Origin: Candidatus Doudnabacteria bacterium
GTDB lineage: Bacteria > Patescibacteriota > Doudnabacteria > UBA920 > VMFF01
Assembly (NCBI GenBank): GCA_963840645.1
Contig: CAWIZL010000004.1
Span: 267,470 to 331,469 of the forward strand
DNA length: 64,000 nt
Reading direction: 5' to 3'
In this document: piece by piece, positions 1-64,000 of the stretch
Position numbering within the stretch: position 1 is the first letter of the stretch
Layout: every line of letters starts with the position of its first letter
The notes under the pieces: generated by a model
What the model saw: only the letters and a program-made list of their open reading frames with translations
Databases searched by the model: none
What the model was told of the DNA's origin: nothing
Made by a program: the position numbers and the translations under genes

Positions 1-1
1 G

Positions 2-253
2 CAGCTGCGAGATAGAGGCATCGTTGCTCTGGAGAAAGCAACCGAAAAGTACCTTGCGCTCATGGCTGGTGCCGGGGAACACGCTGTAATTTCCAAAGCG
101 GGGCTGTCGATCCAGGAAAGCAAAGCTTTGCTCGTGGAAATGCATGATATGCTCGCGGATGCTGGTATCATTTCAGCTCTCACAGAATTTACCAGCTGGG
201 ATGGGTTCGTGAGAATCTGCCAGCATTATCACCCGACCGCGGATGTTCAGTAG
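2..253 (+). CDS. C-terminal fragment of an unidentified protein (open to the left window edge)
   Basis: The frame of ORF 62..253 stays open back to nt 2. No motif recognised. A hairpin terminator follows. Confidence 0.35.
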   Translation, partial: QLRDRGIVALEKATEKYLALMAGAGEHAVISKAGLSIQESKALLVEMHDMLADAGIISALTEFTSWDGFVRICQHYHPTADVQ

Positions 254-254
254 A

Positions 255-299
255 AAACCTGCCGCCCAGCTCTCAATGAGCTGGGCGGTTTCACTTTAA
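255..299. terminator. Bidirectional hairpin terminator between the convergent left-edge ORF and proS
   Basis: 11-bp stem: 262-272 ccgcccagctc pairs with 278-288 gagctgggcgg, loop tcaat. Flanked by aaaacc on the left and tttcacttt on the right. Confidence 0.6.
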
Positions 300-1563
300 C
301 TATTTGTGCTTCTGCTTGCCTATTTCTGCGATGAACTGTTCTGCTGGTGCAACGTGGCTATCTTTTTCACCGCGAGCTTTTATTTCAACCCCGCCTGCTG
401 CTGCAGCTTTTTCAGAAACAACGACCCTGTACGGAATGCCTATCAAATCTGAGTCCTTAAATTTCACGCCAGCGGTTTCGTCGCGGTCATCGAGGAGCAC
501 GTCAATTCCATTCTTCTCCAGCATGTGCACAACCTGGTGCGCCTGTGCCATCACAGCTTCGCGAGCAGCGCCATCTTTGCCAGCAAGTGCAAGCACGTGC
601 ACGTTGAACGGCGCAACAGCTTCTGGCCACGCAATACCAGCGTCGTCGTGGCACAGCTCAACAATCACGCCTATGAGGCGCGAGGTGCCAATGCCGTAGC
701 AGCCCATGACCACAGGCTGCTGCGTGCCATCAGCTGCTGTGTAGTTCAAGTTGAACGGCGTTGAGTACTTTGTGCCGAGCTTGAAAATGTTCCCAACCTC
801 GCACGCTTTTGTCTCGCGCCACTTCGTGGTGCCGCAGTTTGTGCACTCTTGGCGTGGCCCACTGTACACCTCTCGGTTTCTTGCCAAGCCGCACTTCTCG
901 CAAATGAAAATGTCATCCTCGCCTGTTGGGACCTCAACTTGGTACTCGTGGGAAAACTTTGAAAATGATCCACCGCTCGCTTCCGTGAGAATTGCCTTCA
1001 GGCCAAGGCGTTGGTATACCCGTGCATACACTGTCTGCACCTGCTCGTAGTACGCGTCGAGGTCTGCCTGGTCAGCGTGGAAGCTGTACAGATCTTTCAT
1101 GCGGAACTCGCGGCCGCGCATGAGGCCAGACTTTGCACGCAGCTCGTCGCGAAACTTTGTCTGAATCTGGTACGTAGCAACCGGCAAATCGCGGTACGAT
1201 CCAATGCACTTCGCAGCTGCTGGCGTAATAATTTCTTCATGTGTCTGGCGCTAGGGCGTACTCTGTATCAAGTTGCGATTTTAGCTTGAACAGAACATCC
1301 ATTGCATCCCAACGCCCAGTTGCTTCCCAGTTTGCCTTTGGCTGCAGGCTTGGCATGAGCACCTCAGCGCCAACTGTATCCATTTCTTCGCGCACGATTT
1401 GCTCTATTTTCTGCAGCACGCGCAAGCCGAGCGGCATGAACGTGTACACACCAGCTGTGACTTTCTGAATGAACCCGGCCTGCTCAAGCAACCGCGCGTT
1501 TATGGATGGCTCGTCTTTTGGAGCTTCTTTTGAAGTTTTCGAGAATAGTTTTGACTGTAGCAT
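300..1563 (-). CDS. proS: Prolyl-tRNA synthetase (frame interrupted once)
   Basis: Fragments 1237..1584 (MLQSKLFSKTSKEAPKDE..., ProRS N-terminus) and 300..1187 (catalytic plus anticodon-binding part) are colinear. Removing one base near 1245 restores the LAPTHEE motif. ATG at 1563 is preferred over TTG at 1584. Confidence 0.9.
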
Positions 1564-1582
1564 AGTGCTGGTAGTATAAACC

Positions 1583-1605
1583 AAAATCGCCCAAAAGGCG
1601 ATTTT
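1583..1605. promoter_or_regulatory. 9-bp perfect palindrome in the divergent proS / DUF457 control region (possible operator)
   Basis: aaaatcgcc (1583-1591), then caaaa, then ggcgatttt (1597-1605). No gene ends here, so it is not a terminator. Confidence 0.25.
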
Positions 1606-1637
1606 CTGGTAAAATGTAGCTGCACCGAAAATAAAGC

Positions 1638-2077
1638 ATGAAAACCCAAGACCACCTAGCTGCCAGCCCTATCCTTTTTTTGCTCTACCCGTCCATCGGC
1701 TCGTTGGCGTACTCGTGGCAATTGCCAGCTCGCTGCTCATTGACCTAGACCACGTATTTTTATTGGTAGCCGAAAAGGCCTACACCTTCAAAAAAATCAA
1801 GCGCGTTGCTGACCACATTTACGACAAGCCTGGCGGCAGACCAAACAGAGCTTACGTTGACATACTGTACCCATTCCACACAGTTGAGTTCAACGTGGTG
1901 CTGCTCTTGCTGTCCACTGAGGTGCACTGGCTGCTCTACGTGGCAATCGGCTTTGCGTTCCACATTTGCTGCGACGCGCTCCACGACTACTACGAGAAGC
2001 TGCCCGTTTTCCACTGGCTGTTCTGGTTCAACTGGTTGGCTAGTGGTGGAAGAGGCCAACCACATCGTGCACGCTGA
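1638..2077 (+). CDS. YdjM/DUF457-like membrane-bound metal-dependent hydrolase (frame interrupted once)
   Basis: ATG at 1638 gives MKTQDHLAASPILFLLYPSIGSLAY. A frame break near 1713 joins it to ORF 1715..2077 (VAIASSLLIDLDH...). The hydrophobic segments plus conserved H/D pattern are typical of DUF457. Confidence 0.5.
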
Positions 2078-3128
2078 TCACAGCCACGAGCAGGAGCAGG
2101 AGCGCGAAGCCAATGGTGTTTGCCCACTGCTCAACGCTCTCGTTGTTGCGCTTCCCTCGAACTTTTTCTATTACTAAAAACATTACACGCCCGCCATCAA
2201 GTGCTGGGAACGGCAGAATGTTTATGATTGCCAAGTTTATGGACAGGAACGCTGCGAACTGCAAGAGGTAGGAAAATCCGAGCGCAGTTACCTGCCCTGT
2301 GAGCTGCGCAATTTTTACTGGACCGCCAACCTCGCTGAGCGCTGCCTTTGTGTGCACGAGAGCCCACAGCCCACTTGCCTCTGATGAAATTATTTGCCAC
2401 GTGAAGCTGACAGCGTCGTACGGCGCGACGTACCAGGCGTAGCGAAGCTTGCCAACTTCAGAAACCGCAATGCCAACGTAGCCATTGCCGTCAGTTGGGT
2501 TGATTCGGCTGTACGCTGGAATGGTGAGCAACTGGTTGCCTCGCTCAATGCTGAACTGGAGCGTCTGTCCTTGGTGGCTGCTCGTGAAACTGGCGATCTG
2601 GTCTACGCTCGTAATTTGCTGTCCATCAATTGCCTTGACCTGGTCACCTTCCTGCAACCCAGCTGTGGCAGCTGGCGTGTTTGGTGCAACATCAACTATT
2701 GAGATTGACTCAGCGTACATTGAAGTGTGGCTTGGCAGTGGCTGGCCTGGTGCAACTTCAGTTGGCAAGCCGACCATCAGGCAGACCACCAGCAGCAGCC
2801 ACGCTAAAATTACGTTCATGGTCACACCGGCAACCAACGTTGCCAAGCGCGGCCAAAAGCTCTTGTTGCCAAAGCTTCGCGGATTTGCAACGTCTGTTCC
2901 ATCTTCGCCCACAATGCGCACGAAGCCGCCGAGTGGAATCCAGTTCACAGAGTAGATTGTCTCGCCCCGCTTCACGCCAAAAATTCTTGGCGGGAACCCA
3001 AAGCCAAACTCGTCCACCTGCATGCCGCTCTTCTTAGCCACTATAAAGTGGCCAAACTCGTGGGCAATGACGAGCACGGCGAGCAGTACTACAAAAACAA
3101 GGATTGTTTCTACGACGAACAAGAACAT
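2040..3128 (-). CDS. rseP: RseP-type M50 site-2 zinc metalloprotease with PDZ domain
   Basis: Intact 362-aa ORF with an N-terminal HEFGH zinc motif, a central PDZ-like region and multiple TM segments. Confidence 0.85.
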   Translation of the reverse strand: MFLFVVETILVFVVLLAVLVIAHEFGHFIVAKKSGMQVDEFGFGFPPRIFGVKRGETIYSVNWIPLGGFVRIVGEDGTDVANPRSFGNKSFWPRLATLVAGVTMNVILAWLLLVVCLMVGLPTEVAPGQPLPSHTSMYAESISIVDVAPNTPAATAGLQEGDQVKAIDGQQITSVDQIASFTSSHQGQTLQFSIERGNQLLTIPAYSRINPTDGNGYVGIAVSEVGKLRYAWYVAPYDAVSFTWQIISSEASGLWALVHTKAALSEVGGPVKIAQLTGQVTALGFSYLLQFAAFLSINLAIINILPFPALDGGRVMFLVIEKVRGKRNNESVEQWANTIGFALLLLLVAVISVHDVVGLFHH

Positions 3129-3669
3129 TAAATTGTCATTATTTCTTTCTCTTTGGCTGCTGCCAAATCTTTCACCTGCGTGTTGGCAGCATCGACTGCA
3201 ACCTGCAAATCCTTTTTCTCGTTTTCGAGGTCGTCTTTTGTCAGCGCATTCTCGCTCTCTTCGCGGTGCAGCTCTTTCACCATTTCTTCGCGCGCCGTGC
3301 GGATGGCAATGCGCGCCTGCTCTGCGAGGTGGCCGGCGACCTTCACCATTTCCTTACGACGATCTTCTGTCATTGGTGGCACCGACAGCCGAATGACAAT
3401 GCCATCATTGACTGGGTTCAACCCAATGTTAGATGCAATGATTGCCTTCTCAATGGCAGCCATGTTTGACTTGTCCCACGGCTGAACGACAATTGTCTTT
3501 GCATCAGGCGTGTTGAGCGATGCAATGTGTGCAATTGGCGTGCGCGTGCCGTACACGTCAACCTGAACAGTGTCGAGCAACGCAACGCTTGCGCGGCCAG
3601 TGCGCAACGCAGAGAGTCGTGCTTTAGGTGTTCAACGCACTTATCAAATTTTGAGGGGTCAATGGGCAT
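3128..3669 (-). CDS. frr: Ribosome recycling factor (frame interrupted once)
   Basis: MPIDPSKFDKCVEHLKHD (in ORF 3418..3684) continues into ORF 3128..3607 (RTGRASVALLDTVQVDVYG...). The break is near 3610. The stop overlaps the rseP start (TAATG). Confidence 0.9.
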
Positions 3670-3767
3670 GGGGCAAGTAGTCAATAGTTAATAGATACTA
3701 GACCTGTAGAGATAATTTTTCTTTTGATTAGTAGAGATTGCACAATTTAGCTACTAACTATTAACTA
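3670..3767. repeat. Stop-rich inverted-repeat junction element, copy A (frr | BNR gene)
   Basis: Left arm 3676-3694 agtagtcaatagttaatag. Right arm ctactaactattaactag overlaps the upstream gene's stop at 3765. The core resembles copies B and C. Confidence 0.7.
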
Positions 3768-4900
3768 GTAACTATTTATCTGCGAGGCAACAGATAGGCC
3801 GACGTACGTGATCTGCGGCAGCGTGGGGTCAATTGCAATTGCGCCAACCTGGTTGACGCCAGCTGGCAGCACCTGGGTTTGCCACGTTGTGCCTGCGTTC
3901 GTGGTCTTGTACATTGTCCCGCCAATGCTCGTGTATGCTACCATGCCGCTGTCTGTGCTCGCAACCACCCGCGAGAACACGTTCCCAGAGTTGCTGGTTG
4001 GCAACGTGACGTACATCCACTGGCTGCCATTGCTGACAGTTTTGTACAGACCGCTCGCAGTGGCAAGGTACATGTCGCCAGCTTGGGTCTGGTCTAGGGC
4101 GAAGCTGTAGAACAGGCTCACTGGCTGTGCTGACAGGCTCGTTGAACTAAAGTTGAGCGAACTTGCGGTGAGCTGGTTGACCAGCGAGCTTCCACGTCTT
4201 GCCGCTGTTGGTGCTCACCAGCAAGCCTTTGCGCTGAAGCAAAAGGTAGAGGTTGCTGTTGAGGCTGCTCATGCGAATGCCGAGGGCAACATCGCCAGTG
4301 TTCTGGGCTACTGTTGCCCACGTTACTCCGCCATCGTTGCTGGTGATCACAGTGCCCTCAGCCAGGGATGCAAACATTTGCATTGGATTTGCTGGGTTTG
4401 CGGTTACCCCTGTGACCTGGCTGTCTGGGCTCGCATCGTTGTAGGTCTGCGTCCAGGTCGCGCCGCTGTCTGTGCTCACCACAATTTTGCCGTGGGCGCC
4501 GTAGTCTCCAGCAGCAACAATTGCCGCTGGGTTTGACGGGTTCAGGTACAGGTCTTGCACGCTGAAGTTTACGAGGATGTTCTTCCACGTTGCTGCGCTG
4601 TCAGTTGAAACCCACAGGCCACCTGGGCCACCAGCGTAAACGGTGGTGTTGCTCGAAGGTGAGATTTGGAGCGCATTGATTTCTGCGCCCGCAATGCTCG
4701 ACGTTGAGCTCCACCTCGTCTGCTGGCTGCCACGTTGCGCCACCGTCAACTGTCTTGGCAATGCCGAACGTGCCAGAGACGCCCAGGCCGAACGGCGCGA
4801 GCGCGCTGCACCCTGCTGCAATGAGCGGGAAGGCGGCCACCACACAAACTTTCTTCGCAATGCTTTTTATTTTCGGATTCATTTTAAATTTCTTAGACAA
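3765..4900 (-). CDS. BNR/Asp-box repeat (sialidase or Ycf48-like beta-propeller) lipoprotein (frame interrupted twice)
   Basis: Fragments 4601..4900 (signal peptide with LIAAGCS lipobox), 4147..4860 and 3765..4121 are colinear. Six SxDxGxTW-type Asp boxes are present (STDSAATW, STDSGATW, SNDGGVTW, STNSGKTW, TTNAGTTW, TVDGGATW). Confidence 0.7.
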
Positions 4901-5712
4901 TGTTCATGAAAATTTTCTCGAGGGAGAGCTTCTTGTTTGCGTTCTGGGCTAGCTGCTCTAGTCCGCCGAGCAGCAGCTGCACGTTCTTGTACGCTGCTGG
5001 CCTGCCGTGCACCATTGATGCGTGCTCGAGGCTGAGCCAACGCTGGTAGGCTGCTGCGAGTTCGTCTGTTTCTAGCTCCGCAAATTTTTTCACCGCTATG
5101 ATTCTGGCTGGGAGCTGCTCAGACTTCAGACTTGTGAAAGCTGCCGCGTCTTCGCTTACCGATGCGCTCAATTTTTTATCAGCTCTCAGGTCAAACAGCT
5201 CGCCAATTTTTCCATCTACTGAATTGGCACCTGCCATGTCTGCCTCTGCAACGCGTCCAAAGTTCACCACTTGGCAGCGCGACACAATGGTTGGCAGCAG
5301 CGCCTTGCTGTTTGCGCAGATGAGAATGAGCACCACGCTCGGGTTTGGCTCTTCTAAATTTTTCAAAATGCTGTTTGCGGCTTCTGTGCTGACTGCATCA
5401 AAGTTATCTACGATAGCCACAATGTGTGAGGCTGCGTAGGGCCGCATGGAAAGCTTCTGCGCGAGCTCCGCATTGACGCAATAGACGTGTGCTCAAGTTG
5501 CGTATTGTACACGAGCAGGTCAGGATTTTTTGCTGGGTCAGCGCTCGCAGTCCCACCGTTCATTCCAAAAATTTTTCCAGCAAACTCGAGCGCCAATGTG
5601 CGCTTCCCCACTTTGCTTCAGCCGAAAAAAGGTACGCGTGCGAAATGGCATCGCGCTCAAGCGCGTGCTCTAAATACTGCTTCTGTCGGCTATGGCCGAT
5701 TGTGTGCCACAT
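4893..5712 (-). CDS. holB: DNA polymerase III delta-prime subunit (frame interrupted twice)
   Basis: The gene is in three pieces. ATG at 5712 gives MWHTIGHSRQKQYLEHALERDAISHAYLFSAEAKWG. ORF 5408..5611 follows (GKRTLALEFAGKIFG). ORF 4893..5447 is last (NLEEPNPSVVLILICAN...TIVSRCQ). The first break is at C-run 5606-5609. Confidence 0.75.
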
Positions 5713-5738
5713 GGGTACAGTATACCACAGGCAAACAG

Positions 5739-6743
5739 CTACCTCGCTGATAGTATGCTCTTCTTGTAGCTATCTAAATTTTCCAGTGCAATCCCAGTTC
5801 CCTTTGCGACACACAGGATTGCCTCTTCTGCCACGTAGGCTGGCACACCAATTGCCTGGGACACCATTTTGTCTAAGTTGCGCAGCAGCGCGCTGCCGCC
5901 AGTTAAAATCATGCCCTTGTCTATGATGTCTGAGGCGGCTCTGGAGGTGTCTTGCAAAACAGTGCGCACTGCGCGGACAATGTCGCGCAGCTCGTCTTGA
6001 ATTGCCTCAACAACGTCGTTGGTTGAAATGGTGACAGTTCGCGGCAAACCCTGGATCATGTCGCGTCCTTTTATTTCCATAGACTCTTCTTCGCTCACGC
6101 GAATGGCCGAGCCAATGGTAATTTTGATTTCCTCAGCTGTGCGGTCGCCAATTGCCAAGCCGTACTTGCGGCGGATGTAGTCTGCGATTGCCTGGTCAAT
6201 CTTGTTGCCGGCAACGCGCATTGACGTTGAAGTGACAATGCCGCCGAGCGATAGCACTGCAACGTCTGTTGTGCCGCCACCAATATCTATGATGAGGTTG
6301 CCAGATGCAGAGCCAATAGGAATGCCAGCGCCAATTGCAGCTGCAACTGTTTCCTTAATGACGTACGCAGCTTTTGCGCCAGCAGCTGTTGCCGCGTCAA
6401 CCACTGCGCGTCGCTCTGTGCTGGTGATGCCGCCTGGCACTGAGATCATGACCTCTGGCCTGAAGAAGCGTACGTTGCCGAGCGCTTTATTCATGAAGTA
6501 GCGCAGCATTGCCTCAATGACGCGGTAGTCTGCGATGACGCCGTCTTTCATTGGACGCGATGCGACAATTGTCTCTGGTGTGCGACCGAGCATGTCTTTA
6601 GCTTCTTGGCCAACTGCGAGCACGCGGTTGTCTTCTATTGAAATTGCGACCACTGTTGGCTCGTTGATGACAATCCCCTTCTTTGGGATGAAGACGAGCG
6701 TGTTTGCAGTGCCGAGGTCTATGCCGATTTTAGTTTGGAACAT
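5739..6743 (-). CDS. mreB: Rod-shape-determining actin homologue MreB
   Basis: Intact 334-aa ORF. IGIDLGTANTLV phosphate-1 motif and full-length MreB-like sequence. Confidence 0.95.
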   Translation of the reverse strand: MFQTKIGIDLGTANTLVFIPKKGIVINEPTVVAISIEDNRVLAVGQEAKDMLGRTPETIVASRPMKDGVIADYRVIEAMLRYFMNKALGNVRFFRPEVMISVPGGITSTERRAVVDAATAAGAKAAYVIKETVAAAIGAGIPIGSASGNLIIDIGGGTTDVAVLSLGGIVTSTSMRVAGNKIDQAIADYIRRKYGLAIGDRTAEEIKITIGSAIRVSEEESMEIKGRDMIQGLPRTVTISTNDVVEAIQDELRDIVRAVRTVLQDTSRAASDIIDKGMILTGGSALLRNLDKMVSQAIGVPAYVAEEAILCVAKGTGIALENLDSYKKSILSAR

Positions 6744-6745
6744 TG

Positions 6746-7306
6746 TTAAATTTTTTCTAAAATCAGATGAAATAAATGCCAGTTCTTCAAGTCTCCGCTA
6801 GCAAGCTTCTTCCGAATTTTTTCTTCCTTAAATTCCACTTTTTTAAATCCCTCGATTAGATCTTCAACTTCTGCACTGTTCAAGAAAGTCATATTTTGCT
6901 TATTCCATTCATCATCTACACCAAAAAATTGTCCTACAAATATACCCCCCGGCTTCAACGCTTCAACAATTTTTGGCCAGACTTCGAAAAAGTTTTTTTT
7001 GGGCATAAAAGGAAGAGAGTACTGTGCATTGATCAAGTCAAACTTACTTTTTGGAAATTTAAAACTCTCAAACGATTCGGAGTAAAATACAAACTTACCT
7101 GCTATGTCTATGCAAAATTCTTTAGCAGGTTTTTCTTTATCTAGTGCGGCGACCTCTTTAAAATGATCGATCAAATATCTGGTATCTCTAAAAGCTCCAC
7201 TACCTAAGTCTAAAACATCCCCCTTTGATTTAACCAGATTTAAAGCTCTGATTAAAGATGGAGACGGAGGGAGACTTTTTGTTGTACTGTAGTAGCTGTC
7301 CCACAT
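6746..7306 (-). CDS. Class I SAM-dependent methyltransferase in a low-GC segment
   Basis: Intact 186-aa ORF with VLDLGSGAF (motif I) and LKPGGIFV (post-II). A hand-counted 100-nt sample (6781-6880) is 37% GC, against 52% in adjacent mreB. Confidence 0.75.
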   Translation of the reverse strand: MWDSYYSTTKSLPPSPSLIRALNLVKSKGDVLDLGSGAFRDTRYLIDHFKEVAALDKEKPAKEFCIDIAGKFVFYSESFESFKFPKSKFDLINAQYSLPFMPKKNFFEVWPKIVEALKPGGIFVGQFFGVDDEWNKQNMTFLNSAEVEDLIEGFKKVEFKEEKIRKKLASGDLKNWHLFHLILEKI

Positions 7307-7340
7307 AAAATTTAAGAGGGGTTAAACGTTCTAACCCCTC
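7307..7340 (-). terminator. Rho-independent terminator after the GRDP-like gene
   Basis: 9-bp stem: 7316-7324 gaggggtta pairs with 7332-7340 taacccctc, loop 7 nt. On the minus strand it is followed by ttaaatttt. Confidence 0.5.
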
Positions 7341-7370
7341 ATAGTTAACGAATTCTGCAAACGACTCCGA

Positions 7371-7850
7371 TCAGTGGTTCTGCTGAATACTGGGAGGCTC
7401 GCAGCCACCCGTGTCGCAGCCACCGTTGTTACAAATGGAATGGCTGAGCCAATCGTTCTTCGGCTGTTGGCCGAACATTTCCTGATAGAGAAAAAGTGTG
7501 TTCAGCCAGTTGTCGTTCGCCAAACCGCTGTCCGCCATGACGCGGGTGTGCGGCCGATGATGCAAGAAGAAGCCGAGGTAATCTTCGCAGTCTTGCGCAT
7601 ACCGCTCAGTGTTGAGAATGTGGCGATGCCAGATTGCATCCACGTCATGCCCAGGAACAATGGGAACGCCGGGATGAGCCTTGCAAAGCACCAGAAACCT
7701 CTTGTATTCGTCGACCGCTTCGTCAAAACGTACCGAAGACCAGCCGATAAATTCTGGCTTACGAACTAGTTGATCGGCCACATAAGACAAGTCAAATGTG
7801 GGAAAGGAAATACCGCATTGGCGTATAGCCGCCACCATTACCGAAGCCAT
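7371..7850 (-). CDS. Glycine-rich-domain-containing-protein-like (DUF1399-type) protein with Cys/Gly-rich tail
   Basis: Intact 159-aa ORF. DVDAIWHRHILNTERY matches the conserved IWHxH core of the family. The C-terminus is CNNGGCDTGGCEPP. Confidence 0.55.
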   Translation of the reverse strand: MASVMVAAIRQCGISFPTFDLSYVADQLVRKPEFIGWSSVRFDEAVDEYKRFLVLCKAHPGVPIVPGHDVDAIWHRHILNTERYAQDCEDYLGFFLHHRPHTRVMADSGLANDNWLNTLFLYQEMFGQQPKNDWLSHSICNNGGCDTGGCEPPSIQQNH

Positions 7851-7906
7851 TATATTGCCCCTCTATTCGAATTGGGTTTCTTTCCCGAAACCGGAAAGCT
7901 GTCACC

Positions 7907-7935
7907 AATATACAGCTCTATTTGTTAAATGTCAA
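7907..7935 (-). promoter_or_regulatory. Sigma70-type promoter for the GRDP-like gene
   Basis: Minus strand: TTGACA (7935-7930), 17-nt spacer, TATATT (7912-7907). About 55 nt upstream of the ATG at 7850. AGAGGGG lies before the start. Confidence 0.5.
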
Positions 7936-7955
7936 GATAATACTTGGCAAGCATT

Positions 7956-8349
7956 TTATAAATAAAAACTCTCCAGCTTCTCAAAAGTTGCTGCTCGCTC
8001 CACATCGCCAACTTCGTGCGCTTGGTTCACGGACTTGTCTTCCCAGCGCGGATCTACATGAAAGTGCATATGAAAAACTTCTTGGCCAGCAGCTGGCTCA
8101 TTGGCCTGGGCAATGTGAATACCGTCACAGCCCAAACCTTTCTTCACGGCATTTGAGGTTCTGATGAAGCTCAGCCATGATCTTGCTACCAGTTTCAGCA
8201 TCGAGCGTGTAAATATCTTTAATGTGCTTCTTTGGCACAACCAACGGATGGTTTTCCAAAGACATAAATACAATGACGTCCTCGTCCTCGCTCAAAATGT
8301 CCGCTGGTATTTCGTGGTTTATTATTTTGCAAAAAATGCAACCGTTCAT
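7956..8349 (-). CDS. HIT-family nucleotide hydrolase (frame interrupted once)
   Basis: ORF 8125..8349 (MNGCIFCKII...) and ORF 7956..8273 (histidine triad HMHFHV) are colinear. The break is near 8150. Confidence 0.85.
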
Positions 8350-8368
8350 AAATTTTTATATAACTTAG

Positions 8369-9651
8369 CTACTCTTCACCCCGCACAATATCTGCTCCGG
8401 CTGCCTTCAGAATCCCCAAGATGTTTTCGTACTTTCGCTCAACGTGCTCAACGTCGTGGAGCACGCTCTTGCCATCCGCAATGAGCGCTGCAATGATCAT
8501 GACCATGCCGCTGCGAACGTCGAGAGCTCACGTTCGTGCCGTGGAGCGGCGTGGTGCCGGTAATTTCTGCGCGGTGTTGGTCAACAATGTGGCAGTTTGC
8601 GCCCATCTTGGCTAGCTCGTGAATGTAGCCCAGGCGACCCTCGTACATCCACTCGTGCACAGAGAGCTCGTGCCCTCAGCCTGCGTAGCCAGGACTGCGA
8701 ACGGCGGAATGTAGTCAGACATTAAACCTGGGTAAATGTTTGTCTTAATTTTTGCTGCGCGGTACTTGGCCACTGGTTTCTTCACCAAGATTCCGCTTGG
8801 CTGTACCTCAAAGTTCACGCCCATGTCCTTCCACTGGATAGACGCCGCGTACATGAACTGCGGCTGCGCGTGCTCTACAAAAGCTCGCAGCGGGATGCTG
8901 CTGCCAAGTTTGCAAAGCTGGCTGTGACCTCGTTATCGTAAATGACAGCGTGCTCTGCGCCGTGCAGGCTAGCAATGGGCACGCCGTGAATAACCAAGTC
9001 ATGCTGTCCGACATTCTCTATGCGACAGCCAAGTGCGTTTAAAAAGTTGCACAGGTCTTGCACGTGCGGCTCTGTTGCCGCAAGGTGGATGACCGTACTG
9101 CCAGCAGCGCACACAGCTGCCATGATGGCGTTCTCTGTGCCCGTCACGCTCATCTCGTTCAGAATAATTTCAGCGCCAACCAGGCCACCGCGCGGTGCAG
9201 AAATTTCTAGCACCTCTCCCTCCTGTGCCGTTGCGCCAAGTGCAACCATTGCCGCAACGTGCGTATCAATTGGCCGCTTGCCAATGAGGTCTCCGCCTGG
9301 AAACGGCAGCTCAACAGTGCCGAAGCGCGAGAGCAGCGGGCCAATGAGCAGGACAGACCCACGGAACTTTTTGACCAGCAGCGGATTTGGCACTGATGAA
9401 TTCACGCCGCTGCCGTCAATGCTCAAGGTGTGGCTCGCTGCATTGTAGGAAACTTTTGCGCCAAGGTCTGCAACAATTGCCAAGAGGTTGTGGACGTCTG
9501 TGATGTCAGGCACGTTGGAAATGACGCACGGTTTGCCTGCCAGCAAGGAGGCGCAGATAATTGGCAGCGAAGCGTTCACAGATCCAGAAACCCAGAGCCG
9601 GCCAGACAGAGGCTTGCCTCCCTGAATTGTGTAGGTGGACATATAGACCAA
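8369..9651 (-). CDS. murA: UDP-N-acetylglucosamine 1-carboxyvinyltransferase (frame interrupted at least 3 times)
   Basis: The colinear pieces are ORF 8875..9651 (N-terminal 258 aa), 8612..8854, 8448..8660, and a tail ...GILKAAGADIVRGEE ending with a stop at 8369. Confidence 0.9.
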
Positions 9652-9673
9652 TTATACAGTACAATGGGGCTGT

Positions 9674-11000
9674 ATGAAACCAGTCTACCGCTACGGCATT
9701 ATCGCGCTCTGCTTCGTGATTTTTTTTGTGTTTGGCACTGTGCTCGTCATTTTCACGACGGGTGAGGTGTACGACGCGAGCACGCACAGCTTTGTTCGAA
9801 CGGGCATCATTTCTGCTGCGACAGTCCCCAGTGGCGCACAAATTTTTTTGAACGGAAAACTGGCTGGCACCACGCCCGTGCACATCCGGTTCCTCACGCC
9901 TGGAAACTACGACGTGAAAATCACAAAGCCTGGCTACGGTGACTGGGAAAAAACGCTGGCCGTGCGCGGCGACTTCACCACGTACGTGAACCCAGACATC
10001 AGCGCAGTGTACATGTACAAGAGCCAGCCAACCGTGACACAGGTAGCGGCCGACGTGCAAGATTTCAGCGCAGCTGGCGGCACGTTCGTGTACGCAACGC
10101 CCAGCGCTCTCGTGGTGGCCAGCGTAGCTGACCCGAGCAAGCAGAGCGAGTATGCAGCTCCTGCTGCGCTGAACCTTGCGGGAAGCCAGCTCACCACATC
10201 ACCTGGCGGACAGTTCATTTTAATTCAGACTGCCCAGCTAGCAGCCGTGTTTGACGTGTGGCTCGAAAAAATTTACCGTGCTGCCAACAGCACTGCCAGG
10301 CTCTGTCCAAATCACTGACACCGGATCTCTGTACTGGCTGAACGGCACGTCGCTCAGCCAAGTTACGTGGCAGAGCCAGAACGTGGTGGCAACGCCAATC
10401 GCACAAAACGTGCTTGCCTTTGATGCCACAGGCCAAGGCATTTACGCTATTCAAAAAAACAGCCTGGCGTTTCTGCAATCTCCCACACTGCAGCCAACAA
10501 CGCTGCGAGAAAACTTGCCAAACTGGGTGAACGCGCGTCTCTACGTGAACAGCCAGAACCAAATTTTCATTAACGCTGATGGAGCGCTCTACAGCGTGAG
10601 CAGCGGCCTGAGTGCAATTGGCAGCAACGTGCAGACAGTCCTGTTCTACGAATCGTACGGCCAAGTGCTGTTTGCAACCACGAACGAAATCGACCTGTAC
10701 AACGTGACTGCTGGTTCAACGCAGCTCGTGGCAAGGACGTCTGCCACAATCAGCAACCCACAGGCAACGCTGGCGGAAGGATCCGTGTTCTTCATTGGAA
10801 ACGGAGAGCTGCAGACAATTGAGACTGACAGCCGCGACCACCAGAACAGCTACGTGCTGGCGTCGGCTGGTGCAGGGGCAAAGTCCCCGGGGCAGGGGGC
10901 AAAGTCCCCGGGGCAGGGGGCAAAGTTCTACGTGAGCAGCGATGCAAAGTACGTTGTGCTGCTCGACGGTGGCAACCTCACGCAGCTGCAGGTGCGCTAG
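9674..11000 (+). CDS. Membrane-anchored PEGA-domain protein (frame interrupted once)
   Basis: N-terminal TM helix and a PEGA region (SGAQIFLNGKLAGTTPVHIRFLTPGNYDVKITKPGY) in ORF 9674..10318. It continues in ORF 10251..11000. The break is near 10260. Confidence 0.65.
10875..10926 (+). repeat. 21-bp in-frame tandem repeat (2.5 copies) inside the PEGA gene
   Basis: ggggcaaagtccccggggcag occurs at 10875 and 10896, with a partial third copy. It encodes GAKSPGQ GAKSPGQ GAKF. Confidence 0.9.
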
Positions 11001-11406
11001 CATCGAGTGCGGCATTCACCAAAGTATCTGCTGCCTGGTTTTTCTCTCTGCGCACGTGGCTGAACGTAATTTTTTTGAATGAAGGCCTCATGGCCAGAAC
11101 CTGAGATGCCAGTGTCTTGAGCACCGGCTCTTTAATTTTGTACTGGCCGTTGAGCTGCTTGACCACGAGCTCGCTATCAAGGTAGCACTCAACCTCTGCG
11201 TAGCCAGCGTCTCGCGCCCACGCAACAGCAGCAATGAGCGCACTGTACTCAGCGTAGTTGTTCGTCTGCTCGCCAATGGCGCGAGAAATTTCGTGAACCT
11301 TGTTCATGTTGCCAGCAGCACCGCGCTCCCAAAACACTGCCCCAATTGCAGCTGGACCTGGGTTGCCGCGCGCACCGCCGTCTGTGTGGATAGTTAGCGT
11401 ATTCAT
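10978..11406 (-). CDS. rnhA: RNase HI-family ribonuclease
   Basis: MNTLTIHTDGGARGNPGPAAIG, then NNYAEY, then a DSELVVKQ pattern. The ATG at 11406 overlaps the recJ stop (ATGA). TTG at 11460 is less likely. Confidence 0.8.
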   Translation of the reverse strand: MNTLTIHTDGGARGNPGPAAIGAVFWERGAAGNMNKVHEISRAIGEQTNNYAEYSALIAAVAWARDAGYAEVECYLDSELVVKQLNGQYKIKEPVLKTLASQVLAMRPSFKKITFSHVRREKNQAADTLVNAALDASAPAAA

Positions 11407-13062
11407 GCTTGCTTCCTGTAGTCTACCACGCGGAGCTTCACGCGCCGCGCTCCGTTCCACGAATCGTCAATCAGCTCGAACGCCAAATCAACCCTTTCAC
11501 CCGGCTGCAGGCTCTGCGCTGATTTTCCAAACCCGAACGCAATGCACTTCACCGTGCTGCCGCTCGGCAGGCGAACCGTGAGCTGCAGGTGCTTTCCCTC
11601 TTTGCCAACAGGGTTCACGTCCAAAATTTCACAACCACGCAGCATGAAGAGCGGGCTGCGGTTGTCAACGCCAAACGGCTGGAGCTGCTGCACTGCATCG
11701 TACGTCTCTGCTACGACCTCAGCTGGCAGCAGCTCTGCCTCAATGTCTAAAACTTTGGCAAACTTTGCCACGTCTGCGTTCTCGCCCGCGTACGCGAGCA
11801 AATCGCGGTAGAAAATCTCTACGTCTTGCGTCTTTAAGGTGAAGCCTGCTGCAGCTGCGTGGCCGCCGTAGCGAACCAAGTGCTGCTTTGTAGCTGTGAG
11901 CGCATCAACAACGTTGAACCCTCCGAGGCTGCGTGCAGAGCCAGTAGACTCAACCTCGCCACGCTCGAGCACGAGCACTGGCCTAGAAAATTCTTCGACC
12001 AGCTTTCCCGCAACCAAGCCAACCACGCCCTTTGGCCAGTCTGTGCCAGATGCCAAGAGCACTGGGTTTTTTGCAATGAGCTCAAGCTGGCTGCGTGCCT
12101 CAGACATGACGTTCTCTGTTAAAACTTGGCGGCGGGCGTTCAAGGTTTCAAGCTGTGCCGCCAGCTCTGCCGCGCGGGCCGCATCATCTGTCGTGAGGAG
12201 GTCAAACGCAATTGACGCGTGCTCAATGCGGCCAGCTGCGTTGATGCGCGGCGCAACCATGAACCCCAGCGTGTACGTGTCGTACGGCTCGCGCGCAGAC
12301 TTGAGCAGCTCACGCAGCCCAGCCCACTTTGTCTTTGGCAAAACTTTCAGCCCGTAGCCAACCAAAATCCTGTTCTCGCCAATTAAAGAGTGGCAGTCTG
12401 CAACAGTGCCAATGGCAACTAAATCCAAGAACCACTTCTCGTAGCCGCCTGGCAGCTCGTGCATGTCGCGGTACGAGAGCAAGCCACACGCTAGCTTGAA
12501 CGAAACCCCAACTCCAACAAGCTCGTGGTACGGGTACGCGTCACTCGGATTTTTTGGGTTGATGAGCGCGTACGCACCAGGAACTGCGGCCTGTGAGCTC
12601 GTGGTGGTCTGTGATGATAAGGTCAATTCCGTGCGCCTTGCAAAACTCAGCCTCTGCTGTTGAGTTTGTGCCGCAGTCAACCGTAACGACAACGGACACG
12701 TCCTGGGCTGCAATACTTTCAAACGCTGCGAGGTTCAAGCCGTACCCTTCTGTGAATCGATCAGGAATGTACGTGCTCACGTCAGCGCCCAGCACCTTCA
12801 GGCAGCGAAAAATGACAGCGTTGGCTGTAATGGCGTCTGCGTCGTAGTCGCTGTAAATTAAAATTTTCTCCCCACCTGCTACTGCCTCCCAAATTCTGTC
12901 GCACGCAGCTCGCATGTCTTTAAAGAGGAACGGGTCGTGCATGCTCGCGTAGTCTAGGCGCAAGAAATCCGCAGCACCCTCTTGCGGGATGCCGCGGTTC
13001 TTGAGCAGCTGCTCAACCAAGCTCTTCTCTGTTCTCTCTCGAACGTTCCAGACTTTCTGCAT
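11403..13062 (-). CDS. recJ: Single-stranded-DNA-specific exonuclease RecJ (frame interrupted once)
   Basis: ORF 12541..13062 carries the DHH motifs (IYSDYDADAIT, TVDCG, ITDHHE). ORF 11403..12722 carries DHHA1 (GGHAAAAGF) and the OB-like C-terminus. The break is near 12600. Confidence 0.85.
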
Positions 13063-13231
13063 GGGAACAGTATACAGTAGTTAGTAGTTAGTAGTTAGTA
13101 GTTAGTAGTTAGTAGTTAGTAGTTAGTAGTTAGTAGTTAGTAGTTAGTAGTTAGTAGCTAAATTCGAACGGCAGGCTAACGAAAAGAAAGATTTTACGGA
13201 TCCGTCTATTGTCTACTAACCAGTAACTATT
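13063..13231. repeat. Stop-rich junction element, copy D (recJ | gpmI), core inverted relative to copies A-C
   Basis: The left arm is expanded into the TAGTTAG array. The core 13155-13210 (tagctaaattcgaacggcaggctaacgaaaagaaagattttacggatccgtcta) aligns to the reverse complement of the copy C core. Confidence 0.75.
13078..13157. repeat. Heptanucleotide microsatellite (TAGTTAG) x 11.4
   Basis: Perfect 7-nt periodicity counted from 13078 to 13154, plus a trailing tag. Confidence 0.97.
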
Positions 13232-14813
13232 GCCCCCAGCAAGCTCTGCCCTGTCATTTCAGGAGGCTTCTGCATGCCAAACAGCTCTAAAATTGTTGGC
13301 GCAATGTCAGAGAGTGCACCCTCTGGCATGATTGTTGATAGGTTCGGGTAGTCTAGGCGCTGGTCTGGCTGTGCACGCGCTAGCTCTGCGGCCACTACAA
13401 TGAATGGCACGGGGGCTGTTGTGTGGTCTTTGTTTATCTTGCCAGTGTCTGGGTCAACCATGTTCTCACAGTTGCCGTGGTCAGCGGTCACGATGAACAC
13501 GCCACCAACTGCGAGCACGGCATCTGCAATGCGGCCAATCTGAACATCCATTGCCTTCACGGCAGCGGTGGCAGCCTCAAGGTTGCCGGTGTGGCCAACC
13601 ATGTCTCCGTTTGCAAAGTTCACCACGTACAGGTTGAACTTTGGATCTGGAATTTTTGTGAGCAGTGCATCGGTGAGGGCTGCAACAGACATTTCTGGGT
13701 GGTCTGAGTAGTTGTTGGTGTTGTCTGGCTCTGGATGAACGTGCGCTCCTCGCCTGGCAGTGCATCCATTTTACCGCCATTGAAGAACGAGGTCACGTGC
13801 GCAAACTTCTCGCTCTCTGCAGAGTGGTACTGCCCCATGCCAGCTGCTGAAATAACAGACGGCAGGTCATCGACCAAGAGCGTTGGGCCGAACGCGACGT
13901 CAACCGCGATCTTATCCATGTACGATGTCATGGTGACAAAGCACAGGTCATCCAGCTTGGGGTGTGGGTGTTCTATCTGCATGCGCTCTGGCATGACGAA
14001 CGCCAGCGTGAGCTGGAGCGCCCTGTCTTGCCTGAAGTTGAAGAAGATGATGGCATCGCCAGCAGAAACTTTTGCCACTGGTGCGCCGTTCTCTACAATG
14101 ACCGTTGGCTTGATCATCTCGTCGAACACGTTGTGGCTGTAGTTCTCTGCAATGCACGAAAGGGGCGATGAGGCAACCTCGCCGACGCCGTTCACCATTG
14201 CCTGGTACTCCATCTCTGTTTGGTCCCAGTGGTTTCCCCTGTCCATTGCGTAGAAGCGACCAGAAATTGTTGCCACCTTGCCAACACCTATCTCTGAAAT
14301 CTTTTTGTTGAGCTTCTCGAGCGAGCGGAGCGCCACTTTTTCATCTGTGTCGCGGCCGTCCGTTATCATGTGGATGTAAGTCTCCTTAATCCCCTGGTCT
14401 GCTGCGAGCGCGAGCAGGGCGTACAGGTGCTCATCGTAGCTGTGCACGCCGCCTGGGCTCACCATGCCGAGCAGGTGCAGCTTTGAGCTGTTCTTCTTGA
14501 CGTGGGCACAGGCGTTCAAGAATGGTGGCATCTTGAAAAATTCACCGCTCTCAATGGACGTGGTGATGCGCGGCAGGTCTTGCGCCACGATGCGGCCAGC
14601 ACCCATGTTCAAGTGTCCAACCTCGGAGTTGCCAACCTCGCCCCACGGCAGGCCAACGAGCGGGCCAGATGCCTGCAGCGTTGCCGCTGGGTACCTGGCT
14701 ATTAGAGCATTGATGTGCTCTGGCTCTGCGAACGCAATTGCGTTGCCGCGAGAGCGCGGCGCAACGCCGAAGCCATCTAAGATGAGGAGCACAACTTTTT
14801 TGTAGATTTTCAT
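13216..14813 (-). CDS. gpmI: 2,3-bisphosphoglycerate-independent phosphoglycerate mutase (frame interrupted once)
   Basis: ORF 13620..14813 (LLILDGFG..., NSEVGHLNMGAGR) and ORF 13216..13692 (VNFANGDMVGHTG..., TADHGN) are colinear. The break is near 13715. Confidence 0.9.
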
Positions 14814-14830
14814 ATACTCATACTTTATAC

Positions 14831-16024
14831 CTATCCACCGAGTGCTGCAATTGCGGGCAGGCGTGTGCCCGCGAGGTACGCGAGCATCGCGCCGCCAGCT
14901 GTAGAGACAAAGTCAACCATGCTGGTCACCTTTGCGTGGTCGAGCAGGTTCAGCGTGTCTCCGCCGCCAACGACGCCGAACGCAATGCCCTGGCACCGCG
15001 CTGAGAACAGCATGGCAATGCTCACAGACCCGTGCGAGAACTGCGGCTGCTCAAATAGGCCGAGCGGCCCGTTCCAAACCATTTGCCTGGCAGCTTTAAT
15101 AACCTCTGCGAACTTTAAAATGGTAGCGGGGCCAATGTCAAAAATCACCTCGTCTGGGTGCACGTCTGTTGGCGCACACACGCGGATGCTGCTGTAGTCT
15201 GGCTTTGCCACGACAAAATCGACCGGCAGCACAATTTTTTCGCCAAAGTTGCGCAGCACGTCTTGCGCGAGCTGCAGGCTATCCTTTTCGCAAATTGACT
15301 TGCCAATCTCGTAGCCTTTTGCAAAGAGCAGGAGGTTCGCTGGCCCACCTGCAACGAGAATTGCATCGACGCGGCGACCCAGGTTCTGCACAGCACCAAC
15401 TTTGTCAGAAATCTTTGCGCCGCCAACTATGAAGAGCGAGGGGTGCTCTGCAGATGTGGCTATGCGGCTGAGCGCCTTCAGCTCCAGCTCAACGTTCAAG
15501 CCGGCAAACGACGGCAGGTAGCGCTCAACGCGAGACACAGAAGATTCATCCCTGTGCGCCATTGCAAAAGCGTCAAACACGTACAGATCGGCCAAGCTCG
15601 CCAAGGTTTTGGCAAACGTTTCATCGCACGCTTCTTCTTCTGCGTAGAAGCGGATGTTCTCGAGGAGCACCAGGTCGCTGGACTGCATGGCGTGCAGTTT
15701 GTCCTGGCTGTCTTTTTGACGAATGTCTGAATTGAAGAATGCCAGCTGCCCGCTTTCGTTCCCAACAGCGCGCCCCAAAATTTCTGCGAGGCACTGTGCC
15801 TGCGGCATGAGAGACTCTGACGTGTCCCAACCTTTTGGACGACCAGCTTTTGAAACAATGGTTACGCGACAGCCAGCTTCTAGCAAGAACTTCACCGTTG
15901 GCGCTGACTTCTGTATTCTGAAATCGTCCGTGACCGTGGTGCCATCGTGGGGCGCATCCAAATCTAGGCACAGCAGCACTGTCTTGCCGGCTAGATCTTT
16001 TTGCTCACGGATGTAGCGGATCAT
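14831..16024 (-). CDS. pgk: Phosphoglycerate kinase
   Basis: Intact 397-aa ORF with full-length PGK-like sequence (FIVGGAKISDK, GGGDT). Confidence 0.93.
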   Translation of the reverse strand: MIRYIREQKDLAGKTVLLCLDLDAPHDGTTVTDDFRIQKSAPTVKFLLEAGCRVTIVSKAGRPKGWDTSESLMPQAQCLAEILGRAVGNESGQLAFFNSDIRQKDSQDKLHAMQSSDLVLLENIRFYAEEEACDETFAKTLASLADLYVFDAFAMAHRDESSVSRVERYLPSFAGLNVELELKALSRIATSAEHPSLFIVGGAKISDKVGAVQNLGRRVDAILVAGGPANLLLFAKGYEIGKSICEKDSLQLAQDVLRNFGEKIVLPVDFVVAKPDYSSIRVCAPTDVHPDEVIFDIGPATILKFAEVIKAARQMVWNGPLGLFEQPQFSHGSVSIAMLFSARCQGIAFGVVGGGDTLNLLDHAKVTSMVDFVSTAGGAMLAYLAGTRLPAIAALGG

Positions 16025-16128
16025 GGAACAGTAGTTAATAGTTACTAGATAGTAGACAGGTCCAGTAAAATTTTCATTCTATTGATAAGCGGCAGTAATT
16101 TAGCTATTAACTATTACCTATTGACTAC
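16025..16128. repeat. Stop-rich junction element, copy B (pgk | gap)
   Basis: 16032-16041 tagttaatag pairs with 16104-16113 ctattaacta (10/10). The core is aaaattttcattctattgataagcggcagtaatttagcta. The gap stop TAG (16125) lies inside the right arm. Confidence 0.75.
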
Positions 16129-17147
16129 TTGCTTCCCACCATGATGACCTCTTCCACTAAGCGGTTCGAGTACCCAAACTCGTTGTCATACCACGCGACC
16201 ACTTTAGCAAAGTCGCCGTCTATTACTTCCGTAAGTTCTAGGTCAACAATGGCTGATGCTGGGTTGCCAACAATGTCTGACGAAACGAGCGCATCGCTGC
16301 TCACGGTAAGCTTGCCGGTAAAGCGCGGGGTCTTGCTCGCTGCAATAAATGCGTTGTTGATGTCGTCTCGCGTGGCTGGCTTTGCAAGCAGAACGGCGAA
16401 ATCCGAGAGTGAGCCAACTGGGGTTGGCACGCGCACAGACATTCCGTGGAATAAGCCTTTGAGCGCTGGAATTGCCTCTGTTGCCGCAATGGCTGCACCA
16501 GTTGTCGTTGGCACAATGTTGTTCGGTGCACTGCGGGCGCGGCGCATGTCTGTTGAGTGGCCGCCTGGCGGTGGGCCATCAACCAAGTTCTGCTCTGCTG
16601 TCATTGAGTGCACAGTGGTCATCATGAGCTTCTTGATGCCGAACGAATCCTCGAGCACCTGCACGACTGGCGTAATGCAGTTCGTGGTGCACGACGCGTT
16701 TGAAATAATTGGCTCGCCTTTGTAGTTTTGGTCGTTCACTGAGAGCACGTAGGTTGGCGTCTTGCCCTCGTCGTGCGTAGGAGCTGTGATGATCACCTTG
16801 CGAGCACCAGCTTTAATGTGGAGTGCTGCCTTATCGTAGTCTGTGAAGCGGCCTGTTGACTCGATCACCACGTCAATGCCCATCTTTGCCCACGGCAGAG
16901 CTGCTGGGTCTTTCTCTGCGACGACCTCCACGGGCTTGCCATCAACAATGATGTGGTTTGCGTCCCACGTGACCTCGCGGCTGTAGATGCCGTAGTTCGT
17001 ATCGTACTTCAAGAGCTTTGCGAGCACCTCTGGGCTGGTGAGGTCGTTGACTGCCACAACCTCAATTTCTGGTTTCTCTAGCGCGATCTTGAATGCCTGG
17101 CGCCCGATGCGCCCAAAGCCGTTTATTGCCAACTTTATTGTTGCCAT
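16125..17147 (-). CDS. gap: Glyceraldehyde-3-phosphate dehydrogenase
   Basis: Intact 340-aa ORF with INGFGRIGR NAD-binding motif and active site SNASCTTN. Confidence 0.95.
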   Translation of the reverse strand: MATIKLAINGFGRIGRQAFKIALEKPEIEVVAVNDLTSPEVLAKLLKYDTNYGIYSREVTWDANHIIVDGKPVEVVAEKDPAALPWAKMGIDVVIESTGRFTDYDKAALHIKAGARKVIITAPTHDEGKTPTYVLSVNDQNYKGEPIISNASCTTNCITPVVQVLEDSFGIKKLMMTTVHSMTAEQNLVDGPPPGGHSTDMRRARSAPNNIVPTTTGAAIAATEAIPALKGLFHGMSVRVPTPVGSLSDFAVLLAKPATRDDINNAFIAASKTPRFTGKLTVSSDALVSSDIVGNPASAIVDLELTEVIDGDFAKVVAWYDNEFGYSNRLVEEVIMVGSK

Positions 17148-17248
17148 GTTTATTGCTTGGTGGTTAATAGTTACACTTAGTATACAGTATAAGTATTAAG
17201 TAGATGAATTTCGTGCGCTACTGCATACTTATACTAACTACTGTCACA
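17148..17248. repeat. Stop-rich inverted-repeat junction element (arms only, different loop)
   Basis: agtataagtat...taagtag on the left pairs with ctact..atacttatact on the right. AT-rich, built of TAG/TAA units. Confidence 0.55.
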
Positions 17249-17792
17249 CTACGGCTGTGACCAGTCTACGGGCGTGACACCCTTCACGATTTGCCTGGCT
17301 GTGACGACCACTGGGATGAGGCTTCCGGCAGTGGTGTCGTAGAACGCCTCGTACTGCGTGCCTGGCACTGCTGAGTACACGTAGTACGAGCCAGCTGGCA
17401 CTGCAACGGAAAAATTGAGTGCCCCGTCCGCAAGTGGATGGAATACGTCTGGGTGTGCACAGTACAGAGATGAAGCGTTCACGGCAATGGCACACACGTA
17501 CAGCCCGCTGTCTTCTACGGCATCTGGCGAGTACTGCGTTGTGCCCGTGATGTGCGCTGTCGTGAGTGGCGAGGTGAGCGTCTTGAACACGGGCATCGGC
17601 GTTGCCTGCGTGCCACTGTGCGTCGGCACGTGCGCCACTGGAGAAAAGTCAACCACTGAGGCCTGCGAGTAGCTGGCGAGCCCCGTTCGTGTAGACCAAG
17701 GCTCCGAGCGCGCATATGCCGAGCATCACTATCACGAAAACCCTGAGTGCTACGTTGCTTCCCCCTACAGATGTACCTACAATGTCTGGCAT
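17249..17792 (-). CDS. Hypothetical membrane-anchored protein (frame interrupted once)
   Basis: ATG at 17792 gives MPDIVGTSVGGSNVALRVFVIVMLGICALGALVY (TM helix). A break near 17660 joins it to ORF 17249..17656, which is beta-rich (PAGSYYVYS). Confidence 0.4.
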
Positions 17793-17807
17793 ACTTGCTC
17801 TTGTTAC

Positions 17808-18823
17808 TTAGCTCTGGATTTTGCTCAGGAGGACTGCACGGAAACTGCCGTGCGCCTTGAGGTCGCGCTGCATCTGGGCGAGCGGCACGAGCCAGCCTGT
17901 GGCCCAACTTTTGTTGCCACAGATGCCCCGTTGCGCGCACCCCAGCGCAGGGCTTCGGTGACCGGTAAATTTCGCACGCGCGCAGCCATGAACCCAGTTG
18001 AGAAAGCATCGCCCGCGCCAGTTGCCTCAATTGGCTTGTGCGGGTAAATGCCTATGTAGTACAGCTCGCTATCGTGGAAGCAGTACGAGCCTTTCAAGCC
18101 GTCGGTGATGACAACCGTCACGGGCCCTGCTGCGTGCAGAGCGTGCGCGAGCTTCAGCACCTCTTCGTTGCGGCCGACGAGCATCTCTGCCTCCTCTTTG
18201 TTGACGAACAAAATTTCAGTGTGCCTCATGATCGGCCGCAGCTTTGCGAGGCCGAGCCTGAGCTGGAACGTGCCTGGGTTGAACGCCATTTTAATTTCTG
18301 GGTGTGCGCGCATAACTCTCTCAACCTGCGGGTGGAGCACCAGGCCTTTCTTACCTGCGTGCGTCAGGTATATCCACTTTGCCGATGCCACGCCTGCAGG
18401 CAACTTGTACGAGTAGTCCTGGTGCTTAATGAGAATGGTGCGCTCGTCGCCGTGCCACAGCACGACGTGAAAGTTTGTCGGCTTGCCCTTCTGCGTGCTC
18501 ATGAAATCCATGTGCACGTGGTCTGCGTTGAGCGCCTTCAGAATAATGTGAGAGTTGTGGTCATTGCCAACTGTTCCGTACAGGGCTGACTTAAAGCCCA
18601 GACGGGATGAGCCGATCGCCACGTTGGCTGCATTGCCGGCTGACAGCTGGTACAGCTCCTCGTACGGGATTTTACTGCCAAACGCAAAGCAGAGCATTGG
18701 GTGCTCGCCGTTCTTGTCAAAGGTCACGGTTGCCTCGTTCACCCTGAGGAACGTGTCCACGACGCAGTCACCTATGCTCACCACGTCAAACTTTTTTTTA
18801 GCTACCCTGGTTTTCTTTGCCAT
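17808..18823 (-). CDS. PfkB-family carbohydrate kinase (frame interrupted once near the 3' end)
   Basis: MAKKTRVAKKKFDVVSIGD..., then the GAGDAF motif, inside ORF 17825..19009. Shifting frame near 17885 gives a natural tail LVPLAQMQRDLKAHGSFRAVLLSKIQS with stop at 17808. Confidence 0.8.
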
Positions 18824-18824
18824 G

Positions 18825-19826
18825 CTACTTTCCTTTCCTGGATAATGCTTTTCTGGTTGCCTGAATGATTGCGGCAGTGTCCATGCCGTACTTTGCCAAG
18901 AGCTCGCCTGGCTCGCCGCTCTCGCCGAACGTATCCTGCATGCCAACCATTTCAACTGGCACTGGACTGTGGCGCGCCAGCACCTCGCACACGGCGCTGC
19001 CGCAGCCACCCATCACCTGGTGCTCTTCTACGGTCACGACCGCGCCGCACTTCTGGCTAGCAGCCACAACTGCAGCTACGTCAATTGGCTTGATGGTGTG
19101 GCTGTTGAGGACGAGCACTGAGGTGCCCTCTTTTGCCAGGTCTTCTGCTGCGAGCAGCGCGCTGTACAGAATGGTGGCCGCTGCCAATAATTGCCACGTC
19201 TGTGCCATCGCGCAGCAGCTGGGCTTTGCCAATCTCAAATGCCATGTGCTCAGTGGTGAACACAGGGCCGGGTCGCGCGTGAAGCGAAGGTACACTGGGC
19301 CAACGCGGCGTCCAGCTGCAATGGTGGCTTTTCGAGTTTGAATAGAGTCGCACGGCACGACCACTGCCACGTTGGGCAGCACGCGCATGGTGGCAACGTC
19401 TTCGAGCGCCTGGTGCGTGGCGCCATCTGGCCCAACTGAAACGCCCGTGTGTGCGCCCGCGATTTTCACGTTTGCCTGGCTGTACGCAACGCTCACGCGC
19501 GCCTGGTCCCAGCTGCGGCCAGGAGAAAAAGTTGCGTACGAAGAAACGAACGGAACTTTGCCGCTCAGCGCCAAGCCTGCTGCAATGCCCATGAGGTTCT
19601 GCTCTGCAACGCCAACTTCAAAGAAGCGGTCTGGGAATTTTTTTCCAAACGCAGCAGCACGCGTTGACTCTGCGAGATCACCGGTCAGAACGACAACGTT
19701 CTCGTTCTCGTCGCCGAGGTCGAGCAAGCCTTCGCCGTAGCCATTGCGCGTTGGCACGTGCTCAATGTCAGGCCTGCCCACTTTTGGGTTCAGCTGTTCG
19801 AGCGATGGAAGTTCAAAGTTTGCCAT
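18825..19826 (-). CDS. tkt: Transketolase, C-terminal (pyrimidine-binding plus C-terminal domain) subunit, with two compensating frame breaks
   Basis: The ORF stays open. Residues about 185-220 read as junk, while ORF 19081..19353 carries the expected GPVFTTEHMAFEIGKAQLLRDGTDVAIIGSG. Confidence 0.85.
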   Translation of the reverse strand: MANFELPSLEQLNPKVGRPDIEHVPTRNGYGEGLLDLGDENENVVVLTGDLAESTRAAAFGKKFPDRFFEVGVAEQNLMGIAAGLALSGKVPFVSSYATFSPGRSWDQARVSVAYSQANVKIAGAHTGVSVGPDGATHQALEDVATMRVLPNVAVVVPCDSIQTRKATIAAGRRVGPVYLRFTRDPALCSPLSTWHLRLAKPSCCAMAQTWQLLAAATILYSALLAAEDLAKEGTSVLVLNSHTIKPIDVAAVVAASQKCGAVVTVEEHQVMGGCGSAVCEVLARHSPVPVEMVGMQDTFGESGEPGELLAKYGMDTAAIIQATRKALSRKGK

Positions 19827-20710
19827 TAGTCTTGCTCACTTTCTATTTTGCCGTGCAGGGTGCGCAGCTCGCGCAGCGCAACAGCCTCTTGCTCTTTCCG
19901 CGGCGGCGCTCCAGAAACATCCTGCGTTCCCGGCGGATTGCCGTGCCACTCGTACCTGCCCTGCATGTACCCAACGCCCATGCCTGGAATGGTGTGCGCG
20001 ATAATGCACGTTGGCTTCTCGTAAATAGCAGCGGCCTCCATGCACGCGTCAACAACCATCTGTGCGTTGTTCCCGTCAATTTCTATTACGTGCCAGCCGA
20101 ATGACTCGTACTTTTGGCGGAATGGCTCGAGCGGCATTACGTCTTCTGTGTAGCCATCAATTTGAATGTTGTTGCGGTCAACGATCATGGTGAGGTTGTG
20201 CAGCTTGTTCTTGCCCGCAAACATAGCAGCTTCCCAAACCTGCCCCTCGTTGTGCTCGCCGTCGCTCGCAACGCAGTAGATGCGGTGCTGCTCGTGGTTC
20301 ATACGGGCTGCGATGGGCCATGCCAACAGCCTGCGACGTTCCCTGGCCAAGGGGACCAGAAGAATTCTCAATGCCAGGGCAGCCCAGGTTGTGCGGGTGT
20401 CCCTGCAGGCGCGAGTTTATTTTGCGCAAGCTGGATAGCTCTTCTTTTGGAAAGTAGCCAGCCTCTGCGAGCGTGGCGTAGAGCACAGGGCAAATGTGGC
20501 CACACGACAGCACCAGGCGATCACGGCCTGGCCACTTTGGATCTTCTGGCCTGCTGGTCCATCACGTGGAAGTAGAGCGCGGCAAAAACGTCTGCCATAC
20601 CCAAACGGCCCAGCAGAGTGGCCAGAGGCTGCGGCAACGAGCATCTCGATGATGTCCTGCCGAATGTCGTTTGCCTTGAGCTTAAGTTGGTGGACCGCTA
20701 GCTTCTCCAT
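19826..20710 (-). CDS. tkt: Transketolase, N-terminal (TPP-binding) subunit (frame interrupted at least twice)
   Basis: MEKLAVHQLKLKANDIRQDIIEMLVAAASGHSAGPFG starts at ATG 20710. It continues through ORFs 20178..20513 and 19826..20371 (GDGEHNEGQVWEAAMFA). The stop overlaps the next start (TAATG). Confidence 0.85.
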
Positions 20711-21338
20711 TCGTGTTTGTTTCTGCTTGAATTTTTTCGTACTCGCCGAGGGCTGATCCAACAACAAGGTAGTCTGCGCCAGCTTGTGCAGCACGACGTG
20801 CGGTGCTCGAATTGATGCCGCCATCTACCTCAATCGTAACATTTTTCTGGGAATGCCTCAATTTCACAATTTTTTCGAGGGTTTGCTCTATAAATTGCTG
20901 GCCTTGGTAGCCCGGCTCAACGCTGAGCAGCACCACTTGGCCAAACAGGTCTAGGCACGTTTCGATTTCTTCGACTGGGGTTTGCGGGTTCACAGACAGG
21001 CCGGGTTCAATTTTCATGCTGCGCAATTTTCCCACGAGCGTGGCGAGCTGCTCCCTGCCTGCAGCTGCCTCAAACGGAAACAGCACAGTATTGAAGCCGG
21101 CAATTTTTGCATCTAGAAAGTACTCTTCGGGGTTCTCGCACATCAGGTGCAGCTCCCACGTGTACGCCGGGTTCAGCGGCTCAATGTCGGCAACGTGCAC
21201 CGTGGTGCGCGGCGTAAACTTTCCATCAGACACATCAACCTGGATGCGCTCCACTGCCGGAATCTTTAAAATGGATTCCACTTTTTCGTGGAATGCCTCA
21301 ACAGTATCTTCTAAAATAGACGGGACAATGACTGCCAT
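20682..21338 (-). CDS. rpe: Ribulose-phosphate 3-epimerase
   Basis: MAVIVPSIL...VDVSDGKF...SVEPGYQGQ...VDGGI pattern. ATG at 21338 lies directly after the rpiB stop. Confidence 0.85.
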   Translation of the reverse strand: MAVIVPSILEDTVEAFHEKVESILKIPAVERIQVDVSDGKFTPRTTVHVADIEPLNPAYTWELHLMCENPEEYFLDAKIAGFNTVLFPFEAAAGREQLATLVGKLRSMKIEPGLSVNPQTPVEEIETCLDLFGQVVLLSVEPGYQGQQFIEQTLEKIVKLRHSQKNVTIEVDGGINSSTARRAAQAGADYLVVGSALGEYEKIQAETNTNGEASGPPT

Positions 21339-21339
21339 G

Positions 21340-21792
21340 CTACCTTCGGCTGTGCTCAATGTCCGAAATTTCTTCGAGCCTGCGAATGTGGCGCTGCTCG
21401 AAGGAAAACTTTGTGTTCAGAAACTTTGCAACTATGCGCTCGCACAGCTCTGGAGACGCAAAGTCTGCTGGCAGGCACAGCACGTTCGCATCATCGTCGT
21501 GGCGCGCAGACACAGCGACTGCCTCGTCCCACGCAACAACGGCGCGCACGTTCTTGAACTTGTTCGCGACAATGCACACGCCCTGGCCAGAGCCGCACAG
21601 CACAATGCCGCTGTTCTTTGCTGGGTCTTTTGACACAGCCACAGCAACTTTTTTGCTGTAGTCTGGGTAGTCATCGCCTGGCTTCATCTTTTTATCGCCA
21701 ACATCAATGAATGCAATTTTGCGCGACCTCAGGTACTTTGCAATGTCTTCTTTGATTTTGTAACCTCTGTGGTCTGATCCTAGGTACAGCAT
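21340..21792 (-). CDS. rpiB: Ribose-5-phosphate isomerase B
   Basis: Intact 150-aa ORF of the RpiB/LacAB family (GSDHRGYKIKE, CGSGQGVCIVANK). Confidence 0.9.
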   Translation of the reverse strand: MLYLGSDHRGYKIKEDIAKYLRSRKIAFIDVGDKKMKPGDDYPDYSKKVAVAVSKDPAKNSGIVLCGSGQGVCIVANKFKNVRAVVAWDEAVAVSARHDDDANVLCLPADFASPELCERIVAKFLNTKFSFEQRHIRRLEEISDIEHSRR

Positions 21793-21797
21793 GGTGG

Positions 21798-22523
21798 TTA
21801 GCGTTTACTTTTCTCGTACTGAACCATCTCAACAAAATCTGGGTGCAGGCTCGCGCCGCCAACGAGCAGGCCATCAATCTCACGGTCAAGGAAGCTCTTG
21901 AAATCCTGGCCATTGGCGCTGCCACCGTACAGCACTTTCTTGACCTTGAACTTTATCTTCAGCGACATGGCAATGCGCTCTGCGTGCTCAGGCTTCTCAA
22001 CGTGGACAGCGTGCCCAGAGCCTGCGCTAATTGCCCAGACAGGCTCGTACGCGAGAACCACTTTCTCTGGGTCAATGCCTGCCAAATCCTCGCGCGCCTG
22101 CGCGTGGAGGTGCGCCATGGTGTCGCCTTCCTGCATGCCGTACTCTAGGCCGTAGCCGAGGCACAGCACTGGGATAAGCTTTGCCGCAAGGGCAGCGTGC
22201 AGCTTGAGGTTCACCTCGTGGTCTGTTTCGCCGAGAGATCTCACCTCGGAGTGTCCCACGAGCACGTACTTCACGCCAAACTGCTTCACGAGAGAGCTTG
22301 AAACTTGACCTGTGTACGGGCCGCCCTCTTCCCAAAAAATATTCTGGCAGCCCAAGGTGACCCTGCTCGACTTGGCGCCAAGTCCCAGCAAGCCCAGGTA
22401 CGGTGCTGGCGGGCAGATGACGACCTTATTTTTCGTCTTGACCTTGGCAACGCTCGCCACAATCTTGCTCGCCTCTTTCAAGGTGGCAGGGTTCAGCTTC
22501 CAGTTTGCGATGATGAGTTTCAT
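21798..22523 (-). CDS. tpiA: Triosephosphate isomerase
   Basis: Intact 241-aa ORF with IIANWKLN, VLVGHSEVR and AYEPVWAI motifs. Confidence 0.92.
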   Translation of the reverse strand: MKLIIANWKLNPATLKEASKIVASVAKVKTKNKVVICPPAPYLGLLGLGAKSSRVTLGCQNIFWEEGGPYTGQVSSSLVKQFGVKYVLVGHSEVRSLGETDHEVNLKLHAALAAKLIPVLCLGYGLEYGMQEGDTMAHLHAQAREDLAGIDPEKVVLAYEPVWAISAGSGHAVHVEKPEHAERIAMSLKIKFKVKKVLYGGSANGQDFKSFLDREIDGLLVGGASLHPDFVEMVQYEKSKR

Positions 22524-22544
22524 GCGTGCGCTGTGTTCTTTTCG

Positions 22545-23545
22545 CTACTTTAAAAATTTTGCTGCGTCCTCTGGCGGCACTGGGTTTATTGGAATGCCGG
22601 TCGCGTACTCAAAGCCAGCCCAAATGGTGAGGCGCGGGAAAATGACCATGTGCCAGTGGTACGCGCGCTCGTCGTGGGTAACGCTCGGCTTCTCGCCACG
22701 GCTGTAGGGCAAGGTGTGGATGTACACGTTGAGCGGCGGATCGTCCAGCTTGACGTAGAGCTGCGCCAGAACCATTTTGTACAGGTACGCGAGCTCTGTA
22801 ACCTCAGCCTCTGTAACGTCTTGGTACTTTGCGCTGTGCCGCTTCGGCAGAATCCAGGTCTCAAAGGGACTGCGCGATGCGTACGGTGCAATGGCCACGA
22901 ACAGCTCAGTCTCGAACACGATGCGCTCTGCCTGGTGGTGCTCCTCTTCCATGATAGCACAGTATATGCACTCACCGTTCTGCTGGTAGTAGTGGAAGCA
23001 GCCAGAAATTTCATCGTTAATTCCAGGTGGCACGAACGGCGTTGCAAGGATTTGGTAGTGCGGGTGGATGGCGCTCGCCCCAGCATCGCGCCCGTGGTTG
23101 TAGAAAATTTGCACGTACTGAATGTTGCGCTGGTTTTCAAAATCGATGAGGCGTTGGCGGAATAGGTCTAGGCACAGCTCGACGGTCTGCACAGACTGCA
23201 GCGCCACAGGTTCGTCGTGCTTGCGCGTCACGATGACCTCGTGCTCGCCAGTGCCGGGCCTGCTCACGTAGAAGTCTTCGTGGGCAGACGGCAGCGGCCT
23301 GTGCGTGACAGCCTCAAACTTGTTCTGAAGAATGCGCAGCTGCCAGTCGCCGCTCGCCGGCACACGAACAATTTCTACGTTCTCTTTTTCGTGCTCGCCC
23401 GGGCAGAACACGCACCCAGGTGCAACCTCGGGCAAAGTTGGCGGCAGGGTCGGCCAGATTTATTGAACTCGTCTAAGCGCGCGGCGCGCTTGGGCGCAAT
23501 GAGCACCCAGTGCTTTGATATTGGGTTTTGGCGGAACTGGGACAT
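22545..23545 (-). CDS. galT: Galactose-1-phosphate uridylyltransferase-like HIT-superfamily enzyme (frame interrupted once)
   Basis: ATG at 23545 gives MSQFRQNPISKHWVLIAPKRAARLDEF. The break is at G-run 23447-23449. ORF 22545..23435 follows (CVFCPGEHE..., HPHYQI). Confidence 0.8.
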
Positions 23546-23551
23546 TTGGCG

Positions 23552-24130
23552 TTACGGGGTAATCTTGAAATTTTGCACGAACGGCATGAAGTCGGATGAG
23601 TAGGCAACGCCAGAACCGCTTATGATGAAAAATTTACCGTTGCCGCTTACGATTGCCAGCTGCTGAATTGGAATGGTTTTGGCAGGAGCCACCGCGAGCA
23701 TTTTAACAGCTACTCCGTTCGCGGTGGTGAAGTCTGTCTCGCTCTGCACCTTTAGCTCAGACAGCTCCTTCTGATTTTCAGCAGCAGTCGTTGGAATAAC
23801 CACGAAGCTCTCGTCATAGTTAGCGGGGTTCTCGAATGATACCATGCCCACGGGCGTCACATCGCCGGGGCTAACTTCGAGCACCCAGCTTGGGCGGTAG
23901 CTGACCGAGTAGCCCTGCTCTGAGTTTGTGTAAACTTTATTTGGCTGAGCCAGCGTTGGGTAGGATGAATCTGTGCTGAAGCGATTGCCGACAACCACGA
24001 CGTAGCCAACCAACAGAACTCCCGCACACAGGAGCAGCGCGATCGCGTACGCAAAGTACCTGTCGTGGTACACGCGCCTCTTCAAGACGTGAACTTTTTT
24101 CTTTTGCTCTTTCTTTTCCTCGGCTGCCAT
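23552..24130 (-). CDS. Hypothetical single-pass membrane protein
   Basis: Intact 192-aa ORF with a K/E-rich N-terminus, one TM helix (YAIALLLCAGVLLVGYVVVV) and a beta-rich ectodomain. Confidence 0.5.
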   Translation of the reverse strand: MAAEEKKEQKKKVHVLKRRVYHDRYFAYAIALLLCAGVLLVGYVVVVGNRFSTDSSYPTLAQPNKVYTNSEQGYSVSYRPSWVLEVSPGDVTPVGMVSFENPANYDESFVVIPTTAAENQKELSELKVQSETDFTTANGVAVKMLAVAPAKTIPIQQLAIVSGNGKFFIISGSGVAYSSDFMPFVQNFKITP

Positions 24131-24135
24131 ACTTT

Positions 24136-24561
24136 TTATTTTTTAATGTTTTTTGTACGTTCTAGGTAGTTCTGTAGAATGACCTGCGCGGCCAAGCTGT
24201 CTATGCCACGCTTGCCCTTATCTGTTTTTCCTGATTTCTGAAAAAACTGCGCGTGCTGCTGGGCAAACTGTGAGCTGAAGCGCTCGTCAACCAATTCAAC
24301 CGGAACACTCGGCGCCACATCTTCAAGCCCGCTCTTGAACGCAAGTGCCGCAGCGGTTGTTTCTGTTTCACCTCCTCCGACAGAAATTGGGTAGCCGAGG
24401 ACTGTTGTCTCAACGTCGTGCTCCCGCAAGAGCTGGGCATACTTTTCCGCAAAGTTTTCCCGCGGAAAAATCTCCAGCTCGAACGCGAACACGTGCTCCT
24501 CGTCGCTGATTGCTGCGCCAATGCGCACGCTGCCGTAGTCGAGCGCTAAAATTTTACCCAC
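24136..24561 (-). CDS. ruvX: YqgF/RuvX putative pre-16S rRNA nuclease / Holliday junction resolvase-like
   Basis: Intact 141-aa ORF. ILALDYGSVRIGAAISD is the typical N-terminus. Confidence 0.85.
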   Translation of the reverse strand: MGKILALDYGSVRIGAAISDEEHVFAFELEIFPRENFAEKYAQLLREHDVETTVLGYPISVGGGETETTAAALAFKSGLEDVAPSVPVELVDERFSSQFAQQHAQFFQKSGKTDKGKRGIDSLAAQVILQNYLERTKNIKK

Positions 24562-25819
24562 CGCTCTTCTCCCCGAGCGTCACCTTGGTGCTCAGCTTTG
24601 ATTTGCCGCGCAGCACGCCGAACGTTACCACATCCCCTGGATTCATGTTTTCAACGAGGCTCTCGAGCGTGGTGCTTGCATCGAGTGCCGTGCCATTGAC
24701 GCTGGTAATGATATCACCGTCCTTCAAGCCTGCCTTGTCAGCAGCGCTGCCAGCGACAATAGCTGAGCCGCCATCGCCGCTCGTGTCATTCAGCCACGCA
24801 CCGTACGAAACTGGCAAGTTGTTCTGCTGGGCAATTTCTGGGTCGAGCAGCACGTACTGCACGCCCAGGAACGGCTTCTCAATTGTGCCGTACTTCTGGT
24901 AGAGCTGGATGTCGCGGCTGGCATCGTTGGAAGGAATTGCAAACCCCACGAGCTGGCCCTGCTCGTCAATTGCGGTGTTCATGCCAATGACCTGACCTGT
25001 TGCGTTGAGCAGCGGGCCGCCAGAGTTGCCCGGGTTAATGGCTGCGTCAGTTTGAATGACGTCTTCGAGCGTCTCGCTGCTGCCCTCGTCGCCAGCTGTC
25101 ACTGTCCTGTCAATGCCAGATACCACGCCAGTGGTGACCGTGTTGCTGTACTCGCCGAGGGAGTTGCCAATGGCAATGACCTGCTGGCCAATCTGAACCT
25201 GGGTCGAGTTGGCCAGCGAGAGCGTCGGCGCATTCTTAATGGAAACTTTCAGGAGGGCAATGTCGTTGAGCGGGTCGCGCGAGAGCACTGTTGCGGTGTA
25301 CTTCGTGCCGTCGCTCGTGTACACAGCGTACTGCGCTGTCGCGTCTGAGACAACGTGCTTGTTGGTGAGGATCATGCCATCTGACGTAATGAAGAAGCCG
25401 CTGCCAGCTGCAACAGGCTCAAAGTCTGGAGCTGTTGACGTGGGCGTTGGCGCTGGCATGTTTGGCTCACCAAACCCGAACGGTGAAGTGAAAAACTGGT
25501 TTGGGTTATTTCCAAAGCTGTCTGCTGTCGGCGAATTTTGGTCATTCACGTTCTCTGATACGACAATGGACACAACTGCTGGGCTTGCCTTTGCCACGAC
25601 GTCAACGACGCTCCCACTGCCGCTGAGTGCTGCAGGGTTCTGGTTCACCAAACCTGTGTTCACACCTGAGGTAGTGGCAAACCGGTAGACAAAGTACGAC
25701 CCAGCTGCACCAGACGCAACGCCGAGCACGAGCACCAAGACGACAATCGTGATGGCCAAGCCACCAGACAGGCGCGTGGCACGAACTGAATCTTTTGTTT
25801 CCTGTGGATTTTCTTCCAT
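24554..25819 (-). CDS. htrA: HtrA/DegP-type trypsin-like serine protease with PDZ domain
   Basis: Intact 421-aa ORF with an N-terminal TM helix, TNKHV, DIALLK and GNSGGPLLN catalytic motifs, and a C-terminal PDZ. Confidence 0.87.
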   Translation of the reverse strand: MEENPQETKDSVRATRLSGGLAITIVVLVLVLGVASGAAGSYFVYRFATTSGVNTGLVNQNPAALSGSGSVVDVVAKASPAVVSIVVSENVNDQNSPTADSFGNNPNQFFTSPFGFGEPNMPAPTPTSTAPDFEPVAAGSGFFITSDGMILTNKHVVSDATAQYAVYTSDGTKYTATVLSRDPLNDIALLKVSIKNAPTLSLANSTQVQIGQQVIAIGNSLGEYSNTVTTGVVSGIDRTVTAGDEGSSETLEDVIQTDAAINPGNSGGPLLNATGQVIGMNTAIDEQGQLVGFAIPSNDASRDIQLYQKYGTIEKPFLGVQYVLLDPEIAQQNNLPVSYGAWLNDTSGDGGSAIVAGSAADKAGLKDGDIITSVNGTALDASTTLESLVENMNPGDVVTFGVLRGKSKLSTKVTLGEKSGG

Positions 25820-25840
25820 GTTTTTAGAGCCTTTCCTTTA

Positions 25841-27610
25841 CTATACCATACTTTCTAGCTCATCTACGTAGCGGGTGAACAGCTTGGTTCCGTTAGCCCA
25901 GAACTTTGGATCTTCGAGGTCAAAGCCAAATGGCTGTACGGCTTCCTGTGGCGTTTTGCTGCCGCCGAGAGCCAGCAGCTCCTTGTACTTTTCTACAAAG
26001 CCTGGCATGCCCTGCTTGTACTTTTCGTAAAGGGAGAACACGAGGAGGTTGCCGAACGAGTACGCGTACACGTAGAACGGCGTGTGGTAGAAGTGCGGAA
26101 TGTACGACCACCACTGGCCGTAGCTGTCGTCTAGGTTCATGCTCGTGCCAAACATTTCACGCTGGGTTTGCAGCCAGTAGGCGCTGAGGTCTTCTGCGCT
26201 GACGTGGCCATGCTTTGCAACGTGGGCATGCGCGAGCCGTTCAAACTGGAACATTGCAGTTTGGCGAAAAATTGTCGAGGTGGCGTGTGAGATTCTCTCT
26301 GTGAGCATTGAAATCTTTTCCTGCTTGGACTTGGCAGTTTTCAGTGCTGCATCGAAGACAATCATCTCGCCAAAGATACTAGAAGTCTCGGCGAGCACCA
26401 GCGGTGGGTACGCCACAATGTACGGCAGTTTCTGGGTGAGCGTATCTTGGATTGCGTGGCCCATCTCGTGCGCGAGTGTCTCTACGTCTCGCTCAGAGCC
26501 AAGGTAGTTGAGGAGCACGTACGGCCTGTGGCCAGGTGGCATCTGCATGCAGAATGCTCCGCCACGCTTGCCGTCGCCTGCATACACGTCAACGGCTCCC
26601 CCGTTCACCAAGCTGTAGAAAATTTCTGCGAACTGCGCATCGAAGCTAGCGTACGCAGCGCCAACTGTTTTCACAGCCTCTGCGTACGAAGCTTTCTTTG
26701 AACGCACACTTGGCAGTGGCGCGTAGCGATCGTACTGCTCGAGTTTTGGAATGCGAAGCAGCTTTGCCTTAATTTTGTAGAAGCGCTCAACCTGCGCGTA
26801 GCTACCTCGCACGGCTTTCACCAGTGCATCAACGCTCCCCTGCGTGAGGCTATTGCTGATAGTACGGAATGTTTCTGGTGACTCGACCTTGCGCAGTTCG
26901 CCGTTGTGTCGGTGGTCAACGAGCAGCATGTTGTACACGTGCACGAACAGTGGCACGTCACGTTTCAATGTGGTGCTGAAAGCCTCTGTGCCAGCTTTGC
27001 GCACCTTGCGGTCTGGGCTGTACAGCAGCTGGAGCACCTCTGGCTCGCCCAAAGTTTTTTCCTTGCCTGCAATTGTCACCTTTGACTCTAGGCGTGCATC
27101 GAGCTTATCGAGCAGGTCGCTCCAACCAGCGCGCGACGTCACAGATTTCAAATTTAAAATCTTTTCCTCTGGCGACGACAGCTGGTACTTCTTGTTGTCG
27201 AAGAGCTTCTTCAAAATTATGCCGTACTGCCCAAAAGTTTTATCCTTCGCAAACTTTTCCAGGCTCTTGTTTACAGCTAGCTCTAAATCAAAAAAGACGA
27301 GGTGGCTGTCAACGTCAACGCCTGCCACCTGCAGCTGCTGCAGCAGCCCGCTGAACTTTGGATCTTTCGTGTTCTTCGAGAAGCCCAGCTCTGCGTACGC
27401 GTACACCAAGGTCTGTGCCTCTGCCATTTTAGAAAGCTCCTTGAGGGCAGCCAGGACCTGCTTTGCCGTGTACGTTGCCACTTTGCCGCTATGCTTTTTC
27501 TCAAATGTAACAGCAGACCTCAAGAGGCTTGCAGCATCCTTCTTTATCTTCGGATCATCTGGACTTTTATAAAAAATCGACAGGCCCCACTCTATTGGAA
27601 GTTTTGCCAT
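25841..27610 (-). CDS. pepF: M3B oligoendopeptidase F
   Basis: Intact 589-aa ORF with the HEMGHAIQ zinc motif. Length and layout fit PepF. Confidence 0.85.
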   Translation of the reverse strand: MAKLPIEWGLSIFYKSPDDPKIKKDAASLLRSAVTFEKKHSGKVATYTAKQVLAALKELSKMAEAQTLVYAYAELGFSKNTKDPKFSGLLQQLQVAGVDVDSHLVFFDLELAVNKSLEKFAKDKTFGQYGIILKKLFDNKKYQLSSPEEKILNLKSVTSRAGWSDLLDKLDARLESKVTIAGKEKTLGEPEVLQLLYSPDRKVRKAGTEAFSTTLKRDVPLFVHVYNMLLVDHRHNGELRKVESPETFRTISNSLTQGSVDALVKAVRGSYAQVERFYKIKAKLLRIPKLEQYDRYAPLPSVRSKKASYAEAVKTVGAAYASFDAQFAEIFYSLVNGGAVDVYAGDGKRGGAFCMQMPPGHRPYVLLNYLGSERDVETLAHEMGHAIQDTLTQKLPYIVAYPPLVLAETSSIFGEMIVFDAALKTAKSKQEKISMLTERISHATSTIFRQTAMFQFERLAHAHVAKHGHVSAEDLSAYWLQTQREMFGTSMNLDDSYGQWWSYIPHFYHTPFYVYAYSFGNLLVFSLYEKYKQGMPGFVEKYKELLALGGSKTPQEAVQPFGFDLEDPKFWANGTKLFTRYVDELESMV

Positions 27611-27617
27611 TCTGTAG

Positions 27618-28952
27618 CTACGTTAAAATTTTAGGTGCGCGCTTGCCGACTGCAACGGTGTGCTCAAAGTGTGCAGATAGGCTGCCATCTTCTGTTAGAA
27701 TTGACCAGCCGTCATCTGCGAAAGCAACAGCGTAGCGGCCTGCGTTCACCATTGGCTCAATGGCAATGACCACGCCTGCTTCAAGCTTTGTGCCAGTGCC
27801 TGGGTGCCCGTAGTTTGGAACCTGTGGATCCTCGTGCACAGTGTAGCCAACGCCGTGGCCAACCAAGTCGCGTACAATGCTGAAGCCGTGGCGCTCAACG
27901 TACTGCTGGATTGCGTTGCCAATGTCGCCCGTTGTGTTGCCCTCAACTGCCTGCTGAATGCCCAGGGCCAGTGCGTGCTGCGTCACGTCTAAAAGTTCCT
28001 GAACTTCTTTTGAAACTTTGCCCACTGCAACCGTAGTGGCAGTGTCTGTGTAGCGACCCTTGTACTCCATGCCAATGTCGAGGCCAACGATGTCGCCATC
28101 GTGTAAAATTTCGCGCTTCGATGGAATGCCGTGCACGACAACGTCGTTCACAGATGTGCACAGTCCTGCTGGGAACAAATTGTCTGGGTCATCGCCAACC
28201 CCCTTGAAGGCGGGGCGGCCGCCAGCTGCAACAATCTGTGCCTCGGCAAACTCATTCAGCTCCCACGTCGAAATACCGGGAACCGCACGCTTTGCCGTGT
28301 CCCGCAAAATTTTATTGATGATTGTTCCACCCTCAGCGATGAGGGCGATGTCCTGCTCAGTTTTTACGCTTGCTTTCGAATGCATGAATGTTCTGTTGAA
28401 TTCGTTCATGGCAGCCTCTGCAACTGTGCCAGTGCCGCTCACCTTTACAAACTTGTACTGGACCTTGAGGTAGCTGACGACACCCGCAATGTTCTTCCTG
28501 TAGTACCTGAACCGGTTCGCGAGCGCAGTTGGTGTGTCATCAGTGCGTCCCCTGCCGCGCGTCCTCTCAAAAATAGTGCTGCGCGGTACCCACAGGTACA
28601 GCACGAGCACGCGGTCTTTTGTACGACCATTCTGGTTCAAAAGTTTCAGCACCAGTTTTGCCTCGCCGAGCATCTTTGGCGTGCCGTTGAAGAGTATTCC
28701 CAAGCCATCGGGCACAGACAAAATTTCACGCTTGAAGATTTCTCTCACCAGGCTCGTTGGCGCAACTTTGCCGCTGTCCATGGCTGCACGCAGAGCACGC
28801 GATCTCCTCTTCCTTAAAATTTCTCCCATATCCAGGTCGTACATGCGCCTTCGCGCCAGCAGTAAATTTGCCTGGGTTGCCTTGCCAGCACCTGGGTCAC
28901 CGAGCAGAACTACGTTGAGTGGTGGCAAAGCTTCCTTCATTTTACACTCCAA
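27618..28952 (-). CDS. map: Fusion protein: adenylate-kinase-like P-loop domain plus type I methionine aminopeptidase
   Basis: Intact 444-aa ORF. Residues 1-190 carry GDPGAGKATQ (P-loop) and RGRGRTDDTP (the Adk R-x-DD motif). Residues 195-444 are MetAP-like (HGIPS, DIVGLDIG, GHGVG, EPM, FEHTV). Confidence 0.8.
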   Translation of the reverse strand: MECKMKEALPPLNVVLLGDPGAGKATQANLLLARRRMYDLDMGEILRKRRSRALRAAMDSGKVAPTSLVREIFKREILSVPDGLGILFNGTPKMLGEAKLVLKLLNQNGRTKDRVLVLYLWVPRSTIFERTRGRGRTDDTPTALANRFRYYRKNIAGVVSYLKVQYKFVKVSGTGTVAEAAMNEFNRTFMHSKASVKTEQDIALIAEGGTIINKILRDTAKRAVPGISTWELNEFAEAQIVAAGGRPAFKGVGDDPDNLFPAGLCTSVNDVVVHGIPSKREILHDGDIVGLDIGMEYKGRYTDTATTVAVGKVSKEVQELLDVTQHALALGIQQAVEGNTTGDIGNAIQQYVERHGFSIVRDLVGHGVGYTVHEDPQVPNYGHPGTGTKLEAGVVIAIEPMVNAGRYAVAFADDGWSILTEDGSLSAHFEHTVAVGKRAPKILT

Positions 28953-29595
28953 GCGCTACATCAATGGCAGCTGCAACCTCTTCAACAGCACCCATGCCGT
29001 CAATGTCGTGGAGCACAGTAGCCGTGCGCAGGAAATCTACAACTGGGAGCGTGACGTGCTCGTACGTATCCAGGCGCTTGTTGATGACCTCTGGCGTGTC
29101 GTCCGAGCGCTTCTCCAGCTTGCCGCCGCACACTCCACACCGCTGGTGCGGATCGTCGCTGGTCACCGCAGACGTTGCGCAGTCAACGCACTTCACGCGG
29201 TGCAGCAGGCGCACCATTGTTTCACCTCGCGTGATGGTGATGTATACGGTGTGCACCTTCTCGCGGCCCATGCCGTGCAGCATCTCGAGAACCAGGTGCG
29301 CCTGGTTCAGCGTGCGCGGTGAGCCGTCTACAATGACGGGCGTCTCAGGCTGCACGCCGGTAATCTTCTCAGAAATCACACGCTTCCAAATGTCATCGTT
29401 GACGAGTGCACCAGAGTCAGTGAGCCCCTTTACCTCTCTGCCAAAGTCACTGTCCTCGCGGCTCACCTGGCGCAGGAGCGCGCCCATCTCAATGTAGTCT
29501 CCGTGCAGCTTGTGCTTGAGGATCTGCGCCTGTGTTCCCTTGCCAGAACCTTGGGGGCCGATAAAAATAACGGCATCAATTTTGTTGTCGTCCAT
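28942..29595 (-). CDS. adk: Adenylate kinase (long form, Cys4 lid)
   Basis: Intact 217-aa ORF with IGPQGSGKGTQ and lid cysteines C-VD-C ... C-GV-C. Confidence 0.9.
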   Translation of the reverse strand: MDDNKIDAVIFIGPQGSGKGTQAQILKHKLHGDYIEMGALLRQVSREDSDFGREVKGLTDSGALVNDDIWKRVISEKITGVQPETPVIVDGSPRTLNQAHLVLEMLHGMGREKVHTVYITITRGETMVRLLHRVKCVDCATSAVTSDDPHQRCGVCGGKLEKRSDDTPEVINKRLDTYEHVTLPVVDFLRTATVLHDIDGMGAVEEVAAAIDVALGV

Positions 29596-29612
29596 GGGCT
29601 AAGTATAGCAGC

Positions 29613-31022
29613 TTACCCTTTCAAATCAAACTCTTTGTCGCCCCAGGCTGTCGGGGCTGCTGTCTCGTTGTCAGACATGTACTTCTTGAGCTCGTTGATG
29701 CGGTCGCGCACCTGGGCTGCCCGTTCGTACTCTTGCCTGCCTGCGACGAGCACCATTTCGCCCTGCAGGCGGTCAACCATTTTCTGCACCTCTGCCTTTG
29801 GCAGCTTTGGCAGGCCAACGTCAGTGCGCTGGCGCACGTCTTCATCTTCGCTGCGGGCGAGCTGGTCAACCTTGCCCGAGCGCTGCCAGTCAAACGCCTT
29901 GAACACAATGCTGTGGTACAGGTGGCGCGCGTGCTCTTTGGTGTTCTGGTCAACCTCTGCCATGAGAGACACTGAATCGTACAGCTCTTTTGCGCCGCGC
30001 TCTACCATTTCCATGCTCCACCACGGACGTGCAGATGCCCACCAGTACTGGTCAGAGTGGAGCGCGCGGTCGAGCATTTGCCGCGCCTGTGGGTAGTCAG
30101 CCGCATTTTTGTCAGCGCTGTGCATGGTCGCCACTGCCAAGTCTGTGAGCTCCCACTGCATGGTGTGGATCTCGTTGCTCGGGTCGCGCCACCGCGAAAA
30201 CGGCGCATTGCGCTCGAGGTCTTTTTCCATGAGCGCCCACGTTGATGCAACGGGCATCACAGCCTCAGTTTTCTTGAACTCGCCGAGCAGCTCTGAGATA
30301 CGGCACGTGCTCAGCTCTGGCGACTTGTACATTTCAAAGAGCAGCATGTCGAGGCCAGGCCTGTGGTGGCCAAACGTCTCGCCGTCCATTGCGGTCAGTA
30401 GGTACTCATCTCGCGCGAGCCTGTCGCCCAGAGTTTGCACCAGCAAGTTGCCAGTGCCAATTTGGCCTGACAGAATGACCCAGCTCATGCGGCGCTCGCG
30501 GAAAAAAAGGCTCAGGGCTGGCGTGGCCTCGTCTATGTAAATGGTGTCGTGGCTCAGCTCTTTGCCGTGCGGGAACGACAGCTCGTCTATGATAACCCAC
30601 CTGTACCCGCAGCTCGCAACAATTGGCGCGAGCTTTGGGTCAAACGCCATTTCAGGTGGAAAGAAACCTTGTGGCTTGAATAGGTCACCAAAGTAGAAAC
30701 GCAGCGTCTCTTCGTTCAGTTCAATTTGGCGCACGACTTCGTCCTGCGGCAGGAACGGCAGCATTGCGTGGTACTTTGCAGAGCCTGTCAGCTCTAGCTG
30801 TCCACGTTCCAAGAGCGTCTTCATGCTGTCAATCACGTCTGTGCAACCGTACTTGTCGAGCAGCTCCAGCAAGACGCCGTTCGCGTTCATGGTAATTTTT
30901 GCTGATGGCGCATCCAGCAGTCCACGAAAAATTTTACGGTACGACTCGTCTGCAACGCGCTTCACCCAGTACTCTTTCTGGGTCGGCGGCTGGTAAATGT
31001 GCAGAAAGTTTGCCCACTTCAT
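29613..31022 (-). CDS. Glycoside hydrolase family 57 enzyme with C-terminal UVR motif
   Basis: Intact 469-aa ORF. FLHIYQP, YHAMLPFLP, FFPPEMAF and MDGETFGHH are GH57-like. The tail QEYERAAQVRDRINELKKY matches the UvrB/UvrC UVR helix-hairpin motif. Confidence 0.75.
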   Translation of the reverse strand: MKWANFLHIYQPPTQKEYWVKRVADESYRKIFRGLLDAPSAKITMNANGVLLELLDKYGCTDVIDSMKTLLERGQLELTGSAKYHAMLPFLPQDEVVRQIELNEETLRFYFGDLFKPQGFFPPEMAFDPKLAPIVASCGYRWVIIDELSFPHGKELSHDTIYIDEATPALSLFFRERRMSWVILSGQIGTGNLLVQTLGDRLARDEYLLTAMDGETFGHHRPGLDMLLFEMYKSPELSTCRISELLGEFKKTEAVMPVASTWALMEKDLERNAPFSRWRDPSNEIHTMQWELTDLAVATMHSADKNAADYPQARQMLDRALHSDQYWWASARPWWSMEMVERGAKELYDSVSLMAEVDQNTKEHARHLYHSIVFKAFDWQRSGKVDQLARSEDEDVRQRTDVGLPKLPKAEVQKMVDRLQGEMVLVAGRQEYERAAQVRDRINELKKYMSDNETAAPTAWGDKEFDLKG

Positions 31023-32515
31023 ACGTGCGTGGCTAGGGATTCAACCCTCTTGAACTGCAAAATTCTGTCGTACAGGTCGTTGTACTTGCGCGCTGGCAGC
31101 TCCCACGAGAACGACTGCCCCATGCCGCGCACCACGAGCCTGCGCCACGCAACAGCATTCTGGTACACCTCTGTGGCTCGCGCAATTGCCATGAGCAAAT
31201 CCTGCGGCGAGTACTCTGAGAACGAGAACCCGTTGCCAGTGTCATCGCGGTAGCTGAAGTCTGTCACGGTGTCGTGCAGGCCGCCTGTCTCGTGCACGAT
31301 TGGCACAGAGCCGTAGCGCAGGCTGATGAGCTGTGAAATGCCGCACGGCTCAAAGCGCGATGGCATGAGGTACATGTCAGAGCCAGCGTACACCTTTGAG
31401 GCCATCTCGTCTGTGAACGGCGAGTACACGCCAATTTTCTTTGGGTACTTGCGGGCAGCTCGGTTGAAGAAGTTGAGGTACTCGCGGTCTCCAGTGCCAA
31501 CCACGATGAGCTGCACCGGCAGCTTGATGAGCGTCGGGAACGCGCGCACCACGAGCTCAAAACCTTTCTGCTCTGTGAGCCTGTTCACCATGCCAATGAG
31601 CGGCGTATCGGCGTTCACGTCTAGCCCAACCTCGCGCTGCAAGAGCGCCTTGTTCTCTGCTTTTTTGTCCAGCGAGTCTGTGTCGTAGTTCAGGTACACG
31701 TACGAGTCGAACTTTGGGTTGAATACGCCGTAGTCAATGCCGTTGATGATGCCGTGAACCTTTGCGCGATTCGCGCGCAAGAGGCTGTCAAGTCCACAGC
31801 CAAACTCTTTCGTTAAAATTTCTGCGGCGTAGCGCACGCTCACCGTGTTCACCGCATCTGCAAACGTGATGCCACGGCGCATGAAATTGAGGTGCTCTGG
31901 GTCAACTGCTCCGTTCACTGGATCTGTGCGGCCGCTGTCGAGCTTCTTTCCACGACCTACGTTGCCCCAGTCAGGCGAACCCTGGAACAGCAGGTTATGG
32001 ATGGTGAACAGCGTTGGGGTTTCGTGGTGCACGAGCTGTGGCACTACCGCTGCGTGCCAATCGTGGCAGTGCAGAATGTCTGGCTGGCTGAAGCCGCTAC
32101 CAACGTTGCCTGCACTGCGTGCCACCAGCTCGTTGATGCAGGCGAGCACGGCGACGTCAAAAAATAAAAAGCGCAAACCCTCGTCGTCGTAGCCGTAGAG
32201 GCGCATGCGCTTTCCGAACAGTTCTTCATTGCAAACCAGGTACACGTCTGCTGCACCGTGGTCTTGCGTGACAATTTTCTTCAGGCTCACGGGGTACTTC
32301 TCGCCATGCACTTCAACAAAAATTTCTTGGATGATACCTTGGCACTCAAGGTTCTGCTTCTTTATGCTTCCGTGGAACGGAATGAACGTGCTCACCTTGT
32401 GTCCCTGCGCCACCAGTGCGCGTGGCAGCTGCTGCACCACGTCACCGAGGCCGCCGGACTTTGCGTACGGCGCACACTCAGCTGCTACGTGGACAATGTG
32501 GAGTTGCTTGGGCAT
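31019..32515 (-). CDS. glgA: Glycogen/starch synthase (GT5)
   Basis: Intact 498-aa ORF. AAECAPYAKSGGLGDV is the N-terminal signature. The stop overlaps the GH57 start. Confidence 0.9.
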   Translation of the reverse strand: MPKQLHIVHVAAECAPYAKSGGLGDVVQQLPRALVAQGHKVSTFIPFHGSIKKQNLECQGIIQEIFVEVHGEKYPVSLKKIVTQDHGAADVYLVCNEELFGKRMRLYGYDDEGLRFLFFDVAVLACINELVARSAGNVGSGFSQPDILHCHDWHAAVVPQLVHHETPTLFTIHNLLFQGSPDWGNVGRGKKLDSGRTDPVNGAVDPEHLNFMRRGITFADAVNTVSVRYAAEILTKEFGCGLDSLLRANRAKVHGIINGIDYGVFNPKFDSYVYLNYDTDSLDKKAENKALLQREVGLDVNADTPLIGMVNRLTEQKGFELVVRAFPTLIKLPVQLIVVGTGDREYLNFFNRAARKYPKKIGVYSPFTDEMASKVYAGSDMYLMPSRFEPCGISQLISLRYGSVPIVHETGGLHDTVTDFSYRDDTGNGFSFSEYSPQDLLMAIARATEVYQNAVAWRRLVVRGMGQSFSWELPARKYNDLYDRILQFKRVESLATHV

Positions 32516-32530
32516 ACGTTGACAGTATAC

Positions 32531-32575
32531 AAGAAAAAAGCAAACCTCGCTGTGGCTTTACGCGCAGCGAGGTTT
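32531..32575 (-). terminator. Rho-independent terminator after the giant surface-protein gene
   Basis: 11-bp stem: 32542-32552 aaacctcgctg pairs with 32565-32575 cagcgaggttt. On the minus strand it is followed by gcttttttctt. Confidence 0.75.
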
Positions 32576-32602
32576 GAGACCGTTAAACCTTTAACGATTT
32601 TG

Positions 32603-35600
32603 CTACCCATTCGTGATCCTTGGGGTGATCGCGCTCCCCACCGGCAGGCTGAGGTCTGCCGCGTTCGCCGGCACAACGGTCGAGAAGTCGCCGGCAATGT
32701 GCCAGGAGTTGTACACGGCGAGGGACGGGTACGGGTGCGGCTCACCGTCTGGGCTGATCCAGTAGACCGTGCCCTTTGATACAACATCTACGCCAGGCGG
32801 GTGGGCCGCTGTCGACGTGGCAATGTTGGAGGCCCTCTGCATCATCACCGAGCTCAGGCGTGGTCACCACGAGCACGTTCGAGAACTTGTAGCCGAGAGC
32901 CGTGAACACGGAGGCCGAGGTGAAGGCGTACCGACTGCCGTCTGACACCAGGTACACGGTCGGGTCTGATGCCGTGCGGACGAGCGCGCCAGAGTTTGGC
33001 GGAAGGTTGGCTGCAATGGGGTTTGCCAAATCAGCAGGAGTTGCGTTCGTGGCATCCGAGAACGTGAAGCCGTACGAGTTCAGGATGCCAGGATCAGTCA
33101 CCCCGAAGCGCACGCCACCAGACACGACGTAGAAGGTTCCCGCATCATTGATGAGCCCAACCGATGCTGGAGCAGGAAGTATGGACGCAGGACCAGCGGG
33201 TGCTGGTGAACTCCCAGGCTGAGACCCTGGTGTTGGAGCAGGTGTCGGGGTCGGAGTCGGAGGTGGGTAGTAGATTGGTCCGCTGCTGCCACTGCCGCCA
33301 CTGCTTCCACCACCGCCAGAACCAGACGAGGCTGCTGGGGTCGTGAAGCTGAACTCGGCAGAGCTGACGCCATTGCTCGTCACAATGTAGTAGTACGTCG
33401 TACTTGCGACCAGGGACGGGAGGAGCACGCTGTGAGAGGTGACCGTTGGAGACGTGTCGGCGAGTGACGTGGTGGTTGTGTACACGCCGGTTGACGTGCC
33501 GTACGAAACCTGGGAGTTCCCCGCGTTCGAGGTTGTCCACGTGATGGTTGCACTCGAGGAAGAAGCGCTTGACGCTACCGCAGACACCACCAGTGCCACC
33601 GGCGTCACAGGCTCGATGCCGTTGATGCTGACCCAGTGCCAACCATGTTCGTGGCCGTGACCGTGAACGTGTACGCCTGGCCGTTCGTCAGGCCGGTGAC
33701 GACGTGCGAGAGCGAGGTTGAGCCAGCGTTCGAGTCAGTGCCGCCCGACGGGCTAGAAATCACCGTGTAGCCGGTGATGGCCGTACCGCCGTTGAAGCCG
33801 GGGGCGGTGAACGTCACCGTGGCGCTGGCGTTGCCGGCCGTGGCAGTCCCAATGGTCGGAGCGTTCGGCACGACAGCATTCACCGTGTACGTGAGGTTCG
33901 ATGGGTTCGTGAGAGATCCGCTGTTGGTCGGCGTCAGGGTGATGGTGCCTGCAACAGTCGGCGTGATGGTGAACGTCTGGGCCGTGGACGAAGAGGAAAA
34001 GGTCAGCACGGTGGCCGAGAGGCTGCCGGCGCCAGAGCCTGTCGGCGTCAGGGTGATGGTGCCCGTGTACGGGCCATTCGGGGTGACCGTGAAGTTTGTC
34101 GAGGCAGCACCAGCGTTGCCGCTGGATGGACCTGTGAACGTGAAGGTGGTTGCATTTGTTGAACCTATAGCTCCAATGTAGGATCCAGTATTTGAGGCTG
34201 TTTCCCATGCTGTTCCAGCAGGGACGTAGTCTGTTCCATTGAAAGCGGCTTCAGCACTGCCACCACCAATTGGTAGGTAGCTTTCAGGAGCGATGGGAGA
34301 TCCTGTTACGTTAGGCGTAAAACTCGTAGGCAAGCCACTCTCGACGCTTGCCAAGCCACACCCGTTGCTGCAGTAATCTGTCATTGTCAGGTTTATGCCT
34401 GTGTCTGTTTGGGTGCTCGTAGGAAGGCTTCTGGCATCAATGCCCACGTCTACGTAGTTCGTCCCTCCAACGTCAAGGAGACGTGCCTCTGATTTAATGA
34501 CCACAAACGTATCGCCGTTCGAGATGCCTGTAGTGCTAGGGGCCAAGGTTAACGTATTCGCTGTTGAGCAGCCCGTAATTGCGTACGCTGTGCCAGCTTT
34601 TGTCCCGCTGGTCATGAGCGCCCAGCGATCAAGGGGGCAGCCAGCAGGCACAGCCGCGCCAACACCCCCAATGTAGGATGTGAAAGGCGTACCAGACACA
34701 GACATTGTGAAAGTTTCTTGTGTACCTGGTGGATCAACCTCGCTCGACACTGTGTAGCTTTGCCCTGACCCTCCCCAGTTTAGCTGAGTAGCTGCACCGT
34801 AAGTCACGCCATCGAGTGCCCACGCCAGCGTCACGTTCGATGCTGACGTGTGCGTCAACTTCAGAGCGCTTCCTGTTTGGTTAGTGCTGTACGTTGGATT
34901 TTGAATTGCCACCCCAGTGATATTTTTCAGCGTGTCTGTGTTGTAGTTACCGCGCGTGTCTGTGACCAAGACATCTCTGTTGTACTCTGGATTTGGTACG
35001 TTGTTAGGGTTTGGGCTGATTCCTACGTACGGAGTGTTTGATCCCTGCTCAGCGTTGTAGCCAATGAACGATTGCTGTGTTTGTTCAAAGGTCGAGTTTG
35101 CCGGTGCGTACTTCTCGAACATTGTGCCACCTGTTGTTGGAGCACAAATGTTGTTGTAAATACTGAGGTTCATGATCAAGCTTTGGCTGTCATCAGTATC
35201 GCCCAGTGTCACACAGTCAAAGTTGTTTCCAAGGAATGTGTTGTTGGCAATCGTTACTCCATCAATGAACTGGTTCTGTGCAAAACCAAGATCTATCTGA
35301 GACATGATCTGTCGATAGCCATACTGCGCAAAAATATTATTGGTGATTGTTTCTCCTCCGCCTGCTAGCCCCCCAACGTAGCCTCCTGTGGGCGAAAAAA
35401 GTAAACCGTGGTGATCTTGTCATGAACACGTTGTGGTCCCACGTTGTGCCTCGCACTAAACCAGCTGCCCTGTAGGTGCCGTAGATAATGTTGTACCTAA
35501 CGAGGTTTGGAGTTGATGGGGTTGGGTTATCGAGCCCAGCAATAGGAAGGACGTAAGAGAAACCTCCCAGTGTTGAACCAGAGGTTCCGCTGCCCGTAAT

Positions 35601-38600
35601 GCGGTTGTCTTGAATTAAGTTTCCAGTCCACTGGCACGAAGGGCTGTTTTGTCCCTCAATGAAGTAGTCGTCTAGAACGTTGTTGTTGGTGAACGTTCCA
35701 CCTGAGAAGGTTGAAGCCCCTGTAAGAGTAGTCAAGTCGCAGGTCGCCAAGTAGCGGAAGTCATTGACGTAGTTTTGCGATATGTCGAAGTTTGACGTTG
35801 TGCCATAAAAGTTAATGTTTGCTCCATTGAAGGATGTCCTCAGAGACGACGAGAACCAAGAGTTCGCGTTGGCCTGGAAAGTATTTGTTGGCGTGAAGGT
35901 CTGAGTTTGGTCAGAAGAACCTAACCCCAGGATGTTGTTGGTCATACGCATTGTATTGTATGAGAAAGAAGCCTGGCGGTTTGTGGTGTTGTCTAAGTTT
36001 GAGAACTCGATAAAAGAGTCAGTGGAATCTTTCATAATGTACCGTATGTCGCTGTTACCGACAACAAGGGAGTTATACTGCCGAACCCCAGACGGTATGA
36101 TCATAGTAGCAGCGGTAAATGAGTCCCCTGAGGAACCAGTAAAAGACACGCTCCCCGTCAGTGCACCCCCAGGATTGCCAGCACCGTAATTCCCTCCGTA
36201 GAGGAGAGCATAGCTCTTGTCGTAGTTCATGTAGCAACCACTGCTGGTAACTGACTGTTCATTCAAGAAAGAGCACGAAGTCAGCGCAGGGTTTGTCAGA
36301 GAAAGACTTAGGCTATTGTCCCCAATTCTACCAGGCTGTTCCTGCTGCATTGCTGATAGGTCCGCTTCCAATTCCCAAACCTGTATGAGTTGCATCGAGG
36401 TAGGAGTTTGAGTTGGTATCTGTTATGGTCTGGCTTACTGCATTATTCCATGTAAACTGGCTTGGGTCTCCCCACAGAAAAGCAGGTTTGTTGAGCCACA
36501 TCTGGCCGCTGCCTGCTGATGTAACATTGATCGCTGTTTCGGCACCTGTGCAGTACGGGTTAGCAGTGGTACCCCCCTGTGGCCAACCGAGAGAAACGCT
36601 GCTCCCAGAAATACCGACAACGCACAGTGGGGTAGATTCTGGAATAAGACACGTGGCAACAGATCCACAGGTTTTCATTGGGCTAGTTCCAGTGTCGTTT
36701 GTGGTCGGCTGAACAGGAGGTGCGGGAGGAGGCGTTACGCCGTTTATGGCGTACGGGTACCCAACAGACGTAGGAGACTGTGGAAGGTTTAGCTCTACTA
36801 AATCACCAACAGCTAAACCTGCGGGTAAAGAACTTACCGCGGTAATATTGTTTGTTGACCCAACACTGCCAGTTACCCAGCCGCCAGCGTTCCCCGCACA
36901 GAAAGGCGTAGGGTAAGCAGTTTGATCAAGACAGCCAGAGTAGAAACGACCGCTTACAATAAGGTTTGGATTGTTAGCACCACTGCCGATCCAGAATGCG
37001 CCCCCTGGCATTGTTTGCAGTACTCCGTACTGGTTAATGTTCAGGAAGTTATCATTTGAAGAAGAAGCTCCGTGCACTTCAAGTAGAGCTTTGTTATCTA
37101 TTACCAGGGCTCCGTAGGTAGTTGAGTTTGTGCCATTAATTGTCAAGGCATCGCCTATGCCGCCATTATAGACGTTGTTGCTCAACTCAATTCCCAACCC
37201 TGCTGGGATATGTACTGTGACACCAGAATTAATCACTACAAGATCCGCGTTCGTGGCTGCTCCTGGCACACCAGGCAATACAAAAACTGTGCTACCCATA
37301 ACTGGCAGCCCCACTCCCCCAGCAGCTGTACAGCTTCCACCTGTTCCCCCTGAAGTACTTGCCCACACAGAAGGACTGCTCCAGTTACCAGATGCCACGG
37401 CGTAGCAAATTGCTGGTGTTGGTACTGCTGGCGTTACTGAAACAATGTTTGAGGGAGCTGAGTTTCCGGTGCTATTTTCAGCGATAACCTCGAAATCGTA
37501 ACTCTGCGCGTTGGTGAGACCTGTCACCGTTTCTGTTGTCTGAGATGGTGGTAAAGTAGCGTACAAGGTAAAGCTTCCTCCTCCTGTCATCTTGTCGTAC
37601 ACGAGGTAGTTGCTAATAGCCGTACCTCCGTTAAATGAAGGAGCTGACCAAGAGAGAAAAGCCTTTGTGTTGCCAGAAACTCCAGAAAGTGACTGCGGTG
37701 GGCTGGATACAGTGAAGGCGATAGTTACACTGTACGCCTGGCTACCTGTTCCACCAGCAGTGGCAACTGCTTGTACTGTAAAGCTAGCCGTTTGCGGTGT
37801 TGTGGGTGTTCCAGAAATCGTGGTTGTTGATCCTGTGCTCGTGGTATCCAAAGTCAGGCCAGATGGTAAAGTTCCAGAAGAGACTGACCACGTGTACGGT
37901 CCAGAGCCACCAGACACAGTGAGTGTTTGGGAGTACGGCGTGCCGGGAGCACCATTCGGTAAGGTGCTCGGAGTCACCACAACCGGAGGAACAGTTTCGC
38001 TGCCCACTGTGTAGAAAGTAGATGGGCTGCTCTGGTTGCTGTACGAAGTCAAAAGCCACGAAGCTGAACGCAGTGCGTTTGAGAACCTAAATTCATCCAT
38101 CTTGCCAGGCGCATGGCTTGGTGCCATGAGAAGCAACGGGCTAGAAGTCGCTTCATAGCCTACGGCACCATTGCCATTGGTTGATGAACTGTCGAGCACC
38201 CCGTTGACGTACCAAGATGTTACTGCTCCGTGCTGGGTTACCGCAAGGTCATACCAAGTATTTGCATTTAAAGAAGTAGCTGTGGACACGCTGAAGCTCC
38301 TCCCGAAAGGATCAAAGTACAAAAACCGAAGAGTGGAGCTAGAACCGTTAGCGTTATCGAAAATCTGAAAGCCGTTATCTACACCGTCACCATGCGTGAC
38401 TGTTTCCCAAGCGCCATCAATTGAAAAGCTGCTCCTGTTGACCCACATTTCAAGGGTCATGTCTCCTGTCGTTGTGTTCGTTGCGCTCGGATCTCCATCA
38501 TTCACAGAATCAGTTGAACCGTTGAAGTTCAACGCGTTGCCGATCTCTCCCGTGGTTGACTTGGTTGAGGTGTTGGCAGCCGCAGTGCCGTTGTTACCGT

Positions 38601-39157
38601 TTGATGTAGAATCAGCTACTACAGTGGTGGCGGCACTGTCGTCTAAGTGCTGTACTATTTGGTAGTTTGAGTCCCACACAGCTGTTTTATTGCTCTGGTC
38701 TGTGCTTATGGAAGGATTTCCATAACACATGTAGATTACTGAGCCAGCAGAGAGGCTTGGCACCTGCACCCAAGCGGTAAGCGCACCAGTGGAGGCCGTG
38801 TAGCTCTGAACCTCAAAATTTAAAGTACTGGCGCATGATGCTGAGCTTGAAAAAATAATATCGAACCCACTTGAATTTGTTACCTTGCCCCCAGTGCCAG
38901 TCAACTGGAGGTAGCTCGAGCTTCGGTATGCTCACGAGCATTGGAAAATTGGTCTGAGTTCCTGATGCCAGGGAAGTATTTGAGGTGACGGTGATTGCCC
39001 TGTAGTTCTGCCATGCTGCCTGGGCAGCGGTCGCGTGCAAGCCGAGAAGCACGGCAGCGCAGAACGCTGCCGCGTTCAGGTACCTGAGTAGCCTGCTGCC
39101 ACCCATTTTTTTAGCACTCTCTGCAAAACTCTCTAACAGACTCTTGAGCGTGGTCAT
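32603..39157 (-). CDS. Giant secreted surface protein (frame interrupted at least 5 times; could be 2-3 adjacent genes)
   Basis: Six colinear fragments: 38813..39157, 36328..38904, 35337..36395, 33605..35305 (open to about 35395), 32742..33608 and 32603..32848. Domain order is signal peptide, DUF2341, LamG, Ig-like, FN3, beta-helix-like region, Ig-like/FN3, G/S/P/T linker, then three C-terminal repeats. Recognisable pieces include ...HATAAQA/AWQNYRAITV, ...YMCYGN, LPSGLTLD and SAPSFNGGTAISNY. Confidence 0.6.
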
Positions 39158-39260
39158 GTACTTTGTTTTTTCTTAGGTCTTTATTTCAAGGGTAATCGTT
39201 AACTTAGCCACCAGCATAGGCTACTTCGCCATGTACTTCTTCAGGTACTGCCCTGTCTAC

Positions 39261-40534
39261 CTACTCGTAGCTGTGCATCACCAATTGTGCCTCAACTGCC
39301 TTGATCGTCTCAATGACAACGGCCACAACAATGAGCAAGCTGGTGCCGCCAATGGTCAGAGATTGAGAACTGGTGAAGCTCTCCAGCGCAAACGGCAGCA
39401 CAGCTATCAAGCCCAAGAACACGGCACCGAACGCTGTGATGCGGTTGAGCACGGTAGACAGGTACTCTGATGTCTGCTTGCCTGGTCGCAAGCCTGGAAT
39501 GAATCCGCCGTTGTTCTGAATGTTCTCAGCAACGTCCTCTGGGTTGAACACCACAGACGTGTAGAAGTACGTAAACAGGACAACGAGCAAGAAGTAAATA
39601 ATGCCGTAGTAGGTTTGGTTCTGGAAGAACGCAATTGTCGTAGCTGCAAAGTGCGCCACAGCAGGCGTACGAGCTGTCAGGAAAAAATTAGCTGCCAACC
39701 CTGGAAACAGCAGAATAGAGATTGCGAAAATAATAGGGATAACGCCTGCCTGGTTCACGCGCAGCGGCAGGTACGTGCTCGTGCCGCCGTAGGTCTTCGT
39801 GCCACGGATGCTCTTTGCGTACGTCACCGGAATGTTGCGCGTTGCCTCAGTCACCACAACGACGCCTGCTATAACGATGAGACCCACGATGAGGAACCCA
39901 ATGACCTCGGGCAGCTCTGATGGGGTGTAGAGGCAGATACCTGCGATAGCGCCTGGGGCAAACGTGAAATAATACCCGCAAAGATAATAAGTGAAATGCC
40001 GTTGCCAATGCCGTACTCTGTGATGAGCTCACCGAGCCACATCATGATCATGGTGCCAGTCGTCACGGCGAGCAGCGTGGTGAACCACTGGAACGCCGTG
40101 AACGAGCCGATTGGGGCTGTGCCAGTTGCGCCAGCTTGGAGCAGGTGAATGGTGCCGAAAGCCTGCAGCATTGCCAGAGGAATGGTGAGGTAGCGCGTGT
40201 ACTGGTTGAGCGTCTCGCGTCCTGCTTCGCCCCCTTCTTTCTGAAGCTCTGTCCACGATGGAATGATGATGGTGAGCAGCTGGACAATAATGGAAGCCGT
40301 AATGTACGGACCAACGCCGAGCAGCACAATGGAAAGGTTTGAAAGGCCGCCGCCAGAGAACACGTCGAGCAAGTTCAAGAACTGGTTCTGGTTGAAGAAG
40401 TTCCTGAGGTTTGCCACGTTCACAGCTGGAATTGGGACGTGCGTCAAAACACGCGTCAGCAGCAGCAGGCCGATCGTAATGAGGACCTTGTTCCTCAGGT
40501 CAGGCGTTTTCCAAATTTGCAGGAACTTATCCAT
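39261..40534 (-). CDS. secY: Preprotein translocase subunit SecY (frame interrupted once)
   Basis: ORFs 39869..40534 and 39261..39887 are colinear, multi-TM and SecY-like throughout. The break is near 39880. Confidence 0.9.
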
Positions 40535-40647
40535 AGGTGCAGGTAGTTGGTAGTTAGTAGTTGATAGCTGGAGCCGATAGTTAGTATAGGGTAGCAGATG
40601 GTAACGCGCAAACGTGCGGATGCGATCTATTAACTACCAACTATTAA
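40535..40647. repeat. Stop-rich junction element, copy E (secY | rplO), core in the copy D orientation
   Basis: 40544-40556 tagttggtagtta pairs with 40631-40643 taactaccaacta (13/13). gtgcggatgcgatcta resembles the gcggatccgtcta core end. Confidence 0.75.
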
Positions 40648-41085
40648 CTATTTGTTCTTGTGTTCCCCGCCAGCTGCCTTGATGAGGGCGACTGCACTCT
40701 CAGAAGCAGGCACGCTCACGTTGAGCTTGCGCTTGAGCTCGCCGCCGCTCACTATTTTTGCGATTTCATTGCGCTGGATGAGGTTCTTTGCGCGGAGGCT
40801 CGCGAGCGTGATGGCTTCGCCATCGGCGAACGCGTTGAGCTTGCCGAGGCGAATTGCCACTGCCTTGTCGCCAATAGCCTTGAAGCCGCGCAGCTTTGGC
40901 ATCTGGCGGATGATTGGCTGGCGTCCACCCTCAAACCCTGGGCGCACGTTGCCACTCTTGCGGGCGCGCTGCCCCTTTGCGCCACGCGTTGAGTACGTGC
41001 CGTGGCCAGAGCCAAGCCCGCGGCCAACAACTTTGCGGCGCTTGGTGGATCCTTTGTAAACCTTGAGTTCGTGTAGTTTGATCAT
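40648..41085 (-). CDS. rplO: 50S ribosomal protein L15
   Basis: MIKLHELKVYKGSTKRRKVVGRGLGSGHG... ATG at 41085 is chosen within ORF 40648..41121. Confidence 0.92.
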   Translation of the reverse strand: MIKLHELKVYKGSTKRRKVVGRGLGSGHGTYSTRGAKGQRARKSGNVRPGFEGGRQPIIRQMPKLRGFKAIGDKAVAIRLGKLNAFADGEAITLASLRAKNLIQRNEIAKIVSGGELKRKLNVSVPASESAVALIKAAGGEHKNK

Positions 41086-41095
41086 AAAATTTTCT

Positions 41096-41644
41096 TTAAG
41101 CAGCTGCGGCTGTTGCTGCACCGAGTCCGCGACGCTCTTTGAGCTGCTGCTTGCTCTTCATCACCTTGAACGCTTCGAACACAGCCTTCACGTTGTTCAC
41201 CTTGTTGGATGAGCCAATCATTTTGCTGAGAATGTTCTTCACGCCAGCAAGCTCTAAGACGCTCCTGAGTGCACCGCCGGCAATGATGCCGGTACCAGGC
41301 GCTGCTGGCAGCAAGACAATGCGGCTCGAGCCGTACTTTAAATCTACGCGGTAGGGAATGGTTGACTTATCCAAAGGCACGGTGACCATCACCTTCTTGG
41401 CTGCGTTCACAGCTTTGTTCACAGCCTCTGCTACGTCTACGCCCTTGCGCAGGCCAATGCCAACCTTGCCACGCCTGTCGCCAATGACGACGAGTGCGCG
41501 GAAGCGCATGCGCTTGCCGCCGGCAACCACGCGCGTGACGCGCTTGACCTCAACGACCTTCTGGTCAAACTCTTTTGGCTGGCGGTCGCCGCGGTCACGT
41601 CCGCCGCCGCGGTTTCCAAATTCTCGTTTCTTTTCTGGTGGCAT
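41096..41644 (-). CDS. rpsE: 30S ribosomal protein S5
   Basis: Intact ORF. VKRVTRVVAGGKRMRFRALVVIGD is typical S5. It lies directly next to rplO with no L30 gene between. Confidence 0.93.
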   Translation of the reverse strand: MPPEKKREFGNRGGGRDRGDRQPKEFDQKVVEVKRVTRVVAGGKRMRFRALVVIGDRRGKVGIGLRKGVDVAEAVNKAVNAAKKVMVTVPLDKSTIPYRVDLKYGSSRIVLLPAAPGTGIIAGGALRSVLELAGVKNILSKMIGSSNKVNNVKAVFEAFKVMKSKQQLKERRGLGAATAAAA

Positions 41645-41664
41645 GGTGGTGAGGTTAAAAAAAT

Positions 41665-42029
41665 CTAAAAGGTTAAGCCTGCTTCGCGGGCAGCATCTGC
41701 GAGCGCCTTGACGCGGCCGTGGTACTGGAAGCCGCCGCGGTCAAACACAACTACGCTAATCTTAGCAGCCTTTGCCTTTTCGGCAATGAGGGTTCCAACT
41801 TTTGCAGACTGCTCTGTTTTGGTACCAGCAACTTTCAGCCCCTCACCAAATCAGCCGTAGATGCTGCTGCTAAAGTTTTACCCGCCTCATCGTCAATGAG
41901 CTGCGCGTAAATGTGCTGGTTGGCGCGGAAAACCGCCAAGCGTGGGCGAGCTGCTGTGCCGTGCACAACAGAGCGAACACGTGCGTGCCTGCGTACCCTC
42001 TTCACTATCTTTTGCTGCTCTTTGTTCAT
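41665..42029 (-). CDS. rplR: 50S ribosomal protein L18 (frame interrupted once)
   Basis: [19 protein letters not shown]...[20 protein letters not shown] lies in ORF 41835..42188. The break is at C-run 41839-41842. The tail is ...[29 protein letters not shown]. Confidence 0.88.
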
Positions 42030-42039
42030 ACGTGTAGGC

Positions 42040-42597
42040 TTACTTTCCGCCGCCAACTGCCTTGACGACCTTACCTGCCTTGCGGCGCACAACTTCATCA
42101 GAGTACTTAATGCCTTTGCCCTTGTAAGGCTCTGGCTTCTTAAGCTCGCGAACGTTAGCTGCAAACTCGCCGACGAGCTGCTTATCAATTCCCGAAATGG
42201 TGATGGTGCTCTTGTCTATGGTCACGTTCAGGCCTTCTGGCACGTGCACCTCAACTGGGTGCGAGAAGCCGAGGCTCATGGTCATGACCTTGCCAGCTAC
42301 TGAGGCACGGTACGCAACGCCCACAATTTCAAGCTTTTTCTCAAAGCCTGAGACAACGCCAGTGACAGCATTTGCCACGAGCGAGCGCGTGAGACCCCAC
42401 AGCGAACGGTCCAGCTTGTTGTCTGCGTTGTCAACGGTGATGTTCACGACACCGTCTTCAACTGCAACGTGCGCGTGTGCGTGCACCAGCACAGAGACCG
42501 TACCCTTTGGCCCAGTCACCCGGACAGTGCCTGCATCTCCAGGTTCAACCTTGACGCCCGCTGGAATTGGTATAATTTTTTTGCCGATTCTTGACAT
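42040..42597 (-). CDS. rplF: 50S ribosomal protein L6
   Basis: Intact 185-aa ORF starting [17 protein letters not shown]. Confidence 0.93.
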
Positions 42598-42615
42598 ATA
42601 GTTACGTTTGAAAAA

Positions 42616-43035
42616 TTACCAGACTTGGCACAGCACTTCGCCGCCAGTTTTAGCCTTGCGCGCTGCCCTGTCTGTCATTAAGCCCTGCGACGTTGACAGC
42701 ACGGTGATGCCAGTGCCGCCGTTCGCCTTTGGAATCTTGTCAGAGGGAGCGTAGATGCGCTGGCCAGGCTTGCTCACGCGGTGAATCTCCATGATCACAG
42801 GGTCGCCAGAGCTATCGTACTTGAGCTTTACCTCAATGGTCTTGAACCTGTCCGCCGTAGCCTTGGCGAAGGCGGATGATTCGTGCACAGTCACACCGCC
42901 AAGGTAGCCCTCGGCCACCAAGACGTTTGCCAGGCTCAGCTTCATTTTTGAGTACGGCAGCAGTACCACAGCCTTGTGGACTGCGAGACCGTTGCGAACC
43001 CTCGTTAACATGTCTGCGATTGGATCTGTGAACAT
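42616..43035 (-). CDS. rpsH: 30S ribosomal protein S8
   Basis: Intact 139-aa ORF starting MFTDPIADMLTRVRNG. Confidence 0.93.
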   Translation of the reverse strand: MFTDPIADMLTRVRNGLAVHKAVVLLPYSKMKLSLANVLVAEGYLGGVTVHESSAFAKATADRFKTIEVKLKYDSSGDPVIMEIHRVSKPGQRIYAPSDKIPKANGGTGITVLSTSQGLMTDRAARKAKTGGEVLCQVW

Positions 43036-43049
43036 AGTGTTGAGTTAAG

Positions 43050-43244
43050 CTACCAGGATGACTTTGAGACGCCGGGGATCTCGCCCCGCGAGGCTAGCTC
43101 ACGGAAGCAGATGCGGCACATGTCAAAGTCTCTCATGTACCCGCGGTTCCTGCCACACTTCCAGCAGCGGCGAACCACGCGGGTTGGGAACTTTGGCTTT
43201 GTGCGCGACCTGAGAGCCTTAGCTATTAATGATTTCTTTGCCAT
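43050..43244 (-). CDS. rpsN: 30S ribosomal protein S14, type Z (zinc-binding short form)
   Basis: 64 aa with CWKCGR...CRICFRE (Cys4). Confidence 0.92.
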
Positions 43245-43256
43245 ATGGTTGGTAGG

Positions 43257-43808
43257 TTAGTTAGATTTGCCATCACCGAACGGGAAGCCGAATGCCTTGA
43301 GCAGCGCACGGCCTCTGTCGTCTGTCTTTGCGTCTGTCACCACTGAGACCTCAAAGCCAAACGTGTGCTCCATGCTGTCCTCAGAAATTTCTGGGAACAC
43401 TGTCTGCTCGCGGATGCCGACGTGGTAGTTGCCGCGGCCGTCGAACGCCTTTGGCGAAATGCCGCGGAAGTCTCGCACGCGCGGGAGGTCAACGTTCACG
43501 AGCTTGTCTATGAAGTCGTACATCCTGTCACCGCGCAGCGTTGTCACCAAGCCGACCACCTGGTTCTCGCGAATCTTGAAGCCTGCAATAGACTTGCGTG
43601 CCATTGTCTTCACTGCCTGCTGGCCTGTGATCTTCTTGAGGTCAGCCATGATTGCCTCGAGCAACTTTGGATCCTTCAAGGTTTTGCCAACGCCAGCATT
43701 GATGACCACTTTCTTAACCTGTGGCACTGCGTTGACGTTCTTCAAGCCGAGCTCTTTCTGGAGAGCTGGCCGAATTTCTTTACTGTACTGTGTGCGGAGT
43801 CTGTTCAT
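43257..43808 (-). CDS. rplE: 50S ribosomal protein L5
   Basis: MNRLRTQYSKEIRPALQKELG... ATG at 43808 is chosen within ORF 43257..43841. Confidence 0.92.
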   Translation of the reverse strand: MNRLRTQYSKEIRPALQKELGLKNVNAVPQVKKVVINAGVGKTLKDPKLLEAIMADLKKITGQQAVKTMARKSIAGFKIRENQVVGLVTTLRGDRMYDFIDKLVNVDLPRVRDFRGISPKAFDGRGNYHVGIREQTVFPEISEDSMEHTFGFEVSVVTDAKTDDRGRALLKAFGFPFGDGKSN

Positions 43809-43813
43809 ATAGT

Positions 43814-44131
43814 TTAAATTGCTTTGCCGCAAGCTTTGCACACGCGCTGCTTTGTGCCGTTGTCTAAGAACGCGTGCCCAATGCGCGTTGCCTTGCCGCA
43901 GTGCGGGCAGATGAGCGTGACCTTTGAGGCTGGCATGCGGGCTGCAAAAGAGATTTGCGTGCCAGGCTTGCCTGTGCCAGCTTTCTTGAAGCGGTGGTGA
44001 ATGTTCATGCCCTCGACAACGAGCATGTTTGTCTTGCGGTCAACCTCGTTGATCTTGCCAGACTTGCCCTTGTCCTTGCCCACGGTGACGGCAACTGTGT
44101 CGCCTTTCTTTAAATTTGTAGTGTCTTTCAT
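43814..44131 (-). CDS. rplX: 50S ribosomal protein L24 with a Cys4 (CPHC...CKAC) C-terminal segment
   Basis: KKGDTVAVTVGKDKGKSGKI is the KOW motif. The C-terminus is ICPHCGKATRIGHAFLDNGTKQRVCKACGK. Confidence 0.9.
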   Translation of the reverse strand: MKDTTNLKKGDTVAVTVGKDKGKSGKINEVDRKTNMLVVEGMNIHHRFKKAGTGKPGTQISFAARMPASKVTLICPHCGKATRIGHAFLDNGTKQRVCKACGKAI

Positions 44132-44140
44132 GGGAATGAG

Positions 44141-44510
44141 TTAAATGACCTCTGGGGCTAAGCTGATAATTTTTGCAAAGCCCTTGTCGCGCAGCTCGCG
44201 AGGAATTGGCCAAAATGCGCGTGCCCTTTGGCTCGAGGCTGCCCTTGTCTACGAGCACGCCTGCGTTATCGTCAAAGCGAATGTAGGAGCCGTCTTTGCG
44301 GCGCACTTCCTTGCGCGTGCGCACGATGACCGCGTAGACTTTGTCGCCCTTCTTCACCTGGCCCTTTGGGGATGACTCGCGCACAGAGCCTGCCACAACG
44401 TCCCCGAGCCTCGCGTAGCGGTTCGAGTTCTTTCCGTTCACGGAGAAAAGCGCGACGGTTTTAGCGCCTGTGTTGTCTGCTATGTTGATCCATGAACGTA
44501 CTTGAAGCAT
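44141..44510 (-). CDS. rplN: 50S ribosomal protein L14 (frame interrupted near the 3' end)
   Basis: [17 protein letters not shown]... The frame is lost near 44205-44220. The shifted frame gives the canonical tail [22 protein letters not shown] with stop at 44141. Confidence 0.9.
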
Positions 44511-44549
44511 TGGGGAGTAGTTAGTATAAGTAGTTAGTAGCCTGAAACG

Positions 44550-44801
44550 TTACACCTTTTTCACTGCACGGAAGTGCTTGTCCTTTGAAATTGGTGCGCT
44601 CTCCGCGATTTCGACCTTGTCCCCAACGTGGAACTCATTGGCCTCATCGTGAGCCTTGAACTTCTTGGACACCTTGTACGTCTTCTTGTACTTTGGGTGG
44701 CGCTTGTGGGAGTCAACCCTGACCACAATGGTTTTATCCATTTTGTCTGAGACGACAGTGCCGACCATTGTTCGCTTTGTTGCTTTCGTTGTTGCTGGCA
44801 T
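44550..44801 (-). CDS. rpsQ: 30S ribosomal protein S17
   Basis: Intact 83-aa ORF with GTVVSDKMDKTIVVRV. Confidence 0.92.
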   Translation of the reverse strand: MPATTKATKRTMVGTVVSDKMDKTIVVRVDSHKRHPKYKKTYKVSKKFKAHDEANEFHVGDKVEIAESAPISKDKHFRAVKKV

Positions 44802-44806
44802 ATGGT

Positions 44807-45013
44807 TTAGGCTGCTCCTGCCTTCTCTTTAATGATGGTCATGGTGCGGGCAATGCTCTTTTTGACGTTCGCGACTTCCTGCTTGTTCTTGAGCTCTTGG
44901 CCAGCAAGCTTGAAGCGGAGCGAGCGGAGCTGCTCGCGCATAGCGGTAAGGTCTGCACGGAGTGCAGGCTCTGCCTTTGCCCTTATTTCTTTTTTCATTT
45001 CAAGTGCTTTCAT
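44807..45013 (-). CDS. rpmC: 50S ribosomal protein L29
   Basis: Intact 68-aa helical ORF in the conserved L16-L29-S17 position. Confidence 0.88.
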   Translation of the reverse strand: MKALEMKKEIRAKAEPALRADLTAMREQLRSLRFKLAGQELKNKQEVANVKKSIARTMTIIKEKAGAA

Positions 45014-45035
45014 GTGAGTTCAGTTAGTCCTTACC

Positions 45036-45449
45036 TTAATCGTGCTTCGTAATAAACTTTGTCTTAATTGGGAGCTTGTACGCTGCGAGCCTCATTGCTT
45101 CTTTTGCCTGTGTCTCTGTGACGCCGTCCATCTCGAAGAGCACCTTGCCTTTCTTGACGACAGCCACGAAGTGGTCTACAGCACCTTTGCCTCCGCCCAT
45201 TGGGCTCTCGTTGCCATGGACAGTGACAGGCTTGTCTGAGAACACCCGAATCCACACCTGGCCTCCGCGCTGGATGTAGCGGGTCATTGCGCGACGAGCT
45301 GCCTCGATCTGGCGAGCTGTCATCCACGCATTCTCGAAAGCCTTCAGCCCGTAGCTGCCAAACGCAAGGTAGTTGCCTGCCATTGCCTTGCCCTTTGTGC
45401 GGCCTCGGTGCTGCTTCCGGTGCTTCATTTTTTTAGGAATCATTGCCAT
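45036..45449 (-). CDS. rplP: 50S ribosomal protein L16
   Basis: Intact 137-aa ORF with [15 protein letters not shown]. Confidence 0.93.
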
Positions 45450-45554
45450 GGGAGCAAGTAGTTAGTATAAATAGTTATTAGACGGATCCGCAAAATTTTT
45501 CATTCTATTGGTAGGCTGTCGTAGTTTAGCTACTGAATACTTATACTAACTACT
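45450..45554. repeat. Stop-rich junction element, copy C (rplP | rpsC)
   Basis: 45457-45473 agtagttagtataaata pairs with 45538-45554 tacttatactaactact (16/17, the mismatch being a G-U equivalent). The core is tagacggatccgcaaaatttttcattctattggtaggctgtcgtagtttagcta. The rpsC stop (45546) lies inside the right arm. Confidence 0.8.
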
Positions 45555-46211
45555 CGCCCTTGCTGGTGGGCGCTGCTCAAACTTCTCGCCTTTGTTGATC
45601 CAGACCTTCACGCCGATCGTGCCGTAGGTGGTGAACGCTGTTGCGCGGGCAAAATCTATGTTTGCGCGGAGCGTGTGGAGCGGGAGCTTGCCCTGCGCCA
45701 GCCACTCTGTGCGCGCAATGTCTGCGCCGCCCAAGCGTCCGCCAACAGCTATCTTCACGCCAATTGCACCCGCGTTCATGACCTGCTCAATGGACTGCTT
45801 GATCAGCCTCCGGAACGCAACGCGCTTCTCGAGCTGTTCACAGATCCCCTGCGCAATAACCAGAGCCTGGAGGTTAATGTCGCGAATCTCTTCAATGTTG
45901 ATCTTGAGGTCCTGCTTGATGCCCAGCTTCTTGGCAATCTTCTTCTTGAGGTCTTCAATGCCACCGCCGCCCTTGCCAATGATCATACCTGGCTTTGTTG
46001 ACTTGATCACCACGATGATTGCGCCGTCGTTGAGGCGCTCAATGTCAATGCGCACGATGCCTGCGCGCTTGAGCTGCTCCATGAGGTAGTCGCGGATCTG
46101 CACGTCCTCTTTGAGGGTCTGCGCGAACATGCGCGGTGAAGAGTACCACTTGGATTTCCAGGTGTCTGTGATCTTCAGTCTGAGGCTAGTTGGAGAAATT
46201 TTATGGCCCAT
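45546..46211 (-). CDS. rpsC: 30S ribosomal protein S3
   Basis: Intact 221-aa ORF with MGHKISPTSLRL and a KH domain. Confidence 0.93.
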   Translation of the reverse strand: MGHKISPTSLRLKITDTWKSKWYSSPRMFAQTLKEDVQIRDYLMEQLKRAGIVRIDIERLNDGAIIVVIKSTKPGMIIGKGGGGIEDLKKKIAKKLGIKQDLKINIEEIRDINLQALVIAQGICEQLEKRVAFRRLIKQSIEQVMNAGAIGVKIAVGGRLGGADIARTEWLAQGKLPLHTLRANIDFARATAFTTYGTIGVKVWINKGEKFEQRPPARASS

Positions 46212-46258
46212 GGGACAGTAGTTAGTATGAGTAGTTAGTAGTCGGGAACAGAGACCAG

Positions 46259-46866
46259 CTAGACTCCGCTCTTGCGGTTGAACATTCTGCGCTTCTGCGT
46301 GACCTTGTTCTGTTTCACCTGGCGGCCAGTCTTGTCTGTCTCACTGTGCTGGACTGCCTTGGTTGCCTGCGTGTCGCCTGCGTTGCCTTCCTCTTCACCA
46401 CCTGGCTTGGCCTGCTTGATGAGTGTTTCATCTTTAGGCGTGGCGCGCGGGGCATCAAAGTGTGCAACCTTGCGGTTAGACTTTCGCTCTTCGAGCACAA
46501 CGTGGATGTGTGTGGTTGGCCTACGAATCTCGGTTGCCCGGCCCTGAGCCTTTGGCATCATGCGCTTGAGCTTTGGCCGCTGTCGCACGAGATGCTCTTG
46601 ATGAACAGGTCTTGCGGCTTGAGCTTGTTGTTGTTCTCAGCGTTTGCAATGGCAGAGCGCAGTAGAGTTACTGCAAAGCGTGCACCTTTCTTAGAGGTGA
46701 ACTGCAGCTGGGTGAGCGCCTCGAGCGCCCACGTGCCACGGACAACGTCTGTGACCAGGCGCATCTTGCGCGGGCTAATTCGAATGTAGCGCGCGTGCGC
46801 CTCAACCGTGACAGGTGCTGCCACTGCTGCTTTAGCGTTATTCTTTTGTGCGACTGCTTGTGCCAT
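46259..46866 (-). CDS. rplV: 50S ribosomal protein L22 with a C-terminal extension of about 85 aa (frame interrupted once)
   Basis: ORF 46558..46866 (ARYIRISPRKMRLVTDVVRG) joins ORF 46259..46588 (KLKRMMPKAQGRATEIRRPTTHIHVVLEE plus a K/E/T-rich tail). The break is near 46575. Confidence 0.88.
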
Positions 46867-46934
46867 GATTTTATGCCTACTGAATACTTATACTGACTAC
46901 TTGCCTTTTGCCTTTGCCGGTTCTGCTGCTTCTG

Positions 46935-47234
46935 TTAGCTTTGCCTTCTCAGCTGTTGGGCTGCTGCTTCCTCAGCCTTTGCTATCTTGCCGCCGTGCCT
47001 GTAGAACTTGCGCGTTGGTGAAAACTCGCCGAGCTTGTGCCCAACCATGTTCTCAGTGACAAACACTGGCACGTGCGTCTTGCCGTTGTGAACCTCAAAC
47101 GTGAAGCCCACAAACTCTGGGGCAATCGCGCTGTCGCGCGCCCAAGTCTTGAACTTGTCGCCGCGCTTGCCAGCTGCAACTCGCTTCACGAGCCGCTCGT
47201 CTATGTATGGACCTTTCTTTAGTGATCGTGACAT
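46935..47234 (-). CDS. rpsS: 30S ribosomal protein S19 (true 3' end may be 46897 after a frame correction)
   Basis: [15 protein letters not shown]... An alternative frame from about 46955 gives [20 protein letters not shown], with a TAG inside the usual AGTAG arm. Confidence 0.9.
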
Positions 47235-47340
47235 GGGCTCAGATAGTTAATAGAGAATAGAAAATAGGCGAACTGTGATACTTTTTGCTGTACTTGATAT
47301 GCGCATGTGCTTTAGCTATTGACTATTTGCTATTGCCTAC
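47235..47340. repeat. Stop-rich junction element, diverged copy G (rpsS | rplB)
   Basis: agatagttaatag on the left, ctttagctattgactatttgctattgcc on the right. The rplB stop (47337) lies inside the arm. Confidence 0.55.
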
Positions 47341-48172
47341 TGTGCCCTTCGCTTAACAATGAACCTGCTGCTCGGCTTCTTCTTGTCGCGGGTTCTCACG
47401 CCCATTGCGTGCTTGCCCCACGGCGTCTTCGGGTACTTCATGCCGATTGGGTTGTGGCCTTCACCTCCACCGTGAGGGTGGTCAACTGGGTTCATGGCTT
47501 TACCGCGAACAGTTGGTCGCCAGCCCATGAGGCGCTTGCGGCCAGCTTTGCCGATGCGGACATTTTCCCAGTCAATGTTTGAGACCTGGCCAACAGTGGC
47601 CATGCACAGCTCAGAAACTTTGCGGATTTCGCCGCTCGGGAGCTTGAGGAGTGCCCAGCCTGCATCAATTGCCTGCAGCGTTGCTGCACTGCCTGCGCTG
47701 CGAGCCATTGCACCTTTGCGGTTTGGCTCAATTTCAATGTCGTGCACGAGGCTGCCAGCTGGAATGTTCTTGAGCATCATCCTGTTGCCAGGGGTTGGGT
47801 CTGCCTTTGCTGATGCAATCACGCTGTCGCCAACCTTTGTGCCGTGCGGTGCAATGATGAAGCGCTTCTCGCCGTCCTTGTAGCTGACGAGCGACAGGAA
47901 CGATGAGCGACCTGGTGCGTACTCAACGGTGAGCACTTTTCCCGGAATGTCCATTTTATCTGAGCGAGAGTAGTCGACAATACGGCTGACCTTGCGGGAA
48001 CCGCCGCCGCGGTGGCGAACGGTGATCTTGCCGCTGAAGTTTCTGCCACCAGACTTTGCCTTAGAGCGCAGAGCGACTTTGGCGTCTTGTGCCTCTTGTC
48101 CAAAATAGAGTAGTCTGTGACTGACTGGATTCGCCTGCCTGCGCTAGTTGGTTTGTAAATCTTTACTGCCAT
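47337..48172 (-). CDS. rplB: 50S ribosomal protein L2 (frame interrupted at least twice)
   Basis: MAVKIYKPTSAGRR starts at ATG 48172. ORF 47337..47954 carries MDIPGKVLTVEYAPGRSS...HPHGGGEG. The middle segment (GGRNFSGKITVRHRGGG) is in a third frame. Confidence 0.9.
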
Positions 48173-48176
48173 ATAT

Positions 48177-48509
48177 TTAAATTGTTGCGTCGCTAATGGT
48201 CTCGCCATCCTTGAGCGTCACGATTGCCTTTTTCCACGGCGAAGTTGTGCCGCGCGTCTTGCCGAACGTGCGGGACTTGCCCTCAACGTTCAATGTATTC
48301 ACAGCGGTAACGTGCACATCGTACACGGCTTCAATTGCCCTGCGCACAGACAGCTTGTTTGCCTTTGCGTGCACCTTGAAAACAAACTTGCCACCTGGTG
48401 CCATTGTGTAGCTCTTCTCTGAGACAATTGGCTTCACGAGAATGCGGTACGCATCCCCAGTGTCAAGCTTTGCCTCTCTCTTTACATTTTCTTTCTTATC
48501 GTCTGCCAT
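48177..48509 (-). CDS. rplW: 50S ribosomal protein L23
   Basis: Intact 110-aa ORF with ILVKPIVSEKS. Confidence 0.9.
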   Translation of the reverse strand: MADDKKENVKREAKLDTGDAYRILVKPIVSEKSYTMAPGGKFVFKVHAKANKLSVRRAIEAVYDVHVTAVNTLNVEGKSRTFGKTRGTTSPWKKAIVTLKDGETISDATI

Positions 48510-48513
48510 AAAA

Positions 48514-49154
48514 TTACTTTAGGTACGTTTTCTCAATGACCGCGAGGCTTGCCTCGGGCACGAGCACTGCATCGTGCTTCAGCAGGTCAACGAGGTTCAG
48601 GCTGTTTGCGCTAATGACTTTGACGTTCTTCAAATTTGCAGATGAGCGCGCAATGCTTGTGTCAACCTTTGGCAGCACGAACAAAAACTTGCGCGCCTTT
48701 GTGGCAACTTTGCCGTTGATGCCTTTGAGCATTGCGACCATGTCCTTTGTCTTTGCTGCTGGCATTGCGATTTCGGAAAATACAATGAAGTTTGATGAAG
48801 ACGCCTTGTCGCTGAGTACCATGTAGAGTGCTTTGCGCCACTGCTTCTTGTTCATCTTGAGAGACCAGTTGCGGTCATTGGTTAGGCCAGGGCAACGCCA
48901 CCGTGACGCCAGATTGGTCCGCGGGTTGAACCTGCGCGGGCGCGACCAGTTCCCTTTTGCTTCCACGGCTTAATGCCGCCACCGCTCACATTGCCGCGGG
49001 TCTTCGTGTTTGAAATTGTTTCGCGGGCGTTTGCGAGCTGCACGCGCACTGCCTGCTGGATGAGCTCAACCTCAGACTTCACCTCAAAGATAGCAGGATT
49101 GAGATCCGCCTCACCAGTGGTTTCTAGTTTCGAGTTGTAGATAGGAGTCTTCAT
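48514..49154 (-). CDS. rplD: 50S ribosomal protein L4 (frame interrupted once)
   Basis: ORF 48882..49154 ([16 protein letters not shown]) and ORF 48514..48966 are colinear. The break is near 48930. Confidence 0.9.
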
Positions 49155-49180
49155 GGTAGTTAACGGCTATTAACTATTAC

Positions 49181-49843
49181 CTATTTCTTCTTGTCTTTCT
49201 TCACAGCTTGCACTGGCTCGAGGTCTTTGATCTTGCCAGTTGAAACAACCTGGACAACACCGTTGCGGTGGCCAGGTACTGCGCCGCTGACTGCGATGAG
49301 CTTGCGCTCAAGGTCAATGTCAACGATCTGGAGATTTTTTACGGTGACGTTCACGCCGCCCATGCGGCCTGCCATGCGAAGACCTTTGCGAACGTGCTGT
49401 GGGTAGCGCTGCCCAATGGAACCTACTGCGCGAGGCTTGTCGTGGCCGTGGGATGCAGGCATACCTTTGAAGCCGTGTCGCTTCATTGCACCTGCAAAGC
49501 CACGACCCTTCATGACGCCGCTCACGTCTACGATTTCGCCAACCTGGAAGTTTGAAATATCAATTTGGCTGCCAACCTCAATGCCTGCCATGTCTTCACC
49601 TTCTGCGCGGAACTCTCTGATAACGGCAAAGGCCTGACCCTTTGTGTGGCCAGACACTGATTTGCTGATGTTCTTCTTCTTGCCAAAGCCAACCTGGACC
49701 GCTGCGTACTTGTCTTTGCCTGTGGTGGTCTTAACCTGCGTAACTGTGACAGGGCCTGCTTCGAGCACGGTAACAGGCACCACCGTGCCTGAAGGCAGGA
49801 AGTGCGATGTCATGTTCAGCTTTTTAGCGAGGGTAAACTTCAT
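49181..49843 (-). CDS. rplC: 50S ribosomal protein L3
   Basis: MKFTLAKKLNMTSHF...GKGFAGAMKRHGF. ATG at 49843 is chosen within ORF 49181..49891. Confidence 0.92.
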   Translation of the reverse strand: MKFTLAKKLNMTSHFLPSGTVVPVTVLEAGPVTVTQVKTTTGKDKYAAVQVGFGKKKNISKSVSGHTKGQAFAVIREFRAEGEDMAGIEVGSQIDISNFQVGEIVDVSGVMKGRGFAGAMKRHGFKGMPASHGHDKPRAVGSIGQRYPQHVRKGLRMAGRMGGVNVTVKNLQIVDIDLERKLIAVSGAVPGHRNGVVQVVSTGKIKDLEPVQAVKKDKKK

Positions 49844-49858
49844 AGTGTGTTTGATTCT

Positions 49859-49978
49859 TGGATTCGCAGGCTTGAGGCAAGTTCGAGGCAAAGTGTGAGG
49901 ATTTCTCGAGGCGTAGTCTACTACGGTGAGAGAAATCCGAACACTTTAACAAAGAAATTGACCAAGCCTGCGAATCCA
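49859..49978 (-). promoter_or_regulatory. 120-nt rod-like nested hairpin just upstream of rplC
   Basis: Four nested stems. Outer 16 bp: 49859-49874 tggattcgcaggcttg pairs with 49963-49978 caagcctgcgaatcca. Then aaagtgt/acacttt, then ggatttctc/gagaaatcc, then cgtag/ctacg. Confidence 0.55.
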
Positions 49979-49980
49979 AC

Positions 49981-50033
49981 CCAAATAAAAAACCGAGACG
50001 ATCCGCTTGCTTGCACAAATAAACCGTCTCGGT
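49981..50033 (-). terminator. Terminator-like hairpin plus U-run inside the rpsJ-rplC spacer (possible attenuator)
   Basis: 9-bp GC-rich stem: 49992-50000 accgagacg pairs with 50025-50033 cgtctcggt. On the minus strand it is followed by ttttttattt. Confidence 0.5.
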
Positions 50034-50196
50034 TCTTCAGTAAGCTGTATTGGATTCTGCTGAGCCAGCTAATTAAGCTGGAAATTGAATTTTTAACCTG
50101 CGTGCGGCTTGGTTTGGGTTCAGAGGTTGTCGCCCATTCTGCGAAGTTCTCTGTTTCCTTGCCTTGCCTACTAAATACTTACACTGACTACTTTCC

Positions 50197-50517
50197 CTAG
50201 TTCATCTTGATCTCCACGTCCACACCAGCTGGGAGATTGAGGTTCGTGAGAGAATCAATCGTTTTTGGAGTTGGATCGCTGATGTCAATGAGGCGCTTGT
50301 GCACCCGCATCTCAAACTGCTCTCGGCTGTCTTTGTGCACGAACGTTGAGCGAAGCACTGTGTACTTCGTCTTCTCCGTTGGCAGAGGGATTGGACCTGT
50401 GATCTGCGCGCCACTGCGCTTAGCTGTATCGACAATCTGCTTTGCAGACTGGTCAATGAGCTTGTGGTCGTACGCTTTGATCTTTATTCTGATTCTAGAC
50501 TTTGCCGCCTGGTCCAT
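50197..50517 (-). CDS. rpsJ: 30S ribosomal protein S10
   Basis: Intact 106-aa ORF with [17 protein letters not shown]. Confidence 0.93.
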
Positions 50518-50542
50518 TGTAATTATTAAGGAATTCTTGGTT

Positions 50543-50571
50543 ATTTTATACTAGTCTCACGGTTTTGTCAA
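50543..50571 (-). promoter_or_regulatory. Sigma70-type promoter of the S10 operon
   Basis: Minus strand: TTGACA (50571-50566), 17-nt spacer, TAAAAT (50548-50543). The 8-bp inverted repeat tctcacgg/ccgtgaga brackets the -35. Confidence 0.55.
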
Positions 50572-50612
50572 AGAGCTAGAAACGTCCGTGAGAACCCCTC
50601 AGACAAACCCGC

Positions 50613-50644
50613 GAGGCTCAATTCCAATTAAGGAATTGAGCCTC
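50613..50644 (-). terminator. 13-bp hairpin directly after tuf (terminator or stabiliser; weak U-tract)
   Basis: 50613-50625 gaggctcaattcc pairs with 50632-50644 ggaattgagcctc. It lies 10 nt below the tuf stop (50655). Confidence 0.45.
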
Positions 50645-50654
50645 TTCGGGCGAT

Positions 50655-51846
50655 CTACTTTATGATGGAAACCACGACACCAGCGCCTACAGTGTGGCCT
50701 CCTTCGCGGATGGCGAAGCGCTGCTTTTCTTCAAGGGCGACTGGAGTTAATGAGCTTCACGGTGAACTTCACTGTGTCGCCTGGCATAACCATTTCCTGG
50801 CCTTCTGGCAAGGGTAACTTCGCCGGTCACATCTGTTGTGCGGATGTAGAACTGTGGCTTGTAGCCTTTGAAGAACGGAGTGTGGCGACCACCTTCTTCT
50901 TTCGTCAAGATGTAAACTTCGCCTTCGAACTCGGTGTGAGGCGTAACGCTGCCTGGCTTAGCCAAGACCTGTCCGCGCTCTACGTCGTCTTTCTTTGTAC
51001 CGCGGAGCAAGATACCTGCGTTGTCGCCAGCCATACCTTCATCGAGCTGCTTGTTGAACATTTCAATACCAGTGATGACAGTCTTTGCTGTTGGGCTGGA
51101 TACCGACGATTTCGATTTCTTCGTTGATCTTAACGATGCCGCGCTCAATACGGCCTGTAACCACAGTGCCACGGCCTTCAATAGAGAAGATGTCTTCAAT
51201 TGGCATGAGGAACGGCTTGTCTGTGTCGCGAACTGGGTCTGGGATGAACGTGTCGAGTGCATCCATGAGCTTCATGATTGAAGGTTCGCCAATCTCTGAC
51301 TGGTCGCCTTCAAGAGCTTTAAGAGCTGAACCGCGGATAATTGGGTGTTGTTGCCCTGGGAAGTCGTACTTTGTGAGAAGGTCGCGAATTTCTTCTTCAA
51401 CGAGGTCGAGAAGTTCTTTGTCGTCAACCATGTCAAACTTGTTCATGAAAACGACAATGTAAGGTACGCCCACCTGCTTAGCAAGCAAGAATGTGCTCAC
51501 GGGTCTGAGGCATTGCGCCGTCAGTTGCGGAAACAACCAAGATAGCGCCGTCCATTTGGGCGGCACCTGTGATCATGTTCTTGATGTAGTCAGCGTGGCC
51601 TGGGCAGTCTACGTGTGCGTAGTGGCGCTTTTCTGTTTCGTATTCTGCGTGAGACGTGTTGATGGTAATACCGCGAGCTTTTTCTTCTGGAGCATTGTCG
51701 ATGGAATCGTACGCACGAGCCTTTGCAAAGCCCTTCTTTGCCAAAACTGTGGTGATTGCAGCTGTGAGCGTTGTCTTGCCGTGGTCAACGTGGCCAATGG
51801 TACCAACGTTCACGTGGACTTTGCTTCGTTCAAACTTATCTGCCAT
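50655..51846 (-). CDS. tuf: Elongation factor Tu (frame interrupted at least 3 times)
   Basis: The gene is in four colinear pieces. [26 protein letters not shown] starts at ATG 51846. It continues through ORFs 51478..51879, 51063..51566 and 50747..51262. The tail is [30 protein letters not shown] with stop at 50655. Confidence 0.92.
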
Positions 51847-52047
51847 GTCCTTATCCTTATGTAGCCCGAGCACGTGCACCGCGAGGGTGTCAACTCTTTT
51901 TTCCTATTCCTAGGATCCAGGGCAAAGTTAATTGTTTGTTAAATTCTTATGTCTTTCGGGCTAACTTTTCTTGGAAATGGCCTCGCACAACGCGCGCTGC
52001 GGGATCATTCACAAAAAAAGCTTCTCGAAAGCTTTGACGCTATTGGG

Positions 52048-52077
52048 AGTTTAACAGAGATTGTGCAAACCTGTCAA
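52048..52077 (-). promoter_or_regulatory. Candidate promoter upstream of tuf
   Basis: Minus strand: TTGACA (52077-52072), 18-nt spacer, TAAACT (52053-52048). A weak A/T hairpin plus T-run lies at 52013-52035. Confidence 0.35.
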
Positions 52078-52085
52078 ATGTCGCG

Positions 52086-52253
52086 CTACTGGGGATCGGT
52101 TTCCTTGAGGTCTGTAGTGTGCTCTTTGAAATCTTCCTGTATTTTGACTAGCTCTGGATCAACCACTTCAGTGTTATCTGGCAAAATCTCTACTTGATCC
52201 TTCGTGACAGGGTTTTCTGAACGGTTTTCTATATTTTTTGAAATATTTTCCAT
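52086..52253 (-). CDS. Small acidic hypothetical protein (55 aa), possibly translated from a leaderless mRNA
   Basis: MENISKNIENRSENPVTKDQVEILPDNTEVVDPELVKIQEDFKEHTTDLKETDPQ. An extended -10 TGGTATAAT (52268-52260) ends 6 nt before the ATG. Confidence 0.35.
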   Translation of the reverse strand: MENISKNIENRSENPVTKDQVEILPDNTEVVDPELVKIQEDFKEHTTDLKETDPQ

Positions 52254-52270
52254 GTCTCTATTATACCACC

Positions 52271-52312
52271 AAAAATACAAAAGAGACGAAGTCGTGGTAC
52301 GACGTTCGTCTC
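52271..52312 (-). terminator. Strong rho-independent terminator ending the 55405-52349 operon
   Basis: Nested 13-bp stem from 52283 to 52312: gagacgaa-gtcgt, loop ggt, acgac-g-ttcgtctc. On the minus strand it is followed by ttttgtattttt. Confidence 0.7.
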
Positions 52313-52348
52313 TCAGGTGTTTGGAGCCTGGCTTGGTAGCCGGCTCCG

Positions 52349-52948
52349 CTAGAAATGTTCCTCCATTTTAGCGTTGAGGCGCGTGGTGAGAAATTCCTTC
52401 CACACGCGCGTGGTGGCAATCATCATCTTCATTTTCTCTGCCCGGTTGGGCAGGTACCAATCAATGATGACGCCATCAAGTTTCGGTACGTTTGGAACGG
52501 CGTCTTCCATGTTCATGAAGATTCCGTTCCACTTGTCTCTCGCAACGTCAGCTGGCTTGCCGTCCTCCCACTTGAAGAGGTCGGAAAATTCCAGCCCGTC
52601 GCTGAATACCAGCACGTGGTCGCCGGCAACCAGGTGGTCTTCGTGGATCGTATTGAGGATCCCGAACACCAGTTCGCTGCGCTTCTCGTTGTGGAGGGTT
52701 TTAATTACCTCCTCACGGGTTTCTTCGATGTCTGACTGCCCATCACCTTTCGGTGCGTGGGCAGCGATGTCTACTTTCCTAATGAGGTTGTAGGCCCCAC
52801 TTGCGCCGAGACGGTGGAACAGGATTTGCACCCTGTAGCCTCGGTTTGTCGATTGCGATACCATGTCCGAATTGAGTCGAAGCTCCAGCTGCTCGGTGAG
52901 GAGTTTTGGATCCCCAGAACTGCTGTCAACGAACACGTCATACTTCAC
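52349..52948 (-). CDS. Hypothetical protein with alternating beta/alpha, vWA-like pattern
   Basis: Intact 199-aa ORF. The GTG start overlaps the upstream stop (GTGA). YDVFVDSSSG, VQILFHR, HVLVFSDGLE and VIIDWYL resemble vWA strands with a degenerate MIDAS motif. The assignment is tentative. Confidence 0.5.
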   Translation of the reverse strand: MKYDVFVDSSSGDPKLLTEQLELRLNSDMVSQSTNRGYRVQILFHRLGASGAYNLIRKVDIAAHAPKGDGQSDIEETREEVIKTLHNEKRSELVFGILNTIHEDHLVAGDHVLVFSDGLEFSDLFKWEDGKPADVARDKWNGIFMNMEDAVPNVPKLDGVIIDWYLPNRAEKMKMMIATTRVWKEFLTTRLNAKMEEHF

Positions 52949-53584
52949 TGGCGGGGCAACTCAATCGCGTTGAGTTCAGCCACTCGCCGCTCTACAGCGG
53001 CTCGCGCCTTGAGTAGCAGAGGTATCCGTGATGTTGGGTTTGCGTCATGCCACTGGCGGGATCAGTTCTTCGGTGGTTGGCGTTTCTTTTCCATCGATGT
53101 TTTTGATCACAACCAGGTTCAAGCCCTTGCCCTGCTTTATCCCTTTCTCACGGATGTCCGTGAGCCACTCTGGAGTGACAGCCCGTTCAGGGAAATCGCG
53201 ACGAACGGTGATGCTCTCCCAGCTCGGGACAAACGTGCTGACAGGTCGCACCGCCACAAAATAGTAGGCAGCGAAAGCGACCAGCAACCCGAACACGATA
53301 CCTGTGGCAATCCAGCTTACCGGAACGTGATCGCCATCGGATTTCTGATCGGCGTATACGTCGCTTGCTACGGATACGTGAAGCTCCGTATGCCTCACCG
53401 GAGTAGGGGTTTGCACTGGATCTGGAGAAGGTTGTGCTGCGGGAAGTACTTGTGGCACCTCCCGCAGAAACGGTTTTTGGTTTGGACTCACTGGAGGTGG
53501 TGCAGTCCGCTTTTCTATCGTTCTACCGCCGCCGAGTCTTCTCGGCGACGGCTGCTTTACACCCGACAATGGGTACATATCCAC
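52945..53584 (-). CDS. Hypothetical proline-rich single-pass membrane protein (frame interrupted once)
   Basis: ORF 53045..53584 has a P-rich N-terminus and a TM helix (WIATGIVFGLLVAFAAYYFVAV). A frame change near 53050 adds the tail ...IPLLLKARAAVERRVAELNAIELPRQ, ending at 52945. Confidence 0.5.
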
Positions 53585-53587
53585 TCC

Positions 53588-55405
53588 TTATGTTTTGTGT
53601 GCTGCTATACCTTTTTCCAGATCCGGCAGCCTTTGCTCATCTGCCGTCGGCGTTTGACCCTCAATCTGAAACTTCTTCTGCCTGCGCAGCTCAGCGGCGG
53701 CGCTCCTCTGCGCTTCCTCTGACGAACGTTGTTGAACAGCGCGGTCGAATTCGGCTTGCGCATTACGCCTCGCGGTGATCTTGCCCTTCTCGTCGTCGGT
53801 AAATTGAACGATGAGGGGTTCGATCTTGGTCAAAACATCGAGGGCGGGCAGTCTTGGATCAAATGCTGCTATTAAGGCTTCCAAGTCCGGATCCGCCAGA
53901 GCCAACGGTGCCGCGTCCTTCGCAGACTTTGCGATGCGGGCACTGGGGCCACTCTGGAGGTACCTGTCACGGTCGAGCTTGCCTTCCAGCAAGCGCATCA
54001 TCGAATCAATCAGGTCCCCAACTCCCGGCAGGTAAACTTCGCCGTGCACCCTTCGGTACCCAGCGAGTAATTCTGCGCGGTAGGTTCTCTGTTCTTTAAT
54101 GGCGGCGAGGAGCTCCTGCAGCGGAACTTCTGCACTCTGCACGTCTGCCTTGTAAGCAACGTTTGCAACTTCAATTGGGTCTGGCGCCGGCTTTGCGGCT
54201 TCTTTGAGGTCAGCTTGGTAGGCGGCCATATCGGCTTCGTACTTTGCATTCGCCTGCGCGAGGCGCTCTGAATTGCGCGCGGCACGGAGGGCGAGTTCGT
54301 TCTTGGCCAAATCTTGTGTCGAGCGCACCTTGTCAGTCAGTTTTTGCTCCTGCTCAACAAAGTACTTCGGCAGAGGCGTCGTGACGAGCATCTCGATGAA
54401 GATGCTCACGAGGAAGCAAACTGGAACCATCCAGGTTCCCAGGCTCGTACCTGCCAGAGTAGAATCACTGGCAATTTGGCTGAGCCGGTACCAAACGAAC
54501 GCTACAGTGGCAATGAAGAGGACGCTCATTGCGCCGATCCCCACGACCCACTTCGCGCTATCCGGTGCCTGTGGCTTGCCGTACCTGTTCTTCACCGTAG
54601 AATCAAGCTTTGCGAATACCGCGAGAGCTCTTTGTACGTGAGGAGGTGGTGGCACTGCTCCACTCCGAAGAGTATGAGCAAGTTGCTGAGGACTGCGATG
54701 ACGAAGATCACTGCGAACGTTGCCACTGGCCCCATGACAGTTCTGGTGACCTCAATGTTCAGAGATCCCTCGACCAAGGCCATGATGACCGACGATGCGA
54801 TGGTCACAATGAATGCAAGCTTTGCAGCTGGCATCATGACGCTGAGGAGACTTCGCTTCGGATCGCCAACCGCAGAAACACGGTTCGTCGTCAGATCGAC
54901 TGTGTACTGCTCCCACTCCTTCTCCGCCGGTGAAGAGCCGTCCTGTTCAAGGACAACCTCTCCCCTGACCGGTTCAGGAATTTGGACCGCCTGCTGAACG
55001 GGAGGTTCTATCTCCCCTTCAGCAATTTGGACCCCGCTCGCGGGTGACGTGCTCGATGACGTCAATGAATCGCCCGCGCGCCTCAGCTTCTTCTGCCTGG
55101 CGCTTTGCGGCCAGCTCTACCTTGAGAATCGGCCACCTGCTCAGAGTATCTCTCAGCCATGCGCCGTTCTCCTGAATGTGCGGGGCGACCGCGGTGTTCT
55201 CGAATTCTTTCCAGCCGTCCGCAGCGTCTAAAGCAACGCTCTCGCACAGCTCGTAAAAGTTATCGTGGTTAGTGTCAAAGGCAGCCGCGGTGCGCGACAG
55301 CCTCTTCGTGGCAATGTTATCCAGGTGGATGAGCATGCTACTGGTGTCATACATCTCGTTGCTGTTTGCCGCCAACTCTTCGGCGTTTTTGTTTTCGCTT
55401 TGCAT
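53588..55405 (-). CDS. Hypothetical membrane protein of about 600 aa, with about 5 TM helices and a long coiled-coil C-terminal half (frame interrupted twice; may be up to 3 ORFs)
   Basis: ORFs 55019..55405, 54592..55065 and 53588..54655 are colinear. The junction at C-run 55032-55035 restores ...HVTRER/VQIAEGEIEPP. The second junction is near 54640. AGGGAGG lies before the ATG at 55405. Confidence 0.5.
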
Positions 55406-55547
55406 ACTAATACTTAACCTCCCTATATTCTAAAGTTGAACTTCTGCTACAGGTGCCAAGCAAAGGATAAGTAAGATTGCACTCAACCTATGCACGGCAC
55501 CTGGCCGCAGAAATCAACCTGTATTCGGTTGTAAAAGTACTGGTCGC

Positions 55548-55576
55548 ATTTTAACATTTATAAATGATATTGTCAA
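55548..55576 (-). promoter_or_regulatory. Sigma70 promoter for the 55405-52349 operon
   Basis: Minus strand: TTGACA (55576-55571), 17-nt spacer, TAAAAT (55553-55548). The leader is about 140 nt. Confidence 0.6.
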
Positions 55577-55638
55577 TAGTTAGACCTTATATTTTTATTA
55601 ATTAGCAAAAATACCAATATACCATGACTTTTAGCCTA

Positions 55639-55667
55639 TTGACATATAGTTAAAATACTGGTATAAT
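55639..55667 (+). promoter_or_regulatory. Perfect-consensus sigma70 promoter for the plus-strand island genes
   Basis: TTGACA (55639-55644), 17-nt spacer, TATAAT (55662-55667). The leader is about 140 nt and ends in AAGGAGG, 8 nt before the ATG at 55815. Confidence 0.7.
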
Positions 55668-55814
55668 AGTATCAAATAAAATAATTTACGGCTTCACGCA
55701 AGCTTACTCTTCACTAGCAAGAAAAGCTTACACGAGGCTATAAACCCAGAAACTCCCAGTGTTTGCCTCAAAACACTGGAACGCACCAAAAACCCACAAG
55801 GAGGGTTTGAGACG

Positions 55815-56729
55815 ATGTTTACAAAGAAATGCTTCACCGTGCGCATCGCTGTATTGTTGCTGATGGTATTCGGGTTCAATACCCTTGCCGCAGCAGCTGA
55901 ACAAATCCAAGCCAAAAAGCTTGGCCCAATTGCCAGCCTCGAAAAAGCCGGCAAATCAATGTACTTTCTGACCTCGCTGCTCGACGAGAAAGGCAACAAG
56001 CTTGATCCAGCAGACAACGGCAAGTGGCCTGATGGAAGCTTCACCCTTCCCGACGACGCGGTCGAAGACAAAGAAGGCACGTTCGCCTTCCTGGCTGCCA
56101 TCAATGACAGCCCGACCAAAGCAAAGGGCAAGAAAGCTCAAGGCTTCCACAAAGGCACGCCTCTTGGATGTCCTCCTCCTACTGAGAAGGTCATCGAAAA
56201 AGCAATCACGAAAGAGCACGATCTCTTCGAGCTCACGGTGACCAAGACCATCAAGGTAGGAGAAGTTGCAACGTTTGAGAAGTTCTCAGACGGCAGCGCT
56301 TTCTACACAGTGGAGGTGGATCAGACCACCAAAGGGGTAACAGAATTCAACCAGAGCGATAACACCTTTACGCTCACCGGCAAAAAGGTTGGTAGAAACA
56401 TCATCACGGTGTGGGTCGCGACGGACAAAAAGATCCGCGAGTTGATCAACGTTGACGTTGTGGCAGCAGCACCCGCTGCTGGCACAGGCTCTGGAACTTC
56501 AGCCATAACAATTGCAACCTGGACAGTTGGTGGTGTGATTGTCCTCCTCATGTTGCTGGTGTTGCTGGTAATTTTTCTGGTGAGCAAGGCGAAGCCGAGG
56601 CACACTCTTGGTCTCTTTTTCAGAACAGACTACCCGGACGAACCAGTTTCTACAGAGAGCACTCAGCACGTGGCGCCTACACAGGCACCGCCCGCTCGAG
56701 ATGACGACGACCGCTACGAGCGAGTGTAG
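55815..56729 (+). CDS. Hypothetical type I membrane protein (signal peptide, Ig-like ectodomain, C-terminal TM anchor)
   Basis: Intact 304-aa ORF with signal peptide ...FNTLAAAAEQ, a beta-rich segment TVTKTIKVGEVATF...FTLTGKKVGRNIITVWV, and a TM helix WTVGGVIVLLMLLVLLVIFLV. A strong SD precedes it. Confidence 0.65.
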   Translation: MFTKKCFTVRIAVLLLMVFGFNTLAAAAEQIQAKKLGPIASLEKAGKSMYFLTSLLDEKGNKLDPADNGKWPDGSFTLPDDAVEDKEGTFAFLAAINDSPTKAKGKKAQGFHKGTPLGCPPPTEKVIEKAITKEHDLFELTVTKTIKVGEVATFEKFSDGSAFYTVEVDQTTKGVTEFNQSDNTFTLTGKKVGRNIITVWVATDKKIRELINVDVVAAAPAAGTGSGTSAITIATWTVGGVIVLLMLLVLLVIFLVSKAKPRHTLGLFFRTDYPDEPVSTESTQHVAPTQAPPARDDDDRYERV

Positions 56730-56858
56730 CCGTAAAACACATTTGTCATGGGAGAGCCAAGCAACGATAGGCCGGCGAAATACCGCTACTTCCGAAAGGG
56801 AGCATGTAAGTAACCACCATTTGACTTTTGCACTTCATTGAACATCGTACACCGCAAG

Positions 56859-56890
56859 TCTACGTCCAAATCTTGGATGTAGATTTTTTG
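56859..56890 (+). terminator. Rho-independent terminator
   Basis: 10-bp stem: tctacgtcca, loop aatct, tggatgtaga (one G-U pair), followed by TTTTTTG. Confidence 0.7.
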
Positions 56891-56943
56891 CTTTTGAGGC
56901 AAAATACGCTATAATTTTAATATAAATTCTCTACGCCACACTA

Positions 56944-57921
56944 ATGTTCAACAACTGGTTTCGAGATAGAGACAACGGCGAACGTGGCCACCACGACAGT
57001 GAAGTCGAGGTTGATCTTACAGACAGCACTGGACGCACCATTGGCACGCAGATAATGCCACGATCTGAGGCTCTTGAACACGGCTACGACCTCATTGACG
57101 CACCAGAGCGCGAGCGTCTGGCAGATGAAATAACCTTGCAAGCTGGAGAAGTTGCGCAGCACGAGGGCGTTCTCCACCAGGGCTTCAACGTGAACCAGAG
57201 GATGAACATTGCGAACCCTGAAGTGCCGCACTTTTTAACTGAGAGAGCCAATGAATCTAGGTCGTTTGGACAAAAAACAAAAACCTTCATTGTTGGCTTG
57301 GTTGCCGGCACAGATGCAGCTGCTGCAATTACGTACAAAACCGCAGTGGGCGCAGGCGTTCGCAGTGCGATTAAGCACACCCTAAACTTTGCTGCACCTG
57401 GAGCTGGTGCTGCTGTTGGCGCTGTTGTGGGTGGATCGTGGGAGGGTGTAAAAGCTTCGCGCCAAGAGAGCCAGCGTGTTGAGGCTGAGCAGGCTCGTTA
57501 CAGAGAGGCACTGGAGGCGATCACGGGTACAGAAGATCGCATGGAAGAGCTCTTGAAGATGCGCAATGAGAGCGACGTGGAGCACCTATCTCCAGAGCAG
57601 CAGCACGTGCTCGAACAGTACCGCGCGGTTAAAAAAGATAGGAAAAAAATTGGCATCGCAATCCTGAAAGGCGCTGCGATTGGCTGCCTGGGCGGTGCTG
57701 TCGGCGGCGCACTCATTGAGGTGGCAAGCTACGGCTTGCACCACCTAGCTGACCTTGAAAAATTAAAAGCCGCTGGAGACGCCGTGAAGAAAGTTTTCCA
57801 GTACACGGTCAAGCCGGGTGCTCCAAATGTTTTCAGATTTGAAAACAAAGATGTTGTCCAAGACATGAGCAAGAGCACATGGAACACGGTCAAGGAATGG
57901 TACAGAAGCTCACGGAATTGA
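56944..57921 (+). CDS. Hypothetical protein with two glycine-zipper-like hydrophobic segments and a central charged helix
   Basis: Intact 325-aa ORF with GLVAGTDAAAAITYKTAVGAGV/APGAGAAVGAVVGG and GAAIGCLGGAVGGALIEV. TATAAT lies at 56910-56915. It may continue into the next ORF by a frame change. Confidence 0.55.
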   Translation: MFNNWFRDRDNGERGHHDSEVEVDLTDSTGRTIGTQIMPRSEALEHGYDLIDAPERERLADEITLQAGEVAQHEGVLHQGFNVNQRMNIANPEVPHFLTERANESRSFGQKTKTFIVGLVAGTDAAAAITYKTAVGAGVRSAIKHTLNFAAPGAGAAVGAVVGGSWEGVKASRQESQRVEAEQARYREALEAITGTEDRMEELLKMRNESDVEHLSPEQQHVLEQYRAVKKDRKKIGIAILKGAAIGCLGGAVGGALIEVASYGLHHLADLEKLKAAGDAVKKVFQYTVKPGAPNVFRFENKDVVQDMSKSTWNTVKEWYRSSRN

Positions 57922-57979
57922 TAAGCCGAGCAATAAGTTAATCAACGAAGGCGTCAGGAAGCTGGCAGCAATCAACAAC

Positions 57980-60009
57980 GTGGAAATTACTGAAGATCAC
58001 CTCACGCAAGCAGCCCAAGCCGTACACAACCACGTTGCTGACGGCGTTCGTGATACGGCAATGCAGGCAAACTTTCCACTGCACCACCTGGAATCTCTCA
58101 ACGGTTTAATCGAGAGCGCCGGTGGCCAGCCAGAACAGCTGACGCAGATCATAACAGCTCCAGGAGTTGACACGCTCATCCCCCAGCTTGAGTACGTAGA
58201 CGGCGGGACTTCTGATGAGCTTGAAAAAATTGGGGTTCTGGCTTTGCTCGCAGCTGCTGGGGCTGGCGCTGCTGCAGGCACTGCGATGCTGCTGCGGAAA
58301 AAAAGACGCGGTGAAGAAAAAGAATCCGACAACGAAGAAGGTGCGGCGCAAGAACCTGAAGCACGTGCAGCAGAAGAAAAACCAGAGGTGCCCAGACCCA
58401 GAAGCAGATCACAAAGGTGACGAGTTTGCTTGGCACCAAGCCCGAGAAAAAATTAGAGAGAGCTTTGGGAGAATCAGGTCTGGAATACAGGATGCTGAGG
58501 CTGCCCTGTTGGCTGGAGAGATTGAACGCGCGCAAGACTTCTACAGAAACGCAGAAGATACTTTCTATAACATCTCTGTAGAAGATCTACGCGCAGCGCA
58601 AGCCACTGACAGAAAAGATAGCCTGGGCACAGAGCTCCCACGACCTCCAGGGCAAAATCATAAAAGCAAGCCAGGACGCTGAGGCAACCAAGAGAACAGT
58701 CCACACACCAGACGAACCTCCTGCCAAAACCCGAACGGAAATAGAAAATATCGAGAAAGAAAAGCTGGCCGAAAAAGAGAGGCAGTGGCGTTTTGTGCTC
58801 GATGAAACAGAATCAGCCCTTCGCAACAACGAACTAGAGCTGGCTGAGCAGCTGCTCGGACAGGCCAACGATACTGGAATTGATTTTGCGAGAAGGGCGC
58901 GCGCTCTTTCAAACGCGAGCGGCAACAACGAGAGTGGGCAGGCCTACTCAGAGCTTAAACGTAGAGAAAATAAACTGCTAGAGGAACTGTCTGAACGAAT
59001 GAAAGCCGAGGTTAAAATAGAACCAGAGGCTGCGCCAGCTGAACCAAAAGAAGCTCGCCACGTAAAACGTGATTACAGCGAAGCGCAGGTCGAAAGAGCG
59101 GCTGCGATAATCGAAAAAGCCTTCGACTCTGCTGACTCTGAAATTATTTTTCTCGATGAAGACCCTGCGGTTGGGTTGCAAAAAATTCTCTCTGTTTTGG
59201 GTAAGATCGATGAGCTGGCAAACCAACGAGATACGCCTGCGCGCGTGAAAAAAATATACAGCGACGAATGTTATAGTTTGGTCAATAGAATTCACGAAGC
59301 GGGACACGACAATGTAGCTGTGCAGCTCTGGAAAAAGATAGGCCGCGGGGAGCCACTGCCTTTCACAACGGCGGAAGAAGAGACAAACGTAGGCTTGGAT
59401 AACCTAGAGAGACTCAATCACGATATTGAGCAATCTCTCTTGGCGGGAGACACGGCCGGTGCTGCAGAACTACAAGAACAGTTTGCAGCTGAAGTCGCCT
59501 CAATGCCTTTTTCCCTAAACAGGCTAGCAACTAACGAAAAAATCTCAGCACAGGAAAGACTGGATGATATTCAAGCTGCTAACCGCGCGCTGTACGGAGG
59601 AGCTGGTGAGCCTACTTTTGTAGAGCCATCCACAGAGACCAAGCTGACCAAGAAACAGGCTGCCATTTTCGAACGCGCGAAATCCGAAGGCATAAACTTG
59701 TACCCGGAGATGGCGACAAAGTGGAACGAATTTACGCTACCAAGAGAAAGAGGTGGCACGCTGTGGAGCTTAGTTGACAGACAGCTACTCACGCCGAAAG
59801 AAGCTTTAGACATAATTGACGAAATAAAGAGCGTCAAAGAATGGCGCACAAAGAAAGTAAACCTATCTGAACTCACGGATGCTTTCCAGATCCTCTTAAA
59901 AAAGAAGCAGGTCAAGGCTATAAAAAGTGCCGTCGAGGAGATGCGCAGCATGAACGCTGCAATGGATGCGGCGTACAATGAGGCCAAGAAAAAAGGTAAC
60001 AAAAAATAA
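57980..60009 (+). CDS. Hypothetical single-TM, long coiled-coil protein of about 675 aa (frame interrupted twice)
   Basis: ORFs 57980..58420, 58215..58682 and 58795..60009 (the last frame open from about 58630) are colinear, with breaks near 58400 and 58640. One TM helix (GVLALLAAAGAGAAAGTAMLL). The rest is K/E/A-rich helical sequence. Confidence 0.5.
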
Positions 60010-60011
60010 TT

Positions 60012-60329
60012 ATGCAGTCACTCACAGAGCTACAGGAAAAATACACCGCTCAGTTTTTCCAAGATTTCAAGCTACAGAAAAGCAGCGCTGAAACTCAAGA
60101 AAAAATCTTGGCAATGGTTTCGCACCGCCTTTTAGACGTTGCGGTGACAACGTGCATTGCTGCGATGAATGGCGAGCAGCTCGAACGTTTCTCGGCTACG
60201 CTCGCAGACCCAGAAAAAAATCAGGGAAAGATAAGTTCTATTGCCGCAGAGATTCCTGGGCTGCAAGCAGCTATTGAGCAGGCTTACCTACGGGAGTACG
60301 AAGTTTTAAAGGGAAGCTTCGTGCTGTAG
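60012..60329 (+). CDS. Small helical hypothetical protein (105 aa)
   Basis: Intact ORF starting 3 nt after the previous stop: MQSLTELQEKYTAQFFQDFKLQKSS... Confidence 0.55.
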   Translation: MQSLTELQEKYTAQFFQDFKLQKSSAETQEKILAMVSHRLLDVAVTTCIAAMNGEQLERFSATLADPEKNQGKISSIAAEIPGLQAAIEQAYLREYEVLKGSFVL

Positions 60330-60344
60330 AACGAAAGCTCTTTG

Positions 60345-60385
60345 AATAGGCTTTTCGTGTATAAAAGCACGGAACGCCTATTTTT
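60345..60385 (+). terminator. Rho-independent terminator
   Basis: aataggc(ttttcgtg tataaaag cacggaac)gcctatt, followed by TTT-A-TT. Confidence 0.55.
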
Positions 60386-60425
60386 ATTGGCTTTTCTCAT
60401 ATATAAGACTGGCCACTGGCACTAT

Positions 60426-60454
60426 TTGACATATTATATATAATATAGTATAAT
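60426..60454 (+). promoter_or_regulatory. Second perfect-consensus sigma70 promoter
   Basis: TTGACA (60426-60431), 17-nt A/T-only spacer, TATAAT (60449-60454). The leader is about 145 nt and ends in GGGAGGAG before the ATG at 60601. Confidence 0.7.
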
Positions 60455-60600
60455 AGGTGTTCACAGGTTGAGAAGGTTTGCCAACATCTAGCAACCCTCC
60501 CCTGCCTGCGAACAACGCTCACGCGTTGAAGTTCGGCTGGCCACCGCAAGGGTGTTTACACCCGAAGGGTGCACATTTAAAAACTCTGGGAGGAGTTGGC

Positions 60601-61386
60601 ATGAATGTTACAAGTGCAATTGAAGGATTGAAAAAGTTTCTTCTCTGGATTTTCCCGTACAAGTGGCTCGAGACCCTCATCGACATAGCGGTTGCAACGT
60701 GGGGTGCCAAAACAATTCTCGAGGGCCAGTCGCGGAAAAACACCTCCCCCACTTTGTGAACTACAACAGTGGTGGAAACTCAAACGCATTCAATGACCTT
60801 CTGCGGGATTTTGAAAAAATGCCAGATGCCGCAGCGAGAGCCGACACCATCAGGACGTGGCTTCTACGGTGGGCGAAAACCGACCACAGGAGGGCGGAAC
60901 ACTTGAAGCTCTCTATAGCAAAAAAAGCCTTAGGAGCGGGTACACTAGACCCAAAATCCTCTGGGTACGGATACGCAATGCAAGACCTGCTCGATCTTGC
61001 CACAGCTGGTCGCTTCGCAGACGAACGCGGCGACGGAGATCGCACACAGAGAGCCGAAGAACTTGGCCTGGTCATGCCGCACTACGGCATGTACTTTGAC
61101 CAAAAAATCCTGGGGTGGGTTAAACGAGAGTTTACCCGCTTCCATGGGCCTAAACGTATGTCGGTTTTATCTGTTACGTGGGACATCGTACTGCTGGCAC
61201 TCCAGGTGCTCTCAGTTGTTGTGTTCCTCGGACTAGCCGCCTTAGTGCTCATGGCACTGTGCGTTGGGTTGCTCGTTCTCAGCCTGGCATACCCCGTAAT
61301 AGGGTTGCTAGTGTTTATTGCCACGGCCGTAGCCGGCTTGGTGGGTCCTCGTACGAACAAAAACAAAAGAGACAGAAGGAGAATAG
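60601..61386 (+). CDS. Hypothetical membrane protein (frame interrupted once; 3' end 61386 or 61502)
   Basis: MNVTSAIEGLKKFLLWIFPYKWLETLIDIAVATWGAKTILEG. A break near 60730 joins it to the ORF 60663..61502 frame. There are 2-3 C-terminal TM helices (VLSVVVFLGLAALVLMALCVGLLVLSLAYPVIGLLVFIATAVAGLVG). Confidence 0.5.
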
Positions 61387-61387
61387 A

Positions 61388-62461
61388 ATGGAAAAGTTCT
61401 TTAAAGGATTGTGGTTCATCGTGCTGGCTATCGCTGCCTACACCTGTTTTCACTTTAGCCGGTGGGAGACGCTTGCCTTCATTGGCGTGCTTGCGGCACT
61501 GACACTGTGGCAAACAAACAAGGGTCTGGCAACGGCCATCTTCGCGTTAGCCGTATACTCTCTCTTGTGGAATTGGAGTTCGTCCCACAATTCGGGAACT
61601 GTCCAGCTCACGCAACGGCTCTTCGGCAACGGCAAAGACCACCTCAAGAATGGCCTTGTCAGGCTCGACCAATCCACCACAGCGGACAGGTGGATTAAGT
61701 ACCAGGTCAAACAGGATACATGGCCCATCAAGTGCTGCCGCAAGAACAACTTTGACCGCAAGACGGGTCAACTGCTCCACACCGATATTGGCACTCAAAC
61801 GCCACTCCCCCTCGAAGCGGGTACGGTAGTGCAAAGTGCCTTCTCTACAGCCGAACAGGAACAAAAAACCTGGGACATGGGAACCTGGTACGAAGGTAGA
61901 AAGTACCTACCAGTAAACATTTTACGAGAGGGCACTCACGGCAAACTCTTTGAGTTCGGTGATACGTCTATGATCTACCTGGTAGACCCAGATGACCTGG
62001 TGGAGGTCGACACCGACAAGGTTAACGGAACCACCGCGGTTTCGGAAAAACCAAAGGTTAGGCCAGCCAATACAAAGAAGGCTGCCACGCCACCACCAGT
62101 TGCCTCCTACGAGAGGAACGGCACCGTGCCAGGTACGTGGCAAGCAGCAGAGGGCGTCATTCGCCCAACCCTGATGGTCACGCTGTCAGGGCAAGACCCA
62201 GCCGAAGTTGCGGTTGGCGTTGTGCACCCAGGCTCTATTGTATGGGTGACCCAGCAACCTGGCGAGACCGAGGATCCAGGCAGCGATGTCCAGGTCACGG
62301 TAGCTGGGAAAAAGGTTGCATTCGATGAGTGCAGCCTCAAAAACTTCTGCAGCTTCAGCGTTCTGGCCAACAACCAGACGCAGGTGCCGCAAAACGTAAC
62401 CATAAACAATATATCGAGGAGGAAACACGTCGTGACCGTTTACGGCCTCGACGCGTTCTAA
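61388..62461 (+). CDS. Hypothetical protein with two N-terminal TM helices and a beta-rich ectodomain
   Basis: ATG at 61388 is preceded by AGGAG. MEKFFKGLWFIVLAIAAYTCF...LAFIGVLAALTLW... 357 aa, in the frame of ORF 61178..62461. Confidence 0.6.
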   Translation: MEKFFKGLWFIVLAIAAYTCFHFSRWETLAFIGVLAALTLWQTNKGLATAIFALAVYSLLWNWSSSHNSGTVQLTQRLFGNGKDHLKNGLVRLDQSTTADRWIKYQVKQDTWPIKCCRKNNFDRKTGQLLHTDIGTQTPLPLEAGTVVQSAFSTAEQEQKTWDMGTWYEGRKYLPVNILREGTHGKLFEFGDTSMIYLVDPDDLVEVDTDKVNGTTAVSEKPKVRPANTKKAATPPPVASYERNGTVPGTWQAAEGVIRPTLMVTLSGQDPAEVAVGVVHPGSIVWVTQQPGETEDPGSDVQVTVAGKKVAFDECSLKNFCSFSVLANNQTQVPQNVTINNISRRKHVVTVYGLDAF

Positions 62462-62492
62462 AAGCCAGTGAGACTCTCGCTGGCTTCAACCA

Positions 62493-62536
62493 GGGCAGAC
62501 CCACGCAACCGCGTGTGGCCTGCCCTTCTTTTTTTT
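62493..62536 (+). terminator. Rho-independent terminator between convergent genes
   Basis: gggcag-a-cccacgc, loop aacc, gcgtgtgg-c-ctgccc, followed by ttctttttttt. Confidence 0.75.
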
Positions 62537-62546
62537 AAAAAATTAC

Positions 62547-62831
62547 CTACTCCCCAGTTAGATCGGTGACCTGTTCAAGCACATCGCCGTCTATTTCATC
62601 CTCGGCTTTCCTATCAATGGCATCCATTTCGAGTTGAGACCTTTCAAGGTTCTTCGCAATGCCATCAACCGAGTTGCTGATAGCTTCTAAATTTTGCAGT
62701 GCCTCTTTGTCGTCTTCCTGCATCTCTTGAACCGTTGCCTGGGCGCTGGCAGCCAAAACTTCCAGCTCATCGAGTGCTGCATCAATCTCTTGTGGTCCCA
62801 TGCCATTCTCTAACGTTGTGACGTTATCCAT
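62547..62831 (-). CDS. Small, very acidic helical hypothetical protein (94 aa)
   Basis: Intact ORF: MDNVTTLENGMGPQEIDAALDELEVLAASAQATVQEMQEDDKEALQNLEAISNSVDGIAKNLERSQLEMDAIDRKAEDEIDGDVLEQVTDLTGE. Confidence 0.5.
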   Translation of the reverse strand: MDNVTTLENGMGPQEIDAALDELEVLAASAQATVQEMQEDDKEALQNLEAISNSVDGIAKNLERSQLEMDAIDRKAEDEIDGDVLEQVTDLTGE

Positions 62832-62855
62832 ATTTTTATTCTTACCAATCAGAGC

Positions 62856-64000
62856 TTAGGCTGCTCGCCTTAGATCGTCTTCATCTGGGGCAAAGAAAGC
62901 TTCCAGGTCAACGTTCACCTCACCCTGTGGAACCTTTAAAAATTTTGAGTAAGCCTTAACAATGCTCGTGAAGCTTGCCTGGTCTAGCTCGCGATTGGCC
63001 TGAAACTTCATTTTCTTGAAGAGGAACGGCAGGTCAATGGAGTGCGCGGCAGAGTTCGCACCATACCTGCGCCCCATAAATTTATTCCACTTACGAACTG
63101 CTGCGTCCAAGCTGACTTTTTTAACGGCCTGCTCTGCTGCCTCAACTGCAGGCTCAGTGTCAACTGCCGACCGCCCATTCACAACTTCCAGCCTTGGCCG
63201 GCTTCCAGCCTGCGGCTGCAAAGGCCTGCCATCTTTGATGCGAACAAATTCATCACGTTTGTGCCTGTACGGGTTTGCGCCAGCTTCAACTTTTACAATT
63301 TGCGCTTTCACCTCACGCTTCTTTTTGGCAATAGCTTCTTGGCGTTCCCTGATCGGCCCCTGTCCTTTGCCAAAGCCTCTCGGTGTTGCTGAATGACCTC
63401 GTGCCTCTTAATCTGCCTATCTGACATTCCCGCTACTTTCAGGGCAGCCTCGAGGCGCGACATGCGCTGCTCAGCAGCATCTAGCTCGGCTTGCTTTTCC
63501 TTGTGGACAACCTCTGCAAGAGAGGCTTCCAAATCGACTTCGCGATCTTTACCGCTGAGGTCTTCCAGTTCTTTTTCGAATGGCCGTAGCTTTTCAGCGT
63601 AGCTAGCTATGAGCCTATCTGCCACGCTGTCTCTCTTGTCAATGTGTACCTGATTCTTGCCGTTGCGATGTTCGAGCTTTACCTGGACAGCGCTCCTCTC
63701 ATGTGACAGCTTAGCTTGCTCGCCATCTAATTTCTTTAACTGGTGTTCGAGCGACGCTACTCCTGGCATCTCCATTCTCCGGAGATCGGCAATTGCCCGT
63801 TCAATCTCAGTTCTTGAGGTGTTGAGGGCTGTACTGCGAGCATCGACGAGCTTCATTTTCCCCTTGAGCTTCACGGCACGCTCTTCGTGCATATCAGCCC
63901 AAAACTGCTTGTGCGCAATCTCCACCTTGGCGACCACACGGTTCACCAGTGGAATTTTGTACACGCCTTCGTAGATGCGCGATGCAAGGGACTTGGCAGC
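62856..64000 (-). CDS. Hypothetical coiled-coil protein, 5' end beyond the window (frame interrupted once, or two coupled genes)
   Basis: The frame of ORF 63308..63964 is open to nt 64000. One extra base at 63355-63360 joins ...HREALAKDRG to PIRERQEAIAKKKREVKAQIVKVEAG (ORF 62856..63311). Otherwise the two are coupled by a GTGA overlap. Confidence 0.5.

Follow-up and report, generated by a model that had tools for sequence, protein, structure and literature searches.

Predicted back-to-back consensus promoters and structured leaders between divergent envelope-protein genes of a Patescibacteria lineage

The window analyzed here, a 64,000-nucleotide stretch of a Candidatus Doudnabacteria contig, contains an intergenic region of 409 bp (55406-55814) from which two genes diverge, with start codons at 55405 on the minus strand and 55815 on the plus strand. 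The AT-rich gap of about 400 bp described in the initial annotation of this DNA is thus present, with a GC content of 0.367 (0.23 in its core) against 0.533 for the whole window. An independent Logan contig carries an intergenic region of identical length, 409 nt. To the left of the region lie rpsJ, a frameshifted tuf and the S10/spc ribosomal protein genes. The layout of genes and terminators was computed directly.

The plus-strand gene (55815-56729) encodes a 304-aa protein composed of a signal peptide, a conserved N-terminal domain, an Ig-like beta-sandwich, a transmembrane anchor and a tail. Word-indexed homology searches with this ORF and with the 128-aa ORF across the region returned only the query proteins themselves, and a full HMMER scan found nine distant homologues of the 304-aa protein. 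Within this family (alignment A1) the signal peptide, conserved N-terminal domain and transmembrane anchor are common, and most members align over the beta-rich Ig-like domain. A search with profile A1 added only P0011, metagenome and viral searches (two scans each) with profiles A2 and A5 returned no relatives, and Pfam and PHROGs gave nothing useful for the cluster proteins. Modeled by AlphaFold with A1 (10 sequences), the protein reached a pLDDT of 70.5 and matched Ig-like and Big_2-like folds, which point to a generic Ig-like domain only; a single-sequence model (pLDDT 42) was unusable. The model suggests that the product is a membrane-anchored Ig-like surface protein. An intrinsic terminator (56856-56896, plus strand; 14-bp stem and U tract, -18.6 kcal/mol) is predicted downstream of the gene, and a terminator with the same tail, TTTTTTGCTTTT, follows the plus-strand gene of a related locus, L081 (Logan SRR12487045; 3401-3435). 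Because of this terminator, and because the next plus-strand gene (56944 onward) is preceded by a TATAAT of its own (56910-56915) and by a short leader that lacks a Shine-Dalgarno (SD) sequence, the plus unit appears to be monocistronic.

On the minus strand, ORFs of 128, 157 and 355 aa (53588-55405) are parts of one gene for a membrane/coiled-coil protein of ~600 aa, split by two frameshifts: a 598-aa protein of L081 matches 55309-55034, 55032-54604 and 54574-53669 in three frames, with 30-41% identity. The 325- and 146-aa plus-strand ORFs likewise represent one gene, and homologues of all three genes are present in L081. Two further minus-strand ORFs, of 179 and 199 aa (52349-53584), belong to the leftward operon. 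From 55405 to 52349 the minus strand contains only two weak terminator-like sites (5-6-bp stems), both within the ~600-aa gene, and the predicted intrinsic terminator of the operon (52270-52314, minus strand) consists of a hairpin of -20.9 kcal/mol followed by UUUUGUAUUUUUG. Between this terminator and tuf we observed a small acidic ORF (52086-52252, minus strand; ~55 aa from an ATG at 52252) with its own extended -10 element (TGGTATAAT), and then a TTGACA-18-TAAACT site and a weak hairpin before tuf.

Frameshifts are not confined to these genes. The tuf gene (50747-51879, minus strand) occupies three reading frames with four frameshifts, yet its segments are 76-89% identical to the tuf of a relative; the split therefore likely reflects assembly indel errors, at a rate of approximately one per 300 nt, rather than a pseudogene. 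Overlapping out-of-frame ORFs at 11403-12722 and 12541-13062 (recJ) and at 57980-58420 and 58215-58682 look like the same artefact, and those at 60602-60759, 60663-61502 and 61178-62461 are a further likely case. A terminator-like hairpin (50600-50660, minus strand; GAGGCTCAATTCC...GGAATTGAGCCTC) separates tuf from rpsJ. A search with rpsJ assigns the organism to Patescibacteria (CPR), the best matches being 84-89% (87% for the top-ranked, L001) and several of them in MAGs labelled Saccharibacteria; among 80 loci matched with rpsJ, none contained the cluster or the intergenic sequence. The cluster does share synteny with L081, L083 and L089-L091, and it adjoins ftsA in L089-L092. Given these relatives and the conserved synteny, what the initial annotation termed an island is a conserved chromosomal cluster of Patescibacteria, with ORFs fragmented by assembly frameshifts, rather than a set of orphans.

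The intergenic region contains two promoter sequences standing back to back. On the plus strand, TTGACA (55639-55644) is followed after a 17-nt spacer, with TG at 55659-55660, by TATAAT (55662-55667), a match to the consensus at 12 of 12 positions; on the minus strand, TTGACA (55576-55571) is followed after 17 nt, again with TG, by TAAAAT (55553-55548), a match at 11 of 12. Both are as the initial annotation had given them, as is the distance between the -35 hexamers, which are separated by the 62 bp from 55577 to 55638. The TG extension and one further base precede each -10 hexamer (TGg on the plus strand, TGt on the minus strand), and both sites have the sequence of sigma-70-type extended -10 promoters (hexamers 17 +/- 1 nt apart, with TG). 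They lie on opposite strands with non-overlapping cores and face divergent genes. Indel errors in the assembly could shift their spacings by 1 nt. From these motifs we infer transcription starts at ~55674 (plus) and ~55541 (minus), taking each to lie 7 nt past the -10 hexamer, together with promoter strength in vivo.

The motifs and their statistical excess were computed directly. Throughout the 64-kb window, five sites match at least 11 of the 12 consensus positions, compared with 0.28 expected. All five have TTGACA and 17-nt spacing, and each lies just 5' of a gene that it is correctly oriented to transcribe. Besides the two divergent promoters, they comprise a site before rpsJ (50571), a site before the gene ending at 7850, and a site at 60426. 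The probability of two such sites in a region of the local composition is 2.5e-4, and that of a perfect site in 55406-55814, given its composition, is 3.5e-4.

The same arrangement occurs in a distant relative. In L081, a divergent gap of 350 bp between homologues of the window's two divergent genes contains two back-to-back TTGACA-17-TATAAT promoters, both 12/12 with TG and with -35 hexamers 20 bp apart (plus promoter, 2215-2243). The minus promoters of the two loci can be aligned (CTATTGACAA...AATGTTA(T/A)AAT), and both minus genes begin with ATGCAA. A third locus, L083, has a 12/12 promoter with TG (83-111) ahead of a leader of ~185 nt. Family loci totalling ~46 kb contain six sites with a 12/12 match, 17-nt spacing and TG, and the window contains one, compared with three such sites across 1.27 Mb of other CPR sequence. 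Not every family locus shares the design: L085 and L089 have weaker promoters or unstructured leaders. Judged from sequence, the two promoters look genuine, being conserved and far beyond chance expectation. The presence of the same design at the matching locus of a distant relative therefore argues for a genuine control region, apparently of a fairly ordinary high-expression type, serving envelope-protein genes of an ultra-small bacterium that has not been cultured.

Other strong promoter sequences were observed nearby and in relatives. A third perfect promoter of the cluster, TTGACA-17-TATAAT (60426-60454, plus strand), follows the gene for a 105-aa protein and precedes a leader of ~145 nt ahead of an ATG at 60602; this leader contains a stretch, CCCUCCCC, able to pair with the SD sequence GGGAGGAG, and no significant structure was detected across 60456-60615 (z = -0.7/-1.2). 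At the syntenic position of L089 (9305-9333, plus strand), a perfect promoter likewise follows the 105-aa gene, and ~70 nt beyond it lies a hairpin resembling a terminator (9402-9422), which might act as an attenuator or represent a small RNA. In L082, which contains the distant family member P0011, a perfect TTGACA-17-TATAAT promoter with TG (12259-12287, minus strand) and a leader of ~119 nt precede a gene for a 642-aa protein, which suggests that consensus promoters with long leaders extend to other genes near members of the 304-aa family. The rpsJ promoter (50543-50571, minus strand; TTGACA-17-TAAAAT) has a leader of ~25 nt without an SD sequence.

In its layout the region resembles known divergent pairs of sigma-70 extended -10 (TGn) promoters, which share a single AT-rich gap between divergent genes, occupy opposite strands without overlapping, and combine TTGACA, a 17-nt spacing and TGnTA(T/A)AAT with an A/T-rich upstream spacer. 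It differs from them in that both promoters are at or near full consensus, a rarity in well-studied genomes, that a recognizable regulator is encoded on neither side, and that the stretch between the promoters, 62 bp in the window and 20 bp in L081, holds no conserved operator. The suggestion that expression is possibly regulated is accordingly left unsupported, and that of coordinated expression of both arms of an island was overstated, the plus transcript being predicted to end at 56856-56896 after its first gene. The spacer does contain a near-palindrome (55590-55613; TATTTTTATTAA/TTAGCAAAAATA, 10 of 12 positions), whose center falls at about -72.5 relative to one predicted start and about -60.5 relative to the other; we dropped it as a candidate operator, as it is not kept in the shorter spacer of L081. 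A weaker promoter-like site, ATGTCA-18-TATATT with TG, occurs on the minus strand at 55616-55645 and overlaps the -35 region of the plus promoter.

The predicted leaders are ~141 nt long on the plus strand and ~136 nt on the minus strand, in keeping with the initial estimate of about 140 nt each. Fold stability, and conservation with covariation, were computed directly, and both leaders fold more stably than shuffled controls: z scores are -3.9/-3.5 for the plus leader and -5.0/-6.35 for the minus leader, and the plus leader of L081 (~138 nt) gives -2.8/-2.6. L081 was the only locus close enough for alignment of the leaders, so that covariation rests on few sequences, two for the second hairpin of the plus leader and four to five for the hairpin at its SD sequence. 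Both of these hairpins, which the initial annotation had singled out, are kept at homologous loci with compensatory changes. The observation thus withstands the refutation proposed there for the leaders, namely hairpins that are not conserved and no more stable than shuffled controls. We infer the roles of the hairpins from these features.

The first hairpin of the plus leader (55685-55744) is imperfect, with a predicted stability of -14 kcal/mol, and consists of an inverted repeat of 21 nt with arms at 55685-55705 and 55724-55744. It holds both copies of AAGCTTAC, at 55700 and 55724, previously reported as a direct repeat with its second copy at about 55725. The two copies exist, but they are arms of the inverted repeat rather than a true direct repeat, the appearance of which is a by-product of AAGCTT being palindromic. 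An analogous first hairpin is found in the plus leader of L081, and the base GCUU.../...GAGGC is common to both. The second hairpin (55756-55779) has a 9-bp stem, CCAGTGTTT (55756-55764) and AAACACTGG (55771-55779), one pair longer than the 8-bp stem described before, and a hexaloop GCCUCA (-13.4 kcal/mol). Between the window and L081, all nine of its pairs are maintained (100% paired), three of them with changes on both sides, and the loop is identical; in control alignments slid out of register, 30-46% of cells paired and there was zero compensation. A covariance model of the second and third hairpins (R1) found no further copies in 1.38 Mb. The apex of the second hairpin (55762-55773, TTTGCCTCAAAA) has a perfect 12-nt reverse complement, TTTTGAGGCAAA, at 56893-56904, 1.13 kb away and after the terminator of the same gene. 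This complementarity is probably due to chance, as its BLAST E value within the window is ~1 and it is absent in L081.

The third hairpin (55790-55808) places the SD sequence AAGGAGG (55798-55804) largely in its loop: AAACCC (55790-55795) and GGGUUU (55803-55808) enclose ACAAGGA, and the 3' arm is formed by the last GG of the SD sequence together with the next 3-4 nt. The same design, with AAGGA at the 3' end of the loop and that GG at the start of the second arm, is found in L081 (ACACUC / CUAAGGA / GGGUGU), L085 (GUUCC / GACAAGGA / GGAAC), L089 (CGGUCC / CAGGA / GGACUG) and L082 (UUUCU / CAAGGA / GGAAG); these hairpins were compared by script, since MAFFT had misaligned those of four loci. 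With a stem of at least 5 bp, SD-in-loop hairpins are present at five of eight distinct family loci, compared with 6.2% of 241 control CPR starts that have GGAGG, and stem pairs 3-6 covary among family loci. The initial annotation was right that AAACCC/GGGTTT overlaps AAGGAGG, but sequestration of the site is not what the fold predicts. The bases A-A-G-G-A have unpaired probabilities of 1.0, 1.0, 0.79, 0.75 and 1.0, and only the final GG is paired. With AAGGA mostly exposed, the hairpin would therefore present or tune the SD sequence rather than sequester it.

The first genes of the cluster have strong canonical SD sequences, unlike a set of genes elsewhere in the window. Many genes that lack an SD sequence, including rpsC, rplP, rplN, secY, pgk and recJ, carry a G-poor motif, ACUAACUAC, directly 5' of the ATG (13076-13157, 46218-46239, 45458-45466, 44517-44538, 40543-40585 and 16031-16039, all on the minus strand); ahead of recJ it is repeated in perfect tandem as 11.7 heptamers (ACTAACT). 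With at most one mismatch allowed, the motif has 31 matches, compared with 6.3 expected, and it is much rarer in related CPR loci. ACUAACUAC may be a lineage-specific, non-SD element of translation initiation.

The minus leader is dominated by one long imperfect hairpin of ~93 nt (55431-55523, -47.8 kcal/mol), followed by the SD sequence GGGAGG (55418-55423), 12 nt 5' of the ATG (55405-55403). L081 has an equivalent long hairpin in the same place (-43 to -44 kcal/mol), and its minus leader is again more stable than shuffled sequences (z = -5.4/-6.75). The two minus leaders cannot be aligned by sequence, and each contains a hairpin of ~90 nt with ~35-40 bp. In the minimum-free-energy fold, the predicted minus 5' end is base-paired.

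Taken together, these features make it likely, in our estimation, that the region consists of back-to-back, maximal-consensus housekeeping promoters that drive high, constitutive transcription, with leaders that act post-transcriptionally. The sigma-70-type extended -10 promoters on both strands would give high and probably constitutive transcription, and the AT-rich spacer would contribute A/T contacts upstream of the promoters, not a conserved operator. Because promoter escape can become limiting at full consensus, such a sequence does not guarantee the strongest output. The plus promoter would produce a monocistronic mRNA of ~1.2 kb containing the 141-nt leader, the 304-aa gene and the terminator at 56856-56896, and the minus promoter an operon mRNA of ~3.3 kb containing the ~136-nt leader, the ~600-aa gene and two ORFs and ending at ~52314-52270. 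The stable hairpins, two in the plus leader and one of ~90 nt in the minus leader, would most likely protect the mRNAs from 5'-end-dependent decay or serve as processing sites. The small hairpin at the SD sequence, with AAGGA shown in its loop and the last GG and next 3-4 nt paired, would tune or gate ribosome binding.

This design recalls the expression signals of abundant envelope and S-layer proteins. The 5' UTR of E. coli ompA is 133 nt long, and hairpins in it and in the slpA leaders of Lactobacillus and Thermus prolong the half-life of the mRNA. Like these, the plus unit appears to be a monocistronic gene for an exported surface protein with a very strong (here predicted) promoter, a leader within the range of ~120-190 nt with stable hairpins, a strong SD sequence and a strong terminator. 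Unlike these, the product is a predicted 304-aa membrane-anchored Ig-like protein, neither a porin nor a demonstrated S-layer protein, and, in contrast to ompA, the first hairpin does not start at the predicted 5' end but ~11 nt into the leader, further than classical 5' stabilizers allow. Strong divergent promoters with structured leaders are a textbook phenomenon; the specific conserved leader elements found here are undescribed.

An alternative to tuning by a largely passive hairpin is that a CsrA/RsmA-type or lineage-specific repressor binds the SD-in-loop hairpin, and perhaps also the conserved CUGGAA at the foot of the second hairpin on its 3' side, in which case translation of an abundant mRNA would be gated; we consider this unlikely, though worth setting out. 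In sequence the hairpin has what such targets have: a short stem with an A(N)GGA loop over the ribosome-binding site, at five of eight family loci and with covarying stems, and a second GGA (CUGGAA), common to the window and L081, 18-23 nt upstream. The core selected by CsrA in SELEX is ACARGGA. The loop ACAAGGA of the window and L085 fits this core. In ultra-small groundwater prokaryotes, csrA is reported among the highly expressed genes (PMC9938205). However, a GGA in the loop follows automatically once an AAGGAGG SD sequence sits in such a hairpin, of which it is a canonical part here, and the resemblance may be incidental. Moreover, when the window and 1.4 Mb of CPR sequence were searched by tblastn with the CsrA proteins of E. 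coli and B. subtilis, no csrA homologue was found. A broader version of the idea, which we regard as doubtful, is that the SD-in-loop and GCCUCA-loop hairpins are an undescribed cis-regulatory RNA of this Patescibacteria lineage, serving as operator to a translational regulator, either CsrA-like or new, by which the envelope cluster would be coordinated. If so, the cluster under this regulator would comprise the ~300-aa Ig-like protein, the ~600-aa and more than 555-aa membrane proteins and the 105-aa protein, with their super-consensus promoters, and it could link to cell-surface remodeling in an epibiotic lifestyle.

Similarly, the ~90-nt minus hairpin, and perhaps the first hairpin of the plus leader, might be processed by the double-strand-specific RNase III, in which case cleavage would remove the 5' part of the leader and determine how stable or translatable the mature mRNA is. 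RNase III substrates of this kind occur in the leaders of rnc, pnp and phage early mRNAs. The length and shape of the duplexes are typical of these substrates, as an imperfect duplex of 35-40 bp in a 5' leader, and duplexes of -44 to -48 kcal/mol are found at the same position in two loci that cannot be aligned. The sequences are unrelated to those of known RNase III leader hairpins, however, and a long hairpin could equally be a passive stabilizer. We think it rather improbable that processing by RNase III is the function of these hairpins.

Long, structured and conserved leaders could also be ligand- or temperature-sensing switches (riboswitches, attenuators or RNA thermometers), and an alternative pairing is conceivable, as an upstream GAGGC is complementary to the GCCUC loop of the second hairpin in both loci (over 7 nt in L081). 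Several observations make such switches very unlikely. Beyond meaningless microRNA-type hits, neither the window nor L081 has an Rfam match at the gathering threshold or at E <= 10. No leader hairpin is followed by a U tract, and 55406-55814 contains no terminator-like site. AUG is absent from both leaders, which leaves no leader peptide, and the AAGGA of the SD sequence is predicted to be unpaired, whereas an RNA thermometer would have its SD bases paired in the ground state. Finally, that the motifs arose by chance in an AT-rich spacer, or mark a replication origin or the control region of a prophage or mobile element, is scarcely credible: the region is AT-rich and marks a switch in gene orientation and AT skew, and its flanking ORFs at first looked like orphans, but two such promoters are improbable at the local composition, the architecture is kept in L081 and L083, there are no PHROG hits, IMG/VR relatives or matches to phage or plasmid DNA, the genes belong to the ftsA-adjoining chromosomal cluster, and an origin is rejected because 55406-55814 has no DnaA-box 9-mer resembling TTATCCACA (<= 1 mismatch; the nearest are at 41367 and 62824).

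To our knowledge, almost nothing is known experimentally about the promoters, 5' UTRs and translation signals of Patescibacteria (CPR), and our literature search found no promoter or 5'-UTR study for them. Read as a pair of strong housekeeping promoters with post-transcriptionally acting leaders, the locus offers a compact case, conserved in evolution, of maximal-consensus promoters that precede long structured leaders, and the genetic tools under development for Patescibacteria require native signals of this kind for strong expression. The conserved cluster of unknown envelope proteins that these promoters serve probably ranks among the lineage's most highly expressed genes, and the SD-loop hairpin is a candidate for post-transcriptional control in organisms that have very few recognizable regulators.

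Follow-up and report, generated by a model that had tools for sequence, protein, structure and literature searches.

EzrA of Firmicutes (PF06160), a regulator of FtsZ assembly, has a membrane anchor and, after it, about 500 aa folded as antiparallel helical bundles in the cytoplasm. ZipA and MapZ/LocZ are bitopic FtsZ tethers or positioners, the former running from a TM helix through a basic cluster and a charged/Pro-rich flexible linker to a folded cytoplasmic module, the latter coupling an extracellular domain to a cytoplasmic part and having a link to Ser/Thr phospho-signalling. In this study, we analysed a 64,000-nucleotide stretch of DNA (the window) from an indel-rich assembly of Patescibacteria (CPR), which encodes on its plus strand a large protein with likenesses to all of these. 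It shares with EzrA the anchor and the helical cytoplasmic region, but EzrA has one N-terminal TM and neither an extracellular domain nor a glycine zipper, the large protein has no Pfam match, and EzrA is absent from the best 50 Foldseek PDB matches of the large protein's cytoplasmic arm. The ZipA order of elements and the MapZ/LocZ coupling across the membrane both recur in it, and the phospho-signalling link can be compared with a family member (P0024) that has a cytoplasmic PP2C phosphatase (Stp1 family, E 1.5e-32) fused at its N-terminus; however, sequence and fold similarity to ZipA and MapZ/LocZ is absent, and the large protein would have two TMs around its extracellular domain with cytoplasmic regions on both sides. 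If the link to division is true, EzrA and the large protein would do a comparable job; the ezrA gene is not known to lie between ftsA and ftsZ. Searches of Pfam, NCBIfam, PHROG, PADLOC and the PDB returned no relatives of the module, and no paper on it was found in the literature. The large gene and its small partner make up a hitherto undescribed pair of genes from ultra-small (CPR) bacteria.

The sequence-only reading had listed four ORF blocks, all of which we found in place, and had suggested that two of them, 56944..57921 and 57980..60009, might be one protein of about 1000 aa cut by an indel. Homologues showed this directly. Judged by sequence comparison, 56944..60009 forms a single gene for about 1,020 aa, interrupted by three one-base frame errors, and the proteins of the locus number three rather than four or five. 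An exhaustive HMMER search identified 22 relatives of 56944..57921, most of 860-1440 aa, and the homologues are single ORFs (E down to 1e-30, or 6e-59 with the repaired core). The motif WNTVKEYL..HGI.KPSN.LINEATR...NNVEITGDH is unbroken in relatives but in the window runs partly in frame 1 and partly in frame 2, the split falling at about 57904, which argues for a single gene, and it spans the TGA TAA at 57919 without interruption in alignments A1, A3 and A6. When four homologues were searched against the window by tblastn, the match left frame 1 for frame 2 at 57890-57911 while the query coordinates ran on contiguously, and a single envelope covered the alignment of the repaired core with the relative P0005 (query positions 3-364 of 370, E 6e-59). 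The frame of 57980 is indeed open back to 57869 with no ATG, GTG or TTG before 57980, and the two breaks previously noticed in 57980..60009 correspond to changes among three frames near 58394 and 58638. The existence of homologues excludes chance ORFs, and on that basis both the large gene and the 105-aa gene downstream are taken as real.

The large gene can be read in four plus-strand pieces, and its architecture is read from hydropathy and flanking basic clusters, the AlphaFold models, the clustering of invariant residues and the PP2C fusion in P0024. Piece 1 (56944..57903, frame 1, residues 1-320, from homologue alignments) begins at a start in agreement with the N-termini of homologues (MWNWFRRNK.../MFNNWFRDRD...) and comprises a conserved N-terminal peptide and beta-hairpin, glycine-zipper helices, a charged helix and a TM with GxxxGxxxG, before ending inside the conserved inter-TM domain at ...WNTVKEWY. 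The G/A-rich zippers reported earlier, GAGAAVGAVVGG and GAAIGCLGGAVGGAL, do lie on either side of the charged helix. Piece 2 (57905..58393, frame 2, residues 321-483, from tblastn, hydropathy and the repaired-core alignment) completes the inter-TM domain (...KPSNKLINEGVRKLAAINNVEITEDH...AGG) and continues with the second TM IGVLALLAAAGAGAAAGTAMLL, the basic cluster RKKRR and the start of an acidic/Pro-rich linker, which is probably disordered. The first helices of the cytoplasmic arm make up piece 3 (58395..58637, frame 0, residues 484-564, bounded by frame errors 2 and 3). Piece 4 (58639..60009, frame 1, residues 565-1020, from AlphaFold and a P0005 match) carries helical hairpin or three-helix repeats, a conserved C-terminal domain of ~100 aa, where P0005 residues 771-868 match 59719-59991 (tblastn, E 9e-11), and the basic tail KKKGNKK.

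The N-terminus of the large protein would lie in the cytoplasm, with zipper helices that appear amphipathic, and the two predicted membrane helices would enclose an outward-facing, conserved alpha/beta domain of 100-130 aa. This domain was modelled by AlphaFold with pLDDT 81 and pTM 0.66 and had no fold match in the PDB. The zipper glycines G153, G159, G243, G247 and G251 and the inter-TM W313 are invariant in the family, and K317, N334, D370, G393 and G394 of the inter-TM domain are nearly so. Several homologues have only weakly hydrophobic segments (KD 1.25-1.9, and in P0013 none that reaches 1.2), and the topology of the large protein is therefore a model.

The arm is predicted to be about 530 aa of helical hairpins, its length varying across the family (860-1440 aa in total). 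Its earlier description as a coiled-coil rod, with about 550 aa of charged helical sequence, should be toned down to an arm of interrupted helical repeats in place of one continuous coiled coil, since AlphaFold placed about 20 helices grouped as hairpins or three-helix units with Pro/Gly linkers between them. Of residues 453-1020, a crude heptad score covered 35%, whereas shuffles gave 8 +/- 6.5%. The full-length model had a mean pLDDT of 69, with 84-96 at residues 500-580 and mostly 85-94 at 711-850. The best Foldseek matches of the arm were TPR and designed helical repeats (P58IPK, OGT TPR, LapB, DHR designs), all non-significant at E 2.5e-3 to 0.5 and probability up to 0.98. The arm sequence also shows recurring A..AL..G....A...... 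hairpin motifs, but there is no Pfam TPR match, E exceeds 1e-3 and TM-scores are <=0.3, so that the resemblance is architectural only.

Gene 3 (60012..60329, plus strand) encodes a 105-aa, all-helical cytoplasmic protein whose ATG lies 2 nt past the large-gene stop codon (60007-60009), and the two are likely translationally coupled. Each of the 10 loci read (the window and nine others) has a homologue of 101-105 aa that begins 2-27 nt after the large gene. The proposal that this ORF encodes a partner was borne out by its following the large gene in every one. The homologues of the nine other loci have 25-40% identity to the window protein (alignment A7), with E-values of 1.5e-7 to 1e-19 against the window in tblastn and 1e-14 to 5e-22 for homologues of the gene. 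DUF5663 (PF18908) is similar in size and helical character and weakly matched four of the 10 partners (best 19.7 bits, E 0.0013), but every match was below its 23.7-bit cut-off and the window protein gave none at E <= 1. DUF5663 is itself without known function, and no mention of it was found in the literature.

Gene 1 (55815..56729, plus strand) encodes a 304-aa type I membrane protein, as indicated by its ORF, hydropathy and weak homology, and is preceded by a strong Shine-Dalgarno sequence, AAGGAGGG. The signal peptide, TM and acidic tail previously ascribed to it were all found: the N-terminal segment is hydrophobic and signal-like (KD 1.99, ...LAAAA|EQ), residues about 225-265 form a strong TM towards the C-terminus (KD 3.41), and the cytoplasmic tail closes with an acidic patch that includes DDDD. 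The Ig-like or beta-sandwich character is plausible, and the ectodomain probably comprises a conserved N-terminal ~90 aa and a Big_2-like beta domain. Gene 1 has weak homology to the genes that precede the large gene elsewhere, namely in L088 (33% over 90 aa, E 4e-5), L084 (E 2e-4) and L083 (E 3e-3). The L088 homologue matched Big_2 (PF02368) over profile positions 2-79 of 79, but the match was sub-threshold (E 0.0039, 17.5 vs 22.8 bits) and seen in that homologue only. In the window protein, LTVTKTIKVGEVATF...FTLTGKKVGRNIITVWV reads as the typical Big_2 pattern, and its own weak match was to T2SS-T3SS_pil_N (E 0.088). At other loci a signal-peptide/TM protein is usually upstream of the large gene, Ig-like in some and with a coiled-coil ectodomain in L084 and L086.

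One clade carries the module exactly in the gap that separates ftsA from ftsZ. The order ftsA, module, ftsZ was seen in L085, L087 and L088/L089, the module followed by ftsZ in L083 and L084, and ftsA followed by the module in L082. On account of this position we tentatively favour a reading in which the three-protein locus provides a scaffold or tether, specific to the lineage, for cell division and envelope growth. That it is a trans-membrane scaffold, possibly divisome-linked, is held with low-to-moderate confidence, the function being read purely from synteny. The glycine zippers would oligomerise the large protein in the membrane, the protein would couple its wall-facing domain to a long flexible cytoplasmic platform, the gene 1 ectodomain might work with the wall-facing domain, and the 105-aa partner would load or cap the platform. 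Such a scaffold would be analogous in function to EzrA, ZipA or MapZ without homology, as neither Pfam nor Foldseek revealed fold or sequence similarity to these or to any FtsZ-binding protein. The ftsA-ftsZ flanking is limited to one set of related contigs, with FtsZ 76-87% identical, and could therefore go back to one insertion in an ancestor. In the window, by contrast, the module adjoins tuf, away from ftsA and ftsZ, and in L091 and L092 its surroundings include genes for a VirD4-type coupling protein and an SLT transglycosylase, respectively. These contexts, and the island-like look of the L088 insert, speak against the division link. No terminator was predicted between partner and ftsZ in L084, L085 and L087. 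However, ftsZ has its own promoter-like site in those three loci and in L084 and L087 a separate 12/12 promoter belongs to the module, so that co-transcription is not implied.

An unlikely alternative to this scaffold is a surface or host-interaction apparatus, such as a T4SS/pilus accessory or epibiont attachment complex, in which the outward domain and the Ig-like protein would be extracellular, the arm would organise machinery, and the position beside ftsA and ftsZ would be a historical accident. In its favour, module neighbours are variable membrane or secreted ORFans, with many membrane/surface ORFans around the module in the window, and in L092 the module adjoins a 933-aa SLT-domain (transglycosylase) protein and an upstream protein has three Big-like repeats. 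A VirD4/TraG-type coupling-protein fragment also lies two genes upstream in L091 (TraG-D_C 26.6 bits, T4SS-DNA_transf 23.5 bits, both over cut-offs), but in Patescibacteria homologues of VirD4 are common and for the most part not close to virB4 (PMC12102498), so that this adjacency carries little weight. VirB4, VirB6 and other T4SS genes were not seen in the module-bearing loci or the scanned window ORFs, and housekeeping and division genes flank the module in six contigs.

It is improbable that the large protein instead forms an oligomeric pore through its glycine zippers, or serves in membrane remodelling or stress, with the GxxxGxxxG helices as a functional core for channel formation or membrane insertion and the arm as a regulator. 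The invariant glycines are the family's best-conserved feature, and there were weak matches to the glycine-zipper families Tim17 and DUF1269 (E 0.03-0.13) and to the prion AGAAAAGA segment. These matches are compositional only and far under thresholds, and this reading leaves the conserved inter-TM domain, the 500-900-aa arm and the obligate partner without explanation.

The three frame breaks within 3.1 kb could also be genuine and mark a decaying pseudogene, which we consider highly improbable. Across the conserved genes of 39.8-51.9 kb in the window there are nine frameshifts, about one per 1.3 kb, and for that reason assembly error is the expected cause of the split at 57904. Break density in essential genes is equal or higher (four in the 1.2 kb of tuf, and one each in rplD, rplB, rplV and rplR), and every piece of the large gene retains a long open frame and conserved residues. 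Frame error 1 (57904, approximate) is a single extra base in TAC-A-GAA, the removal of which gives KEWYEAHGIDKPSN with the spacing of the homologues' KEYLKEHGIEKPSN. Frame errors 2 and 3 lie at about 58394 and about 58638 (each uncertain by about +/-15 nt), within GTGCCCAGACCC and CTGGGC/GCTCCC/CCAGGG, respectively, and the AlphaFold helices at 490-582 (pLDDT 84-96) continue through the second junction.

A mobile-element or phage remnant with a tape-measure-like protein carried on an island, as the region had been viewed, is largely refuted and barely credible: the protein is long, mostly helical and rich in Gly/Ala hydrophobic segments, tape-measure proteins turn up among its BFVD matches without reaching significance (E 0.03-1, TM-score about 0.07), duplicated toxin-antitoxin pairs on its flanks give the L088 insert an island-like look, and strong SD sequences precede three genes of the ORFan cluster in the window, in contrast to the housekeeping genes, but Pfam and BFVD lend no support, no module protein has a PHROG match at E < 0.04, PADLOC matches and IMG/VR relatives are absent, no locus has capsid, terminase, tail or integrase genes, and the chromosomal context is stable with housekeeping genes on either side.

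A promoter scan returned 10 sites, against 3.9 +/- 2.5 in shuffles. By consensus match only, a TG-extended TTGACA-17-TATAAT site (12/12, plus strand, 55639..55667) lies upstream of gene 1, and a divergent site (11/12, minus strand, 55576-55548) would serve the minus-strand genes. Gene 1 is followed by a terminator-like hairpin with a 14-bp stem and T-run (56856..56886, plus strand), and a TATAAT -10 box read by eye at about 56911 (plus strand), for which the scan gave no good -35, precedes the large gene. Another terminator-like hairpin (60353..60374, plus strand) follows gene 3, with the next promoter-like site (12/12, 60426-60454) downstream of it. The divergent neighbours at 52349..55405 (minus strand) probably comprise one gene of about 390 aa and another of about 600 aa, with a stop and frameshifts interrupting them. 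Homologues of 391 and 520-553 aa stand in that divergent position beside the large gene in L082, L085 and L086.

Our comparisons with homologous proteins support the reading of 56944..60009 as a single gene of ~1,020 codons. An ORF check placed 56944..57921, 57980..60009 and their neighbors where the sequence-only reading had them, with the 57980..60009 region spread over three reading frames, and its suggestion that the two ORFs encode one protein of ~1000 residues is borne out by the course of a motif across frames. In homologues this motif, S-V-W-N-T-V-K-E-Y-L-K-E-H-G-I-E-K-P-S-N-K-L-I-N-E-A-T-R...N-N-V-E-I-T-G-D-H...A-G-G, is unbroken; in the window its first half (STWNTVKEWY) closes the frame-1 ORF and its second half, EAHGIDKPSNKLINEGVRKLAAINNVEITEDH, is read in frame 2, beginning before the supposed GTG start at 57980 and running through it. 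When four homologues were compared with the window by tblastn, the match changed from frame 1 to 2 within 57890–57911 while the query coordinates ran on without interruption, and deletion of one base at ~57904 (TAC-A-GAA) gave the spacing of the homologues. The repaired core (residues 96–465) matched the homologue P0005 in a single envelope (positions 3–364 of 370, E 6e-59), and with the frame error at ~57904 removed the motif W-x-T-x-K...PSN..[IV]N...N.V.I...D..[ML]..GF.L..F..L..L[IV]..AGG of the domain between the two predicted membrane helices was present in the alignments A1, A3 and A6. In addition, the start at 56944 agrees with the N-termini of the homologues, in which the N-terminal core and a conserved C-terminal domain occupy one ORF, and AlphaFold helices are confident (pLDDT 84–96) across the repaired stretch. 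The second and third breaks (~58394 and ~58638) are placed only to roughly ±15 nt because the linker there is poorly conserved. The gene model of the large gene is now solid.

Neither homopolymers nor translation signals contributed to this conclusion. Short homopolymer runs occur everywhere and the actual break site (TACAGAA) has none, so they do not discriminate an indel. Shine-Dalgarno motifs were dropped as evidence on a start at 57980 because housekeeping genes here do without them: the motif is missing from 17 of the longer ORFs in the window, among them S10, S3, L6, S5, glgA, pepF and htrA, and also from the large gene at 56944. Three genes of the ORFan cluster have strong Shine-Dalgarno motifs, AAGGAGGG, AGGGAGG and GGGAGGAG (55790–55814; 55406–55430, minus strand; 60586–60600), together with near-perfect promoters.

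The frame breaks of the large gene have counterparts in essential genes of the same assembly. Comparison of relatives' proteins with the window revealed four frame changes within 1.2 kb in tuf (50658–51879) and one each in rplD (~48890), rplB (~48075), rplV (~46573), rplR (~41840) and a gene near 39.9 kb (~39929), which amounts to nine breaks per 12.1 kb (39800–51900), or approximately one per 1.3 kb, so about three such errors are expected in the 4.5-kb module. Three breaks might also be carried by a true pseudogene whose frameshifts are real in this genome, but tuf is hit harder than the large gene, and we consider pseudogenization very improbable. The same indel rate implies that many of the "short ORFs" of the window are fragments. 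Three overlapping ORFs in three frames at 60601–62461 on the plus strand (60478/60601..60759, 60663..61502 and 61178..62461) look like a single ~620-aa membrane-protein gene broken by indels; it has GGGAGGAG and a 12/12 sigma-70-like promoter (60426–60454) upstream, and no homologue in the other loci. A 444-aa ORF at 27618–28952 (minus strand) joins an adenylate kinase domain (residues 12–181) to a type I methionine aminopeptidase domain (residues 195–444), either as a real fusion or through a stop codon lost to assembly error. By exact look-up, four of six window ORFs (the 325-, 304- and 404-aa module ORFs and S10) were singleton clusters, all from one contig, and the 105-aa ORF and a 355-aa ORF at 53588..54655 were absent from the protein collection; the 105-aa and 325-aa proteins, looked up in the same way, led to no contig.

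S10 (50197..50517, minus strand) is 84–89% identical to its counterparts in metagenome-assembled genomes that carry the label Patescibacteria, Saccharibacteria or Doudnabacteria, and the ribosomal-protein operon below it has the same gene order as in those genomes. The str operon has been rearranged, since in the window (51880–52350, compared with 4214–8866 of the near relative's contig L001) fusA is missing ahead of tuf and the ORFan cluster abuts tuf, whereas the nearest relatives have the order fusA-tuf-S10 instead. The stretch from the ribosomal operon to adk/map is interrupted by genes for large proteins, probably of the cell surface, in which Laminin_G_3, He_PIG, fn3 and purple-acid-phosphatase-N domains occur (32742–38904, minus strand).

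Relatives of the large protein were recovered solely by an exhaustive HMMER search with 56944..57921. This partial query identified 23 cluster representatives of 1.84 billion at E <= 1e-3, 22 of them other than its own, and ten proteins including the query at E <= 1e-10; phmmer matched the N-terminal core to P0005–P0013 with E-values of 1e-30 to 1e-13. Most relatives are proteins of 860–1440 aa in which the match falls within the first third. Word-index protein searches with the 325-aa ORF, the C-terminal 449 aa and the profile A1 returned the window's own ORFs only, probably because Gly/Ala-rich words swamp the 8000-candidate list. The practical consequence is that long-read CPR assemblies with ~1 indel per kb fragment genes into "ORFans" and thereby hide such a family from gene-by-gene and word-index searches. 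No module protein had a Pfam, PHROG, NCBIfam or PADLOC match above threshold, neither Pfam nor NCBIfam has a model for the large-protein family, and our literature search found no paper on that family, on DUF5663 or on a CPR-specific ftsA-ftsZ insert. Scanning genome contigs with the C-terminal ORF yielded nothing, and a scan with S10 yielded 80 Patescibacteria loci, none of which encodes a module protein; two metagenome-contig scans gave pattern matches of which none was confirmed. The large protein is best regarded as belonging to a family of membrane scaffolds that evolves fast and has not been described before.

AlphaFold2 modeling of the full-length protein from a 17-sequence alignment (mean pLDDT 69, pTM 0.32) gave the following order of domains. 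A conserved N-terminal peptide (residues 20–39) forms a small beta-hairpin followed by helices, and Gly-zipper helices then run into a charged helix (residues 112–193); 56944..57921 does contain two Gly/Ala zipper stretches on either side of a charged helix, as had been noted. The next elements are a helix with GxxxGxxxG (residues 233–263), a compact alpha/beta domain (residues 305–391), a hydrophobic helix of low confidence with RKKRR after it (residues 423–454), a disordered acidic/Pro linker (residues 455–489), and approximately twenty helices arranged as hairpins or three-helix units (residues 490–1017) with linkers at 584–595, 690–708 and 885–901. The N-terminal core contains the zipper motifs PGxGAxxGAxxGG and GAxxGxxGGxxGG; G153, G159, G243, G247 and G251 are invariant in the 17 sequences, and invariant residues are concentrated in the zippers and the inter-TM domain. 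The helical arm is the part with the greatest length variation, and the conserved C-terminal domain of ~100 aa that comes after it (59719–59991) matches P0005 residues 771–868 (E 9e-11) and, more weakly, P0007, P0009 and P0012.

The arm had previously been taken for a coiled-coil rod. A crude heptad score is indeed well above that of shuffled sequences, but it covers only 35% of the arm, linkers interrupt it, and the best Foldseek matches of the full-length model, none of which reached E <= 1e-3 against the PDB, are TPR and designed helical-repeat proteins. We therefore replace that term with "interrupted helical-repeat arm". The inter-TM domain modeled alone reached pLDDT 81 and pTM 0.66, and Foldseek found nothing in the PDB better than E 3.8. 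LysM, considered because of the beta-alpha-alpha-beta order, was rejected on that result and on there being no Pfam or PDB sequence match.

Hydropathy placed membrane helices at residues 235–265 and 425–451 only, and both have basic clusters on the side facing away from the enclosed domain. In one homologue (P0024, L091 2656–5763) the N-terminus is extended by a fused Stp1/IreP-type PP2C Ser/Thr phosphatase (E 1.5e-32), an argument that this end lies in the cytoplasm. We infer a topology in which the N-terminus would be inside, a domain of ~100–130 aa extracellular between the two membrane helices, and the C-terminal arm inside. In design the protein is a variant of the membrane-anchored helical scaffolds of other bacteria and a member of none. 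Its succession of TM helix, basic cluster, flexible linker and folded module is ZipA-like, whereas EzrA differs in having a single N-terminal TM. EzrA (PF06160) was rejected, as it had no Pfam match on window pieces or homologues and was not among the top 50 Foldseek PDB matches, and the spectrin fold was not recovered.

The 105-aa partner gene (60012..60329) begins 2 nt past the TAA at 60007–60009. Contigs were retrieved for nine family members, and in all nine a gene for a protein of 101–105 aa with 25–40% identity to the window's follows the large gene by 2–27 nt. Against DUF5663 (PF18908, gathering cut-off 23.7 bits), the window's protein had no match at E <= 1 and its best homologue scored a sub-threshold 19.7 bits. 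Gene 1 (55815..56729) encodes a protein that begins with a hydrophobic, signal-like stretch; near its C-terminus a very hydrophobic TM helix is followed by KAKPRH, and the tail contains DDDD. A signal-peptide protein with a C-terminal TM also precedes the large gene in five contigs (L083, L084, L086, L088 and L092), and these proteins share with gene 1 a weakly conserved N-terminal ectodomain (E 4e-5 to 3e-3). These proteins also carry either a putative Big_2-like beta domain (window, L083, L088 and L092) or a coiled coil (L084 and L086). The window's protein had no match to Big_2 (PF02368, cut-off 22.8 bits), and the L088 homologue scored 17.5 bits, below the cut-off, with full profile coverage.

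On the minus strand, the five ORFs of 52349–55405 are probably two genes of ~390 and ~600 aa with an in-frame stop and compensating frameshifts. A search for homologous modules next to this operon had been proposed, and in L082, L085 and L086 homologues of 391 and 520–553 aa do adjoin the large gene in divergent orientation, so these genes may be part of an extended module. The divergent proteins matched no family, and neither they nor the 105-aa family had a PDB sequence match.

The association with ftsA and ftsZ stands out most. The module stands between ftsA and ftsZ in L085, L087 and L088/L089, ftsZ follows the partner gene by 76–170 nt in L083 and L084, and ftsA is ahead of the module in L082, whose contig stops right after the partner gene. 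Linkage to ftsA/ftsZ or dcw thus holds in L082–L090 (L086 being too short to tell), and is not found for the two most distant members, L091 and L092, or for the window, which contains no ftsA or ftsZ anywhere in its 64,000 nt. These linked contigs are akin, since their FtsZ proteins are 76–87% identical. In L084, L085 and L087 ftsZ has its own promoter-like site and no terminator was predicted from the partner gene to ftsZ; a consensus promoter of the module's own is present in L084 and L087. Genes downstream of the module are not conserved between loci. The ~10-kb ftsA-ftsZ insert of L088/L089 has on each side a copy of an MNT/HepT (NTP_transf_2/HepT-like) toxin-antitoxin pair (6269–7131 and 16319–16982), a pattern suggestive of island-like insertion or of recombination there. 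Where ftsA and ftsZ are absent, L092 has an SLT-domain protein and the window tuf nearby, and L091 has a VirD4/TraG-type coupling-protein fragment two genes upstream. VirD4 homologues are abundant in Patescibacteria and mostly unlinked to T4SS clusters (PMC12102498).

The ftsA/ftsZ context is suggestive, and we tentatively favor a role in division or envelope growth on synteny and architecture: the position between ftsA and ftsZ, the ZipA-like design and the fusion to a Stp1-family PP2C, a family that regulates division proteins in Firmicutes. The large protein may oligomerize via its glycine zippers and act as a trans-membrane scaffold, linking a wall-facing domain, perhaps with the gene 1 ectodomain, to a cytoplasmic platform that would be long and flexible and bound by the 105-aa protein. 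A possible, if doubtful, elaboration is a Patescibacteria-specific divisome unit with an ancestral site between ftsA and ftsZ, whose zipper oligomer would sense or bind the wall through the new extracellular fold, tether the FtsZ/FtsA ring via the helical-repeat arm and the 105-aa adaptor, and so act in place of FtsZ tethers and regulators such as ZipA, EzrA and MapZ. The predicted extracellular domain and the ectodomains of gene 1 could also belong to a surface or host-interaction apparatus, which we regard as unlikely, with housekeeping and division genes flanking the module in six contigs. The invariant zipper glycines might likewise serve a pore or a stress protein, an improbable reading for a protein with so long a helical arm. 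A phage or mobile remnant is scarcely credible: a tape measure or prophage origin found no PHROG or Pfam TMP match and no tail-gene neighborhood, and a scan of viral contigs found no relative of the module. Anti-phage defense was also rejected, with no PADLOC match except the generic PP2C domain of P0024.

CPR/Patescibacteria are said to lack many canonical divisome parts. The module offers concrete candidates for the little-understood division and envelope building of these ultra-small, genome-reduced bacteria, with a novel, predicted extracellular domain and, in a single lineage, a position that splits the otherwise almost universal ftsA-ftsZ pair. Its conserved pair, and the third gene, have so far been found only in metagenomic contigs like the window's, and the candidates would be testable in the few genetically tractable Saccharibacteria if the family is carried there.

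Several further observations concern division and shape genes near these loci. The window encodes a full-length MreB (5739–6743, minus strand, E 2e-129) and a HIT-family gene (8128–8352, minus strand) ~50 kb from the module; HIT-S21-YqeY-FtsA is the gene order seen in the relatives, where the module comes immediately after FtsA. In L083 and L084, the C-terminal peptide of FtsZ is LDIPAFIRKKMK. A conserved protein of 143–153 aa, which has a TM at its N-terminus and matches no family, is encoded downstream of ftsZ in L083 (7381–7821), L084 (5968–6414), L087 (14673–15134) and L088 (18660–19091), separated from ftsZ by one or two short ORFs in L083 and L084, and its gene is another candidate lineage-specific division gene.
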